From positions 3,863 to 67,862 of the forward strand of contig CAVVYW010000009.1 in NCBI GenBank assembly GCA_963752605.1: 64,000 bases of DNA. Reading direction: 5' to 3'. The position numbers and the translations under genes are program-made. This document shows positions 1 to 64,000 of the stretch, piece after piece. A model generated the notes under the pieces. It searched no databases. It saw nothing but the letters and a program-made list of their open reading frames with translations, and was not told the origin of the DNA. Source of the DNA: an uncultured Solirubrobacterales bacterium (lineage in GTDB: Bacteria > Actinomycetota > Thermoleophilia > Solirubrobacterales > 70-9). Position 1 is the stretch's first letter. Each line of letters opens with the position of its first letter.

Positions 1-234
1 CAGATCGCCGCCATCCCCCCCGCCCCCGGAGACCAGGCGGTGGTCAGCGCCTGGCTGGCCGGCAGGACGGAGTCCACGGAGCTGACCTGGGATGCACTGC
101 GCGCGGGCAAGCACCGCAAGCCGAACCGGATGTTCGCGCTGCTCGACGCTTCAACCCAGGCGCTGCGCAAGGCTCAGCAGCCCGTCCAGGCCTTCGGCCT
201 CAACCACTGCTTCATCGAGCTGCCCGTCATTTGA
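1..234 (+). CDS. 3' end of a CDS cut by the window edge (hypothetical protein)
   Basis: Frame 1 is open from nt 1 to TGA at 232-234 with high GC3. No family is recognisable from the 77 C-terminal residues. Confidence 0.4.
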   Translation, partial: QIAAIPPAPGDQAVVSAWLAGRTESTELTWDALRAGKHRKPNRMFALLDASTQALRKAQQPVQAFGLNHCFIELPVI

Positions 235-289
235 GCGGCCAATCTGAGGGATTCGGCTTCCGGTTCTGCCTGCTGAGCAGCCCCCTGGA

Positions 290-664
290 CTAGCCCCAGG
301 ACATCGGCGTGTAGCCGGAGTCGCCCGGTACGCCGATCAGCAGCAGGCGCGTCGGTGCGTCGGACTTGTTGCGGACCGTACGCTTCACCTCGGTGCCGTA
401 CCGGCAGAAGGTCCCCTCGGGGGCCGCGAGCTCCTCGTCGTCGGCGACCAGGGTCGCCTCCCCCTCTAGGACGATGTAGATCTCCTCCTGGCCGGACTCG
501 GACTCGTCGTGCTCAGGCAGCTCGCCGCCGGGCTCGAGGTCGACCAGGTTGAAGCCGAACGCGTCGGCCCCCAGTGACTTGCGAGCCAGCCGCCAGGTGG
601 CGCCGCCCGACCCCTCCATCTCCTCGAATGCGTCGATGTGCTTGAGCGTGTAGCCCTCGGCCAT
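290..664 (-). CDS. cupin domain protein
   Basis: 124 aa. Small beta-barrel pattern LEPGGELPEHDES...EEIYIVLEGEATL is typical of cupin_2 proteins. High GC3. Confidence 0.75.
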   Translation of the reverse strand: MAEGYTLKHIDAFEEMEGSGGATWRLARKSLGADAFGFNLVDLEPGGELPEHDESESGQEEIYIVLEGEATLVADDEELAAPEGTFCRYGTEVKRTVRNKSDAPTRLLLIGVPGDSGYTPMSWG

Positions 665-712
665 CCGTCCTCCTCCACTTCGTCGTTGGCCGCCAGAAAA
701 TATCCTTTCGGC

Positions 713-1147
713 ATGGCAACGGCGGATTCAGCGGCGGAACTCGAGCAGGCGATCGAGCGCTACAACCAGGCCTGGAACGATCACGACCTCGACTCGATCA
801 TGTCGATGCACGCCCCGGACATGGTCTTCGAGAACCACACCGCGGGCGAGTCGGCGACCGGCCCCGACGCCCGCGAGCACATCGGCTCGATCTTCGAGAC
901 CTGGCCCGACATCCGCTTCGAGACCCGGCGCCTGTACGTGCGCGACGGCGTGGTCACCCAGGAGTGGACCGCGACCGCCACGCATCAGAACAAGATGACC
1001 CGTGGCGACCTGGTCGCGGAGCCCACCGGCAAGACGATTGAGTGGCGCGGCATCGACGTGATCCCGTTCGAGAACGGCCTGGTCAAGCGCAAGGACGTGT
1101 ACTCGGACTCGGTCTCGATCCTGCGCCAGGTCGGGCTGCTCGACTAG
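713..1147 (+). CDS. SnoaL-like / NTF2-fold protein
   Basis: The ATG at 713 gives MATADSAAELEQAIERYNQAWNDHDLDSIMSMHAPDMVFENH, a typical SnoaL_2 N-terminus. The listed ORF start at 638 is probably too early. Confidence 0.7.
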   Translation: MATADSAAELEQAIERYNQAWNDHDLDSIMSMHAPDMVFENHTAGESATGPDAREHIGSIFETWPDIRFETRRLYVRDGVVTQEWTATATHQNKMTRGDLVAEPTGKTIEWRGIDVIPFENGLVKRKDVYSDSVSILRQVGLLD

Positions 1148-1269
1148 GGCCGGTGTGTCCCCACTCGTGCGCTCAGTCACAAGGGGTACCCCAAAATAGC
1201 CGGGGCGGCCGTACCCGTTTCCCTCCCCGCGTCGCTTTGGTGACTGAAAGCCAATCCCCAGGGGGTGAC

Positions 1270-1464
1270 ATGAAGGCACGCACGCTGAGAAAGATCGCTG
1301 CTGTGGCAACGGGCGCCGCTCTGGCGCTGTCGTTCCCGGCCGTCGGCTCCGCCACCAAGGGCGGCGTCCCCAATTCGGACAAGCCCTGCAAGGCGAAGAA
1401 GGACCACAAGAAGCCGAAGAAGCCCGCGCCGAACACGCGCGGCAAGAAGTGCGGTTTCGCTTGA
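1270..1464 (+). CDS. small secreted cationic peptide: signal peptide plus Lys-rich two-Cys tail only
   Basis: ATG at 1270 preceded by GGGGGTG. MKARTLRKIAAVATGAALALSFPAVGSA is a Sec signal peptide. It is followed by ...DKPCKAKKDHKKPKKPAPNTRGKKCGFA. Confidence 0.6.
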   Translation: MKARTLRKIAAVATGAALALSFPAVGSATKGGVPNSDKPCKAKKDHKKPKKPAPNTRGKKCGFA

Positions 1465-1473
1465 TCTGAGCGC

Positions 1474-1800
1474 TCAGCGGCGGCGTCTCGCCATCACGGC
1501 GAGCGCCGCCGCAGTGGCGCACAGAGCCCCGGCCGCGATCAGCATCGCCTCGGGCCGACCGGGCTCCCCCATCACCGCGGTGCTTGCGCGGGAGGACATC
1601 ACCGAGAACCTGGAGCGATCCGAGAAGGCCGAGCCGATCGACGCGAACGACGCGGTCGAGAAGGCGCAGCCCGCGCATCCGACCGACCCGATCGACGCGA
1701 AGGAGCCGACCGACCCGATCGAGAGCGCCGAGCCCTTCGACGCGATCGAGAGGAACGAGTCCTCGGACCAGAGCGAGAGCGAGGAGGAACCCTCGCGCAT
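1474..1800 (-). CDS. Ser-rich repeat protein with C-terminal TM helix plus RRRR. An acidic PID-repeat protein on the + strand (1514-1804) is an equally open mirror reading.
   Basis: The ATG at 1800 directly follows the thrB stop, with GGAG 6 nt upstream. Both strands share the same third-codon positions, so GC3 cannot choose between them. G-rich first positions favour the + reading, which lacks an SD. Confidence 0.35.
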   Translation of the reverse strand: MREGSSSLSLWSEDSFLSIASKGSALSIGSVGSFASIGSVGCAGCAFSTASFASIGSAFSDRSRFSVMSSRASTAVMGEPGRPEAMLIAAGALCATAAALAVMARRRR

Positions 1801-2679
1801 CTAGAGCTCCGGCACGTCGGCGCCCGTCGGCGAGAAGGGGACACGCTGGACCTCCGCCCAGTCCCCGACGCGGTCCCTGATCGACTTCATCACCTCTCCC
1901 GTGCTCTGCCAGAAGGTCCAGACGAGCACGGTCGGGCCGGCCCCGGAGATCGTGGCCCCGATCGCTCCCATTCGCGGCGCCTCCTCGATCAGCTCCATGG
2001 AGCGCGGGAAGAGATGGGCGCGGGCGGGCTGGTGGATGCGGTCGGCAAGGCCCCGGCCGATCATGGTGAGGTCGGAGCGCTCGATGCCGAGCAGCAGCTG
2101 AGAGGCCGCCGCGACGTTGGCGATCGCATCGGCCAGCGGCACCTCAGCCGGCAGCGCCTTGCGGGCCTCCTCGGTCGGAACCTGCTCGTCCGGGATCACC
2201 AGCACCGCCTCCACCCCCTGGGGCGGCTCGAAGCGGGTCGCCGACACCGCCCCCTCCTCCTGGACGCAAGCGACGAAGCCGCCGTGGAGGGCGGCCGCGA
2301 CGTTGTCGGGGTGGCCCTCGATCTCGGCCGCCTGTCCCAGGACGTCGCCGGGCTCGAGCGCCAGCTCGTAGAGGTGGTCTGCGGCGAGCAACCCCGCGAC
2401 GATCGCCGCCGCGCTCGAACCCAGACCCGCGGCGAGCGGGATCTCGCTGCGTATCCGGAACGAGATCTCGTCGGCGGGCTTGAGCCGCTCGAAGGAGCGC
2501 ACGCAGAGGTTGGATCGGTCCAGCGGTACATCCAGCCCTTTCGCGTCCACCGAGAAGGAGCCGGACTCCTCGACCTCGAGCTCGAGATGCAGGGCGAGGG
2601 CGGCCGCAAGAACGTCGAAGCCGGGTCCGAGGTTGGCGGAGGAGGCCGGGACCCGGACCAGACGCCGGCGTGCGGTCAC
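1801..2679 (-). CDS. thrB: homoserine kinase
   Basis: The GTG at 2679 gives VTARRRLVRVPASSANLGPGFD... plus GLGSSAA, the GHMP kinase motifs. The listed 349-aa ORF is an upstream over-extension. Confidence 0.9.
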   Translation of the reverse strand: MTARRRLVRVPASSANLGPGFDVLAAALALHLELEVEESGSFSVDAKGLDVPLDRSNLCVRSFERLKPADEISFRIRSEIPLAAGLGSSAAAIVAGLLAADHLYELALEPGDVLGQAAEIEGHPDNVAAALHGGFVACVQEEGAVSATRFEPPQGVEAVLVIPDEQVPTEEARKALPAEVPLADAIANVAAASQLLLGIERSDLTMIGRGLADRIHQPARAHLFPRSMELIEEAPRMGAIGATISGAGPTVLVWTFWQSTGEVMKSIRDRVGDWAEVQRVPFSPTGADVPEL

Positions 2680-2686
2680 GGGCGGA

Positions 2687-3220
2687 TCACTTCCATTTGA
2701 TCGTGCAGCCGACCGCGTCGGTCTCGTGCCGCTCCGGCTCGCGGCCCTCGAGCACCGCATCCAGCGCCTCGCGCGCCCAGACGGCTCCCTGCGAGGGGTC
2801 CTCGTAGTCGGCGTCGGGGGCGCCCTGATAGCGGAGGCGCAGGTCGGCATCGAGCACGAACAGATGCGGCGTCTTTAAGGCGCCCCATGCCCGCGCAACC
2901 TCCTGGCTCTCGTCGTGGAGGTAGGGATGGGCCCAGTCCCCCTCCCCCTCGACCCGCTCGCGCATCGCCTCGAAGGAGTCCGCCGGATGTGTCTCCGCGT
3001 TGTTCGAGTTGATCGCGATCACCCGCACTCCCCGCTCCGCGTAGTCCCGCGCCAGCTCGACCATGCGGTCATGCCAGGCGAGGGCGTACGGGCAGTGGTT
3101 GCAGGTCCAGTAGACAAGCGTCGCCTGGGCGTCGTCCTCGAGCGAGTGGCGCGTGCCATCGGTCGCGGGCAGCTCGAACCCGGGTGCTTTGTCCCCGATC
3201 TGGACGGCCATCGAGGTCAA
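2687..3220 (-). CDS. thioredoxin-fold thiol-disulfide oxidoreductase (TlpA/redoxin-like)
   Basis: 177 aa. CNHCP (CxxC) active site in a redoxin-like context: GDKAPGFELPATDG...VYWTCNHCPY. Confidence 0.8.
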   Translation of the reverse strand: MTSMAVQIGDKAPGFELPATDGTRHSLEDDAQATLVYWTCNHCPYALAWHDRMVELARDYAERGVRVIAINSNNAETHPADSFEAMRERVEGEGDWAHPYLHDESQEVARAWGALKTPHLFVLDADLRLRYQGAPDADYEDPSQGAVWAREALDAVLEGREPERHETDAVGCTIKWK

Positions 3221-3540
3221 TCTATCCGCGCGAGCGCCTCACGCACGTCGTCGGGGTCGGGAAGCGGGGAGACCCGCCCGTCGCGGCGCCGGTAGACGCG
3301 GCAGTTGAGGCCGATCGGCTCGTCGTCGCCCGGCGGCGCGATGTCCTGACCGTCCACCCGGATCGTCGGCGACCCGACGAAGGTCTCTCGCGAGGCGAGG
3401 TCCTCCGTGTCGATCTCACGCAGCTCGATCGAATCCGGGTCGATTCCCGCCTCCGCCATCGCCGCGCGCAGGTCGGCCAGCGCCCTCTCCCACGAGGGGC
3501 ACTCACGCCACCAGAGGAACTCGACGCGCGGAGTAGTCAC
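3217..3540 (-). CDS. small thioredoxin/glutaredoxin-like fold protein
   Basis: 107 aa. FLWWRECPSWERA...GSPTIRVDG resembles glutaredoxin-like small proteins. Its stop overlaps the downstream start (ATGA). Confidence 0.55.
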   Translation of the reverse strand: MTTPRVEFLWWRECPSWERALADLRAAMAEAGIDPDSIELREIDTEDLASRETFVGSPTIRVDGQDIAPPGDDEPIGLNCRVYRRRDGRVSPLPDPDDVREALARID

Positions 3541-3585
3541 AGGAAGGCGGCCCCGGACACGAAGCGGAGGAGCCGCCGTCTCATG

Positions 3586-4197
3586 CTAATTACCCAGGAT
3601 CTTTGCCTTCTCCATTTCGAACTCGGCGTCGGTGAGCGCGCCCGACTCCTTCAGCTTCGCGAGACGCTCCAGATCGGCGACCTTGTCGCCCGAGCCTCCG
3701 GAGGTCGGCTTGAAGCCGCCGGAGCCGTCGGAGACCCTGACCTCGCCGCGCTCGGGCGCCTTGCCGGCGCTGTCCCAGTCGATCGCGATCTTGGCCGGGT
3801 CGTTCGCGTCGACCTTGATCGGCAGCTTCACGCCCGGTCCCAGAGTGGCGCCGTTGGGGACCATGTACTGGTTGTTCACCCGGTAGGGAGCCTTGCTGCC
3901 GACATGAACCTCCATGTCGATATCGAGGTTGAACCACTGGGCGCCTCGGGCAGGGATGCCGTGGCTGACGATCACGCCCTCGCCCGCCATCCCGGTCTCC
4001 AGCAAGCCGCTCTTGCCGCCCTGCTGCTCGTTGAGCTCGGCGAGCTGCTCGTTGGCCTGGCTCAGCGCGTCGCCCATCTGCTGGAACTGACCCCCCATGC
4101 CGGGCTTGTACCCCGCGTCCTTCTGCTGCTGCTCCTGCATCTGCTTGGCCTGCTTGGTGACGCTCGCCATGTCCTTCATGCCCTTGAAGAGGCCCAT
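3586..4197 (-). CDS. SHOCT-domain protein
   Basis: ATG at 4197 with GAGGGGAG upstream. The C-terminus LERLAKLKESGALTDAEFEMEKAKIL is a SHOCT motif. The longer listed ORF (to 4464) is Arg/Ser junk. Confidence 0.7.
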   Translation of the reverse strand: MGLFKGMKDMASVTKQAKQMQEQQQKDAGYKPGMGGQFQQMGDALSQANEQLAELNEQQGGKSGLLETGMAGEGVIVSHGIPARGAQWFNLDIDMEVHVGSKAPYRVNNQYMVPNGATLGPGVKLPIKVDANDPAKIAIDWDSAGKAPERGEVRVSDGSGGFKPTSGGSGDKVADLERLAKLKESGALTDAEFEMEKAKILGN

Positions 4198-4240
4198 CTT
4201 TTCTCCCCTCGCTTTCCGTGCGATCGCTGAAGCTCTGACT

Positions 4241-4990
4241 CTACCCGGCCACGCCCTCCCCGCCGACACCCTCGCAGAACTCGCGGAGGGCGGCCGCGAA
4301 CTCCTTGCTCGCGGACGTCGCCGTATCGACCTCCGCCGTGTGGGCCTCCGGGAAAGCTGCGACAGCGTCCTCGAATCCCTCGGGGGTGAAAACGAGGCAG
4401 CCCTTGTGCTTGCCGAACAGCAGCGGGACGTGGAGCTGCTCAAGCAGCTCGGCGACCGACTCACGCTCCCCCATCAGCGTCTCCCAGACCCGCGCGGCGA
4501 CCTCCATCTCCGGGAACCGCTCGACCATCCGGGTGGCGACGTCCTCGTCGAATCCGCCCTGCGTGAACTGCGTCAGTCCGTAGCGGACGAACGAGTCGTA
4601 GTCGGAGTGCATCAGCGTGGTGAACGCCGAGGCGACCTCGCCGTTCACGGCAGGACGCTCGCCCTCCGTCCCGTAGTCGAGGGTCGCGTGTCCGAGACCG
4701 ACCCCCAGCACCGGCTCGGGCCGAGAGACGGCGACCCGCACGGCGGTCGCGGTGCCCCAGGCGTCGCCGACCAGGAAGTAGGAGTCCCATCCGCGCCCGT
4801 CGAGCTCCCTCAGCGCGCGGTCCACGATTATCTGGCGATCGAAGTCGTCGAACCCGCCTTCGGGGAGGGGCTCGTCTCCGACGCCGGGGGCGTCGAAGGT
4901 CGCCACCTCGGCCCACTCCGACAGCTGCGGCGCGATCGTCCACTCCACCTCCGTGAACTGGGGACAGAGGAGGATGCGCGGCCGGGCCAT
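4241..4990 (-). CDS. alpha/beta-hydrolase-fold protein lacking the Ser nucleophile
   Basis: 249 aa. The nucleophile elbow reads GDAWG, with Ala at the Ser position. Its start overlaps the thrC stop (TGATG). Confidence 0.6.
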   Translation of the reverse strand: MARPRILLCPQFTEVEWTIAPQLSEWAEVATFDAPGVGDEPLPEGGFDDFDRQIIVDRALRELDGRGWDSYFLVGDAWGTATAVRVAVSRPEPVLGVGLGHATLDYGTEGERPAVNGEVASAFTTLMHSDYDSFVRYGLTQFTQGGFDEDVATRMVERFPEMEVAARVWETLMGERESVAELLEQLHVPLLFGKHKGCLVFTPEGFEDAVAAFPEAHTAEVDTATSASKEFAAALREFCEGVGGEGVAG

Positions 4991-6024
4991 CAGTCGAAGA
5001 CCGCCCTCTCGACCGCCCCCACGTCCAGCTCGCAGCCGGTCACCGCGGGCGCCTTGCCGAGGGCCGTGTCAGGGTCCTTGAGGCCGTGGCCGGTGAGCAC
5101 GCAGACGACCGTGCGCGGCTGCTCGGCTCCGTCGGCCACGGGCAAGCCGTGGGCGAGAAGGCCGGCGACCGAGGCCGCCGAGGCAGGCTCGCAGAAGATC
5201 CCCTCGCTGGCGGCGACCCAGCGGTAGGCGTCGAGGATCTGCTCATCGGAGACGGCGGCGACGCGTCCGCGCGAGGCGGTGAAGGCGTTCATCGCCTCCT
5301 CCCAGCGCGCCGGTTTGCCGATCCGGATGGCGGAGGCGACGGTCTCGGGGTTCTCGATCGGATGGCCCTCGACGAGCGGGGCGGCGCCCTCCGCCTGGAA
5401 GCCGTAGAGGACGGGCGCGGCGTCGCGCTCCTGGAACCCCTTCCACCAGGAGGTGACGTTGCCGGCGTTGCCGACCGGGATCGCCAGGGCCTCGGGCGCC
5501 TCCCCGAGCTCGTCGATCACCTCGAAGGCCGCGGTCTTCTGGCCCTCGATCCGGTAGGGGTTCACCGAGTTGACCAGCTCGACCGGGTGCTTGTCGGCGA
5601 GCTTCCGGACGATCTCCAGCGCCTGGTCGAAGTTTCCCTCGAGGGCGATCACGCGCGCTCCGTGCATCAGGGCCTGCGCGAGCTTGCCGATCGCGATCTT
5701 CCCCTCCGGAACGATCACGGCGCCCCGCAGTCCCGCCCGGGCCGCGTACGCGGCGCAGCTCGCGGCGGTGTTGCCGGTGGAGGCGCAGATGATCGCCTCG
5801 GCCCCGGCGCCCTTGGCGCGCGAGACGGCGACGGTCATGCCCCGGTCCTTGAAGCTGCCCGTCGGATTTGCCCCTTCGAACTTGAGATAGGCGTCGGTGC
5901 CGATCCGATCGGACAGGCGAGGCGAGTGGATCAGCGGCGTCGAGCCCTCGTTCAGGGTCACCGTCGGGTCGCCGTCCTCCAGGGGCAGATCGCCGCGGTA
6001 GCGCTCGATCAGCGGCAGTGGCAC
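4990..6024 (-). CDS. thrC: threonine synthase
   Basis: 344 aa. PLP-lysine motif [14 protein letters not shown] and full-length ThrC-like sequence. Confidence 0.95.
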
Positions 6025-6118
6025 AACGGTTCCTTAGCAGCCCCCACGCCCGCGTCGCAAGCCGGCACGCCCGGAAGCGAAGCTGAGGACGTGCCGGTTG
6101 ATGTTGATGGCGAAGCCC

Positions 6119-7339
6119 TCACACGAACTCCTCCTCGATCACGCGGATCGAGCGCGGCCGCGACCGGAGGAAGTCCAGCTTTGCGATCTGCTCCAGCGCG
6201 GCGCTGAAGCGGCTCTCGGGGCCCTCATGCATGACCATCTCGAGCCTGGCGTCGTCCCCGAGCCCCCGCTGGACGACGCTGCGAACCGAGACCTCGTTGT
6301 CGCCGAGGATCTCGGCGACCTGCGCCAGGACGCCGGGACGGTCCTCCACCTCGAGGTGGAGGTAGAAGGCCGAGTTCACGTCCTCGGCGATTCCGAGCTT
6401 GGAGTTCTCCTCGAAGAGCGGCGAGCCGCCCGAGAGGACCGAGAGAACATCGCCGAGGACGGCCGAGGCGGTCTCCGCCCCGCCGGCGCCCGGCCCGGAC
6501 AGGGTGATCTCCGTGATCACGGGCGCCTCCACGGTGATGGCGTTGAAGGGGCCCTCGACCGGGGCGAGCGGATGCCCGGGATATAGAAAGCACGGGAAGA
6601 CCCGGACGCTGACCCGGTCGCCCAGCCTCTCCGCGACCCCAAGCAGCTTCAGTGACAACCCGAGGTCCTTCGCGTAGGCGAGGTCGTCGGCGGTGATCGC
6701 CTCGATGCCTTCGTACGGGACGTCGTCGAGGGATACCGGGGCGCCGAAGGCGAGGCGCGCGAGGATCGTCATCTTGGCGGCGGCATCGGCGCCGCCGACA
6801 TCGTCGCTCGGGTCGGCCTCCGCGTAACCGAGGTCCTGCGCCTGCTTCAGAGCCTCCTCGTAGGAAAGCCCCGCTCGCGCCATCTCGGTGAGGATGTAGT
6901 TGGTGGTGCCGTTGACGATCCCGGTCACCTTCTGGATCGGCACCGCGCCCAGGCTCTCCTGGAGAACCCGGATCACGGGGATCGCTCCGGCCACGGCCGC
7001 CTCGAAGCGAAGCTGGGCGCCCCCCTCCTTCGCCGCGGCGACCAGTTCGTCGCCGTGCTGGGCGACCAGCTGCTTGTTCGCGGTGACGACGTGCTTCCCG
7101 TCGCGTAGCGCACGGGTGACGTAGTCGCGCGCGGGGTCGGTGCCGCCGATCAGCTCGACGATCACCTCGCTATCGGCCAGGATCTGATCGAAGTCGCCCT
7201 CCCTGCTGCTGAGGACACCCGAGACCTCCGGGCGCCTGCCCGAGACCTCTTCCACCATCTCCGCCCGCTGCTCGAGCAGGTCCCTGAATGCCGCCCCGAC
7301 CGTTCCCTTGCCGAGGATCCCGATCTTCACCGAGTCCAT
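6119..7339 (-). CDS. hom: homoserine dehydrogenase
   Basis: 406 aa. N-terminal IGILGKGTVG Rossmann motif, a central Hom domain and a C-terminal ACT-like domain. Confidence 0.95.
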   Translation of the reverse strand: MDSVKIGILGKGTVGAAFRDLLEQRAEMVEEVSGRRPEVSGVLSSREGDFDQILADSEVIVELIGGTDPARDYVTRALRDGKHVVTANKQLVAQHGDELVAAAKEGGAQLRFEAAVAGAIPVIRVLQESLGAVPIQKVTGIVNGTTNYILTEMARAGLSYEEALKQAQDLGYAEADPSDDVGGADAAAKMTILARLAFGAPVSLDDVPYEGIEAITADDLAYAKDLGLSLKLLGVAERLGDRVSVRVFPCFLYPGHPLAPVEGPFNAITVEAPVITEITLSGPGAGGAETASAVLGDVLSVLSGGSPLFEENSKLGIAEDVNSAFYLHLEVEDRPGVLAQVAEILGDNEVSVRSVVQRGLGDDARLEMVMHEGPESRFSAALEQIAKLDFLRSRPRSIRVIEEEFV

Positions 7340-7341
7340 GG

Positions 7342-8664
7342 CTAGGTGTCCCGGGTCAGCAGGTCGTCCCAGGTCTCGCGTCGCACGACCACGCGCGCCT
7401 TCCCATCGCGGCAGAAGATCACGGGGGGCCTGGGGATGGCGTTGTAGTTGTTGGCCATCGCGTGGCCGTAGGCGCCGGTCGCCGGCGTCACCAGCACGTC
7501 GCCCACCCGGGGCGCGGTGACCTCGGCCTCACGCACCAGGACGTCGCCCGACTCGCAGTGCATGCCCGCGATCGTCACCTGGGTGTCCGGCGTCTCCCCC
7601 GCGCGGTCGGCGATCACCGCCTCGTAGCGCGATCCGTAGAGCATGGGCCGCAGGTTGTCCGACATGCCGCCGTCCACCGCCACATACGTCCGAACGCCGG
7701 GGATCTCCTTCACGGTTCCGACCCGGTAGGCGGTGACCCCGGCGTTGCCGACGATCGAGCGGCCCGGCTCCACCAGGATCCGCGGAACCGGGTCGAACAC
7801 CCGCTCCACACCGCGAACCTTGACGTCGACGTAGTCCTCGATCGAGGGAGCCTCGTCCGTGTCCAGGTAGGCGATGCCCAGCCCACCGCCGACGTTCAGC
7901 AGCTCGGGCTCAAGGTCGACGGCGCGGGTGAAGTCCCCGAGCACCTCGATCGCTTTCATGTAGGGCTCGAGCTCGAAGATCTGGGAGCCGATGTGCGCAT
8001 GCAGCCCGACCAGCTCGAGCTGACGCGCCGCACGCACGCGTTCCACCGCTCGCTCGGCGAGGCCGTCGGCGAGGCCGAAGCCGAACTTCGAGTCCACCTG
8101 CCCCGTCTGCACGTAGTCGTGGGTGTGCGCCTCGATGCCGGGCGTGATCCTGATCAGCACCCGCTGCGCGCGGTCAAGCAGTCTCTCGAGACGATCGATC
8201 TCGTCGAATGAGTCGACGATCAGGTGGCCGACGCCGGCGTCGAGCGCATAGCGGAGCTCGGCCTCGGTCTTGTTGTTGCCGTGCAGGTGGATCCGGGACG
8301 GGTCGTAGCCCGCGGCAAGCGCGAGGTAGAGCTCGCCTCCGGAGGCGACGTCCACCGAGAGCCCCTCCTCCCGCATGATCCGAAAAGCGGCGGTGCAGGG
8401 AAACGCCTTGCTCGCGTAGAGGACCTCGAAGGAGTCCGTGCGCTCCTCGAAGGCGCGCCGGAAGGCGCCGGCGCGGGCCCGGATCTCGTCCTCGGCGTAG
8501 ACGTAGGCGGGCGTGCCGAATTCCTCGGCAAGCTCGATCACGTCACAGCCGGCGAGCTCGAGGTGCCCTCGCTCGTTCACCCGCGATCCCCGCGGGTAGA
8601 CCGGCGAGGCCGCGATCGGGTCCGCCGCCGCGACGGATCCCTGGTTTTCGCCTGACGGGCTCAT
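7342..8664 (-). CDS. lysA: diaminopimelate decarboxylase
   Basis: Motifs YASKAF (PLP Lys), GGGLGI and CESGD. ATG at 8664; an alternative TTG lies at 8685. Confidence 0.93.
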   Translation of the reverse strand: MSPSGENQGSVAAADPIAASPVYPRGSRVNERGHLELAGCDVIELAEEFGTPAYVYAEDEIRARAGAFRRAFEERTDSFEVLYASKAFPCTAAFRIMREEGLSVDVASGGELYLALAAGYDPSRIHLHGNNKTEAELRYALDAGVGHLIVDSFDEIDRLERLLDRAQRVLIRITPGIEAHTHDYVQTGQVDSKFGFGLADGLAERAVERVRAARQLELVGLHAHIGSQIFELEPYMKAIEVLGDFTRAVDLEPELLNVGGGLGIAYLDTDEAPSIEDYVDVKVRGVERVFDPVPRILVEPGRSIVGNAGVTAYRVGTVKEIPGVRTYVAVDGGMSDNLRPMLYGSRYEAVIADRAGETPDTQVTIAGMHCESGDVLVREAEVTAPRVGDVLVTPATGAYGHAMANNYNAIPRPPVIFCRDGKARVVVRRETWDDLLTRDT

Positions 8665-8865
8665 GCGCGCCAATTCTGACGGCAACGTGCCTGCGGAGCG
8701 GGCGAGCCACGGCAGAACACGCCTAGCGGGTCGGGATACGGCGATGGCGGAGGGGCCTGGACGGCCGTACTGCTCCGGATGGGTTGATGCTCGGACACCC
8801 GTTGAGAGGGGTCAGGGCCACCGCGCGCCCGCCGATGAAACCCCTGCACCGACAAGGAGGCCAAC

Positions 8866-9433
8866 GATGCGACGCATTGCAACGACGAGTTGCCTGGCGG
8901 GGATGCTCTTGGCATTGAGCTCTGTCCCGGCGGGCGCCGCAACCCTGACGCCCAGCAGCGCCGACTTCGGAACTCAGCCCGTCGGAAGCGTCAGCTCCCC
9001 ACGGGCGTTCACGCTCACGCCTGAGCTCGTGGACGTGCTGCCGCTGACGATCGCGACGACCGGCGACTTCAAGCAGACGAACAACTGCGGGGCGGCGCTG
9101 CAGTTCCTGAGCGGCCCGTGCACGATCAACGTGACCTTCGCGCCGATCGGCGCGGGTAACCGGACCGGAAACCTGAGCACCACGGCGCTCGTCCTCGGCG
9201 GTCCCACGGCGACGCTCAGGGGCGCCGCGACCCAGCAGCAGAGTGGGCCGGGAGCAGGCGGACCGCAGACGACCTGCAAGAAGAAGGGCGGAAAGAAGAA
9301 GAAGAAGAAGAAGGGCGGCAAGCGGGGCAAGAAGGGCGCCGACGCCGTGACCGCCAAGAAGAAGAAGGGCAAGAAGGGGAAGGGCTGCAAGAAGAAGGGC
9401 AAGAAGAAGGGGAAGGGCAAGAAGAAGCGCTAG
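8866..9433 (+). CDS. secreted Ig-like (choice-of-anchor-D/HYDIN-like) domain protein with poly-Lys two-Cys tail
   Basis: AAGGAGG lies 6 nt before the ATG at 8866. Signal peptide MRRIATTSCLAGMLLALSSVPAGAA. The tail is TTCKKKGGKKKKKKKGG...GCKKKGKKKGKGKKKR. Confidence 0.8.
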
Positions 9434-9476
9434 CCGCGCGCTCATAGCCGCGCCTCGATAGCGCACAATCCCCGCC

Positions 9477-10256
9477 GTGGAGCACCCAGCGCCGCGGCGC
9501 CCCGACCGAGAGGACGTCCACGACGGCCTCGCCTACACCCTCTGGCTGCCCGATCGGCTCGGGGCGAAGGACCGCGGCGCCCCGAGCCGGCGTGTGCCCG
9601 AGCCGCCCTGGCCGGGAGTCGTGATCCTGCACGGAGCCGGATCGCGCAAGGAGAACCACGCCGACTTCGCCAGGCTCGCCACCGCGGCGGGGTGGGCGGC
9701 ACTCGCTTTCGACGCCCGGGGGCACGGGGCCTCGGAGGGACCGATGTCCCCCGGCGCAATCCAGGACGTGATCCGGATGGTCAGGCTCCTCGCGGCAACC
9801 AGCGGCGTGGACGAAACCCGGGTCGCCCTGCGAGGTTCGAGCATGGGCGGCTTCCTCGCCCTGCACGCAGCCGCGATCGCCGACGAGGTGGCGGGGGTGA
9901 TCGCGATCTGCCCGGCGGGCGAGAGTGAGCTGCGCCGGGGCCTACGACGGGGCGAGCTCGAGATGCGGGTTGACGACCCCGCGGCCCTGGAGGCGTGGCT
10001 CGCTGAGCATGACCTGCGGGATGCGGTCGAGTGGATCGCGGGGCGTCCCGTGATCCTCCTGCACGCGGATGGGGACGAGCAGATTCCGAGCGACTGGTCG
10101 GAGGAGCTCTACGAACATGTGGCGGAGCCCTCCAAGCTGGTGGTGATGCCGGGCGGCGACCACCGCTCGCTTCAGCACGACGCGGAGATCCAGGCGATGG
10201 CGCTCCGCTGGCTGGAACGCGAGCTGGATCGCTCGGCTAGAGGCCGAGCCCGCTGA
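9477..10256 (+). CDS. alpha/beta hydrolase (dienelactone hydrolase / prolyl oligopeptidase-like)
   Basis: 259 aa. GSSMGG nucleophile elbow, then HADGDEQIP and GGDH late in the sequence. Confidence 0.8.
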   Translation: MEHPAPRRPDREDVHDGLAYTLWLPDRLGAKDRGAPSRRVPEPPWPGVVILHGAGSRKENHADFARLATAAGWAALAFDARGHGASEGPMSPGAIQDVIRMVRLLAATSGVDETRVALRGSSMGGFLALHAAAIADEVAGVIAICPAGESELRRGLRRGELEMRVDDPAALEAWLAEHDLRDAVEWIAGRPVILLHADGDEQIPSDWSEELYEHVAEPSKLVVMPGGDHRSLQHDAEIQAMALRWLERELDRSARGRAR

Positions 10257-10815
10257 CCGCGTTGCCGGCGTCGTTGGTGGCGCCGCTGACCGCGTCGCCC
10301 GCGTTCGTCCCGGTGACGTCGTTGACGGCGCCGCCGACCTGGTTGCCGGCGCCGGAGACCGCCTGGCCCACTCCCTGGGATCCCGAGCCTCCCTGAGACG
10401 GCGAGGAGCCACCGCCATCGCCGCCCCCACCGCCGCTGGAGGGCGAGCCACCGCCCGTTCCCGTTCCCGATCCCGAGCCCCCGCCCGAGGAGGGGGACTC
10501 CCCGCCGGTGACACCGGGCGAGCGCTCGCCGCCGCTCGCCTGCTTCCTGCCCCCGGCAGCGCCGCCGTCGGCGGCGCCACGGGCCGGCGTGGCGGGAGCG
10601 CTCGAGGAGGCCGGATCGGCATTCTCAGCCGAGCCCGCCTCAACCGTCGAGTCGTCGCTCGAGAACAGTCCGCCCGCATTGGGCCAGGCGTCAAATGTGA
10701 TCATCCCGACGACGAGGAGGAAGACGACCAGCCCGGCGGCCATCGCCGCACCCACGATCCCGAGCTCCGCCAAGAAGCTCTCAGCCGTCCTTGCCCTGCT
10801 TCGAAGTGCCGTCAT
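10237..10815 (-). CDS. single-pass membrane protein with Gly/Ser-rich extracytoplasmic region
   Basis: ATG at 10815 with AGGAGG 8 nt upstream. One TM helix followed by FDAWP. Paralogous N-terminus to the next gene. Confidence 0.6.
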   Translation of the reverse strand: MTALRSRARTAESFLAELGIVGAAMAAGLVVFLLVVGMITFDAWPNAGGLFSSDDSTVEAGSAENADPASSSAPATPARGAADGGAAGGRKQASGGERSPGVTGGESPSSGGGSGSGTGTGGGSPSSGGGGGDGGGSSPSQGGSGSQGVGQAVSGAGNQVGGAVNDVTGTNAGDAVSGATNDAGNAVSGLGL

Positions 10816-10850
10816 TTGGGGGGCCTCCTGCCCTCCGATACCGCTTGAGG

Positions 10851-11630
10851 TTACTTGCCCTTACCGAGCCCGGGCTTCGAGGACGAGCTCGACCCGGAGT
10901 TACCCGGCGCCCCCTCCGTGGGCTGGATCGTCACCCCGGACTGCTTGCTGCTGCCCCCGGACCCGTTGCCGTTGCCGGGGTTACCGGACGGGTTCTTCCT
11001 GCCGCCGCCGTTCGAGTGTGCGGGCGGATTGGTCTGGGGCTTGCCGGGATCGACCCTCGCGTTCGGATTCCGCGGCTTCGGGGTTGCGGGATTGCCGCCC
11101 CCGGGATTGCCGCCCCCGGGATTGCCGCCTCCGGGATTGCCGCCCCCGGGATTGCCGCCCCCGGGATTGCCCGGAGAGCCAGTGCCGCCGCCACCGCCGT
11201 CACCGACCCCCGGGGCGGGTGCGGGCGGTGCTGGCGGAGCGGCCGGAGGGTTACCCGCGGGCGGAGAGTTGGGTGGCTTGGGCGACCGCTTCTCGCCCCC
11301 GTCGTCCGCGCCGCCGGGTGCCGGGGCGCCCGCTGCTGGGCTCGAGGCCGTGGGAGTGAGGATGCCGACGCCCGGGCTGAGCCCGGCTTCCCCTGCGGGT
11401 TGGCTCACGGAGCCGCCGAGATTGAGCTGTGCCTCTTCCTGGGCGCCCCCGCGGACCGGGGTTCCCGGCCAGACGTCGAACGACACCAGGCCGACCAGCG
11501 AGATCAGCGCCACGCCGGCCCCGGCCAGGAGGGCGCCGCTGGCGCCCACGCCGAGAATGTAGGTCTGGGTTGTTCGCGCGGCTCCGGACACCCCTGCGGC
11601 GTCCATGCCGCGCCTCCAAAGCGCACTCAT
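10851..11630 (-). CDS. single-pass membrane protein with Pro/Gly-rich region containing GNPGG x5 repeats
   Basis: ATG at 11630. One TM helix followed by FDVWP. Contains the 15-bp tandem repeat. Confidence 0.6.
   Translation of the reverse strand: MSALWRRGMDAAGVSGAARTTQTYILGVGASGALLAGAGVALISLVGLVSFDVWPGTPVRGGAQEEAQLNLGGSVSQPAGEAGLSPGVGILTPTASSPAAGAPAPGGADDGGEKRSPKPPNSPPAGNPPAAPPAPPAPAPGVGDGGGGGTGSPGNPGGGNPGGGNPGGGNPGGGNPGGGNPATPKPRNPNARVDPGKPQTNPPAHSNGGGRKNPSGNPGNGNGSGGSSKQSGVTIQPTEGAPGNSGSSSSSKPGLGKGK
11088..11174. repeat. 15-bp tandem repeat GGGATTGCCGCCCCC, about 5.8 copies (in-frame GNPGG repeats)
   Basis: Units at 11088, 11103, 11118 (one mismatch), 11133 and 11148, plus a partial unit at 11163. 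Confidence 0.9.
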
Positions 11631-11805
11631 GCTCTTCCTATCGGCCGATCCTGCTCGAACCTTTAGCCGTGGTCGAAATTGTTTTCTTGCTGCCGCGGCG
11701 CGGTCATCCCGGCCGCGCCGTGATCAGTGTACGCGCCCGGACCCGCCGGCCCGCAGTCATACGGGCGGAATTTGGGCCCTTCCCCCGTGGGCGTGGACGA
11801 ACGGG

Positions 11806-12966
11806 CTACAGGTAGCCCAGCGGGTCCACTGCCTGGCCGTTGATCCTGACCTCGAAGTGGAGGTGGTCGCCGAAGCAGTGGCCGGTGCAGCCCACGTATC
11901 CCAGGACCGAGCCCTGGCTGATCGAGCCGCTCGTCCTGGCAAAGCTGGACTGGTGCGCGTAGCAGGTGGAGAGCCCGCCGCCATGGTCGATGCAGGTGTA
12001 GTTCCCGTACCCGCCGCTGGGCGAGGCGAGCACGATGGTCCCCGACTTGGCGGCGAGAATGGGGGTCCCGCTCGGGACGGCGATGTCCACGCCCTCGTGC
12101 ATGCGGCCCCATCGCATCCCGAAGCCGGAGACGATCGAGCCGTTGACGGGCCAGATGAAGCCGTTCGCGGCGCCCCTGACCGGCCCGGCGGGAAGGGCGC
12201 CGCCGGTCAACGCGCCCAGCTGCTCGGCGATCCGTTCGGAGATGTCGGAGAGGTCCCCCTCCAGCTTCTGCTTCTGGTCTCGGATCTCGCCCAGGGTCTC
12301 TCGCTGGCGCTTGCGCGCCGCCGCCAGCTCGGTGGTGCGGCTCTCCAGCTTGGCCCGTGTGCTCTCGAGCTCCTGCTTCTGAAGGGCGATCTGGTCGCGG
12401 GCCGCCTTGACGGTCGTCACGACCTGCTCCATCTCGTTGCGGAGGTCGCGCACCCGGTCGACGATCGAGTCGTCCTGCTCCTGGAGGCGCTGGACGTACT
12501 CCGTCCGCTCCAGCAGGTCGTCGAAGCCGTGCGCCTGGAGGACCACGGTGATCACGTCGGGCTCGCTCGACTTGTAGAGGGCGATCAGCCGCTCCTGGAG
12601 CTGCTCGATCGCCTGCCGGAGCCGCTCCCGGAGGACCGCCAGCCGGCCCTGGGCCTCGGCGAGCTCCGCCTCCTTCTGCGCAAGCCTCGCCGCTACGACC
12701 GCCTCGCGGTTGCGGAGCTCTGCGACCTCACCCTCGAGGCGCTCCAGCTGTCGTGACTCGTGCTCGATCCTGGTCGTGAGGACGCCCTCGTGCTGGGTGA
12801 CGTCGTCGAGCTTCGACTCGGTCTCCTCGAGCCGTTCCTGGAGGCTCTGCGCCTGGGCGCCGGCGGCGATGAGCACGCCGAGGAGCGCAATCGCCAGCCA
12901 GGCGCGTGCGAGATGGAACCCCCCTCGGGGGCCCCGGGGTGAAGGCTGAGATGACCGTTCGCTCAT
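11806..12966 (-). CDS. M23 family metallopeptidase with N-terminal coiled coil (EnvC-like)
   Basis: 386 aa. Signal/TM segment, long coiled coil, then HEGVDIA (HxxxD) and GDHLHFEV (HxH). Confidence 0.9.
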   Translation of the reverse strand: MSERSSQPSPRGPRGGFHLARAWLAIALLGVLIAAGAQAQSLQERLEETESKLDDVTQHEGVLTTRIEHESRQLERLEGEVAELRNREAVVAARLAQKEAELAEAQGRLAVLRERLRQAIEQLQERLIALYKSSEPDVITVVLQAHGFDDLLERTEYVQRLQEQDDSIVDRVRDLRNEMEQVVTTVKAARDQIALQKQELESTRAKLESRTTELAAARKRQRETLGEIRDQKQKLEGDLSDISERIAEQLGALTGGALPAGPVRGAANGFIWPVNGSIVSGFGMRWGRMHEGVDIAVPSGTPILAAKSGTIVLASPSGGYGNYTCIDHGGGLSTCYAHQSSFARTSGSISQGSVLGYVGCTGHCFGDHLHFEVRINGQAVDPLGYL

Positions 12967-13072
12967 CAGTCCGTGACGCCGCGGGTCACCGGTCGGCGCA
13001 GGGTAGATGACCCGCTCGCGTGCCTGCGAAGGTTCGCGGAAGGCCCGGATCGAGTTGAACGGCCGGTTGCAG

Positions 13073-14356
13073 CTAGGCGGCGGCCGCTGTCCGCTCAGGC
13101 TTGGGGTGCCCGTTGCGGCTCGCGTCCTTCGCGATCTCGGCGGCGAGGCCGAGGCGTTCCTGGTACTCGCGCGCCTGCATCCGCGAGATGACGAGTCGCT
13201 GCACCTGGGCCGTACCCTCGAACAGCTGGTAGATCTTGGCGTCGCGGAACCACTTCTCGAGGGGGCAATCGGTCGTCTGCGCGTAGGGACCGACCAGGTC
13301 CATCAGGGCGGTGGTAGCCCACATGGTCACGTCGCCGGCCTTCAGCTTCGACATCGAACCCTGGCCGCCGGTCATCGGCATGCCGTTGCGGCCCATCCAC
13401 GACGCGCGCTGTACGAGCAGGCGCGCGGCGTCGATCTCGGTTGCGACGTCGGCCAGCACCTGCTGGATCCGCTGCTCGGAGAGCGCGGGCTTTCCGTCGC
13501 CGACGGTCTGACCGCTCAGGTACTCGAGCGTCCACTCGTAGGCGGCCTGCGCGATGCCGAGCGCCGAGGCGCCGACGATCGGTCGCGTCATCTCGAAGGT
13601 GGCGAGCGCGTTGGAGGCGCCTGACTTCTGACCCGAGCGGGCGCGCTCCAGCTTCTTGTTCAGCTTGTCCATGCCGCCCAGGAGCTGTTCGACCGGGATG
13701 CGGCAATCCTCGAGGACCACCTCGGCGGTGTGCGAGGCGCGGATCCCGATCTTGGTCTCCTTCTTCCCCTGCCGGATGCCGGGCGTCCCCTTGCCGATCA
13801 CGAAGGAGGCCTGGCCGCGGTGGCCGAGCTCTGGATCGACGGTGGCGACGACCACGTGGACGTCGGCGATGCCACCGTTGGTGATGAAGACCTTGGTCCC
13901 GTTCAGGACCCACTCGTCGCCATCGAGCTTGGCGGTTGTCCGGAGGCTCTTGACGTCAGATCCAGCGCCGGCTTCGGTGACCGCGTAGGCGCCGAGCTTG
14001 ATCTCGTCGTCGGTGCCGAAGCACTGCGGCACCCACTGGGCGATCTGCTCCGGTGTGCCCGACGCGGCGAGGCCGGCGGCGGCGAGGCCCGAGCCGTTGA
14101 TGGCGAGCGCGATGCCCGCGCAGCCCCAATGCGACTCCTCGGCGCTGATCACGCCCAGCTGACCGTCAGGGTCCGACCCCGTGCGCTGGATGTAGTCGAG
14201 GCCGTTCAGGCCCCACTTGCGCGCCTCCTTGATGACGTCCCAGGGGGTGCTCTCCTCGGCGTCGTGCTTGGCGGCGACCGGGCGAATCACCTCACGCGCA
14301 AAGCGGCGACAGTGGTCCTTGAACTCCCGCTGCTCCTCGTTAAGGGCGAAATCCAT
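13073..14356 (-). CDS. acyl-CoA dehydrogenase
   Basis: 427 aa. Full-length ACAD pattern: YAVTEAGAGSD, the middle beta domain and a C-terminal helical domain with QLFEGT. Confidence 0.95.
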   Translation of the reverse strand: MDFALNEEQREFKDHCRRFAREVIRPVAAKHDAEESTPWDVIKEARKWGLNGLDYIQRTGSDPDGQLGVISAEESHWGCAGIALAINGSGLAAAGLAASGTPEQIAQWVPQCFGTDDEIKLGAYAVTEAGAGSDVKSLRTTAKLDGDEWVLNGTKVFITNGGIADVHVVVATVDPELGHRGQASFVIGKGTPGIRQGKKETKIGIRASHTAEVVLEDCRIPVEQLLGGMDKLNKKLERARSGQKSGASNALATFEMTRPIVGASALGIAQAAYEWTLEYLSGQTVGDGKPALSEQRIQQVLADVATEIDAARLLVQRASWMGRNGMPMTGGQGSMSKLKAGDVTMWATTALMDLVGPYAQTTDCPLEKWFRDAKIYQLFEGTAQVQRLVISRMQAREYQERLGLAAEIAKDASRNGHPKPERTAAAA

Positions 14357-14374
14357 GCTCGGGCGACCTCCTGA

Positions 14375-14394
14375 TTGACTGGTCAGTCAGCCAG
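14375..14394. promoter_or_regulatory. putative repressor operator TTGACTGGTCAGTCAGCCAG (IR TGACT-N4-AGTCA)
   Basis: Lies 19-38 nt upstream of the acyl-CoA dehydrogenase start. Matches the box at 19845-19864 at 18 of 20 positions. Confidence 0.55.
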
Positions 14395-14418
14395 TCTACC
14401 GGATGGCCGGACGGCGAC

Positions 14419-15854
14419 ATGTGGTACCTCCCACCTCCGGTCCTCCTGCCCAGCCGACGCCCAGTAGCGTTCGCCGCCGTGCGTGCCCCCCGCTTCCTCG
14501 AGAGGGTCGTCGACTGGCTGCGATACGACCTTCCCGCCAGGCTCGACCGCGGCGTGATCGCGATCGCGGGCGGCGTCGTGCTCGCGGCGGTGCTGGTCTG
14601 GGCGCTCGTCAGCGGTCCGCTCGGCGGGGACGACGAGACCGATCCCGAGGTGCGTGAGGTGACGGTCGCGGTCGAATCGGACAACCCCGAGCAGACGCCG
14701 GTCGGCACCCTCGGGTTCCCCCTGGTCGCCACCCGCAACACGACCAGGGTGAGTGGCCCGGACCCCACCGCGGATGCCGCGGCCACCGCACTCGCCACAC
14801 ACCCCCCGTCCCCTGGCGCCGAGCCGGTGGAGGCCGCGATCCTCGTCCCCGAGGGGACCTGGCAGGCCGGGATCGCCGCGTCGGTCCTCGCCGGCCCTCC
14901 GCTGCGCGCGCCGATCCTGGTAAGTGGGCCCGGAGGCGTTCCGGAGCCCACGGAGCTTGCCCTCGCCCAGCTCAACCCGCGCGGCGGTGCGGGCCCCGCG
15001 GACGTCGCCGTCTACCGGATCGGCGAGGTCTCGGCCCCGCCCGGCCTCCAGGCCGAGCAGATCAGGGGCTCCTCTCCCGCCGAGCTCGCGGGCGCGATCG
15101 ATGAGCTCAGGCAACAGCTGTTCAAGGCGGAGCCCGCCCACATCCTGATCGTCAGCAGCGACCGGGCCGGCTTCGCGATGCCGGCGGCCTCCTGGGCGGC
15201 GCGCTCGGGCGATCCGGTCCTCTTCAGTGGCCGCGACCAGGTTCCGGAGGAGACGCTGGACGCTTTGAAGCGCCATCCCGACGCCGCGGTCTACGTGCTC
15301 GGACCCGAGTCGGTGATCTCGCAGCAGGCGCTCGAGGAGATCGAGGCCGTCTCGCCGAACAGCCAACGGATCGCCGGCGAGGATCCGGTCGCCAACGCAA
15401 TCGCCTTCGCCCGCTACACGGACCCGAGCTTCGGGTGGAACATCAACGACCCGGGGCACGGGCTCGTGATGGCCAACGCGGCCAGGCCCCTGGACGCGGC
15501 CGCCGCCGCCTCCGTGTCCGCCAGCGGCAAGTGGGGCCCACTCCTCATCACCGAGACGCCCGACGCCCTACCCCAGGACCTGAGAGCCTTCCTGCTGGCC
15601 ATCAAGCCCGGCTACGAGGAGGACCCCACCCGCGCCGTGTACAACCACGTCTGGCTGATCGGAGACGCCTCGGCCATCGGGGCGAGCGTGCAGGCGGAGA
15701 TCGACGACCTCGCCGAGCTCGCGAAGATCGGCGCGGCCGGCCCCCTCGCGCCGACCCCCGACTCGGATGCCGGGATACGGCGGCCCCCGGTGGCCACGAT
15801 GAGCCCACTCCGCAGCAGCAGGACCAGCAGCAGGGCTCCAAGGTGCAGCCGTGA
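14419..15854 (+). CDS. membrane-anchored protein with cell-wall-binding-repeat-2 (CWB2)-like repeats; apparent -1 frameshift near 15770-15795
   Basis: N-terminal TM helix, then three repeats of the pattern (A)ILV..G.W.D/AL.A...A....PIL. The listed ORF runs on to 16104 as Arg-rich junk. The -1 frame ends at TGA 15852-15854, which overlaps the next GTG. Confidence 0.65.
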
Positions 15855-16099
15855 GCGAGGTCGAGCGCGCGGACCGCCTGCAGCCGGGGCGCCAGGTCAC
15901 CGTCGAGGACATCCGCGCGCTTGCCGGTCCCTCCACCCCCCACTTCGCCCTCCAGGTCCGCAACCGGATCCGGCGCCTGATCGAGGGCCTCCCGGAGGGA
16001 GACCCCGTTCGGGCCGAGGGCGAGCGGCAGATCGCGCGGCTCGAGGAGCTCGCTCAGCACAGCGGCGATCCGCGCGGCGGCACCGGCATCCCCCACTGA
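15851..16099 (+). CDS. hypothetical small protein
   Basis: 82 aa. Very high GC3 and a balanced composition. The GTG overlaps the upstream TGA (GTGA). Confidence 0.55.
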   Translation: MSEVERADRLQPGRQVTVEDIRALAGPSTPHFALQVRNRIRRLIEGLPEGDPVRAEGERQIARLEELAQHSGDPRGGTGIPH

Positions 16100-16114
16100 G
16101 GTAGCGTCGAGCCA

Positions 16115-16807
16115 GTGAAGGAGCTAGCCCCCGGCGTCTGGCACGTCCGCGGCCAGCGGCCGCCGATCAGCCTCGTCGCCAAATGGGGGATCAACGTCTA
16201 CGTGATCGACGACGTCCTGATCGACGCCTCGACCCGCCATTCCGGGGGGCGGATCCTGCGTGAGCTGGAGGGCCGCGAGATCAGCTCCCATGCCCTGACA
16301 CACGCGCATCCCGACCACCAGGGCGCGAGCCACGAGGCCTGCGAGGCGCTCGGGATCCCGTTTCTGGTCCCCGAGGGGGACGTCGAGCCGGCCGAGAACC
16401 CCGACCTGATCGGGCAGCGGCAGCCGAGCCATCCCGTGGCCCAGTTCTACGCCCGGGTCTTCACCGGGCCCGGCCACAAGGTGGATCGTGCGTTGAAGGA
16501 GGGGGACGAGGTCGGCGGCTTCAAGGTGCTGGACGTGCCCGGCCACTCGGCGGGACACGTCGCGTTCTGGCGGGAGTCCGACCGCGTGCTGATCCTGGGC
16601 GACGTACTCAACAACATCAACATCATGACCGGGATCACCGGCCTGCACGAGCCGAAGCCATACATGACGCCGGACCCGGCCGAGAACCGGCGCTCCGCGA
16701 AGAAACTCGCCGCCCTCGAGCCGAGCCTGGCCCTCTTCGGGCACGGCCCGCCCTTGCGCGACACGCGGAAGTTCGTCGACTTCGTCGACGGCCTTCCGAG
16801 CGACTAG
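16115..16807 (+). CDS. MBL-fold metallo-hydrolase
   Basis: 230 aa. HAHPDHQG (HxHxDH) motif plus downstream GHSAGH and FGHG. Confidence 0.9.
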   Translation: MKELAPGVWHVRGQRPPISLVAKWGINVYVIDDVLIDASTRHSGGRILRELEGREISSHALTHAHPDHQGASHEACEALGIPFLVPEGDVEPAENPDLIGQRQPSHPVAQFYARVFTGPGHKVDRALKEGDEVGGFKVLDVPGHSAGHVAFWRESDRVLILGDVLNNINIMTGITGLHEPKPYMTPDPAENRRSAKKLAALEPSLALFGHGPPLRDTRKFVDFVDGLPSD

Positions 16808-16875
16808 GCGGGGGCGAACGCCTCGACGATCTTCGTCTGGTATTCGAGGAGCTGCTCGGGCGGTTTCGCCGACGC

Positions 16876-17355
16876 TCAGCCGCCCTCGCCGCAGGTGGTC
16901 AGCCCGTAGGCGTTCAGCTCCTGGTTCACCTGCGCGAACGGATCGTTGCCTTCCGTGAACGCGCTCTGTGGATTGGCCTCGACCTCTGCCAAGGCCTCCT
17001 CGGCCTTGGTCAAGATCGACTCGATTTGGTCCTCGTCTCCCTCTGGCGGGGTCAGGGCGCGGATCTGGTCGATCTGGTCCTGGACACCCGGGACGAGTGT
17101 CCCGGTCGTGAACGCCTCCAGCTCCTGGGGCGTCGGCTTACCGGACCCGAAGACCTGATCGCCGGCCGCATCGATCTCCTTGCCACCCTGCTTGCAGATC
17201 GCGTTCCCCTGTTGCAGGAACTCCTGCTTGGTCGGAGCGGCGGCGACGGTGTCGGTGCCGGTGTCGCTGCTCTCGTCGTCGTCGTCGCCGCAGCCGGCGG
17301 CGATGAGGCCCACCGCCAGCATGCCGGCGAACATCAGAATCGCCTTGCGCTTCAT
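16876..17355 (-). CDS. lipoprotein, unknown family (paralog of 18064-18645)
   Basis: ATG at 17355 with GGAGGG upstream. Lipobox LIAAGC. Shared motifs IRxLTPPxGDE, EANPQS and C-terminal YGL..CG. Confidence 0.75.
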   Translation of the reverse strand: MKRKAILMFAGMLAVGLIAAGCGDDDDESSDTGTDTVAAAPTKQEFLQQGNAICKQGGKEIDAAGDQVFGSGKPTPQELEAFTTGTLVPGVQDQIDQIRALTPPEGDEDQIESILTKAEEALAEVEANPQSAFTEGNDPFAQVNQELNAYGLTTCGEGG

Positions 17356-17428
17356 GCGTCCCTCCGATCGTTTGAAGTTGTCTCGGCCGTCGTGACCGTC
17401 CCCCAAGCCAGCGGCGGCACGCTAACTG

Positions 17429-18076
17429 TTATCCGGGCGCGTTGGCGAGCGAGCGCCACAGGTAGAGGCAGGCGAGCGTGCGGTGGGGACGCCACTCCTC
17501 GGCGATCCGCTCGAGCTCCTCGGGGCCCGGGAGCTCGTCCATGCCGTACGCGATCTGCACCGCCCGGCGGATGCCGAGGTCGCCGGTCGAGACCACGTCG
17601 GGCCGCGCCAGGTGGAAGATCAGGAACATCTCCGCCGTCCAGCGACCGATGCCCTTCACCTCGATCAGCTCGGCGACCACGTCCTCGTCCGGGAGATCCC
17701 GCAGCCGCGTCAGGTCCAGCCGGCCGTCCTTCACCCGCCTGGCGAGGTCCTTGAGGAACTCGACCTTGGCGCGGGAGAGGCCCGCCTTGCGAAGCTGGTC
17801 CGCCCGCTTCTTCAGCAGCTGCTCGGGCTTCGGCGGCTTCCCGTCGAACTGCTCGAGCAGTTTGTTCCAGATCGAGGCGGCGGCCTTGGTGGAAAGCTGC
17901 TGGCCGACGATCGCCCGCGCCAGCGCCTCGTAGGGATCTGGGCGGCTGCCGCGCCGGTCAGTGGCGGGGTCGATCGGTCCCCCCTCCTCCATCAGGCCGC
18001 GCATGACCTTGTCCGCCTTCATCAGAGCGCGGTCGTCGGCGCTCCACTTGACCGTCGCGGTGCTCACAACCCGCAC
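17429..18076 (-). CDS. alkA: DNA-3-methyladenine glycosylase II (HhH-GPD family)
   Basis: 215 aa. HhH-GPD motif LIEVKGIGRWTAEMFLIF...GDLGIRR. Confidence 0.88.
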   Translation of the reverse strand: MRVVSTATVKWSADDRALMKADKVMRGLMEEGGPIDPATDRRGSRPDPYEALARAIVGQQLSTKAAASIWNKLLEQFDGKPPKPEQLLKKRADQLRKAGLSRAKVEFLKDLARRVKDGRLDLTRLRDLPDEDVVAELIEVKGIGRWTAEMFLIFHLARPDVVSTGDLGIRRAVQIAYGMDELPGPEELERIAEEWRPHRTLACLYLWRSLANAPG

Positions 18077-18645
18077 TCCCGCAGCCCGTAGGCCCGGCCA
18101 ATCCGGCGGGCCTCGGCGAACGTCCGGCGGACCGCCTCGTCGTCGGCGAAGGACTGCGGATTCGCCTCCAGCTGGTCCACAGCCGCTTCGACGGCGTCGT
18201 AGATCGCCGCCACCCGCTGCTCGTCGCCGCGCGGGGGCGTCAGGGAGCGGATCTCCTCGAGCTCCTCCCTGAAGTTGGGCACGGCGGTGGTCACCACGAA
18301 CTCCTCGATCTCGGCGTCCGGCGGGCGGTGGCCGGGCCGGAAGACGATCTGGCCCGATTCCAGGACCTTGAAGTCCTTCGCGTTCAGGCCGAAGCGCTTG
18401 CGGCCGAGCTCCTCCACCCGGCTCTCATAGAACGCGCAGAACCCGTCCGCCTGTGAGATGTAGTCCGACTTGCTCGGGACCAGCTCCGTGGTAACCACCG
18501 TGACCGCGCCGCTGTCTCCGCCGTCATCGCCGCCACAGCCGGCCGCAACCGACCCCGCGAGCAGGACCGGAAGCAGCGCAGCTATGAAGTGAGGCCTCAG
18601 ACCCTCTGGATCAGCGTGCCGGTGCCGAGCCCGCCGCCGCAGCAC
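18064..18645 (-). CDS. lipoprotein, unknown family (paralog of 16876-17355); start uncertain
   Basis: Lipobox SVAAGC. No ATG/GTG/TTG lies next to the signal peptide. Candidates are the GTG at 18645 (inside the thiolase 3' end) and the CTG at 18600. Confidence 0.55.
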   Translation of the reverse strand: MLRRRARHRHADPEGLRPHFIAALLPVLLAGSVAAGCGGDDGGDSGAVTVVTTELVPSKSDYISQADGFCAFYESRVEELGRKRFGLNAKDFKVLESGQIVFRPGHRPPDAEIEEFVVTTAVPNFREELEEIRSLTPPRGDEQRVAAIYDAVEAAVDQLEANPQSFADDEAVRRTFAEARRIGRAYGLRECGL

Positions 18646-19784
18646 ATCGTCACCAGGCCGGTCTCCTTGTCGGAGCGCTCCAGCTCGTGGAGCAGCGTGG
18701 TGAGCAGCCGAGCGCCGGTCGAGCCGAGCGGGTGGCCGAGAGCGATGGCGCCGCCGTTGACGTTGACCCGGTCCATGTCGGGCTCGAGCTCGCGCCGCCA
18801 GGCGGCGACGACCGAGGCGAACGCCTCGTTGATCTCGATCAGGTCGATGTCGTCCATCTTCATCCCGTTGCGCTCCAGGATCAGCCGAGTCGCGGGGATG
18901 GGACCGGTCAGCATCATCACCGGGTCGACGCCGACCGTGGTCTGGTCGACCAGCTTGGCCCGCGGCTTCAGGCCGAGCTCCTTGGCCTTGTCGGCGGTCA
19001 TCAGCAGCACCGCGGCCGCGCCGTCGGAGACCTGGGAGGAGTTGCCGGCGGTGACCTTGCCGTCCTCCTTGAACGCCGGCTTCAGCGAGGCCAGCTTCTC
19101 GAGGCTGTCCTCGGTGGGCGGCCGGATGCCCTGGTCGGTAACGAACGTGTCGCCGTTGCTCTGCCAAGGGATCATCTCCCGCTCGAAGCGCCCCTCCTCG
19201 GTCGCCTGATGGGCGAGCTGGTGGGAGCGCAGGCCGATCTCATCGAGCTCGGAGCGGGGGATCTCCCACTTGTCGGCGATCATCTCGGCGGAGATGCCCT
19301 GCGGCACCAGGTTGTAGCGCTCGAGCAGCTGGGGCGAGAACGCGAGGCCGTGTTCCTTCATCACCTCGGCCGAGTCGGCGAAGGAGATGTGGCCCATGTG
19401 CTCGACGCCGCCGCCGATGGCGACGTCGTGGACGCCCGAGGCGATCATCGCCGCCGCGAAGTTGACGGCCTGCTGGCCGGAGCCGCACTGGCGGTCCACG
19501 GTCGTGGCGGGGGTCTCGATCGGGAGCCCGGCCTCGAGCCAGGCGTTGCGGGCGATGTTGATGCCCTGCTCGCCGAACTGCTGGACACAGCCGGCGACGA
19601 CGTCCTCGACCTCGGAGGCGTCGATCCCGGCCCGCTTGATGACCTCGTCGTAGCTCTTCGCGAGCAGGTTCGAGGCGTGGGTGTCCTTGTAGTAGCCCTT
19701 CTCCTCGTGCCCGCGGCCGATCGGCGTGCGAGCCGCCTCGACGATGACTACCTCGCGGCCCTGGAAGTTCCCGTTCTTCGCCAC
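18597..19784 (-). CDS. acetyl-CoA C-acyltransferase (thiolase)
   Basis: 395 aa. Motifs VDRQCGSGQQAV, NVNGGAIALGHPLG and CCGGGLG. TAGGAGG precedes the GTG start. Confidence 0.95.
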   Translation of the reverse strand: MAKNGNFQGREVVIVEAARTPIGRGHEEKGYYKDTHASNLLAKSYDEVIKRAGIDASEVEDVVAGCVQQFGEQGINIARNAWLEAGLPIETPATTVDRQCGSGQQAVNFAAAMIASGVHDVAIGGGVEHMGHISFADSAEVMKEHGLAFSPQLLERYNLVPQGISAEMIADKWEIPRSELDEIGLRSHQLAHQATEEGRFEREMIPWQSNGDTFVTDQGIRPPTEDSLEKLASLKPAFKEDGKVTAGNSSQVSDGAAAVLLMTADKAKELGLKPRAKLVDQTTVGVDPVMMLTGPIPATRLILERNGMKMDDIDLIEINEAFASVVAAWRRELEPDMDRVNVNGGAIALGHPLGSTGARLLTTLLHELERSDKETGLVTMCCGGGLGTGTLIQRV

Positions 19785-19844
19785 CTGTGGTGCCTCCTAA
19801 CTAAGTTTTATGACGCAACCAACTGTACCGAACAGGATAGCCGG

Positions 19845-19864
19845 TTGACTGGCGAGTCAGCCAG
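19845..19864. promoter_or_regulatory. putative repressor operator TTGACTGGCGAGTCAGCCAG (IR TGACT-N4-AGTCA)
   Basis: Lies 61-80 nt upstream of the thiolase start, in the same orientation as the box at 14375-14394. Confidence 0.55.
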
Positions 19865-19907
19865 GCCTCCTCATCCAGGTAAGGCTATCGGTGCTCGCGG
19901 GGTCCCG

Positions 19908-20270
19908 CTACGACCGGCGCTTCTTCTGCTTGCACTTCTTCTTCTTGGCGGTGACCGCCGCGCCGCCCCTCCCCTTCTTGCTCTTCTTCTTGCACTTTTT
20001 CCGCTTCTTCGTCGGGGTGGCGGCGGGGGCGGGTGCGGGGGCGGGTGTAGCCACAGGCGGCGGGCCGGTGGTGCTGACGTCGAGGCCCCAGCCGCGATGG
20101 ATCGCGCCGGGATCGGGGTCGAAATCGTCGGCGACGTAGAGCTGCCAGGTGCCGTTGGGAGCCGTGCCGTTGAAGGCGGCGAGGGTCGAGCTGTAGGGGG
20201 CTCCGGGAGCCGGGCCGGGCAGCGGATCGCCCGGGGAGGTGTCCGTCGGCCGGAAGACGCCCGACACCAC
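19908..20270 (-). pseudogene. 3' remnant of a secreted P-domain (proprotein-convertase-like) protein with poly-Lys two-Cys tail
   Basis: Only the last half of a P-domain is present (FNGTAPNGTWQLYVADDFDPDPGAIHRGWGLDV), followed by a PA linker and the tail KKRKKCKKKSKKGRGGAAVTAKKKKCKQKKRRS. There is no signal peptide and no upstream continuation in any frame. Confidence 0.5.
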
Positions 20271-20380
20271 GCCCGGCGGCGGCGGACGGCACCGGCGGCG
20301 CGCCCGCGGCTCGAGGTCCGGCGCGCGATTCCCTGAGCTCGGCCCCCGACCCTTGGCAGCGACGCGGGTACGAGCGGCCC

Positions 20381-21175
20381 GCGCTTGCGGGTAGCGGCAC
20401 GATCGCCTGCGGGCTCGCGGCCATCGCCAGCACCCGGTCGAAGACGATCCTGCTGGCGCGCTCCGACACCTCCGCCTGGCGCGCCGAGGAGGAGACGGAC
20501 AAGCTCTGCGCCAAGGTGGACGGGGGCGACGCGAGCCGCGTCAAGGTCACCACGGACCCCTCCGACCTCTCCTCCTGCGACCTGGTGATCGAGGCGATCA
20601 TCGAGGAGCCGGAACCGAAGGTGGAGCTGCTGAAGGCGGTTGCCGAGGCCGCCCCCGAGGCCGATCTCGCCACCACCACCTCCTCCCTCTCCGTCGCCGA
20701 GCTGGGCGCCAAGAGCGGCCACCCGGAGCGGACCTTCGGCCTGCACCCGTTCAACCCCGTCGTTCGCATGGAGCTGATCGAGCTCTGCGTGCCGGAGGGG
20801 GCCCGGGGTGACATCGCGGCTCGCGCCCGCGCCTGGTGCGAGTCGCTCGGCAAGACGGTGGTGGAGGTGCCCGACGAGGTCGGGTTCGTCGTCAACCGGC
20901 TGCTCTTCCCCTACCTCTTCGATGCGGTGCGGCTGCTCGAGCAGACCGGGATGAAGCCCGAGGAGGTGGACCGCTGCATGACCCTCGGCGCGAACTACCC
21001 GATGGGGCCGCTCGCCCTGATCGACCTGGTCGGGATCGACGTCGCGGCCGCGATCGGCGAGGCCCTACATGCGGAGACCGGCGAGGAGCACCACCAGCCG
21101 CCCGGCCGCCTGGTCAGCATGACCGGAGAGGGGAGGCTCGGCCGCAAGTCCGGCGCGGGCTTCTACGACTACTGA
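20381..21175 (+). CDS. 3-hydroxyacyl-CoA (3-hydroxybutyryl-CoA) dehydrogenase; no canonical start codon
   Basis: Homology begins at ALAGSGTIACGLA (the GxGxxG motif) and continues to GRKSGAGFYDY. The frame has no ATG/GTG/TTG between the stop at 20171 and the internal GTG at 20516. Confidence 0.75.
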   Translation, partial: ALAGSGTIACGLAAIASTRSKTILLARSDTSAWRAEEETDKLCAKVDGGDASRVKVTTDPSDLSSCDLVIEAIIEEPEPKVELLKAVAEAAPEADLATTTSSLSVAELGAKSGHPERTFGLHPFNPVVRMELIELCVPEGARGDIAARARAWCESLGKTVVEVPDEVGFVVNRLLFPYLFDAVRLLEQTGMKPEEVDRCMTLGANYPMGPLALIDLVGIDVAAAIGEALHAETGEEHHQPPGRLVSMTGEGRLGRKSGAGFYDY

Positions 21176-22098
21176 GCACTGAGCCGGACGATCAGCTCGG
21201 CGGTCGCCTCGCCGACCGCGTCGAGTGAGTCCGTCGAGAGCTTGTCCGGGGTGTCCTGGGCGGTGTCGGCGTACGGGTACCGGAAGTCGATCAGGTCGAT
21301 CGATGGCACCCCGGTGGCGATGAAGGGGATGTGGTCGTCCAGAACGGGGGGCTGGTCGGCGTCCGGGAAGACCTCGTCCTTCCCCACCTCCTCGGCTGCC
21401 TCGCGCAGCTCCCCCCAGAGAGCGGGCTCGGAGTTCCCCTCCCGGGGGATCCGGACGCCCTTGTTCGCGATGTAGTCGAGGAGGACCATCTGCCCGATCT
21501 CGCCCCGGTGCTCCTGCGCGTAGGCCTTCGAGCCCCGCAGCGCGCACTGCACGAACTGGGTCTCCGGGCAGCCCACGGGCTCCTCCTCCCCGTCGAAGAG
21601 GACGAAGCGGACCTCGCGATGGTCCTCCGGCAGATGCTGCTCGATCGTCCGGGCCAGTTCCACGACCGCGGCGGTCCCGGCGGCGCCGTCATTCGCTCCG
21701 ACGAAGTCGGGGATGGTCGCCTCAGTGTCGTAGTGCGCGCCCACGAGAATCGCCGGGGAGCGGCCCGGGATCGTGCTGACCAGGTTGAGCAGGCCCCCGG
21801 CCAGCGGCTGGATCTCGGGATTGGGGAGCATCCGCCGCAGCTTGCGCCCGAGCCGCTCCGAGGCCTCGGAGCCCGCCGGGCGAGGGCCATACTCAACCTG
21901 CGTCTCGATCAGGTCGAAGGCCGCGTCGGCGTCGAAGCGATCCGGATCTGAGCCCGAGCCTCCTGACCCGCCGCAGCCGGCCAGGACCAGCGAGATCAGG
22001 AGGAGCGCGCTAGCGAGCCCGCTTGCCGGGAGCAGCCTTGCCCTTGCGCTTCTGGCGGCGCGGCTTGACGCTGATCGGCGGGACCGCAGGCTCCTCAT
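21169..22098 (-). CDS. M28 family peptidase lipoprotein
   Basis: 309 aa. Lipobox VLAGC; motifs GANDGAAGTAAVVELAR and FVLFDGEEE. Its first 89 nt overlap the upstream small ORF. Confidence 0.85.
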   Translation of the reverse strand: MRSLRSRRSASSRAARSARARLLPASGLASALLLISLVLAGCGGSGGSGSDPDRFDADAAFDLIETQVEYGPRPAGSEASERLGRKLRRMLPNPEIQPLAGGLLNLVSTIPGRSPAILVGAHYDTEATIPDFVGANDGAAGTAAVVELARTIEQHLPEDHREVRFVLFDGEEEPVGCPETQFVQCALRGSKAYAQEHRGEIGQMVLLDYIANKGVRIPREGNSEPALWGELREAAEEVGKDEVFPDADQPPVLDDHIPFIATGVPSIDLIDFRYPYADTAQDTPDKLSTDSLDAVGEATAELIVRLSAQ

Positions 22099-22321
22099 GG
22101 CGCCCGCAACGATCCCAGATCACATCCGCCTCCGAGACCCCCTGCTTGCCGGCCTCGGTCTCCACCTCGCTCCACGGAAGCTGCGCCTCGGGCAGGTCGT
22201 CCCATCGCGCCAGGTCGAGAGCCTCGAGCGCCCCCTCCAGGGCCGGGCCTCGATGCTCCTCGGAGCGCAGTACCGCCCGAACGACCTCTAGCTGCTTATC
22301 GCTGAGCCGAACGACCCACAT
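22010..22321 (-). CDS. hypothetical small protein with basic C-terminus
   Basis: ATG at 22321 with GAGGAGG upstream. 103 aa, ending KPRRQKRKGKAAPGKRAR. In the overlap region its GC3 is better than that of the M28 frame. Confidence 0.5.
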   Translation of the reverse strand: MWVVRLSDKQLEVVRAVLRSEEHRGPALEGALEALDLARWDDLPEAQLPWSEVETEAGKQGVSEADVIWDRCGRHEEPAVPPISVKPRRQKRKGKAAPGKRAR

Positions 22322-22404
22322 GGCGGCCTCCTCGCGGCGAGTCCCAGGCGGACTCGATTGGAGGCAAGCTAGAGGCCGCGGAGGACGGAAGGGAAAACCG
22401 CTGC

Positions 22405-23697
22405 TCAGCCTGTTTTCTGGTGAATCCGGACCGCTTCTATGCGGTTCTCGCGGACCGACTCGACCCGGATCTCGAAGCCGTCGGCGCTGATCACGTCGCC
22501 GCGCTTCGGGAGGCGGCCGAGCTCGTCGAAGACGTAGCCGCCGATCGAGTTGTACGCGTCGGTCTCCACGGGAAGCTCGATCCCGCGGTCCGCGATGTCC
22601 CCGAGCGAGACGTGGCCGCGCACGTACCAATCCCCGTTGGTGAGTTGGCGCAGAGAGCCGGCCAGCGGGTCCGTCTCATCCTCGATCTCGCCGACCACCT
22701 CCTCGAGGATGTCCTCGACCGTGACGATCCCGATGGTCCGCCCGTACTCGTCAACCACCACCCCAATCGAGGAGCGCTGGCGCTTCAGCTCGGTGAGGAG
22801 ATCGTCGAGGGGCTTGGTCTCGGGGACGACAAGGACGTCGCGGACGGCCGCCTCGATCTTCACGTCGGGGCCCTCGCTCATCAGCAGCCGCGCCAGCCGG
22901 AGCGCGTGGGCGATGCCCCGGACGCGGTCCGGGTTGCCATCCTCGACCACGAGCAGCCGGTTGTGGCCCGAGGTCCAGCAGAGCCGCAGCGCCTCCGACA
23001 CGTTGGAGGTTGCGTCCACGGTGACCACCGCCGGGATCGGGGTCATGATCTCGCGCGCCTCCTGCTCGTGGAGGTGGAAGACCCCGCGGAGCATCCCGGC
23101 CTCGCCCGGATCGAGATCGCCGCCGACGGCCGACTGGGAGATGATCACCTTGAGATCGTCGGAGGTGGGGGTGTCCTCGAGCTCCCCCGGCCTGACCCCG
23201 AACAGCCGCAGGATCGCGTTTGAGACCGCTGTCAGCCCCAGCGTGATGGGCTTGGTCAGGCTGCGGAACAAGTCGAGGACACGGGCGATCCGCCGGGCCG
23301 TTCCCTCCGCGCGGCTGATCGCCATCATCTTCGGCACCTGCTCGCCGACCGTGATGTGCAGCGAGGTGGCGAGCGCGAAGGCGAGCCCGAGAGAGACCGG
23401 ATAGGCGACCGCGTGTGCGAACTCGTCGAGTAGCGGCTCGATCAAGGCAGCGATCGCCGGCTCACCGAGGAAGCCGATCCCGATCGAGGCCATCGTGATC
23501 CCGACCTGGCAGGCGGAGAGGTACTCGTCGATGTGGTCGAGCTGGTTCAGGGTGCGGCGCGCCGCCGCGTCCTCGTTCTCCTCGGCCAGCTGCTCGAGCC
23601 TGGAGCGGCGGGAGCGCACCAGGGCGAATTCGGCCGCGACGAAGACGCCGTTCAGCAGCACCAGCACGAACAGGGCGACGAGGGCGACAGCGGTCAT
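22405..23697 (-). CDS. CNNM/DUF21-CBS-CorC family transporter (hemolysin-family protein)
   Basis: 430 aa. N-terminal DUF21 TM region, a CBS pair, and a C-terminal CorC_HlyC domain. Confidence 0.9.
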   Translation of the reverse strand: MTAVALVALFVLVLLNGVFVAAEFALVRSRRSRLEQLAEENEDAAARRTLNQLDHIDEYLSACQVGITMASIGIGFLGEPAIAALIEPLLDEFAHAVAYPVSLGLAFALATSLHITVGEQVPKMMAISRAEGTARRIARVLDLFRSLTKPITLGLTAVSNAILRLFGVRPGELEDTPTSDDLKVIISQSAVGGDLDPGEAGMLRGVFHLHEQEAREIMTPIPAVVTVDATSNVSEALRLCWTSGHNRLLVVEDGNPDRVRGIAHALRLARLLMSEGPDVKIEAAVRDVLVVPETKPLDDLLTELKRQRSSIGVVVDEYGRTIGIVTVEDILEEVVGEIEDETDPLAGSLRQLTNGDWYVRGHVSLGDIADRGIELPVETDAYNSIGGYVFDELGRLPKRGDVISADGFEIRVESVRENRIEAVRIHQKTG

Positions 23698-23812
23698 CGC
23701 GGCCTCCCGGCCCTCTCAGTCGGAAGAGGCGAGCGACTTGGCACGCCCGTTGGGGGGCCGGTACTCGAGGGGTCGTCGTCGGTCATCGGCGACGCGGCAA
23801 GGCTAGCAGCAG

Positions 23813-25579
23813 CTACTTGCGCGTCTTGTGCTTTTTCTTCCGCCGCTTGCGGCGTTTGCGGCGACGCTTCGGCGGGGCAGCCGCGCCGGGTACGGTGACC
23901 GGCGCCGGCGCCTGCCCGTTGCCGGCTCCCGGGACAAGCTCGCCGGGCGTGGTGAACTGGTGCCCGGGTGCAGGCGCCGGGAGCCCGTAGTCGGCCGCGC
24001 GAAGCACCAGCTGCTCGGCGGCGCGCTCGCAGACCGCGGAGATCGTCAGCGAGGGGTTGACCCCGAGGCTGGTCGGGACCGCCGAGGAGTCCATGCAGAA
24101 GAGGCCCTCGTTGTCGAAGACCTCGCAGCGATGGTCCACGACCCCGAGCCCCGGGTCGTCGGCCATCCGGCAGCCGCCGAGGGGGTGGGAGGCGTAGGCG
24201 CCCTCTGTCTCGCTCAGCTTCAGGAACTTCCCGAGTCCGGCGCCCGCAATCACGTCCTCGATCGCCGCGTTCGCCTGCTCGCGGACCAGGGTCGACTGAG
24301 GCGAGAGCTGGTAGTTGAACAGCCCGATCCCCACCGGGCCGGAGTTCGGCCGCACGTGGCCCCCACCGAGCGGGGGTACCGCGAAGAACGACCCGTCATG
24401 CGTGTCCTCGACCATCGCGAGGATCTCGATGTGGGAGTTCCAGGTGGAGATGCTCCGCTTCTTCTCCCTCCCCCACCAGGACGGCTCCTCCCCGTTGCCG
24501 CGCCCGTCGTCGTAGAGGATGTTGGTGAGCTGTGAGAGCAGGATCTCCTGGAGGGTGAAGCGCTTGCCGTCCCCGTCGTTCCCAGGCTTGTCGACCCACC
24601 AGTCGTAGCTCATCGTGGTGATCGGCTTGCCCTTGTGGAAGTCGTCATACGCCGGCAGCCCGAGCGCGCTCTGGACCTCGGCCGGGTCGAACTCGATCGC
24701 GGCGACGTGGTCGCCGTTGACGCCGAGGTGCTGCCCGACCTGTGACGAGACGGAGCGGAGCGCACCCGCCTGCTGCGAGCGCATCAGGATCGGCGGCGTC
24801 CCCATCGCACCGGCGGCGAGGATCAGGACCTTGCACTCGATGTCCTCGATCTCGCCGGACTGCATCTTGGTCTCCGGGTCGATGCTCTGGGCCTTGACGA
24901 GGTAGCGGTACGGCGTGAAGCTGGAGCGGCGGATCTCGTTGACCTGAATCTGCGGGCGGATCTCGACTCCTGCCGCCTCGGCGGCCGCCAGGTAGTTGGT
25001 GATCAGTGAGTTCTTCGCCCCGAAGATGCAGCCCGTGTAGCACCACTTCGCGTCCACGCAGCGGTCCATGCTGATCGCCAGCGGCACCCGGTCACAGCTG
25101 TGGCCCGCCTGGTTCAGCATCGCCGCCCAGACGCCGCCGGACTTCGACACCTCGTCCCATCCCGGCTGCTCGACCCGCAGCCCGGCCTCGATCCGCTCGT
25201 AGTAGGGGTCCAGCGCGGCGCGCGAGATCTCCGCCGGCCAGACGCGGCCCGAGCCGGGATCGTCGGGATGGCGATCGCGGCGCTCGAACGTCTCGGACGG
25301 GGAGCGGAGCGAGGCGGCGAGATAAAGGTTGGAGCCGCCGCCCACCAGGTCCGCGACGACTACTTGTGCGCCCTGGCCCTGGATCAGCCCGTAGATGTCG
25401 GAGAGGTGGTCGACGTCCATCGACTGGCGGAAGTCGTCGTGGCCCTTGCGCATCCCCCGTTCGAGGATGAGCACGCTCGGGCTCTCGCCGGCCTGGGTGT
25501 AGAGCTCGGCGAGCCGCCAGGCCGCGATCGAGCCGCCGAAGCCCGAGCCGACGATGCAGACGTCCACGCGCTCGCTCAC
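23813..25579 (-). CDS. GMC family FAD oxidoreductase with polybasic C-terminal tail
   Basis: The GTG at 25579 overlaps the upstream stop (GTGA). Motif VCIVGSGFGGSIAAWRLA. The tail is PKRRRKRRKRRKKKHKTRK. The listed 864-aa ORF is an over-extension. Confidence 0.9.
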   Translation of the reverse strand: MSERVDVCIVGSGFGGSIAAWRLAELYTQAGESPSVLILERGMRKGHDDFRQSMDVDHLSDIYGLIQGQGAQVVVADLVGGGSNLYLAASLRSPSETFERRDRHPDDPGSGRVWPAEISRAALDPYYERIEAGLRVEQPGWDEVSKSGGVWAAMLNQAGHSCDRVPLAISMDRCVDAKWCYTGCIFGAKNSLITNYLAAAEAAGVEIRPQIQVNEIRRSSFTPYRYLVKAQSIDPETKMQSGEIEDIECKVLILAAGAMGTPPILMRSQQAGALRSVSSQVGQHLGVNGDHVAAIEFDPAEVQSALGLPAYDDFHKGKPITTMSYDWWVDKPGNDGDGKRFTLQEILLSQLTNILYDDGRGNGEEPSWWGREKKRSISTWNSHIEILAMVEDTHDGSFFAVPPLGGGHVRPNSGPVGIGLFNYQLSPQSTLVREQANAAIEDVIAGAGLGKFLKLSETEGAYASHPLGGCRMADDPGLGVVDHRCEVFDNEGLFCMDSSAVPTSLGVNPSLTISAVCERAAEQLVLRAADYGLPAPAPGHQFTTPGELVPGAGNGQAPAPVTVPGAAAPPKRRRKRRKRRKKKHKTRK

Positions 25580-26238
25580 GGCAGGTACCCCCTCGCGGTC
25601 CGCTCGGTCGCGAGCTGCTGCTTGTAGGAGAAGTCCTCGTAGCCGTGCGGCGCGGTGCCGGGGTGGCCCATCACCTTGTAGCCGCTGGCGGTGGCGTCGG
25701 TGGCATTGATCTGGGTGGCCGCGGCGCAGAAGGCGGTGAAGGGGATTGCGGCCGCGGCCTCCCAGACCACGCGGGTCGGGTTGGAGAAGGCCAGCCCCTG
25801 GACGCAGACCGCCTCGCGGGCGTCGTAGTCGAGGGTGAGGAAGGGCCCACCCTGGGGCAGGGCGAACGCCTCCAGCTCCGCCAGGAACGGGGGTGAGAGC
25901 ACGTCGAACCCGATCTTGGGGTGGTGCGCGAGCAGCAGCGCGTCGGCCTCCACGGCCCCGGGCTCGGTGTCCACGCCCGCGATGGCCTGCGGATGGATCT
26001 CGTTGCCGAGGTCGGTGACCATCGCGGGGCGGCCGGGGATGATCGTGTCGAAGAAGGCCTGCAGCGTCGCGTCCGTGGGGAGCACCGCGCCCTCCGCGTC
26101 GTCGGGCAGCAGCATGCGCGCGGCCGTCGGCATGGCCGCGGCGACGAGGGCGCCCGCTCCCAGCGCCCCGGCGCGCTGCAGGAACTGGCGCCGGGAGACC
26201 TCGATCGCAACCTCTCCCCGAATGAGACTCTCGTCCAT
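25576..26238 (-). CDS. Tat-signal small subunit (gluconate 2-dehydrogenase subunit-3-like)
   Basis: 220 aa. Twin-arginine signal SRRQFLQRAGALGAGALVAAA. Translationally coupled to the GMC oxidoreductase gene. Confidence 0.8.
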   Translation of the reverse strand: MDESLIRGEVAIEVSRRQFLQRAGALGAGALVAAAMPTAARMLLPDDAEGAVLPTDATLQAFFDTIIPGRPAMVTDLGNEIHPQAIAGVDTEPGAVEADALLLAHHPKIGFDVLSPPFLAELEAFALPQGGPFLTLDYDAREAVCVQGLAFSNPTRVVWEAAAAIPFTAFCAAATQINATDATASGYKVMGHPGTAPHGYEDFSYKQQLATERTARGYLP

Positions 26239-26337
26239 ACCCCGAGCGCGAAGCTACCTGAGCGCGTGCCTGCGCGCGCCGATTGCATCTCAACCGGCGC
26301 CTTCGGCACTTATGGCAGGTACTTTTTCGCGCGGGGT

Positions 26338-27079
26338 ATGTCGCGGTTCCTGGCAACAGCTGTCTCGGCGGCGCTGGCGCTCGCATTCGCCGCGCCCGCG
26401 GCTGCACAGAGCCCCTATCCGGAGGGCCCCTTCGCCCCCTGGGACGGCGCTAACCCATTCAACTGCGTTCTTCAGGACGCGGGCACCGGGACGACCGTGC
26501 CCGACCCGGACGCCGATCCCTACTGCGTCGAGTTCGACAAGACGCAGCAGAACCTCACCGACTCAGGCCTGTTCGAGTTCCTCGCCAACGAGCCGGGTCG
26601 CGTCGCGGCCGCGGGGCCCAAGTGCTTCTACTTCCAGAGCGACCACTGGACGGGCTCGGTCGTCCAGGGCGAGGAGCCTGAGCTCTGGCACTGGGACGGC
26701 CAGTACTTCTTCGACAAGGCGCGCGGGGTCGGCGGCGTCAACGTCCAGAACTTCCGGATCCTCGGCCAGCCCGCGTCCCCCAGCGACTACGGCGAGGTGC
26801 CCGAGGAGATGGCGCCGTACATGGACCAGGGCGGCGGGGGCGCCTACATCATCGGAGAGCGTCGACGTGGACCCGAACTGCGTCGCCAGGGTCGACACGC
26901 CCGAGGAGGCGGCTCAGGTCTATGCCGGCGGCGGCCCGGCCCCCCAGGCCGGCGGTGCGCCGGGTCGGCGCCCCGCAGCCGGCGGAGCAACCTCGGCCGC
27001 CGCTCAGAAGAAGTGCAAGCGCAAGGGCAGGCGAGGCAAGTCCGCGGCCCGCAAGCGCTGCAAGCGCAAGCAGCGCTAA
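26338..27079 (+). CDS. secreted protein with poly-Lys/Arg two-Cys tail; +1 frameshift near 26845-26862
   Basis: The ATG at 26338 gives signal peptide MSRFLATAVSAALALAFAAPAAA. The frame is good up to ...GGGGAYIIGE. The +1 frame continues SVDVDPNCVARVDTPEEAAQVY...QKKCKRKGRRGKSAARKRCKRKQR. Confidence 0.6.
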
Positions 27080-27354
27080 GCGAGCTCTTCGACCTTCTTC
27101 GCCAGCTCGAAGTCGTTCTCGGTGATGCCGCCCTCGGCGTGCGTCGAGATCGCGACCTCGACCTGGCTCCAGGACACGGCGAGGTCGGGATGGTGGTTCA
27201 TCTTCTCGGCGGGCTCGACCAGTGAGTCGATGAACTTGATCGAGCCGACGAAGTCATCGCGATCGAAGCTCTTCACTATCGACTCGCCCCGGTGCTGCCA
27301 GCCGGGAAGCTCCTTCAGCCGCTTCTTTATCTCCTCGTCGCTCAGAAGTGCCAT
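27076..27354 (-). CDS. 4a-hydroxytetrahydrobiopterin (pterin-4-alpha-carbinolamine) dehydratase
   Basis: 92 aa. Motif GW....I.K.F.F.DF..S..F...V...AE...HHPD is characteristic of PCD. Confidence 0.9.
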   Translation of the reverse strand: MALLSDEEIKKRLKELPGWQHRGESIVKSFDRDDFVGSIKFIDSLVEPAEKMNHHPDLAVSWSQVEVAISTHAEGGITENDFELAKKVEELA

Positions 27355-27363
27355 ATTCGTTCC

Positions 27364-28275
27364 ATGCGGATCGCCAGCCTAGTCCCCTCGGCCACCGAGA
27401 TGCTTTTCGCCCTCGGCCTGGGCGACTCGGTCGTGGCCGTCACCCACGAATGCGACTTTCCGCCCGAGGCCTCGTCCAAACCCCACCTCACGCGCAGCAT
27501 CATCCCCGAGGGGCTCGAGGCCGGGGAGATCGACGCGGCCGTGCGCGAGGCGCTGGGCGCCGGGCGCCACCTCTACGAGCTGGACGAGCCCGCGCTCGCC
27601 GAGCAGCGGCCCGACCTGATCGTCACCCAGGCGGTCTGCGAGGTCTGCGCTGTCTCCTATGACGACGTGGTCGCTGTTGCGGCTCGCCTCCCTGGACGCC
27701 CCGCGGTCCTCTCGCTCGACCCCTCGAGCCTGAATGAGGTGCTCGCCGACGTGACCCGTCTGGGCGAGGCGGCCGGCGTCACAGAGCGAGCGGCCGAGCT
27801 TCGCGCCGAGCTCGAGCGGCGCCTCGCCGCGGTCCGCGAGGCTGTCGAGGGTGCGTCGCGGCCGACCGTGCTGGCGCTCGAGTGGCTCGATCCTCCGTTC
27901 GTCGGCGGCCACTGGGTGCCGGAGATGATCGAGGCGGCCGGAGGCAGGGACGTGCTCGGCGAGCCGGGCCAGAAGTCACGCACGGCCACCTGGGAGGAGT
28001 TGGCCGCCTCCCGGCCGGAGGTCGTGATCGCGATGCCGTGCGGCTGGGACGCGCCGAAGGCGCGATCGGAGGTGCTCAAGCGCGCCGACCAGGTCGCAGC
28101 GATCGGTGCGAGCCGCATCTGGGCCGTGGATGCGGCCGCCTCCTTCTCGCGCCCAGGGCCGCGGCTGATCGAGGGCACCGAGCTGCTCGCGCACCTGCTG
28201 CACCCGGATAGGGTTGGAGCGCCGGATGGCGTCCCGTTCCAGGAGGTGTTGGTTCGTGACCTCGCCGCGCGTTAG
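27364..28275 (+). CDS. cobalamin/siderophore-type periplasmic-binding-fold protein (BtuF-like), no signal peptide
   Basis: The ATG at 27364 gives MRIASLVPSATEMLFALGLGDSVVAVTHECDFP, typical of PF01497 cobalamin-binding proteins. Confidence 0.85.
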   Translation: MRIASLVPSATEMLFALGLGDSVVAVTHECDFPPEASSKPHLTRSIIPEGLEAGEIDAAVREALGAGRHLYELDEPALAEQRPDLIVTQAVCEVCAVSYDDVVAVAARLPGRPAVLSLDPSSLNEVLADVTRLGEAAGVTERAAELRAELERRLAAVREAVEGASRPTVLALEWLDPPFVGGHWVPEMIEAAGGRDVLGEPGQKSRTATWEELAASRPEVVIAMPCGWDAPKARSEVLKRADQVAAIGASRIWAVDAAASFSRPGPRLIEGTELLAHLLHPDRVGAPDGVPFQEVLVRDLAAR

Positions 28276-28284
28276 GAGGAGACC

Positions 28285-29151
28285 ATGGGCATGAACTGGG
28301 CCGAGCACACGGTCGAGATCGACGCCCCGATCGAGACCTGCTTCGACGCGATCGTCGACTACGAGAGCTTTCCCGCCTGGCAGGGCGCCGTGGTCAGCAC
28401 AGAGGTGCTGAACCGCGACAAGGACGGGCTCGGCAAGCGGGTGCGCCTGTTCGTCGACGCCAAGGTCCGGAAGGTGGACTACACGCTCGACTACCGCTAC
28501 GAGCGGCCCACCAGGATCGAGTGGGACTACGTCGAGGGCAACGGGATCGACGACGCCGACGGCCAGTACATGTTCGAGTCCCTCGGCGACGACCGCACCC
28601 GCGCCACCTACAAGCTCGGACTCGAGGTGGGCATCCCCCTCCCGGGCCCGGTCGCCCGGCGGGCGCACAAGCAGACGCTGAAGGGGTCGGTCGAGGACCT
28701 GAAGCGAGAGGCCGAGCGGCGCGCCACCGCCGAGGAGGGGGCGAAGTCGGCGTCGAGGGCGAAGGGCCTCGCGGCGTTCGGCCGCCGCCGCCCGCCCGAG
28801 GAGCGCGAGGGCGAGGCGCCGCCCGAGGCACCGAAAGCAGAGGCGCCCGTCCCCGACGCGGCCGAGGACGCGATGCGCCGGCGCCTGGGCGGCCGCATCT
28901 CCGGCAGGGTCCGCGAGCGGATCCCGGACAGCGCCGGCTCAGCCGCATCGGCCCCGACGGACCTGGCGGGGCGGGCCATCTCCCTGGGGCGAGGGGTCGC
29001 CGGTACGACGATCCGGACGGGCCGCGACGTCGCCTCGGGCACCGTCAGGGCGGGAGTGGGAGTGGCCCGCTCGACGGTGGGCGCGGGCATCGGACTGGCC
29101 CGCACGGCCACCGACCGCGCCGCGCGGCTGGTGCGCCGCGCTCGCGGCTAA
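28285..29151 (+). CDS. SRPBCC (START/polyketide-cyclase-like) protein with long low-complexity C-terminus
   Basis: AGGAGGA lies before the ATG. The N-terminal 145 aa have an SRPBCC pattern (EHTVEIDAPIETCFDAIVDYESFPAWQ). Confidence 0.8.
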   Translation: MGMNWAEHTVEIDAPIETCFDAIVDYESFPAWQGAVVSTEVLNRDKDGLGKRVRLFVDAKVRKVDYTLDYRYERPTRIEWDYVEGNGIDDADGQYMFESLGDDRTRATYKLGLEVGIPLPGPVARRAHKQTLKGSVEDLKREAERRATAEEGAKSASRAKGLAAFGRRRPPEEREGEAPPEAPKAEAPVPDAAEDAMRRRLGGRISGRVRERIPDSAGSAASAPTDLAGRAISLGRGVAGTTIRTGRDVASGTVRAGVGVARSTVGAGIGLARTATDRAARLVRRARG

Positions 29152-29165
29152 ACCCCGCGCCGGGG

Positions 29166-29984
29166 CTAGGCCGCGCTCGCCGCGGCGAGCGAGCCCACTA
29201 CGGCGAGCACCGCCAGCAGCAGCAGGCCCCCGACCTCGAAGGCGGTCCCGACCCGCCCCGGCGCCTGGCGCTCCACCCCGACCAGGAGCAGGGCCGCGAC
29301 GCCGCCGCCGACGAGTCCGCCCAGGTGGCCGCCGATGGAGATGTTCGGAATCGCAAAGGTGAGCGCGAGGTTGAGCACGATGAACAGCCCGAACTGGCTC
29401 GCGAGCTCCTCCATCCCCCGGCCTCTCGCCACCACCACCACGGCGGCCATCAACCCGAAGATCGCCCCGGACGCACCGACCGTGAGGTCGTTCGGGCTGA
29501 GGAGCAGGGCGCCGAAGGAGCCGGCCAGCAGCGAGATGAAGTAGATCGCGAGAAAGCGCGGGGTCCCGATCCCGGGCTCCAGCAGCGTCCCCGCCACATA
29601 GAGGACGTACATGTTGAAGAGCAGATGGATCGGTCCGGCATGCAGGAAGCCGCCGGTGACGATCCGGTAGGCGTCGCCGTCCGAGACCGCCGGGCCGAAG
29701 ATCCCGCCGTCGTGGATCAGGTCTCCCGAGGTGGCGCTGCCTCCGCTCCCGAGCTGCGCGATGAAGGCGACCACGTTGATCGCGATCAGCGCGTAGGTCG
29801 CGTACGGGGTGTGGGCGCCGCTGAATGCTCCGCCACCCGACCGCACCTTGGTGCGCTGCTTCGCACACTCCGGGCAGCGCATCCCGACCGGGGTCGAGGT
29901 CATGCACTCCGGGCAGATCGGCCGGCCGCAGTTCGAGCAGGCCACGCCCGTCTCGCGCCCGGGATGGCGGTAGCAGGTCTCCAC
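29166..29984 (-). CDS. rhomboid family intramembrane serine protease with N-terminal zinc ribbon
   Basis: Motifs CYRHPGRETGVACSNCGRPICPEC, GASGAIFG (catalytic Ser) and GGHLGG (catalytic His). Confidence 0.9.
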   Translation of the reverse strand: METCYRHPGRETGVACSNCGRPICPECMTSTPVGMRCPECAKQRTKVRSGGGAFSGAHTPYATYALIAINVVAFIAQLGSGGSATSGDLIHDGGIFGPAVSDGDAYRIVTGGFLHAGPIHLLFNMYVLYVAGTLLEPGIGTPRFLAIYFISLLAGSFGALLLSPNDLTVGASGAIFGLMAAVVVVARGRGMEELASQFGLFIVLNLALTFAIPNISIGGHLGGLVGGGVAALLLVGVERQAPGRVGTAFEVGGLLLLAVLAVVGSLAAASAA

Positions 29985-30028
29985 GGGGCCAGCCTATTCC
30001 AGGCGCCTGCTCGGCTCGGGGATGGGGA

Positions 30029-30701
30029 TCAGTCGATCCTGGCGCTGAGGACCGGCGGCAGGTTGGGAACCTTGCGGCCCGGCTGCGATTCCTCGGTCAC
30101 CATCACGCGGTCGCCGGGCTTGAGGTCGGCGGAAACCGTGGCGGTCGCCATCCCGCCCTGGTCCGGGACGAAGCTCGAGGCGGGCCGGACCGCCCCGTCC
30201 TGCGCCACCCAGACCTGGTAGACGGATCCCTTGGCGAGCTGTGGCATCCCGGTCACCTCGAGCGTCGCCGCGGTCCTCCGAGACCTGGAGCTCGCCGCCG
30301 ACCCCGCTCTGGCTCTCGAGGGGAACCTCGTCCGGGCCGCCGGACTCCTCGTCGTCCCGGATCGCGTAGCCCGCGACCCCGGCGCCCACCACCGCAAGCG
30401 CCGCCAGGCCGGCGGCGGGCCGAAGGATCAGCCTCGACAGCGGGCGGCGCTCGCGGGCAGGTCCCGCCGGCGCCCGCTCGGCGTCGGAGCGGACGGTGCC
30501 GAGCACCCTCTCGCGAAGCTCCCGCGGCGGCTCGAGCTGCTCGACCGACTCCCCGAGGACGGCGACCGCGGGCGCCAGAGCCCGCAGTTCACGGGTACAG
30601 CGCTCGCAGCCGTGGGCGTGGGCCTCCACCGAGCGCTCCTCGTCCGGCTCGAGGGCTCCGATCGAATAGGCGGCGAGGTCATCGCGGCTCGGGCAACTCA
30701 C
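30029..30701 (-). CDS. anti-sigma factor (zf-HC2 N-terminus, RskA-like C-terminus); +1 frameshift near 30262-30285
   Basis: The GTG at 30701 lies 1 nt after the sigma gene stop. Motif HAHGCERC and one TM helix. The RskA-like C-terminal domain (LEVTGMPQLAKGSVYQVWV...MVTEE) sits in the +1 frame, ending at 30029. Confidence 0.7.
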
Positions 30702-30702
30702 C

Positions 30703-31287
30703 TCAGGCCCCCTCCGCAAGGCCCTCGGCGAGGGAGGCCCTGATCTTCTCCATCCCCAGCCGCATCCGGCCCTTGATCGTCCCGAGCGGCTCGTTGAGCA
30801 TCTTCGCGATCTCGGAGTGGGTGAAGCCGCCGAAGTACGCCAGCCCGATCACCTTGGACTGCTCCTCGGGAAGGCCTGAGATCGCGCCCCTCACCTGCCG
30901 TGCCGTCTCGCGGCGGAGCGCCTCGACGTCGGTCAGCTTGTCCGATGGCTCCCGCTCGAGCAGCTCCTCCGAGTCGAAGGCCGGCCGCGGGGCGCGCCCG
31001 GAGTCCCGTCGCAGCAGGTCGATGGCGCGGTTGCGAACGATGCCGAGCGTCCAGGCACGGACGCTGCCGCGCGCGCGGTCGAAGCGTGCGCCGCTGCGCC
31101 AGATCGAGATCAGCGCCTCCTGGGTGACGTCCTCCGCCGACTGGCGGTCGCCGACGATCCGGTAGGCGAGCGAATAGGCGGCGCCCGCATGGCGGTCGTA
31201 GAAGATCTCGAAGGCGACCGGGTCCTTCTCGGCGATGCGAGGCATGAGGTCCTCGTCCGCCAGTCGCTGCAATTCGGAGAGCGTCAT
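30703..31287 (-). CDS. ECF RNA polymerase sigma factor
   Basis: 194 aa. Region 2 (AYSLAYRIVGDRQSAEDVTQEA) and region 4 (GFTHSEIAKMLNEPLGTIKGR). Confidence 0.9.
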   Translation of the reverse strand: MTLSELQRLADEDLMPRIAEKDPVAFEIFYDRHAGAAYSLAYRIVGDRQSAEDVTQEALISIWRSGARFDRARGSVRAWTLGIVRNRAIDLLRRDSGRAPRPAFDSEELLEREPSDKLTDVEALRRETARQVRGAISGLPEEQSKVIGLAYFGGFTHSEIAKMLNEPLGTIKGRMRLGMEKIRASLAEGLAEGA

Positions 31288-31376
31288 CGAGCGGGGCGGT
31301 GATCCATTGCGTGGTCAGTCACGGTATTGGGTACGAGACGCTCACTCCCACGGATCAAGTCCACAAGGAGGAATGG

Positions 31377-31823
31377 ATGGAAGGCTCAAGCCCAGCAAGG
31401 CTGTACTGCCTGCTCATCGGCGCCGTCCTGGTGGTCGCGGGCATCACGGGGTTCTTCTACGAGTCCAGTTTCGACACAGGAGACGAGATCGTCTCCGAGG
31501 ACGTGCTCGGGGTCCTGGCCGTGAACGGCTGGCACAACCTGGTGCACCTGACGATCGGCGGCGTCCTGCTGCTGGCGGCGGGAAGCGCGGCTCGCGTTGC
31601 GGCGCTGGGCGTCGGTGTGCTCTACATCGCGCTCAGCATCCTCGGCTTCATCGCGACCGGTGGCGACGGCATCAACTTCGTCGCGGAGAACAACGTCCTG
31701 ATCGACCTGGTCCCCGTGAACGACGAGGACAACGTGCTGCACGCGATCCTCGGAGTGACGGGCGTGCTGGCGGCCCTTGCGACCCGTGCGCGAGCACCGG
31801 CCGCGCCGGCTCCTGCGGCCTAG
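31377..31823 (+). CDS. DUF4383-like membrane protein
   Basis: AAGGAGG lies before the ATG at 31377. Four TM segments with NGWHNLVHL and NVLH motifs. Confidence 0.7.
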   Translation: MEGSSPARLYCLLIGAVLVVAGITGFFYESSFDTGDEIVSEDVLGVLAVNGWHNLVHLTIGGVLLLAAGSAARVAALGVGVLYIALSILGFIATGGDGINFVAENNVLIDLVPVNDEDNVLHAILGVTGVLAALATRARAPAAPAPAA

Positions 31824-31872
31824 GCAACTCGGGGAATCGAGCTGGACGGCGCGCCCGCGAAAGCGGGCGCGC

Positions 31873-32205
31873 CTAGTTGAGGCGGGAGCGGACCTGCTCG
31901 GCGATCCCGGAGATCCCCCCGGGGCGCCTGCGGCGGCGGAGCTCCAGTACCAGCAGCCCCCCCGCGGCCACGCCGCCGGCGGCCAGCGCCGCCGCGGGGC
32001 GCACCCAGTTCCGCGGGTCGCGAAGGGAGGCGAGCTCCGACTCTGAGAGCTCCTCGGCCCAGGCTGAGAGCTCCTCGGCGGCGGCCTCGGTGACCGCGCT
32101 CAGGGTCTCCTCCATCCTGCCCGGCAGGTTCTCGGGAGGCTCGATCGGGCGGAGCGCCGACCGCAGCAGGTCCTCGACGTCGGTGTTCGGTCGTTCCTCA
32201 GGCAT
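31873..32205 (-). CDS. small membrane-anchored protein, possible anti-sigma partner
   Basis: 110 aa. Overlaps the upstream ECF sigma gene by 8 nt. Has a C-terminal TM helix followed by RRRRR. Confidence 0.5.
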   Translation of the reverse strand: MPEERPNTDVEDLLRSALRPIEPPENLPGRMEETLSAVTEAAAEELSAWAEELSESELASLRDPRNWVRPAAALAAGGVAAGGLLVLELRRRRRPGGISGIAEQVRSRLN

Positions 32206-32749
32206 CCGTATCCATCTCCTCCTGCAGCTGCTTGATCGCGCGATGGATCAGGACCTTGGTGGCGCCATCGGTGCGCCCCAGGGCCCGGGCGATCTCTCGG
32301 TTGTCCATGCCGAGCGCGAAGCGCATGATCAGGGCCTCGCGCCGGTCGCCGGGAAGCTGGTCGAGGTGGGTCATCACCCGCTTCAACTCCTCCCGGCCCT
32401 CGACGATTTGCTCCGTTCCGTGCAGCGCGGCGATGGGCTCGACGTTGTCGAGGACCGCCTGAGGCCGCCGGGCGCGATCGCGGTGGAAATTGGAGGCCAG
32501 GTTGTGGGCGATGCGAATGAGCCAGGGCCGCAGCGGCCGGCCGTTCGACTCGCGCTGCGCGCGCTCGAAGTGCCGGTAGGCCTGGAGAAAGGCCTGCTCG
32601 GTGAGGTCCTCCGCGTCGTGGTGGTTTCCCACCCGGTAGTACGAGTACGAGTAGACGTCGCGCAGATGGTCTCTGTAGAGGCGCTCGAAGTCCCGATCCA
32701 GCTTGGCCTTCGCCTCGTCCGGGGCAGGCGCCCGGTCTGTCTCGGCCAC
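32198..32749 (-). CDS. ECF RNA polymerase sigma factor
   Basis: 183 aa. Sigma-70 region 2 (VYSYSYYRVGNHHDAEDLTEQAF) and region 4 (MDNREIARALGRTDGATKVLIHRA). Confidence 0.9.
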   Translation of the reverse strand: MAETDRAPAPDEAKAKLDRDFERLYRDHLRDVYSYSYYRVGNHHDAEDLTEQAFLQAYRHFERAQRESNGRPLRPWLIRIAHNLASNFHRDRARRPQAVLDNVEPIAALHGTEQIVEGREELKRVMTHLDQLPGDRREALIMRFALGMDNREIARALGRTDGATKVLIHRAIKQLQEEMDTDA

Positions 32750-32768
32750 GCTCCAAGCCTACTCCGCA

Positions 32769-34451
32769 TCACGCGGCCCTCCTTTGCCGTTCGGCGCGGC
32801 GCAGGCGCGCCATCCACTCGCCGGGCGAGAGGTCCCCGGCCACAAGTCCGGCGAGGCCCTCGAGCGCCTCTGAGCCCGTGCCCGCCTTGCGCACCGCCTG
32901 CGCGATCAGGGGAACGGAGTCGAGCGCCTCGGATGCCTGGCCGATGATCCCCGGGATCTGCTCCGCGGGCGTGCCCTGCCCGAGCAGCTCGCCTGCGCGC
33001 CGGTTGCGGCTTCCCGGGGCCAGGATGGTCGCCGTGAGATCGCCGACGCCGGCCAGGCCGGAGAAGGTCTCCAGGTCGGCGCCCCTGACGAGGGCGTAGT
33101 CCACGCACTCGCGCCAGACGTGCGCGGTGGCGATCCCGGCGGCGTTCATCCCCTGCGACTCGGCGGCGGCCCCCGCGAGCGCGGCGGCGTTCTTGGCGGC
33201 CCCCGCGACCTCGACCCCGACCACGTCGTCGGAGCGCTCGCAGACAAGGCCTGCCTCGTCGAAGACGCCGCCGAGCTGGTCGCGCAGGTCCGGATCCCGG
33301 CTGCCCAGCACCAGGGCGGCCGTGCCCGAGACCGCCTCCTTGGCGTGCGCGGGACCGCCGAGAGAGGCGATCGCACGGGCCCGGACCCGCTCGCCCACGT
33401 ACTCCGACGGAAGGGCGGCCATCGGGGCGACCATGCCCTTGCTGAGCAGGAGAACCGAGGCGCGCTGGCCGACCCGGTCGCCGATCGAGCCGACAGCCTG
33501 CGGCAGCGCGGCCGATGGGACGGCGAGGACCACGAGATCTGCCCCGGCGAGCTCGATCTCCGAGGCGCGTTTCACCGTCAGTGAGTCGGGAAGCTGGACG
33601 CCGGGGAGGTAGCGCTCGTTCGCGCGGCTCTCGGACATCTCCTGTGCACGCTCCTCGGTGCGGGTGCCGAGCTGGACCTCCAGCCCGCCCCTCGCGAGGA
33701 GCACCGCGACGGCGGTGCCCCAGCTCCCCGCCCCGATCACGGCGGCCTTGCGCAGCGGAGGAAGGCCGCCCAGCCATTCCCATTGCAGCTCGATCACCGG
33801 CCAGATCCGGGCGCCGACCGAGTTGGCGAGTGCGGGCGAGGGGTCCTCGGTCATCGGGAAGGTCAGGGCCCGGCCCATGCGGAGCTTCACCTTGCGAGGG
33901 CGGACCCGCCAGCCGTTGCGCACGTACTCGGTCCCGTGCACGGCGACGGGCAGGACCGCAGCGCCGGTCTCGAGCGCGAGGCGGCCGAAGCCGCGCTTCG
34001 GCCGGCCCAGGGACCCGGTCCGGATCCGGGTGCCCTCGGGGAAGATGCAGACGACCCCGCCGCGCCTCAGCACCTCGCGGGAGGTGATCAGGGTCTCCTC
34101 GTCGGACTGCCCGCGGCGCACGGGGTAGGCGCCGAGCCGGTTCAGCAGCCACCCCTGCCAGCGCTTCTCGAAGAGCTCCACCTTGGCCACGTAGTGCAAC
34201 GGGCGGCGCCACGGAAGCGAGGCGCCGATCACGAAGGGGTCGAGGAAGCTGCGGTGGTTCGAGGCGACGATCAGCGGGCCCTGAACGCGGGCGTGCTCAC
34301 GGCCGATCCGCGAAACGCGGAGGTAGATGAGCAGGCAGATCTGGATCAGGGCGCGCGCGATGACGTACATCGGCCGGTTCACGCCGTGCTCGCGGGTGAA
34401 CCGGTGGTAGCTGAGCAGTCTCTCCTGGTCCATGGGCAAGGGGGACAACAC
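32769..34451 (-). CDS. fusion: 1-acyl-sn-glycerol-3-phosphate acyltransferase (PlsC) plus NAD(P)H glycerol-3-phosphate dehydrogenase (GpsA)
   Basis: N-terminal NHRSFLDP (HX4D) and FPEGTR. From about aa 230, AVIGAGSWGTAVAVLLA and a full GpsA-like sequence in one uninterrupted frame. Confidence 0.88.
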   Translation of the reverse strand: MLSPLPMDQERLLSYHRFTREHGVNRPMYVIARALIQICLLIYLRVSRIGREHARVQGPLIVASNHRSFLDPFVIGASLPWRRPLHYVAKVELFEKRWQGWLLNRLGAYPVRRGQSDEETLITSREVLRRGGVVCIFPEGTRIRTGSLGRPKRGFGRLALETGAAVLPVAVHGTEYVRNGWRVRPRKVKLRMGRALTFPMTEDPSPALANSVGARIWPVIELQWEWLGGLPPLRKAAVIGAGSWGTAVAVLLARGGLEVQLGTRTEERAQEMSESRANERYLPGVQLPDSLTVKRASEIELAGADLVVLAVPSAALPQAVGSIGDRVGQRASVLLLSKGMVAPMAALPSEYVGERVRARAIASLGGPAHAKEAVSGTAALVLGSRDPDLRDQLGGVFDEAGLVCERSDDVVGVEVAGAAKNAAALAGAAAESQGMNAAGIATAHVWRECVDYALVRGADLETFSGLAGVGDLTATILAPGSRNRRAGELLGQGTPAEQIPGIIGQASEALDSVPLIAQAVRKAGTGSEALEGLAGLVAGDLSPGEWMARLRRAERQRRAA

Positions 34452-34478
34452 GCCCGCCGCGGGCCAGTTACAGGCTGG

Positions 34479-35484
34479 TCACCAGGCTGCCTCGAGGATC
34501 GCCCTCAGATCCGCTCGGTCGAGCTCGCCGGGCGTCATCTGGAACAGCTCTCCGCGCGCCATCGCGGTGTCGAGGGAGGGTTCGAGGCAGTCCCGGTCCG
34601 CCCCGAGCTCGCCGAGTCGGCGCCGCCCGCCCGCCAGCTCGGCGATCCGGTCACCGATCGCCTCCGGCTGGGTGCCGAGGGCCTCGGCGAGCTTGGCGAT
34701 CTGATCGGGCGCCCGCCCGCGCATCGTGTCCATCGTCACGGGCAGCAGGGCGGCGTAGGCCTCCGCGTGGGGGATCGCGCAGACCCGGACGATCGTCTGG
34801 CCCAGCACGTGATGGAGGGCGAAGCCGGCGCGGTCCACGGCGAAGCCGCAGAGCAGCGCCCCGATCGCCAGCTCGGAGCGGTCTCGCCGCGAGGGCTCCT
34901 GGTCGAGGGCGGTTGCGATCATCCGCGCGCCGCGCAGCGCGGCGCTGCGGGAGATCTCGTCGGCGAGCGGCGTGTAGAGCGACTCGGCGCCGTGCGCGAG
35001 CGCGTTCATCGCGCTTGCGCGCAGCTGCGGCTCGGGCGCGCTGGTCATCGCGGCGGGATCGCCGAGCACAAGCTTCGGCCGGACGCCGCCGTAGCCCTCC
35101 TGCCCCGCCGGCATCCGGTGGAAGCCGGTCATCGGAGCGCCGGACAGGGTGGTCGGGATCGCCGCCACCTCGGCGCCCCTCACCGCGGCGACAGCCTTGG
35201 CCGAGTCGATCACGCGGCCGCCGCCGAGCGCGGCGATCCGTTCGGAGCCGACGTCGTCGAGCAGCGCGGCGGCCGCCTCCGGCACCGGTCCCGGCTTCAC
35301 CTCGTGAACCCGGTTCGCCGCCTCCGCCAGCTCGGGCGCTCCCGCGAGCGCCCGCTTCGTGGAGAGCAGCTCGAACCCGTCCCAGCCGTGCTCGGAGAGG
35401 ACCTTGGCGGCCTTCGCCGAGCAGGCCCTCGCGCACGATCACAGTGCGCTCGCGCCCTGAGTCGCGCCAGGTCAGCTCCGGCAT
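34479..35484 (-). CDS. iron-containing alcohol dehydrogenase / maleylacetate reductase-like; +1 frameshift near 35402-35415
   Basis: The ATG at 35484 gives MPELTWRDSGRERTVIVREGLLGE. The +1 frame continues AAKVLSEHGWDGFELLSTKRAL...GGGRVIDSAKA... to the stop at 34479. Confidence 0.75.
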
Positions 35485-35485
35485 A

Positions 35486-43502: not shown

Positions 43503-44934
43503 GGTGCAGCGCGGCCGCGGTCTCGCCCGGGTCGAGCTCGCCATAGCGACGGACCGCGTCGGCGGTCGGCATCGCCTCCACCTCGACTCCCCTGTCCCGC
43601 AGCGCCTCCAGCACCGCGGCCGGCGGCTCGAGCCGCCCGTGGGCGCCGCAACCGAGGATCAGGCGGCCGGGCAACTCCTCGATTACCGGCTCGAGGTCCT
43701 CGATGGCCAGTGAATGCCCCTCTCGCCGCCACCAGTCCGGCACGACGCGATCCGGCAGCACGATCAGGTCCCTGGTGTGCTCCTCGCCGTCCACACGGAG
43801 GCTCCCGAAGCTGTAGTCGGTGAGCTGAGCCACCTCAGTAGGTGTGGAGGCGGCGACCGCCGACGTGACGGGTCCCCGCGGGCTCCCCGGGCTTCGCCTT
43901 GTCGGGGGTGGAGGGCAGCTCCTCGCTCGGGTGCCGCGGCTCACCGGGATGGCGCGGCTCACCACCCGGATGCCGCTGCTCGCTCGGCTGCGGCGGCTCG
44001 CCCGGGTGCCGCTGCTCGCTCGGGTGCTGGCTCCTCCTCGCGGCGGCGGGGTGCCGCCCAGGGCCTCCTGCCGGGCCCTCTCGACCTTCTGCCGTACCTC
44101 CTCCTCGGCGCGGCGGCGCGCGGCGGCAACGCGCTCCTCGGTCTCCCGCTGCAACCGTACGGCCTCCTGGCTCAGCTTCGCCTCCGCCTCGGCCCGGGCA
44201 CGGGCCTCGGCCTCCTTGGCCACGCGGTCGGCGAGCCTGCGCATCCGCTCCTCCGAATCCCGCCGGGCCTCGCGCTCGACCGCCTCGATGCGCTTCTGCA
44301 GCTCGGCCTTCAAGCGCTCGACCTCCCTGCTGGCGCCCTCGCCGGCGGCATCCGCCCGGTCCTCCGCGGCGAGAGCGCGCTGCTCCGCGTCGTTCAGGCG
44401 CGACGCGAGCGTCTCGGCCCTCTTCTGGGCCTCGCGAGCGCGCTGGCGCGCTTCCCCGATCGCGGCCTGGGCGCGCTCGGCCATCTGCCTCTTCATGGCC
44501 TCCATCGCCTGTTCGGCCTGCTCGCGGATCTGCCGCTGCTGCTGTTCAGCCCGGCCCGCCCGCTTCTCGACCTCGGCGAGCTTCCGCTTCAGGCCCTCGG
44601 TCTCGGGGTCCGGTCCGGCCCGCCCCTCCGCTGCGGTGGCTCTCTCGGCTGCCTCGCGAACCGCCCCCTTGGCCTTGGCCACGGCCCTCTCTTCCGTTTG
44701 CTTTGCCAGCTTGATCGCTTCGTCCGCCTCGCGCTGGGCCTCCTCCGCGGCGAGCCGCGCCTGCGCCGCCGCCTCTCGGGAGGCCGCCTCGCGCGCGCGA
44801 AGCTCCTCCACCAGCTCCGATGCCTTTCCGCGAAAGCGCTCGGTCGCCTCCCGGGCGCTGTCGATCTCGGCCCTGATCAGCTCGGCGTCCAGCTCCTCGC
44901 GCTTGTGCTCCTCGCGCTTGTGCTCCTCGGACAT
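43492..44934 (-). CDS. long E/A/R coiled-coil region plus C-terminal Mth938-like (DUF498) domain; may be two genes
   Basis: One open frame of 480 aa. The last 113 aa (from the GTG at 43833, VAQLTDYSFGSLRVDGEEHTRDLIVLP...) form a complete Mth938-type domain. The linker at 43840-44040 reads better in another frame, which stops at 43835-43837. Confidence 0.6.
   Translation of the reverse strand: MSEEHKREEHKREELDAELIRAEIDSAREATERFRGKASELVEELRAREAASREAAAQARLAAEEAQREADEAIKLAKQTEERAVAKAKGAVREAAERATAAEGRAGPDPETEGLKRKLAEVEKRAGRAEQQQRQIREQAEQAMEAMKRQMAERAQAAIGEARQRAREAQKRAETLASRLNDAEQRALAAEDRADAAGEGASREVERLKAELQKRIEAVEREARRDSEERMRRLADRVAKEAEARARAEAEAKLSQEAVRLQRETEERVAAARRRAEEEVRQKVERARQEALGGTPPPRGGASTRASSGTRASRRSRASSGIRVVSRAIPVSRGTRARSCPPPPTRRSPGSPRGPVTSAVAASTPTEVAQLTDYSFGSLRVDGEEHTRDLIVLPDRVVPDWWRREGHSLAIEDLEPVIEELPGRLILGCGAHGRLEPPAAVLEALRDRGVEVEAMPTADAVRRYGELDPGETAAALHLTC
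44893..44930. repeat. 15-bp tandem repeat CTCCTCGCGCTTGTG, about 2.5 copies (encodes EEHKREEHKRE)
   Basis: Identical units at 44893-44907 and 44908-44922, plus a partial third unit. Confidence 0.85.
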
Positions 44935-44935
44935 C

Positions 44936-46627
44936 TCAGCCCCCCGACTTCTCCGTCTCGGCAGCCTCGTGCTCCGCCAGCTCGCGCTTCAGGACCTTCC
45001 CGGTGGCGTTGCGGGGCAGCTCGTCGAGGAAGACGATCTCCCGCGGCACCTTGTACCGGGCGAGGTTCGCCTTCACGTGGGACTTCAGCTCATCCTCGCT
45101 GACGCCGATGTCGTCGTTGGTCACCACGAAGGCCCGAAGGCGCTGGCCGAATTCCTCGTCCTCGACCCCGATCGCGGCCACCTCCGCGACGGCCTCGTGG
45201 TCGGAGAGCAGGTCCTCGACCTCGCGCGGGAACACGTTCTCCCCGCCGGAGACGATCATCTCGTCGTCGCGGCCGTCGATGAACAGGCGGCCATCCTCGT
45301 CGAAGTGACCCACGTCGCCGGAGGAGAGCAGGTCCCCCACGGCCTCCTTGCCGCCGCCGCCGGTGTATCCCTCGAAGGCCATCTCGTTGCCGACGAAGAT
45401 CCGGCCGGTCTCGCCCTGCGGCATCTCCTCCCCCTCCTCGTCGAGGATCTTCACCACGGTGCCATGCGGAGGCTTGCCGGCGGTCCCGGGCGCGGCGCGC
45501 ATGTCCTCGGGGGTGGCGATGGTCGCCCAGGCGACCTCGGTCGAGCCGTAGAGGTTGCAGAGGTTGTCGCCGAACTCGTCCATCCACCTGGTGGCGAGCT
45601 CTCCGGGGAGGGCGGATCCACTCGCGGCGGTCACCTCGAGGCGCGAGAGGTCGTAACGGCGCCGCACCTCCTCCGGTAGCTGGAGGATGCGCTGCATCAT
45701 CACCGGCACCACCGCGAGCACCCTCGCCCGGTGCTCGGCGGTAGCCCGCAGCGTGTCCTCGGGATCGAAGCGCCGGCGCAGCACCAGGGTCGAGGCGGTG
45801 GGCAGGCCCAAAATGAAGTGCGTGAAGCCCCAGGAGTGGAACAGGGGCGCGGCGATCATCGAGGTCTGGCGGCGGCGCAGCGGCATCTTCGAGAGCAGCG
45901 CCGCCAGCGTGCCGAGCCCCTCGGGCTGGCTCCGCTGGGCGCCCTTCGGAGTGCCGGTTGTCCCGGAGGTCAGGATGATGAAGCGGCCGTGCTCCTCCGG
46001 CGGGTCGAGGTCGTCGCTCGACGAGGCCGAGATCAGCTCCTCCAGGGTCGGATGCTCGGCCTGTGCGCCCTCCTCCCGCTCCTCCCAGGCGATGAACCGC
46101 GGGACGTCGGGCCCGGCGTCGGAGAGCAGCTCCTCGAACTCCTGGTCGTAGATCAGGACCGCGGGGTCCTCCCGTGCCAGGACATCCTTGAGCTGCGGCC
46201 CGGCGAAGGCGGTGTTGAGGTAGAGCGCGACCGCTCCCAGCTTCGAGGCGGCCAGCGTCGCGTCAACGAAGTAGCGGTGGTTGCGGCACATGATCGCAAC
46301 GCCATCCCCGAGCCCGACGCCCTCGTCGCGCAGGGCGCGGGCGAGCGCGTTCGATCGCTCGTGCACTTGCGAGAAGGTGAGCGTCCCGGCCTCGTCGATG
46401 ATCGCCGTCTCGTCCGGGTAGCTGATGGCGCAGGCGGCCGCCCCGAGCGCCGGCGAGGTGCCCAGTCGCACGTAGCGCTCGGCAATCCGCACCAGTCGAT
46501 CCGGCCGCATCGGCCGCAGGATCCCCGCCTCGGCCAGGACCTTGGCCTCCCAGAGCCCTTCCACAATGCGTCCCGGGACCCGCGAGGCGACTCCCAGGAG
46601 GCCGGGTCTGGACGACTCGTCAGCCAT
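44936..46627 (-). CDS. AMP-dependent acyl-CoA synthetase/ligase (FadD-like)
   Basis: 563 aa. AMP-binding motif ILTSGTTGTPKGA and the late motifs GDVGHFDEDGRLFIDGR and PRNATGKV. Confidence 0.95.
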   Translation of the reverse strand: MADESSRPGLLGVASRVPGRIVEGLWEAKVLAEAGILRPMRPDRLVRIAERYVRLGTSPALGAAACAISYPDETAIIDEAGTLTFSQVHERSNALARALRDEGVGLGDGVAIMCRNHRYFVDATLAASKLGAVALYLNTAFAGPQLKDVLAREDPAVLIYDQEFEELLSDAGPDVPRFIAWEEREEGAQAEHPTLEELISASSSDDLDPPEEHGRFIILTSGTTGTPKGAQRSQPEGLGTLAALLSKMPLRRRQTSMIAAPLFHSWGFTHFILGLPTASTLVLRRRFDPEDTLRATAEHRARVLAVVPVMMQRILQLPEEVRRRYDLSRLEVTAASGSALPGELATRWMDEFGDNLCNLYGSTEVAWATIATPEDMRAAPGTAGKPPHGTVVKILDEEGEEMPQGETGRIFVGNEMAFEGYTGGGGKEAVGDLLSSGDVGHFDEDGRLFIDGRDDEMIVSGGENVFPREVEDLLSDHEAVAEVAAIGVEDEEFGQRLRAFVVTNDDIGVSEDELKSHVKANLARYKVPREIVFLDELPRNATGKVLKRELAEHEAAETEKSGG

Positions 46628-46636
46628 GACCGAAGC

Positions 46637-47104
46637 TTACGAGTCTCCCGTCTCCACCAGGACAACCGCCGTGCAGGCGATGCCCTCGCCACGCCCGATC
46701 GCGCCCATGCCATCGTTGGTCGTGGCCTTGACGCTCACTGGCGCCGAGAGCGCCTCGCCCAGGCGTGCTTCCATCTCGGCGCGGTGCGGAGCCAGCTTCG
46801 GCTCCTCGCAGATCACCGTCGCGTCAACGTTCAGCGGGCGCCCCGGGAGCCTGCCCAGCACCACCCGAAGCAGGTCGAATGAGTCGGCGTCGCGCCACTC
46901 CTCCTCGCCGGGAGGGAAGAGCTCGCCGAGGTCGCCGAGGCCGCAGGAGCCGAGCAGGGCGTCGATCACCGCGTGGGTGAGCACGTCGGCGTCGGAGTGG
47001 CCGGCGAGCCCGCGGTCGGCCTCGATCTCGACACCGCCGATCACCAGCGACTCGCCCTCCTCCAGGCGGTGGCTGTCGTAGCCGATCCCGACCCTAGGCG
47101 CCAT
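46637..47104 (-). CDS. ispF: 2-C-methyl-D-erythritol 2,4-cyclodiphosphate synthase
   Basis: 155 aa. Motifs IGYDSHRL and GHSDADVLTHA. Confidence 0.95.
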   Translation of the reverse strand: MAPRVGIGYDSHRLEEGESLVIGGVEIEADRGLAGHSDADVLTHAVIDALLGSCGLGDLGELFPPGEEEWRDADSFDLLRVVLGRLPGRPLNVDATVICEEPKLAPHRAEMEARLGEALSAPVSVKATTNDGMGAIGRGEGIACTAVVLVETGDS

Positions 47105-47939
47105 CGACCCTCACTCCCTCGAGGGGCTCGAGCCGGCGCTCGCGGCCCTCGAAGACGCAGATCCGCTCGACCCCGAGGTCGGAGAGGAACTCGACCGCCC
47201 GCTCGTAGGCGAACCCGACCTGATCGGGGGTGTGCGCGTCCGAGGAGAGACAGAACTCCGCTCCAGCCTCGACGCACATCTCCGCGAGAGCCGGCGACGG
47301 ATAGATCTCGCCCACCGGCTTGCGGAGTCCGGCGGTCGAGACCTCCACCGCGATCCCGGATTCGGCGATCGCCTCCACCGCCGGCTCGTAGAAGAACCGC
47401 AGGTCCCCCTCGGGAACCGGCCGGCCCGAGCCCCAGACCTTGACCAGGTCGGGGTGGGCGAGGATGTCGTAGAGGCCGCTGCGCGCCGCCTCGGCGAGCG
47501 TCTCGAAGTAGCGGCGCCAGACGGCGTCGGGGTCGCCGTTCGACTGCCAGGCGTCAAAGCCCTCGTGGTCCACGGCCACGTCGCCGATGAAGTGGACCGA
47601 GCCGACCACGTAGTCGAAGGAGCGCGCCTCGAGCAGGTTGGCGATGCGATCCTCGGCGCCCGGGATGAAGTCGGCCTCGATCCCCAGCTTCAGCGGAGTG
47701 GTGGCGACGAACTCGCAGTAGGCGTCGAGATCGTCAACCGCCTGCTCGTACCAGAACGGGTGGCGCCAGACGTCGAGAGCCTGTGTGAAGCGGTGGATGT
47801 GCTCGGAGACCCCGAGCTCGGCGATCCCGTGCTCCTCGGCCGCGGCGAGGTAACGGTCAACGTTCTCCTCGGTGAAGTGCTCCTCGGCGGTCGCGCCGAG
47901 GTCGTCCGGCCGTAGGTGCAGGTGATAGTCCGTGAGCAT
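47094..47939 (-). CDS. PHP-family histidinol-phosphatase-like protein (HisJ/HisK type)
   Basis: 281 aa. DYHLHL at the N-terminus, GSVH in the middle, and SSDAH late in the sequence. Confidence 0.85.
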   Translation of the reverse strand: MLTDYHLHLRPDDLGATAEEHFTEENVDRYLAAAEEHGIAELGVSEHIHRFTQALDVWRHPFWYEQAVDDLDAYCEFVATTPLKLGIEADFIPGAEDRIANLLEARSFDYVVGSVHFIGDVAVDHEGFDAWQSNGDPDAVWRRYFETLAEAARSGLYDILAHPDLVKVWGSGRPVPEGDLRFFYEPAVEAIAESGIAVEVSTAGLRKPVGEIYPSPALAEMCVEAGAEFCLSSDAHTPDQVGFAYERAVEFLSDLGVERICVFEGRERRLEPLEGVRVDGA

Positions 47940-47959
47940 CCGCGAGTACGCTAGCCGCG

Positions 47960-48976
47960 ATGGTCCACCTGCGGATCGTGGTGCCCAGCCACAACGCCGA
48001 GCACGCCCTCGACCTGCTCTGCGGGACGCACTCGGTGATCAACGTCATCTACCTCCCTGGGGTGTCCCACAAGCCGGAGGGCGACGTGATCCTCTGCGAC
48101 GTCGCCCGCGAGGACGCGAGCGTGGTCGTCGGCGATCTGAAGGAGTTCGGCATCCAGGAGGAGGGATCGATCGCGATCGAGGACATCGACTCGCTGATCG
48201 CCGATGCCGCCGAGCGGGCCGAGGAGGCAGCGAAGGGTGCGCCCTCCGACGCCGTCGTCTGGGAGGAGGTCGAGGCCCGGACTTCGGAGAACACGGAGCT
48301 CTCGGTCAGCTTCCTCCTGTTCATGGTGCTCGCCTGCCTGATCGCGTCGGTCGGGGTGATCCTCGATTCCCCGATCCTGATCATCGGCGCCATGGTCGTC
48401 GGCCCCGAGTTCGGGCCGCTCGCGGGCTTCTGCGTGGCCGTCGTGGAGCGCCGGCCGAAGCTCGTCAAGCGCTCGCTGCTGCCGCTGGTGGTCGGCTTCC
48501 CCCTGGGGATGACGGCTGCCTTCCTGTTCACGCTGGTGATCGACACGGTCGGCCTGACACCCGAGGGCTTTTCAGCCTCCGTCCATCCGAACACGCAGTT
48601 CATCTCCCACCCTGACGCGTTCTCCTACATCGTCGCCACCTTCGCCGGCATCGCCGGGGTCCTCTCGCTGACCAGCACGAAGTCGGGAGCCCTGGTGGGC
48701 GTCCTGATCTCGGTCACCACCATTCCCGCTGCCGCCAACATCGGTGTCGCCGCCGCCTACGGCGACGGCGATGAATGGGCGGGGGCGATAGCCCAGCTCG
48801 CCGTCAACCTCACCGCGATCACCCTGGCCGGCATCCTCACCCTCTTCATCCAGCGGAAGCTCTACCAGCGGCGCCGGCTCGCCCACCTTCACCACGAGGC
48901 CCGCGAGGCCGCCGGGCTGCCCGTGGGCCGCAGCCGCCGCGGCCCGAGCGTGGCCGAGGCCGACTCCGGAAAGTAG
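47960..48976 (+). CDS. DUF389 domain membrane protein
   Basis: 338 aa. Soluble N-terminal domain (MVHLRIVVP...) followed by about 6 TM helices, the DUF389/TIGR00341 architecture. Confidence 0.8.
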   Translation: MVHLRIVVPSHNAEHALDLLCGTHSVINVIYLPGVSHKPEGDVILCDVAREDASVVVGDLKEFGIQEEGSIAIEDIDSLIADAAERAEEAAKGAPSDAVVWEEVEARTSENTELSVSFLLFMVLACLIASVGVILDSPILIIGAMVVGPEFGPLAGFCVAVVERRPKLVKRSLLPLVVGFPLGMTAAFLFTLVIDTVGLTPEGFSASVHPNTQFISHPDAFSYIVATFAGIAGVLSLTSTKSGALVGVLISVTTIPAAANIGVAAAYGDGDEWAGAIAQLAVNLTAITLAGILTLFIQRKLYQRRRLAHLHHEAREAAGLPVGRSRRGPSVAEADSGK

Positions 48977-49083
48977 CCGGGCCTCCAGCGCCGGCCGGAC
49001 GGCCTTGTTGCGCCGGTGCTAATTTTGGGTATGAGCCGTCCAGGAGCCGGCTCATCGAAGGGCAAGCCAAGGAGGGTGACCCC

Positions 49084-49935
49084 ATGAAGCGATTCGTACG
49101 AACGCTCCTCATCTCTCTACCCCTGCTGATCGTTGTGTTCGCGGCCTCGCCCGCGCTCGCCGAGAAGCCGGACAGGAACGCTCCAGTCCAGGTGGCGCTG
49201 GGCGATTCCTGGGCCGCCTCCGTCGGCGCCAGCTCACCGGCGGAAGGCTACGTCCGGCAGCTCCACCAGGTGCTGCGGGATGACCTCAACTGCCACGGCA
49301 GCGGCCCGACCCAGGCCAGCTCCGGCTGCAAGCAGCTGCGGCTGGTCGACGTGGCGATCGGCGGCGCCACCACGCCGAGCATGGTCGCCGTCCAGTTCCC
49401 GCGGGCTATTCCCCTGCTGGAGCGCCGTGATGCGACTCGCAAGCCGAACGACGACGTCGAGGTGATCACCGTCCACATCGGCGGCAACGACGTGACCAAT
49501 CCGATCATCGCCGCGTGCCTGGTGGGTGGGCTGACCCCCACCTGTGTCGGGACGATCCAGACGGAACTGGCTGCGTATCGGACCGATCTCGACGGAGCCC
49601 TTGCGACTCTGCGCGACGCGGCCGGCCCGGACGCCCGGATCGTCATCGGCACCTACGACAACCCTTTCCGATTCCCGACCTGCTTCATCGGTCAGCAGTT
49701 CCCGCAGAGCGCCCTGCTCGGCGAGCTGGTCCTCGAGGGAGGTCTGCCCGGCGTGGTCCCGAGCGGTCTCCATGACGTCATGCGGGACGTCGGCGCTGAC
49801 CACGAAGTTCGGGTGGCCGAGAGCCACGGCGACCTAGGCCCGCAGGACTGGGTCGGAGGCCTCGACTGCCTGCATCCCGTCGACTCGGGCTACGACAAGG
49901 TGACCATCGCCTTCGAGGAGGCGCTGGGAATCTGA
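49084..49935 (+). CDS. secreted SGNH/GDSL hydrolase
   Basis: AAGGAGGG lies before the ATG at 49084. Has a signal peptide and the blocks GDSWAAS, GGND and DCLHP (DxxH). Confidence 0.85.
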   Translation: MKRFVRTLLISLPLLIVVFAASPALAEKPDRNAPVQVALGDSWAASVGASSPAEGYVRQLHQVLRDDLNCHGSGPTQASSGCKQLRLVDVAIGGATTPSMVAVQFPRAIPLLERRDATRKPNDDVEVITVHIGGNDVTNPIIAACLVGGLTPTCVGTIQTELAAYRTDLDGALATLRDAAGPDARIVIGTYDNPFRFPTCFIGQQFPQSALLGELVLEGGLPGVVPSGLHDVMRDVGADHEVRVAESHGDLGPQDWVGGLDCLHPVDSGYDKVTIAFEEALGI

Positions 49936-50013
49936 TCAGATCGAGCGACTGACGGCGAGGGGCCGCTGGCTTTCTCCCTGGCCGGCGGCCCTCCCGTCGA
50001 TCCCGACGGGCGC

Positions 50014-50661
50014 CTAGCCGCGTTCGCGGAGCAGCAGCTCGGCGACCCGCAGGTCGAACGGGGTCGTCACCTTGAGGTTCTCCGGGGGCGAGGAGTGGAT
50101 CAGGACCTTGCCCCCGCGCTCCTCGACGAGCATGGCGTCGTCGGTCGCGTCCGCCAGGTCCCCGGCCTTCTCGAGGGCATCGCGCAGGGCGTCCGCCCGG
50201 AACGCCTGCGGAGTCTGCACGGCCCAGAGCCTCGAGCGGTCGAGGGTCCTCTGCACCCTCCCCTCGTCCGAGGCCTCCTTGACCGTGTCGGAGACCGCGG
50301 CCGCCGCGATCACGGCGGCGGCGTCCGGCTCGGCGGCGAGCTCCTCGACGACGGCGTCGATCAGCCCCGGCGTCACCAGAGGCCTGGCCGCGTCGTGGAC
50401 GACGACTATCTCCCCCGCAGTCAGCTCGAGGGCATTCAGGACGGACTGGGACCGGTGCTTCCCGCCGGCGACGGCGATCACCCCCAACTCCGCGATCCGC
50501 TCCTCCTCGCCGGGAGGAGCGGCGACCACGACGTCCCCGACGCTCTCGGCGGCCCGCAGGGCGTCGACCGCCCAGCCGACCATCGGCCTTCCGCCGATTT
50601 CGGCGAAGGCCTTCGGGCCGCCGGCTCCGAGCCTCTCGCCGGAGCCGGCGGCCGCGATCAC
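50014..50661 (-). CDS. ispD: 2-C-methyl-D-erythritol 4-phosphate cytidylyltransferase
   Basis: The GTG at 50661 gives VIAAAGSGERLG.... Also VHDAARPL and the TDD motif. The listed 316-aa ORF over-extends into carD. Confidence 0.9.
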   Translation of the reverse strand: MIAAAGSGERLGAGGPKAFAEIGGRPMVGWAVDALRAAESVGDVVVAAPPGEEERIAELGVIAVAGGKHRSQSVLNALELTAGEIVVVHDAARPLVTPGLIDAVVEELAAEPDAAAVIAAAAVSDTVKEASDEGRVQRTLDRSRLWAVQTPQAFRADALRDALEKAGDLADATDDAMLVEERGGKVLIHSSPPENLKVTTPFDLRVAELLLRERG

Positions 50662-50683
50662 GGCCGCAGCGGAATCCGCCTTC

Positions 50684-51262
50684 CTACGCGGTCGCCTTGG
50701 CGGCGCCGAAGCGCTCCTCCAGCAGCTCGTCCAGGTAGGCCTCCGCACCGTCCTCGTCCTTGTCGAGCGCGTACATGAACTCGGACGCGAGGATCTTCTT
50801 GGCGCGTGTGTACATCTGCTTCTCGCCGGTGGAGAGCCCCTTCTCCCACTCGCGAATGGCGAGATTGCGAACCACCTCGGCGAGCTCGAAGACATCTCCC
50901 GTCTTGATCTTCTCGCGGTTGTGCTTGAACCGGCGGTTCCAGTTCTTCGGCATCTCGGAGACATCGTCGGTCAGCACTCCGATCACCTTCTTGACCTCTT
51001 CCTCGTTGATGACGCGGCGGAGCCCGGCCCGGTGGGCGTTCTCGCAGGGCACCATCACGGTCATGTTGTTGTGGAGGATGTTGATGGTCAGGTAATCGCG
51101 CTTCTCTCCCAGCAGGTCCTTGGTCTCCCTCTTCAGGACGACTCCCGCTCCGTGATGGGGGTAGACCACGTTGTCGCCGACCTCAAAAGTGCACTCGGGC
51201 GCCTCGATCTCGAGGTCGGCTACGGACGCCTCGTCAATTACCTCCTCTGTCAGCTCGGGAAT
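50684..51262 (-). CDS. carD: CarD family transcriptional regulator; probable non-canonical (ATT) start
   Basis: The conserved N-terminus TFEVGDNVVYPHHGAG begins upstream of the first canonical start (GTG at 51169). AAGGAG-N6-ATT occurs at 51262, right after the in-frame stop. Confidence 0.85.
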   Translation of the reverse strand: MPELTEEVIDEASVADLEIEAPECTFEVGDNVVYPHHGAGVVLKRETKDLLGEKRDYLTINILHNNMTVMVPCENAHRAGLRRVINEEEVKKVIGVLTDDVSEMPKNWNRRFKHNREKIKTGDVFELAEVVRNLAIREWEKGLSTGEKQMYTRAKKILASEFMYALDKDEDGAEAYLDELLEERFGAAKATA

Positions 51263-51303
51263 GGGGTTCTCCTTTCGTCAGGACGGCCCTCGAAAGCGGA
51301 CCA

Positions 51304-52437
51304 TCAGCTCTGCAAGTACCGGTCGATAGGGTCGACCTCCTGAAGTCTGCGCAGGCCCTCCCGGATGTCCTTGGCGCGGGTCGCCCCGACGCCTTCGACA
51401 GCCTCGAGGTCCTCGTCGCTCGCCGCCAGCACCTCCTCCAGCCCGCCGAACTCCTGGATGATCCGCTGCACCACGAGCTTCGGGAGGCGGGGGATGCGGC
51501 CGAGCACGCGGTAGCCGCGGGGTGAGACGGGGAAGTCGAGTGTGGAGACCTTGCGCTCGTAGCCCAGCAGCTCCGCGAGCCGGCCGAAGTCGAGCAGGTC
51601 CTGGTGCTGCATGCGGGCGATCTGCGAGAGCGTCGTGGCCAGGTTCTCCTCGGTGTCATCGACCGAGTAGTCGCGGATCAACGCGGCCTTGTCGGCGGCG
51701 ACCCCGACCATCGTCTCCTCGAGCTGCATCTCGATCAAGCGTCCCTCGGTCCCCAGCTCGACGATGTAGCGCTCGACCTCGACCGCCATCCGCGTGACCA
51801 GCTCGGCCCGCTGCAGCACCGAGAGGGCGTCGTAGAGGACCGACCCGCCCTCGAACTCGAGCCGCGTCAGGCGGGCGGAGACCGAGTCGAGCCTGGCGCG
51901 GTACTTGTCGAGGGTGGCGAGCCCCTGATTCGCCTTGGCGAGCACCGCCGGGATGTCCTGGAGGATGTACTTCATCCCGCCCAGATAGAGCGAGACGACG
52001 TCACGGCGCTCTGAGATCGCGACGACCAAAGCGTCCGTCTGCTTCGAGACGCGCTCCGCCGTGCGGTGACGGGTGCCGGTCTCCGAAGAGAGGATCGTGG
52101 GGTCCGGCATCAGCTGGACGTTGGCGCCGACGATCTTGGTCGCCTGCTCGTTCAGAACGATCGCCCCGTCCATCTTCGCCACCTGGTAGAGCAGCGCCGG
52201 CGTGTAGTCGATGTCCAGCGTGATCCCGCCGGAGAAGAGGAAGGAGACTTCCTCGGGATCTCCGATGACGATCAGCCCGCCGCTCCGCGAGTGGACGATG
52301 TTGTCGATGCCCTCCCGCAGCGCCGTCCCCGGAGCGACGATGTCGAGAGCTCTCAGGAGGCGCGGGTCCTGTCGCGCCTCCAGCTCCTGAAGGTCGTCGC
52401 CGGAGAGCGGGGACTCCATGGAGAGTGATGTAAGCAA
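51304..52437 (-). CDS. disA: DNA integrity scanning protein DisA (diadenylate cyclase)
   Basis: DAC motifs GGLIVIGD, DGAIVL and GTRHRTAER, and a C-terminal HhH. TTG at 52437 or ATG at 52419. Confidence 0.9.
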   Translation of the reverse strand: MLTSLSMESPLSGDDLQELEARQDPRLLRALDIVAPGTALREGIDNIVHSRSGGLIVIGDPEEVSFLFSGGITLDIDYTPALLYQVAKMDGAIVLNEQATKIVGANVQLMPDPTILSSETGTRHRTAERVSKQTDALVVAISERRDVVSLYLGGMKYILQDIPAVLAKANQGLATLDKYRARLDSVSARLTRLEFEGGSVLYDALSVLQRAELVTRMAVEVERYIVELGTEGRLIEMQLEETMVGVAADKAALIRDYSVDDTEENLATTLSQIARMQHQDLLDFGRLAELLGYERKVSTLDFPVSPRGYRVLGRIPRLPKLVVQRIIQEFGGLEEVLAASDEDLEAVEGVGATRAKDIREGLRRLQEVDPIDRYLQS

Positions 52438-52531
52438 AAAGGAATCGCTCGTGATTTGCGGGCAAAGCCGTGTGGACAGGTCGGAAACCGCTTTGTCAAG
52501 TCACGCAAACGAATTGGCAGGGGGAGTCCTG

Positions 52532-53900
52532 CTACGCGGCTCGGCGAAGTGGTGGCCGAACTCCCTTGAGTGCCTCCGCCAGAGTTGCGACCGGATGGAG
52601 GCCCTCGATTCGCTCGTCCCCGTTCGGTGGGCCCAGGACGCGGGCGAGCCCGAACTTGCGCGCCTCGGAGACGCGGCGGTCGGCGTGGGCGACGTAGCGG
52701 ATCTCACCGGTGAGGCCGAGCTCGCCGAAGCAGGCGAGCGGCTTGCCGTCCGCCTCGAGCGCCCGTCCGGAGTGGGCCGATGCGACCGCAAGGGCGATCG
52801 CGAGGTCGGCTCCCGGCTCGTCGATCCGCACGCCGCCGGCGACGTTGACGAAGACATCTGCGGACGAGGTCGAGACGCGAGCGTGGCGGGCCAGCACCGC
52901 GAGGACCAGGGCAAGGCGGTTGCGGTCCACCCCGGTCGCGGTCCGGCGCGGATGCTCGACCTCGGTCGGGGCGACCAGGGCCTGGACCTCGACCAGCAGA
53001 GGGCGGGTCCCCTCCATCGAGCAGAGGACGACAGACCCGGGGGCGGGACTGGCGTCCCCCACGAACCGGGCCGACGGGTCCAGGACCTCCACCAGCCCTC
53101 CTTCGCGCATCTCGAACACCCCGACCTCGCTGGTGGCGCCGAAGCGGTTCTTGAGCGCCCGCACGGTGCGGAAGGTCCGCTCCCGCTCGCCCTCGAAATG
53201 GAGCACGCAGTCCACCAGGTGCTCGAGCGCCCTCGGCCCCGCGAGCGATCCCTGCTTGGTGACGTGGCCGATCAAGCAGCATGGTCACGTCGAGCCGCTT
53301 GGCCGCCTCGAGCAGCGCCGAGGTGGCCTCGCGCACCGCGCCGATGCTTCCGGGCGCGGCGTCGCCCACGGCAAGCGCCTGCACGGAGTCGATCACGCAG
53401 GCCGCCGGGCGCTCGGCCTCGATCGCGGCCAGCACGGATGCGAGCGAGGGCTCGGCGAGCATCGGCACCTCGAGCGCCGCCTCACCCAGCCGCTCCGCGC
53501 GCCGTTTGACCTGCGCGGCGGACTCCTCCCCGGAGACATAGAGGGTCTTCGCGCCACTCCCGGCCAGGTTGGCGAGCGCCATCCCGGCCAGGGTGCTCTT
53601 CCCGATCCCAGGCGACCCTCCGAGCAGGACCAGGGAGCCGGGGACGAGCCCGCCGCCGAGGACCCGGTCGAGCTCGGCGATCCCGGTCAGCAGCCGCTCC
53701 GAGCGCTCGGCGCTGACGTCGCGGAGCGGCACCGGGCTCGGAGCCTTCGTCCGGCCTCCCCCGCCTCCCCCACTCGGGCCCCGCGCCGCCGGCGCCTCCT
53801 CCAGCGAGTTCCATGCCCCGCAGCCGCCGCACCGTCCGGACCAGGCGAGCGCGGGCTGTCCGCACTCGGAGCATCGGTACTGGGCTGCCTTCCCGGCCAC
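52532..53900 (-). CDS. radA: DNA repair protein RadA; split by a +1 frameshift at 53273-53277
   Basis: Zinc ribbon CSECGQPALAWSGRCGGCGAWN and Walker A GGSPGIGKST lie in the frame ending ...VTMLL. IGHVTKQGS..., KNRFG and the Lon-like domain lie in the +1 frame. Confidence 0.9.
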
Positions 53901-53986
53901 GGGCCAACACTAGGGGCGAGCCCCGACGGCTCCCGCGTGAACTGCGACCGAAGCGAAACGGCTCAGCTACGGTTTTCGGCCGGGGT

Positions 53987-55453
53987 ATGTTGGGCTCGAG
54001 GCCAATGACCGGCGCCGTGCTGTGCGCAGTGCTGGTGCTCTCCATCGCCGGGTCGGCCCATGGTCAAGCGCCGGAGCCCGACTGCGCGGGACCGGCCGGC
54101 GACCCTGAGCCGGGCACCCCGGCCTGGGAGCAGCGCGAAGCGGAGAACGCCTACTGCGCCACGCAGCGCAACCTCGACACCTCCACCAATCCCGCCTACT
54201 ACGAGGCGCTCGCGGCGCAGACCCGCATCGTGGCGATGGACCCGATGCGCGAGCCTCTCGACTGGGACGGGTCGCGGTTCCGCTTCGAGGAGCTCGCCAT
54301 CCATGACGCGGAGGGCAAGGAGCTCCCGGCGATGCTCTTCCGCCCCTGCGACTCGTCCTGTGCCGCTTTGCCCACTGAGCTCCGGCGGCATGAGCCTCCG
54401 TATCCGGGGGTGGTGATCATGCACGGCGGCGCCGCCAACCAGGAGATGTACCTGTGGGCGGCCGAGGGCCTCGCCGAGGCCGGCTACATGGTGCTCTCGG
54501 TCAACCTCGACGACCGCACCGACGGCGGGCACTACGAGGCGACCAAGGCCGGGCTCGACTGGCTGCTGTCGACGCCGTCGGAGCCGTCGGTGGACGGCAC
54601 CCACAACCCTCACTGGGCCGAGCTCGACGGCGACCGCATCGGGCTGGCGGGGCACTCGGCGGGCGGCGTCGCGGTGAGCCGACTGGGCCAGGAGGACCCC
54701 CGCGTAAAGGCGATCGTCTCCTGGGACCGCGCCCAGTCGGGCCCGATGCCCGAGGACCTGGCGATCCGGACCCCCGCGCTCTTCTTCACCGCCGACTACA
54801 ACTGCCAGCGGGTTCCGGTCTGCCTCCCGGAGCGGCGCGAGTCGCCACCGGATCCGCTCGGCCCAGGCAACAAGGACGAGGACTTCCAGCGGCTTCGAGC
54901 CGCACGGGTGGACACGATGAAGGTCGCGCTCCGTGCGGCCACCCACCTCGACTTCACCCAGTGGAACCCGCTCAACGCGAGCCGCTATGGAGCCGCCACC
55001 GCGTTCCATTACACGCTCGCCTGGTTCGACCGCTACCTCAAGGGGCCGAGGTCCAAGGCGGTCGCGGCCGATGCCCTGCGCCGGCTGACGGCCGCGAGCT
55101 TCGACGAATCGGGCGACGTCCACAACATCAGCACCGGCATCTGGGACCCGGCGACGATGCAGAACGTCCCGATCCGGATCGCCGGCCAGCCCGTGGCGGA
55201 TCGCCTCAGCTTCCACTTCCGCTCGGCGTATTGGCTGGCGCATGGATCGCGTGCATGCGAGAACATTCGCGACGGCTGCACACACGCCAGGGAGCCGCAG
55301 GCCGGCTCCAGCCCTCCCGCCGGGCCCGGCGCTCAGCCGGCGCCGCCGGGAAGGGTCGCAAAGGCGAAGAGGTGCACGCGGAAAAAGGGGTCGCGAGGCC
55401 GGGGGGCTTCACGCACGCCCTGCAAGAGAAAGGGAGGCCGAAGAAGCCGATGA
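53987..55453 (+). CDS. secreted alpha/beta hydrolase with Lys/Arg two-Cys tail
   Basis: ATG at 53987. Has a signal peptide and the GHSAGG nucleophile elbow. The tail is KAKRCTRKKGSRGRGASRTPCKRKGGRRSR. Confidence 0.8.
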   Translation: MLGSRPMTGAVLCAVLVLSIAGSAHGQAPEPDCAGPAGDPEPGTPAWEQREAENAYCATQRNLDTSTNPAYYEALAAQTRIVAMDPMREPLDWDGSRFRFEELAIHDAEGKELPAMLFRPCDSSCAALPTELRRHEPPYPGVVIMHGGAANQEMYLWAAEGLAEAGYMVLSVNLDDRTDGGHYEATKAGLDWLLSTPSEPSVDGTHNPHWAELDGDRIGLAGHSAGGVAVSRLGQEDPRVKAIVSWDRAQSGPMPEDLAIRTPALFFTADYNCQRVPVCLPERRESPPDPLGPGNKDEDFQRLRAARVDTMKVALRAATHLDFTQWNPLNASRYGAATAFHYTLAWFDRYLKGPRSKAVAADALRRLTAASFDESGDVHNISTGIWDPATMQNVPIRIAGQPVADRLSFHFRSAYWLAHGSRACENIRDGCTHAREPQAGSSPPAGPGAQPAPPGRVAKAKRCTRKKGSRGRGASRTPCKRKGGRRSR

Positions 55454-57147
55454 GGAAGGCGCTTGGAGTTGCCGTCACCGCGACCGCGATTGCGCTGGCC
55501 CCTGCGTCAGCGCTCGCGTTCGACCCGGAGCTCGAGGCGAAGAACTTCGCCAAGCTCAGCGAGCGGGTCGCGAACGTCACCGGGAAGCCGGAGTTCCTCC
55601 AGCGCCTTCATCAGCAGAACATCGAGTCGCAGGTCCAGTGGGTGGAGCTGAGGGCGAACGACCCCGAGCGAAACCCCGCCAACGTCTGCGCTCGCCGCTC
55701 ACAGGAGTGCGCGGGTGACATCCGGTTCTACGACTGGCAGGAGAGTGGCTACGGGGTGGCCACCCCGGTGATCTTCACCGCACGCAGCGGCGCCGTCATC
55801 TCCGGGAAGGTCTGGGGGACGGTCGCCGGGCCGCAGAGGCGCCCAGCCATCGTGATCACCACCGGCTCGGTGCAGGCGCCCGAGACGCTCTACTGGGGGC
55901 TGGCGGCCGCCTTCGCCAAGGCCGGCTACATCGTCCTCACCTACGACGTCCAAGGCCAGGGGCAGTCCGACACCTTCGGCGAGGCCCCGGACCAGCAGGA
56001 GGGCGTGCCCTCGCAAGCGGGGCAGCCCTTCTACGACGGCAGCGAGGACGCGCTTGACTTCCTCCTCTCCACCCCCTCTGCCCCATACGACCCGCGGCCG
56101 AGCTGCGGCAACGCCAACGACGGAGTCGCCACCGACCACAGCCCCAAGCACGACCGGCGCGTCGAGGCCGGGCTCGCCGCCGCCTTCAACCCGATGCACG
56201 ACCGCGTCGACGCGGAGCGCATCGGGATCGCCGGGCACTCCCTCGGGGCGAGCGCCGTCTCGTTCGTCGGCCAGCGCGACCCGCGGGTCGATGCGACCGT
56301 CGCCTGGGACAACCTGTCGGCTCCGGGCCAGGGTTTCTCCAGCCTGCCCGACTGCCCCTCCAACCCGGACTCACGGGTCGTGCCGGCGATCTCCAAGCCC
56401 GCCATGGGCATCTCGAACGACTACGGCCTGACGCCGACGCCGTTCACCTCGGACCCCGACCCCGAGGCGAAGACCGCCGCCTTCCAGGCGTATAAGGCGG
56501 CCGGCGTCGACTCGATGCAGGTCAACATCCGCGGCGGCAGCCACTACGAGTCGTCGCTGCTGCCCTGCTGCACGGTTCCGGCCTTCGCCGAGGCGACCTG
56601 GCGGGGCCAGGACTTCGTCCAGTGGTACACGCAGGCGTGGTTCGACAAGTACGTCAAGGGGGGTGATCCGACGGCGGACACACGGCTGCTCACCGACCGG
56701 TGGCGGAACGACACGCTCACCCAGGGCATCGACCAGAACGACGACCCGAACATGTTCTCCTTCTACTACCGGTCCCGGTACGACTTCACCCTGGCCGGCG
56801 GCGGGGCGGCGACCTGTGACGACCTGCGGACCGGCTGCCCTGAGATGGGGCCGGACGGCGGAGCGCCGAACTTCGACTTCGTCGCCTTCGCGAACACCCC
56901 GGATGGCGCGGGCGAGGCCGCCGCACCCGACACCGACGGTGACGGCCTCAGCGATGCCTCCGACTCCTGCCCGACAGTGGCCGGCTCGGCGTCGAACCGC
57001 GGGTGTCCGGATCAGCGCGCCGGCGGCGCCGCCGGGTCACCCGTCCCTCGCTCGAGCTGCGCGGCGCTCCGCAAGAGTCTGAAGCGGGTCAAGGGCCAGC
57101 GGGCCAAGAGGAAGCTCCGCGCGAAGCTGCGGAAGCTGGGCTGCTAG
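55450..57147 (+). CDS. secreted alpha/beta hydrolase paralog with TSP3-like DTDGDGLSD motif and Lys/Arg two-Cys tail
   Basis: The ATG at 55450 overlaps the upstream stop (ATGA). Signal peptide MRKALGVAVTATAIALAPASALA and GHSLG elbow. The tail is SSCAALRKSLKRVKGQRAKRKLRAKLRKLGC. Confidence 0.8.
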   Translation: MRKALGVAVTATAIALAPASALAFDPELEAKNFAKLSERVANVTGKPEFLQRLHQQNIESQVQWVELRANDPERNPANVCARRSQECAGDIRFYDWQESGYGVATPVIFTARSGAVISGKVWGTVAGPQRRPAIVITTGSVQAPETLYWGLAAAFAKAGYIVLTYDVQGQGQSDTFGEAPDQQEGVPSQAGQPFYDGSEDALDFLLSTPSAPYDPRPSCGNANDGVATDHSPKHDRRVEAGLAAAFNPMHDRVDAERIGIAGHSLGASAVSFVGQRDPRVDATVAWDNLSAPGQGFSSLPDCPSNPDSRVVPAISKPAMGISNDYGLTPTPFTSDPDPEAKTAAFQAYKAAGVDSMQVNIRGGSHYESSLLPCCTVPAFAEATWRGQDFVQWYTQAWFDKYVKGGDPTADTRLLTDRWRNDTLTQGIDQNDDPNMFSFYYRSRYDFTLAGGGAATCDDLRTGCPEMGPDGGAPNFDFVAFANTPDGAGEAAAPDTDGDGLSDASDSCPTVAGSASNRGCPDQRAGGAAGSPVPRSSCAALRKSLKRVKGQRAKRKLRAKLRKLGC

Positions 57148-57171
57148 CGGCCGCCTGCAGCCGCGATCTGA

Positions 57172-57609
57172 TTAGCCCGGATTCGTCGGGAACGGCGCTC
57201 CGGCGAAGAACGCGAACCAGACGGCGAACCCGATCAGCGAGATGATCGCGGTCGCCACGAAGAGCCGCTCGATCGGGTCGGTCTCGTTCTGGCCGGGGCG
57301 ATACGGCGTGTCGCGCATGCTCCGATTCCAGGACGCCCGACGCCGCCCCGGCTCCTCGCCGCGCCCGAGCAGCCGGCCGCGCACCCATGACGCGAGCAGC
57401 AGCAGACCCCAGTAGCTGACCAGGATGCCGGTGCCGATGAAGATGGCGACGGAGCCGTTGACCGCCCCAGGCTTGCCGTAGAGCTGCGAGGCCAGGTAGA
57501 TCCAGAGCAGCGGCACCCCGAAGCCGATCAGGCAGGCGCCGAGCAGAGTGAACGCCATCGAGCCGGTGCCCAGCAGCGCTCGTCGGATTGCGTTTATCAC
57601 TGCAGTCAT
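57172..57609 (-). CDS. hypothetical membrane protein
   Basis: 145 aa with 3 predicted TM helices and high GC3. Confidence 0.6.
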   Translation of the reverse strand: MTAVINAIRRALLGTGSMAFTLLGACLIGFGVPLLWIYLASQLYGKPGAVNGSVAIFIGTGILVSYWGLLLLASWVRGRLLGRGEEPGRRRASWNRSMRDTPYRPGQNETDPIERLFVATAIISLIGFAVWFAFFAGAPFPTNPG

Positions 57610-57651
57610 TGCCGTTCCCTGGCGGTCGCGGACTCCGGTCCGTAAGTCAGG

Positions 57652-58122
57652 TTAGCGGCCGGATTTCGACAGGCAGCGACCGCAGCGGCCCACCATCGGC
57701 ACGCGCCTGAACGTCACCTCGTAGCCGTAGCGCTCGCGGATCAGCTCGCGGAAGCCGTCCAGCTCGTGCGGGTCGACGTCGAGGATCCCTCCGCAGCGGT
57801 CGCAGGCGAGGTACTCGCGCTCCCCTAAGCCCGCCGGCACGTATCGCCCCGGGCCCCGGCCCGCCTGGATCTCATGGACCAGATCGTGCTCGGCGAGGAT
57901 CTCGAGGTTGCGGTAGACCGAGGCGAGGTCCAGGCCGATGCTGCCTCCCCCGGGGCCGCGGGAGATCTCCCGCGCCGAGAGCGGCGTGGTCGCGCCCCAG
58001 AGGATTTGCAGGATCAGCCGCCGGGAGGCGGAGGCCCTCAGGCCCCTGCGCTTGAGCACGGCCACCGCCGCGTCGGCGCTTGTGGGATTCGCGATCCCCT
58101 CTCGTCCGTGAGGCCGGGCCAC
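57652..58122 (-). CDS. Fur family transcriptional regulator
   Basis: 156 aa. Winged-helix N-terminus, then CDRCG ... CGRC (two CxxC pairs) in a Fur-like layout. Confidence 0.8.
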   Translation of the reverse strand: MARPHGREGIANPTSADAAVAVLKRRGLRASASRRLILQILWGATTPLSAREISRGPGGGSIGLDLASVYRNLEILAEHDLVHEIQAGRGPGRYVPAGLGEREYLACDRCGGILDVDPHELDGFRELIRERYGYEVTFRRVPMVGRCGRCLSKSGR

Positions 58123-58154
58123 ACCCGTCCTAGCGTTGGCCTCGCCCGGATGGA

Positions 58155-59483
58155 TCAGCCGGCGGGCGCCGAGCGGGCCTCTTTGAGTGCGGCCCGCGCC
58201 TGCGGCCCTTGGATGGGGTTGAACCGCGGGCTTCGCTCCAGTAGCCGGCTCAGGAACGTCTCAGCCCGCTGGGTCTCTCCGGCACGGAGGGAGACGATCC
58301 CCGCGTGGAAGAGGAAATATGGATCGAGCGATCCCAGCCGCATGGCCTCGTGGGAGAAGCGAAGGGCCGCGCCGTCTCGCCCGGCCGCGCTCAGGGTCCA
58401 CGAGTAGGCGTCGGCGGCGCGCACGCTCGGCGTAGCGCGCCAGGCCTGCCTGCCGGCCTCGACCGCCTTGGCAGCGCTGCCGTGGTCGGCCTCGAAGATG
58501 GCGAGCTCGGTGGCGATCCGGACCCCGAAGGAATCCAGCCGCTCGAACGCCGCGGTCGCGGCCGCGTAGGACTCCCTCGCCGCATCGAGATCTCCCGCGG
58601 CCTGCTGGGACTCGCCCAGCAGGATCGCGTGGTCGGGCGCGGGGATCCGCTCCAGGACCGAGCGCTGGAGCGCGATGGCCTGTTCGAGGTTTCCCCTGCC
58701 GGCCTCGATCGCGGCCAGGCCGAGCAGCGCGTCCGGGACGTTCGGATCGCGGGAGAGCACTCCGCGATAGATCCGCTCCGCCTCTGCGTAGTTGCCGCGG
58801 TCGAACTCGAGCTTCCCCAGCAGGGTGTTGGCGAAGCTCGAGCTGTCCGAGTGCTCGCCCGCTGCTGACCCCGCCAGTCTCATGGCCCCAACGGCACCCG
58901 CGACGTCCCCGTGCAGCTCCCGGAAGTAGGAGATCCTCGCGTACGAGGCCAGCTCGGGTCGGCGCACGGCGTAGCGCGCCAGGGTGCGCTCTGCGGCTCC
59001 GTAGCGGCCGAGCTCGACCTGCGCGTCCGCGATCTGCCCGTCGATCTTCGCGACCGAGGGATTGATCTGCTGGGCACGGAGGCTCAGCGCGAGGCCGCGG
59101 TGGAAGTGGTGCCGCGAGAGCTCCAGCTCCGCGAGGCCCGCGGTCGCCGTGAAGTCGTTCGGATCGAGGCTCAGCGCCGCCTCGAACGCCTCCCGGGCCT
59201 TCGGGTAGAAGGCTGGGTCCTCGGTCTCTCCTACCCTGGTCAGGTAGGCGAGCCCAAGGTCGCCGAACACCTGGGGATTAGAGGGCGATTCCCCGATCTG
59301 TCCCTCCAGCTCGGCGATCCGCTCGTCCGTGGTGGCGGTGGCCGCCGGCCCCGAGAGCTCCGTGCCGCCTCCGATCTCGGGTGCGGAGGTCGAGTCGAGA
59401 GCTCGGATGCCTGCCAGCACTGCGACGAAGGTGAGCGCCGCGGCGGCGAACTTGTAGATAAGCGTGTCCCGTGCGAAGTCCAT
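58155..59483 (-). CDS. tetratricopeptide repeat protein with N-terminal TM anchor
   Basis: 442 aa. Many 34-aa TPR-like repeats (A..Y..AL...P....A...LG). Confidence 0.8.
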   Translation of the reverse strand: MDFARDTLIYKFAAAALTFVAVLAGIRALDSTSAPEIGGGTELSGPAATATTDERIAELEGQIGESPSNPQVFGDLGLAYLTRVGETEDPAFYPKAREAFEAALSLDPNDFTATAGLAELELSRHHFHRGLALSLRAQQINPSVAKIDGQIADAQVELGRYGAAERTLARYAVRRPELASYARISYFRELHGDVAGAVGAMRLAGSAAGEHSDSSSFANTLLGKLEFDRGNYAEAERIYRGVLSRDPNVPDALLGLAAIEAGRGNLEQAIALQRSVLERIPAPDHAILLGESQQAAGDLDAARESYAAATAAFERLDSFGVRIATELAIFEADHGSAAKAVEAGRQAWRATPSVRAADAYSWTLSAAGRDGAALRFSHEAMRLGSLDPYFLFHAGIVSLRAGETQRAETFLSRLLERSPRFNPIQGPQARAALKEARSAPAG

Positions 59484-59551
59484 GTGGATCCTCCGTGGCC
59501 GGATCCGTGGGGCCGCCGCCGAGGCGGCGGCCCCTCCGGATCGGTTGCTGG

Positions 59552-61108
59552 CTATGCCGTGGTGGCCCCTCCGGAGCCACGGCCCATGCGATAGGCGACT
59601 GCAGCCAGGATCAGCGCGCCGACTCCGATCAGGACCCAGACCACTCCGCTGGTCCCGTCGTCGTCCTCCTCGGAACCTCCGCCATCGGAGGAGAAGGAGG
59701 GCAGTGTGTCGCTGCCGTCCGCTCCCGCCAGCGCCTTCAGCTGCGAGCCGAGGGCGGCGTCGGGGTTCGCACCCGGCTTCGCCGGTGCCAGGTAGGGGAA
59801 CTCCGTCAGGAACTCGACGTCGTTCTGATTGACGCCGTCTCCCAGCGGGACCTCATTCCCCTGCAGAGCGCCCGCGACCACCTGGAGGTCGATGTCGACC
59901 ACGTCGTCGGTCAGACGACGGCCGTTCGGGTACCCGGCGTTGTCCATGGCCAGCACGCCGAGCCGGTTCGGCTCAGCCGTCGGCGGCACGCCCAGATTGA
60001 GCTTGAGCGTGTCGGTCGCGTTCATGCCGGCCTTGCCCGGGAACGCGTTCAGGTCGGGCACGCCCTGGAGCACCGCCTGGACGATGTCCGTGCGGTTCTT
60101 CTCAGGCGCGTTGACCTGGTCCGGGAACAGGATGTTCAGGACGGCCGCCAGTTCAGGCTGCAACACGTACTTGCCGTAATTGGTGGCGTCGTCCTTGGGC
60201 TCGGTTCGGTTGAACCTGTCCTTCTCGCCCAGCGGGATGATCACCTCGTTGACGAGCGGGTTGCCGAGGCGGGATATCTGCTGATAGCCGCCGCTGCCGC
60301 TGCCATCGGGATTGATCGTCTGCCGCTCGGTCGACGCCCAGACTCCGACGACCGCGTTCGGGGCCATCTGATCCGCGACGGGCTTGCCGTCGACGGTGAC
60401 CTCGGCCTCAGGAACCTGGAGGACGATCGACTGGACGCCGTAGCCGGCGAGGTCGTCCACCCCGCCGCCCTCGTTGCCGAGGCCGGCGCCATCGAGGTTG
60501 ACCGTGTCGAAGACCCGGCCCAATGCCGCGAAGAACGGATCCTCGCGCTGTCCGGCGAAGACCTTTCCGCCATCGGGCAGGTCCTGAACCGCGCCGGCCT
60601 GGACCGCCTCATAGTCCGGGATGGTCTTCGGGCCGACGTTGCTCGGCGGGGTCGAGAGATCCTTCGCGATCACACTCGAGCCGCCCCCGACCTCCTCGCG
60701 GGTGACCGAGTAGGTCTGAACCACGTTGAGGTTCTCGCTGCCCACCGACTCGACGGGCATTCCGTTCGTGTAGAGGAACGAGTTGGGGTTGCGGGTCTTG
60801 GTGTCGAAATCGAACAGGTACCGGATGTCGGCCGCGCCGTCACCCGTGTTGTCGATGTTCAGGTAGTAGTGCGCGTTGTCGTCGAACTTGTAGAAGTTCG
60901 GCCCACCGGCGGGATCCTCGAACGGGACCCAGTTCGACGCGATCGTGATCGCGTCGGGAGCGTCCTCGGCCGTGAAGGCGTAGAGGTCGGTGTCATCACC
61001 GGTTGGGTCGATCGACGTCAGCGGCGCCTCGCGATGCGAGGAGCCGATGCTGAGCGGCACCGCTACGGCCACCGCCGCGAGGGCGGCGGCCACGGTGAGC
61101 TTCTTCAT
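59552..61108 (-). CDS. DUF4331 domain protein, secreted with C-terminal TM anchor
   Basis: AGGAGG lies before the ATG. The signal peptide is followed by SSHREAPLTSIDPTGDDTDLYAF, the hallmark DUF4331 N-terminus. The C-terminus carries a hydrophobic helix. Confidence 0.85.
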   Translation of the reverse strand: MKKLTVAAALAAVAVAVPLSIGSSHREAPLTSIDPTGDDTDLYAFTAEDAPDAITIASNWVPFEDPAGGPNFYKFDDNAHYYLNIDNTGDGAADIRYLFDFDTKTRNPNSFLYTNGMPVESVGSENLNVVQTYSVTREEVGGGSSVIAKDLSTPPSNVGPKTIPDYEAVQAGAVQDLPDGGKVFAGQREDPFFAALGRVFDTVNLDGAGLGNEGGGVDDLAGYGVQSIVLQVPEAEVTVDGKPVADQMAPNAVVGVWASTERQTINPDGSGSGGYQQISRLGNPLVNEVIIPLGEKDRFNRTEPKDDATNYGKYVLQPELAAVLNILFPDQVNAPEKNRTDIVQAVLQGVPDLNAFPGKAGMNATDTLKLNLGVPPTAEPNRLGVLAMDNAGYPNGRRLTDDVVDIDLQVVAGALQGNEVPLGDGVNQNDVEFLTEFPYLAPAKPGANPDAALGSQLKALAGADGSDTLPSFSSDGGGSEEDDDGTSGVVWVLIGVGALILAAVAYRMGRGSGGATTA

Positions 61109-61224
61109 GCTTCCTCCTTGGGGTCGGTCATGGCCCCTGCTACGCCGCCCCGGTCAGGGAGGATCAGAAACCGCTGCAAACCCAGAGATTTCGAGACGGG
61201 TTCGCAGCTGCGAACCCGTCGCAG

Positions 61225-62379
61225 CTAGCGGACGGTGGTCGCCGGGGCCTGGCTCAGGTCGCGCTCGGGGTCGATTCCCCAGCGTCGGCCGGCCTCGACG
61301 AGATTCGGCTCGAGCGCCCAGCGGTCGGGGCGCTCCTCGCCGGTGTGGTCAGGGCTCGCGCCCTTGAGCACCATGCAGCCGGTGTTGTCGCCGAGTGCGC
61401 GGATCTCCGCGACTTCGTCCGCACTGAGCCGCTGGTCGGATGGGAGCGCCTCGAGCTCGGCCCGCTTCTCCTCGATCGGACGCGCGCCCGGGTCGGCCTC
61501 CTGGATCAAGGTCGGGACGACGCACTCCACCGCGTCGTGGGCGAGGTTCCATTGGCAGGCGAGCTGCATGGGCGTGAGCCCGCCCCGCTCCGCGATCGGC
61601 CGGATCCGGTCCAGCTTCGCGCGCCCCTCCGGGATCCAGCCCTCCGGCCGGAACGCCCGGTGGTCGCCCTCGGGCAGCTCGGTGTCCGGGGTGACGTCGT
61701 CCCAGAAGAGGCCACCGTAGTCCACCACCCGGGTGATGACCCGGACGCCGTTCCGGGCCGCCGCCTCCAGGCAGAGCTCGCCGGGCCACGGCTCGAACGG
61801 ATTGAGGATGATCATCGCCCAATCCAGTCGCTCGCCGAAGCGCTCGAAGCACTCGACCAGGTCCAGGGTGAAGCCGTTGGCGGGCCCGGGGGCGATCCCG
61901 ATTGACCCGGTTAGGCCCTGATCGCGGAGCGCGGACATCCCGTCCCAGACCTCCTCGCTCCTATACCCCGTTCGGTCCGGGTTGTGGAGCAGCAGCAGGT
62001 CGAAGTGGTCCTGTCCGAGCCGGGCCAGGCTGCGCTCGGCGGCCATCCGCAAATAGCCGGCGTACTCTCCCGGTTCGCGCAGCCGCGGATCGGTGAAGCG
62101 GGGGAAGCCGCGCGGCCCGTCGCGCTCGCCGTCGTAGAAATCGTGCCCGACGGCCCCGATCAGGCAGAAGCTCCCCCGAGGTGCACCCTCGAGCGCCCTG
62201 CCGAGGATCTGGTCGGCCTCTCCCTGCCCGTAGGCGTCCGCGGTGAGGAAGGTGTCGATTCCCCCGCCGGAGTTGGGCCTCAGGAGCCTGATCAGGCGCT
62301 CCTCGTCGATCGCCTCGCCGAAGCGGAGGAACCGCCCTCCGCTCCAGGTGCCGATCGCCGCTCTGCCGGGGGCCTTCAC
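61225..62379 (-). CDS. aldo/keto reductase
   Basis: 384 aa. The AKR pattern DTADAYG appears here as LTADAYGQGEAD; also LLLHNPD. Confidence 0.85.
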   Translation of the reverse strand: MKAPGRAAIGTWSGGRFLRFGEAIDEERLIRLLRPNSGGGIDTFLTADAYGQGEADQILGRALEGAPRGSFCLIGAVGHDFYDGERDGPRGFPRFTDPRLREPGEYAGYLRMAAERSLARLGQDHFDLLLLHNPDRTGYRSEEVWDGMSALRDQGLTGSIGIAPGPANGFTLDLVECFERFGERLDWAMIILNPFEPWPGELCLEAAARNGVRVITRVVDYGGLFWDDVTPDTELPEGDHRAFRPEGWIPEGRAKLDRIRPIAERGGLTPMQLACQWNLAHDAVECVVPTLIQEADPGARPIEEKRAELEALPSDQRLSADEVAEIRALGDNTGCMVLKGASPDHTGEERPDRWALEPNLVEAGRRWGIDPERDLSQAPATTVR

Positions 62380-62401
62380 GGCCCCGAACGCTAGCGACCG
62401 C

Positions 62402-64000: not shown

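What the first reader, a model, noticed from the sequence alone, without database searches (positions are those of the whole stretch)
8866..9433. Recurrent C-terminal poly-Lys/Arg two-cysteine tail on unrelated secreted proteins: candidate undescribed sorting or wall-anchoring module
Seen directly: eight ORFs in this 64 kb end in a 20-55 aa tail made almost only of K/R/G. The tail usually contains exactly two Cys, each embedded in K/R, in the pattern [KR][KR]C[KR][KR][KR]...[KR][KR]C[KR]x[KR][KR]. A P/A/G/T-rich linker precedes it. The eight are: 1270-1464 (DKPCKAKKDHKKPKKPAPNTRGKKCGFA); 8866-9433 (TTCKKKGGKKKKKKKGGKRGKKGADAVTAKKKKGKKGKGCKKKGKKKGKGKKKR); 19908-20270 minus (KKRKKCKKKSKKGRGGAAVTAKKKKCKQKKRRS); 26338-27079 (QKKCKRKGRRGKSAARKRCKRKQR); 53987-55453 (KAKRCTRKKGSRGRGASRTPCKRKGGRRSR); 55450-57147 (SSCAALRKSLKRVKGQRAKRKLRAKLRKLGC); 62402-64000 minus (PKKCKKGFVKKKGKCKRKKRRK); and a Cys-free version on the GMC oxidoreductase 23813-25579 (PKRRRKRRKRRKKKHKTRK). 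The passenger domains are unrelated: Ig-like, P-domain, two alpha/beta hydrolases, a beta-propeller and a flavoenzyme. Each ORF with an intact N-terminus has a Sec signal peptide, except the GMC enzyme, which has a Tat-signal partner. Two tails share an AVTAKKKK core that is also conserved at the DNA level (ACCGCCAAGAAGAAGAAG), which suggests common descent rather than composition alone. The form does not match LPXTG, PEP-CTERM, GlyGly-CTERM, MYXO-CTERM or T9SS CTD signals as I know them. Inference: the tail is an envelope-retention or sorting tag. It could bind anionic wall polymers or eDNA electrostatically, or a Cys-pair hairpin could be recognised or processed.
Basis: partly seen in the sequence, partly recalled or inferred. 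Interest (0 to 1): 0.85.

Follow-up and report, generated by a model that had tools for sequence, protein, structure and literature searches.

The report
Polylysine two-cysteine tail on exported proteins
Secreted proteins of a soil actinobacterium (order Solirubrobacterales) carry a short, extremely lysine-rich segment with two paired cysteines in the place where other bacteria put cell-surface anchoring signals; no searched database or paper describes it, and it most likely sticks the proteins to the negatively charged cell envelope.

Summary
In a 70% G+C window where Lys is 2.5% of protein bodies, five or six exported proteins end in a 19-52 aa tail (56% Lys across 106 tails, net charge +9 to +43) with two Cys. 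Fifty-seven orthologs of the focal protein keep both Cys and an uncharged Ala-rich core. Metagenome and exhaustive profile searches found the module on at least 19 (form A) and 27 (form B) unrelated passenger clusters. Tail genes are enriched for signal peptides (odds ratio 17). The passengers are families that elsewhere carry PEP-CTERM, GlyGly-CTERM, MYXO-CTERM or T9SS signals. No Pfam or NCBIfam model matches. The tail has no hydrophobic segment, so it is not a classical tripartite sorting signal, and form A sometimes sits directly after the signal peptide. Passenger Cys counts are almost always even, so the two tail Cys probably form a disulfide. AlphaFold predicts form B (PTGQRAAALKKCAKIK..KKKKCKKRAR.LPV; 666 clusters) as a confident basic helix-turn-helix, and form A as disordered. 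Best reading (about 0.5): a disulfide-closed polycationic module that holds exported proteins on anionic envelope polymers. The ligand, the disulfide and any processing are untested.

The parts
8867..9433 (+). Focal gene (188 aa). Signal peptide aa 1-24 (8867-8938); ASH/PapD-like Ig beta-sandwich aa 25-122; Gly/Gln linker; form A tail aa 137-188.
   Evidence: AF2 gives pLDDT >90 for residues 25-122 and about 50 for the tail. Foldseek hits HYDIN and CEP192 PapD-like domains. NCBIfam choice-of-anchor D scores 44.8 bits against a 45-bit cutoff. Synteny lysA, this gene, a/b hydrolase is conserved in L001 and L002.
9275..9430 (+). Focal tail: C137 (9275-9277), K/G arm, uncharged core GADAVTA (9335-9355), K/G arm, C174 (9386-9388), 14-residue K/G run to the C-terminus. 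35 Lys in 52 residues.
   Evidence: C137, A160, K164 and C174 are invariant in 40 orthologs. The DNA is an imperfect AAG/AAGAAGGGC microsatellite.
1270..1464 (+). 64-aa ORF made of a signal peptide plus a basic two-Cys segment only (tail 1387-1461, CKAKKDHKKPKKPAPNTRGKKCGFA). It fits the module loosely.
   Evidence: A similar ORF with signal peptide plus module only occurs in L091.
19908..20270 (-). Remnant: P-domain-like fragment, Pro/Ala linker and form A tail (19911-19994, CKKKSKKGRGGAAVTAKKKKCKQKKRRS). No signal peptide.
   Evidence: Intact P_proprotein passengers with form B tails exist elsewhere (6 of 143).
23813..25579 (-). GMC flavoenzyme with a Cys-free polybasic end (23816-23872, PKRRRKRRKRRKKKHKTRK). 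Not the two-Cys module. The upstream partner 25576-26238 is a DUF5987 protein with a Tat-type SRRQFLQ signal.
26338..27079 (+). Frameshifted exported-protein gene. Signal peptide MSRFLATAVSAALALAFAAPAAAQ and N-part run from 26338 to about 26859 in one frame; C-part 26858-27079 is in the next frame; tail 27014-27076 (CKRKGRRGKSAARKRCKRKQR).
   Evidence: No Pfam family matches the conceptually repaired protein.
53987..55453 (+). Alpha/beta hydrolase (PETase/DLH-like) with a signal peptide and an Arg-rich form of the tail (55373-55450, CTRKKGSRGRGASRTPCKRKGGRRSR).
55450..57147 (+). Second alpha/beta hydrolase (4-nt overlap with the first), with a signal peptide, a TSP3-like repeat and a distinct tail (57058-57144, CAALRKSLKRVKGQRAKRKLRAKLRKLGC). 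This is a basic amphipathic stretch bracketed by two Cys, the second being the last residue.
   Evidence: Assigning it to the same module family is an inference.
62402..64000 (-). Delta-60 repeat beta-propeller protein cut by the window edge (full length 583 aa = P0073, with signal peptide). Short-loop tail 62405-62461 (CKKGFVKKKGKCKRKKRRK). Its tandem upstream paralog P0088, just outside the window, carries the form B tail.

Best explanation
The tail is a modular, non-enzymatic cell-surface retention module of Solirubrobacterales, which are monoderm Actinomycetota. The proposed steps are these. The protein is exported by Sec and its signal peptide is removed. The two tail Cys are oxidised to an intramolecular disulfide, which closes a polycationic loop in form A (K/G arms around an Ala-rich hinge) or staples a basic alpha-hairpin in form B. 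This compact polycation, net charge +9 to +43, hangs from a flexible Pro/Thr/Ala linker. It binds non-covalently to polyanionic envelope components such as teichoic or teichuronic-type wall polymers, lipoglycans or anionic phospholipid head groups, and so keeps enzymes and adhesin-like passengers on the producer's surface.

Shown here: the module exists, is conserved, and is modular. It is associated with signal peptides. It occupies the architectural slot of known anchors. It lacks a membrane-spanning segment. Cys parity is even, and form B is predicted as a hairpin. Inferred: the disulfide itself, the extracellular polyanion ligand, and retention as the biological effect.
For: (1) Conservation beyond composition. 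Fifty-seven orthologs keep both Cys, and C137, A160, K164 and C174 are invariant in a 40-sequence alignment whose identity to the focal protein falls to about 40%.
(2) Modularity. The module sits on 19 unrelated passenger clusters among 51 form A/B proteins and on 27 clusters among 130 form B proteins. Form B has 666 representative clusters at E<=1e-3. Orthologs 64% identical swap tail forms.
(3) Exported proteins. 21 of 30 tail genes against 45 of 376 neighbours pass a strict signal-peptide rule, odds ratio 17, p=6e-12. 27 of 28 pass a lax rule and look like textbook Sec signal peptides by eye.
(4) Anchor slot. Passengers are choice-of-anchor Q, R and D, CSLREA, rhombotarget A, ScyF (a PEP-CTERM family), MtsC (a MYXO-CTERM family) and delta-60. 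Within the delta-60 family the close homologs have K/C tails, the Bacteroidota-type homologs have the T9SS domain PF18962, and distant homologs have none.
(5) A Pro-rich linker precedes the tail.
(6) Disulfide. Mature passengers have even Cys counts in 26 of 26 proteins (21 non-zero) and in 59 against 2 for form B. Non-exported neighbours give 79 even and 104 odd; exported neighbours without tails give 27 and 7. Five plus twelve passengers have no Cys at all.
(7) AF2 gives form B as helix 470-478 plus helix 484-495 at pLDDT 87-95. The invariant residues lie at i, i+4, i+7 spacing on each helix, and one Cys is on each helix.
(8) Position flexibility. Six ORFs carry the module directly after the signal peptide and three carry it internally, as expected for a binding module.
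(9) No LPXTG-like C-terminus occurs in 467 ORFs from the same gene pool.
(10) Arg-rich versions exist (55373-55450), so charge rather than a precise sequence matters in form A.
Against: No ligand is identified, and nothing here shows that these bacteria make teichoic-type polymers. Form B is sharply conserved in sequence (T-G-x-R-A-x-A-L..C..K...K.....CK..A..LP) and almost strictly C-terminal (140 of 143). That would also suit recognition by a dedicated protein, although the conserved residues are explained by the predicted helix-helix interface. Lys is preferred over Arg about 10:1 in a genome that otherwise prefers Arg 3:1. That hints at amine chemistry or at AAG-repeat slippage rather than charge alone. 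AF2 gives no structure for form A. Exporting +30 charges through Sec against the membrane potential is expected to be costly (own knowledge), and nothing here explains how it is managed. The signal-peptide rule is home-made, because no SignalP was available. The metagenome sample was selected by a Lys/Cys DNA pattern.
Confidence: 0.5

Rival explanations
1. A true sorting signal handled by dedicated machinery. The tail would be recognised, and then cleaved or covalently linked. For example, a Lys epsilon-amine could be used as acceptor by a peptidoglycan transpeptidase, as with the C-terminal Lys of Braun's lipoprotein. Alternatively a Cys could be modified as proposed for MYXO-CTERM-type signals.
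For: It occupies the same slot and the same passenger families as known sorting signals. Form B is almost strictly C-terminal with an invariant motif. Lys is preferred over Arg against the genomic bias. Most tails end in K, R or H. The Cys are invariant, as in the Cys-containing CTERM signals described by Haft in bioRxiv 10.1101/2023.06.07.544157.
Against: There is no hydrophobic segment: the longest V/L/I/F/M/W run is 2 residues. That is a defining part of every described tripartite signal. Form A occurs directly after signal peptides and internally. No sortase, CPBP, rhomboid, exosortase or L,D-transpeptidase-like gene was seen next to tail genes in the window or in L001 and L160-L163. Cys parity is most simply explained by an intramolecular disulfide.
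Confidence: 0.2
2. A targeting module for polyanions outside the producer's own envelope. Candidates are extracellular DNA or matrix polymers in biofilms, clay or humic surfaces in soil, or polyanionic substrates such as teichoic acids and phospholipids for the GDPD enzymes.
For: The physical chemistry is the same as in the best explanation. The samples are mostly soil metagenomes. Three of 52 passengers are glycerophosphodiester phosphodiesterases. Two ORFs consist of signal peptide plus module only, so the module can act without a passenger.
Against: Passengers are dominated by adhesin-like and surface-protein families that are cell-anchored in other phyla. Nothing here distinguishes the producer's own wall from other polyanions, so this is a variant of the best explanation rather than a true opposite.
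Confidence: 0.15
3. The two Cys form intermolecular disulfides that cross-link tail-bearing proteins into a surface network. Two thiols per tail is the minimum needed for chain formation.
For: There are exactly two conserved Cys. Passengers with zero Cys still carry the two tail Cys.
Against: The predicted form B hairpin places one Cys on each helix, the layout expected for an intramolecular staple. Arm lengths co-vary so that the core stays central, r=0.70. Like-charged polycations should repel one another.
Confidence: 0.07
4. No specific function: AAG-microsatellite expansion at 3' ends, or annotation or assembly artefacts.
For: The tail DNA is an imperfect AAG repeat and its length varies widely among orthologs. 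One tail in the window follows a frameshift, one is on a remnant, and one is frameshifted in a MAG.
Against: The Cys and the Ala core are invariant, and the reading frame and stop are maintained across 57 orthologs. The module recurs on dozens of unrelated exported passengers and on almost no non-exported ones. Form B is not low-complexity and has 666 clusters.
Confidence: 0.02

Closest known systems
[quoted passage not shown]
   Same: It is a short C-terminal add-on to signal-peptide proteins. It sits on the same passenger families (choice-of-anchor D, Q, R; delta-60; ScyF; rhombotarget A; CSLREA; MtsC). It has conserved Cys and a basic C-terminal cluster.
   Different: It has no hydrophobic transmembrane segment. 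It has two Cys that appear to pair with each other rather than one modifiable Cys. It uses Lys instead of Arg. Form A also occurs right after the signal peptide. No HMM matches. No cognate enzyme was found.
Non-covalent wall-binding modules of monoderm bacteria (GW modules of InlB/Ami, CWB2, SLH, LysM, choline-binding repeats)
   Same: It is modular, it sits on unrelated exported passengers at either end of the mature protein, and it is presumed to bind secondary wall polymers. CWB2, for example, recognises the anionic polymer PSII (PMC4973711, abstract seen).
   Different: Those modules are folded repeats of 40-80 aa, usually in tandem, with Pfam models. This one is a single 19-57 aa unit, either disordered (form A) or a mini helix hairpin of about 30 aa (form B). 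It is carried mainly by charge and has no sequence relationship to them.
Polybasic polyanion-binding tails: the mycobacterial HBHA Lys/Ala/Pro-rich C-terminal heparin-binding domain, and the C-terminal basic retention motifs of PDGF and VEGF (own knowledge)
   Same: It is a Lys-rich, low-complexity C-terminal stretch (including AAAKK-like units) that holds a protein on a polyanionic surface electrostatically.
   Different: HBHA has no signal peptide and no Cys pair, and its lysines are methylated. The growth-factor motifs are eukaryotic. None is a recurrent, transferable module across dozens of passenger families within one lineage.
T9SS C-terminal domain (PF18962)
   Same: It replaces the K/C tail at the C-terminus of homologous delta-60 passengers in Bacteroidota-type proteins.
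   Different: The T9SS domain is a beta-sandwich of 70-100 aa that is recognised by an outer-membrane translocon and then removed. The organisms here are monoderm actinobacteria, and the tail is 19-57 aa, helical or disordered.
Braun's lipoprotein C-terminal Lys linked to peptidoglycan by L,D-transpeptidases (own knowledge)
   Same: A C-terminal Lys amine serves as an attachment point to the wall. Most tails here end in K or R.
   Different: Nothing here shows a covalent link. Lpp uses a single terminal Lys, not a run of 10-35 Lys with a Cys pair.

Membership tests
Tripartite C-terminal sorting signals (LPXTG, PEP-CTERM, GlyGly-CTERM, MYXO-CTERM class) | Match to the family's signature motif or HMM | tested here: not met
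   No NCBIfam or Pfam sorting-signal model hits any tail: full proteins, 52 and 143 tail proteins, isolated tails at E<=10.
Tripartite C-terminal sorting signals (LPXTG, PEP-CTERM, GlyGly-CTERM, MYXO-CTERM class) | Hydrophobic segment long enough to span the membrane, following the motif (definition in bioRxiv 10.1101/2023.06.07.544157) | tested here: not met
   In 106 tails the longest run of V/L/I/F/M/W is 2 residues, and the longest run including A/G/C is 6.
Tripartite C-terminal sorting signals (LPXTG, PEP-CTERM, GlyGly-CTERM, MYXO-CTERM class) | Cluster of basic residues at the C-terminus | tested here: met
   The post-C2 run is 2-16 residues, mostly K/R/H. It is Lys-dominated rather than Arg-dominated.
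Tripartite C-terminal sorting signals (LPXTG, PEP-CTERM, GlyGly-CTERM, MYXO-CTERM class) | Strictly C-terminal position on proteins with an N-terminal signal peptide | tested here: inconclusive
   Signal-peptide association is met. Form B is C-terminal in 140 of 143. The pattern lies within 16 aa of the stop in 50 of 61 high-G+C ORFs. In the other 11, the module itself sits directly after the signal peptide in 6 ORFs and is internal in 3.
Tripartite C-terminal sorting signals (LPXTG, PEP-CTERM, GlyGly-CTERM, MYXO-CTERM class) | Co-occurring dedicated processing enzyme (sortase, exosortase, rhombosortase, myxosortase) | tested here: inconclusive
   None was seen in the window or in about 100 kb of related neighbourhoods. 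Genome-wide phylogenetic profiling was not possible with these tools.
Non-covalent cell-wall-binding modules (SLH, CWB2, LysM, GW, choline-binding) | Sequence membership in one of these families | tested here: not met
   No such Pfam family is hit in the tails. No PDB sequence relative of form B was found.
Non-covalent cell-wall-binding modules (SLH, CWB2, LysM, GW, choline-binding) | Transferable module on unrelated exported passengers, usable at either end of the mature protein | tested here: met
   19 and 27 passenger clusters. Tail forms are swapped between orthologs. The module is found at the N-terminus of the mature protein.
Non-covalent cell-wall-binding modules (SLH, CWB2, LysM, GW, choline-binding) | Demonstrated binding to a wall polymer | not testable with these tools
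   This needs binding assays with purified walls or polymers.
T9SS C-terminal sorting domain | Beta-sandwich domain of 70-100 aa matching PF18962/TIGR04183 | tested here: not met
   The tail is 19-57 aa. AF2 gives it as disordered or as a two-helix hairpin. PF18962 is present only in distant Bacteroidota-type homologs of the passenger.
Disulfide-stabilised exported mini-domain | The two Cys pair with each other in an oxidising compartment | tested here: inconclusive
   Indirect support only. Passenger Cys counts are even (26 of 26; 59 against 2), while non-exported controls are unbiased. One Cys lies on each predicted helix. No coordinates or mass spectrometry were available.

The most novel reading that the evidence does not exclude
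Thermoleophilia use a protein-anchoring system that needs no transmembrane segment. In this reading a disulfide-stapled polylysine hairpin is the lineage's general surface-display signal, and it is recognised by dedicated machinery or becomes covalently fixed to the wall. Lys epsilon-amines could, for example, act as acceptors for peptidoglycan transpeptidases. That would make it a new class of prokaryotic protein-sorting signal beside LPXTG, PEP-CTERM, GlyGly-CTERM, MYXO-CTERM and the T9SS CTD.
Probability: 0.17. Interest if true: 0.85.

Novelty: new variant of a known kind. Interest (0 to 1): 0.64.

Why it matters
Solirubrobacterales and other Thermoleophilia are among the most abundant and least-studied soil actinobacteria, and how they display proteins on their surface is unknown. 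This work defines a recurrent, unannotated module in two forms, one of which has at least 666 clusters at 50% identity. It marks that lineage's surface proteome and takes the place that well-known anchoring signals occupy in other phyla. An HMM for it would annotate hundreds of proteins currently labelled 'hypothetical' at once. It would give a handle for predicting the surface proteome of uncultured soil bacteria. It also offers a very small (about 25-35 aa) candidate tag for surface display or polyanion binding. If the tail turns out to be covalently attached or enzymatically processed, it would add a new class to the catalogue of prokaryotic sorting systems.

Tried and rejected
(1) Exact look-ups of the focal protein's contig found nothing, although the protein is listed from NCBI and ENA.
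A closer 12-sequence alignment worked, but it returned only one Solirubrobacterales genome plus passenger-only homologs from Acidobacteriota.
(3) A tail-only profile of form A against the 5.8-billion-protein collection gave one hit at E=4.8. Composition correction defeats Lys-rich profiles. I replaced it with a DNA pattern scan and with a profile of the less biased form B.
(4) My first signal-peptide rule tried every internal start and flagged 48% of control genes. I replaced it with a stricter rule and restricted start sites.
(5) The same DNA pattern in viral contigs gave only unrelated low-G+C hits, so there is no phage lysin or receptor-binding protein with the module.
(6) Four literature searches found no description of the tail.
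(7) Cluster look-ups gave no organism names.
(8) A PDB sequence search with form B gave no hits.
(9) I considered and rejected several readings. The opposite-strand F/L/P-rich ORFs (for example 8974-9420 and 19891-20139) are mirror images of the AAG runs. A C-terminal stop-transfer or cytoplasmic-retention role conflicts with the module sitting after the signal peptide and before the passenger. The P-T-G in form B is not a sortase motif: there is no L/A-x context and no transmembrane segment, and it sits at the N-cap of predicted helix 1.
Full report

The window is 69-72% G+C. I listed all stop-to-stop ORFs of at least 50 aa in six frames and ranked them by Lys and Arg in the last 25 residues. 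Lys is 2.5% and Arg 7.5% of the bodies of 61 window proteins, whereas Lys is 56% of residues across 106 collected tails. The chance of at least 8 Lys in 25 residues is about 1e-7. The Lys and Cys codons in the tails are almost always AAG (93 against 4 AAA) and TGC (14 of 14). With this codon bias, however, any two T-A-K-K-K-K stretches would share it, so it says little about descent.

Several details need correcting. The focal ORF starts at 8867. The signal-peptide part (26338 to about 26859) and the tail part (26858-27079) are in different frames, so the sequence carries a 1-nt frameshift. 19908-20270 is a C-terminal remnant with no signal peptide, next to a truncated dehydrogenase gene. The tail of 55450-57147 is a different, Leu-containing amphipathic form bracketed by Cys. 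The GMC tail has no Cys.

2. It is a conserved module, not just composition.

A search with the focal protein returned 71 relatives, nearly all from metagenomes. Fifty-seven of them carry the tail with both Cys. A 40-sequence alignment, whose identity to the focal protein falls to about 40%, has only four invariant tail positions: C137, A160, K164 and C174. The layout is Cys, a K/G arm, an uncharged Ala-rich core (AAAA, GAVAA, SAESA), a second K/G arm, Cys, and a K run to the end. The C1-C2 spacing ranges from 13 to 40 residues, and the DNA is an imperfect AAG microsatellite. Length therefore drifts while the Cys, the core and the reading frame are kept, which shows that the tail is translated. 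More distant passenger homologs, from Acidobacteriota, lack the tail.

The gene sits in conserved synteny (lysA, this gene, a/b hydrolase) in a 323-kb soil contig and in an uncultured Solirubrobacterales MAG. Housekeeping proteins are 82-89% identical to that MAG, which places the window in Solirubrobacterales (Thermoleophilia, Actinomycetota).

3. Distribution and passengers.

A tail-only profile failed because of composition correction. I therefore scanned metagenome contigs for the DNA pattern AAGTGCAAGAAG-N(18-48)-AAGTGCAAG, which encodes KCKK...KCK. In contigs of at least 62% G+C, the in-frame match lies within 16 residues of the stop in 50 of 61 ORFs. In low-G+C contigs the hits are unrelated repeats.

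Two forms stand out. Form A resembles the window's tails (KKKCKKHKKKRSAESAKKKCKKKKK). Form B is TGQRAAALKKCKKK...KKCKKKANLLPV.

Fifty-one tail-trimmed passengers fall into 19 BLAST clusters, and both forms occur on homologous passengers. Against neighbouring genes on the same contigs, tail genes are strongly enriched for signal peptides: 21 of 30 against 45 of 376, odds ratio 17, p=6e-12. By eye 27 of 28 have textbook Sec signal peptides. The 25 residues before the tail are Pro- and Ala-rich and depleted in acidic and aromatic residues.

A profile of form B searched exhaustively against 1.84 billion representative proteins gave 666 clusters at E<=1e-3 and 43 at E<=1e-10. Of 143 new proteins, 140 have the two-Cys domain at the extreme C-terminus, on 27 passenger clusters.

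4. What the passengers say.

No Pfam-A or NCBIfam release 20 model covers the tail, whether I scanned full proteins, 52 and 143 tail proteins en bloc, or isolated tails at E<=10.

The passengers, in contrast, are informative. Among 143 form B proteins there are choice-of-anchor Q (37), CSLREA_Nterm (17), choice-of-anchor R (12), rhombotarget A (8), choice-of-anchor D (4), ScyF PEP-CTERM protein (4), delta-60 (4) and MtsC MYXO-CTERM protein (2). By their NCBIfam names and my own knowledge, these families occur in other phyla with PEP-CTERM, GlyGly-CTERM, MYXO-CTERM, LPXTG or T9SS signals.

I tested this directly for the delta-60 passenger of 62402-64000. Twenty-nine of the 120 listed homologs carry a basic two-Cys tail, and these include nearly all of the closest ones. 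Orthologs only 64% identical carry different tail forms. Bacteroidota-type homologs carry the T9SS domain PF18962, and distant homologs carry nothing. The tandem paralog just outside the window (P0088) has form B. The tail therefore occupies the architectural slot of a surface-anchoring signal. No LPXTG-like C-terminus was found in 467 ORFs of the same gene pool.

5. It is not a classical sorting signal.

Haft's preprint defines the known class as tripartite: a signature motif, a transmembrane segment and an Arg cluster. In 106 tails the longest strongly hydrophobic run is 2 residues, and the net charge is +9 to +43. In addition, six high-G+C ORFs carry the module directly after the signal peptide, at the N-terminus of the mature protein, and three carry it internally. 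That is expected for a binding module and not for a C-terminal signal that is cleaved. It also rules out a role as a cytoplasmic stop-transfer anchor. No sortase, CPBP, rhomboid or Dsb-like gene accompanies tail genes in the window or in about 100 kb of related neighbourhoods. Those neighbourhoods also show that the window is a local hot-spot of tails.

6. The Cys pair.

In 26 complete tail proteins the mature passenger, without signal peptide and tail, has an even number of Cys in every case: 21 non-zero, 0 odd, p about 1e-6. Non-exported neighbours are unbiased (79 even, 104 odd). Exported neighbours without tails are biased (27 even, 7 odd). Form B proteins give 59 even, 2 odd and 12 with none. 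So the lineage oxidises its exported proteins, the passengers are self-sufficient in Cys pairing, and the two tail Cys are left for each other.

AlphaFold2 predicts the focal passenger as a confident ASH/PapD-like beta-sandwich and its form A tail as disordered (pLDDT about 50). For P0088 it predicts the form B tail, after a disordered linker, as helix 470-478 plus helix 484-495 at pLDDT 87-95. One Cys lies on each helix. The invariant residues (R/A471-472, L475, C478; C490, A494, L497) are spaced i, i+4, i+7, which is the pattern of a helix-helix interface. This explains the conservation of form B by fold rather than by enzyme recognition. The Cys-free tail on the GMC enzyme, whose partner has a Tat signal, fits the idea that the Cys matter only for Sec-exported, post-export-oxidised proteins. 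That is a single case.

7. Mechanism and alternatives.

The best-supported reading (about 0.5) is a disulfide-closed polycationic module on a flexible linker. It would hold exported enzymes and adhesin-like proteins on anionic envelope polymers by charge. The alternatives are listed here.
- A true sorting signal with an unknown enzyme or a covalent link (0.2). The 10:1 preference for Lys over Arg, in a genome that otherwise prefers Arg 3:1, is the best argument for amine chemistry, although AAG slippage could also explain it.
- Targeting to other polyanions such as eDNA, soil surfaces or substrates (0.15).
- Intermolecular disulfide networks (0.07).
- No function (0.02).

The ligand, the disulfide, and the way a +30 tail passes through Sec all remain untested.

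8. Novelty.

I found no model in Pfam-A (2025) or NCBIfam 20 (June 2026), no PDB sequence relative, and no paper in four full-text searches. I rate it as a new variant of a known kind, namely modular surface-retention tags on exported proteins. It is not homologous to any known tag and lacks their defining hydrophobic segment. It would be a new class of sorting system only if dedicated machinery or covalent attachment is found.

Noticed in passing
window 26338-27079: An exported-protein gene is split by a 1-nt frameshift near 26858. The signal peptide and N-part are in one frame, and the C-part with the tail is in the next. This is either an assembly indel or a recent pseudogene. No Pfam family matches the repaired protein.
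   Followed up: partly
window 19800-21175: This looks like a rearrangement scar. A P-domain-plus-tail remnant without an N-terminus (19908-20270, minus strand) faces a 3-hydroxyacyl-CoA dehydrogenase gene that lacks its N-terminal part (20516-21175, plus strand; identified by reading the sequence, not by a family search).
   Followed up: partly
window 35486-35558 (-): A genuine tRNA (Rfam RF00005, 53 bits) has an 8-nt anticodon loop, CUUGUAAA, which ARAGORN calls a 4-base anticodon 'tgta'. It is either tRNA-Thr(UGU) with a homopolymer indel or a natural expanded-loop tRNA.
   Followed up: partly
L018, L024, L035, L084, L085, L133 (metagenome loci): The same two-Cys polylysine module sits directly after the signal peptide, ahead of a passenger that begins ...LVRATLTWS.GGADD.
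   Followed up: partly
L002 9998-10699 and other genes of L002: In the Solirubrobacterales MAG the ortholog's tail is read out of frame (KCTKKGEEEGEEG...). Several neighbouring genes (lysA, the M23 peptidase, the acyl-CoA dehydrogenase) are split into pieces. This points to indel-prone long-read assembly, to which AAG runs are especially vulnerable.
   Followed up: yes
window 53987-57147: Two secreted alpha/beta hydrolases (PETase/dienelactone-hydrolase-like) form a likely operon with a 4-nt overlap at 55450-55453. Each carries a different form of the basic two-Cys tail.
   Followed up: no
window 57172-61108 (-) and L111: A conserved cluster holds a small membrane protein, a regulator-like gene, a TPR protein and a DUF4331 protein. 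The DUF4331 protein has a signal peptide and a C-terminal transmembrane anchor. L111 holds a homolog of the small membrane protein, and its tail-bearing delta-60 gene is identical in sequence to P0087, a homolog of the window's gene 62402-64000.
   Followed up: no
window 23813-26238 (-): A GMC flavoenzyme with a Cys-free Arg/Lys tail lies downstream of a DUF5987 protein that has a twin-arginine signal (SRRQFLQ). This looks like a Tat hitch-hiker pair, and it is the only polybasic tail here on a probable Tat passenger.
   Followed up: partly
window 10237-11723 (-): Two adjacent Gly/Ser/Asn-rich low-complexity ORFs; the first (10237-10815) has an N-terminal hydrophobic segment. Their function is unknown.
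   Followed up: no
window 8974-9420 (-) and 19891-20139 (+): The ORFs on the opposite strand of the tails translate as Phe/Leu/Pro-rich pseudo-hydrophobic proteins (CTT runs). These mirror-image artefacts could be mis-called as membrane proteins.
   Followed up: yes
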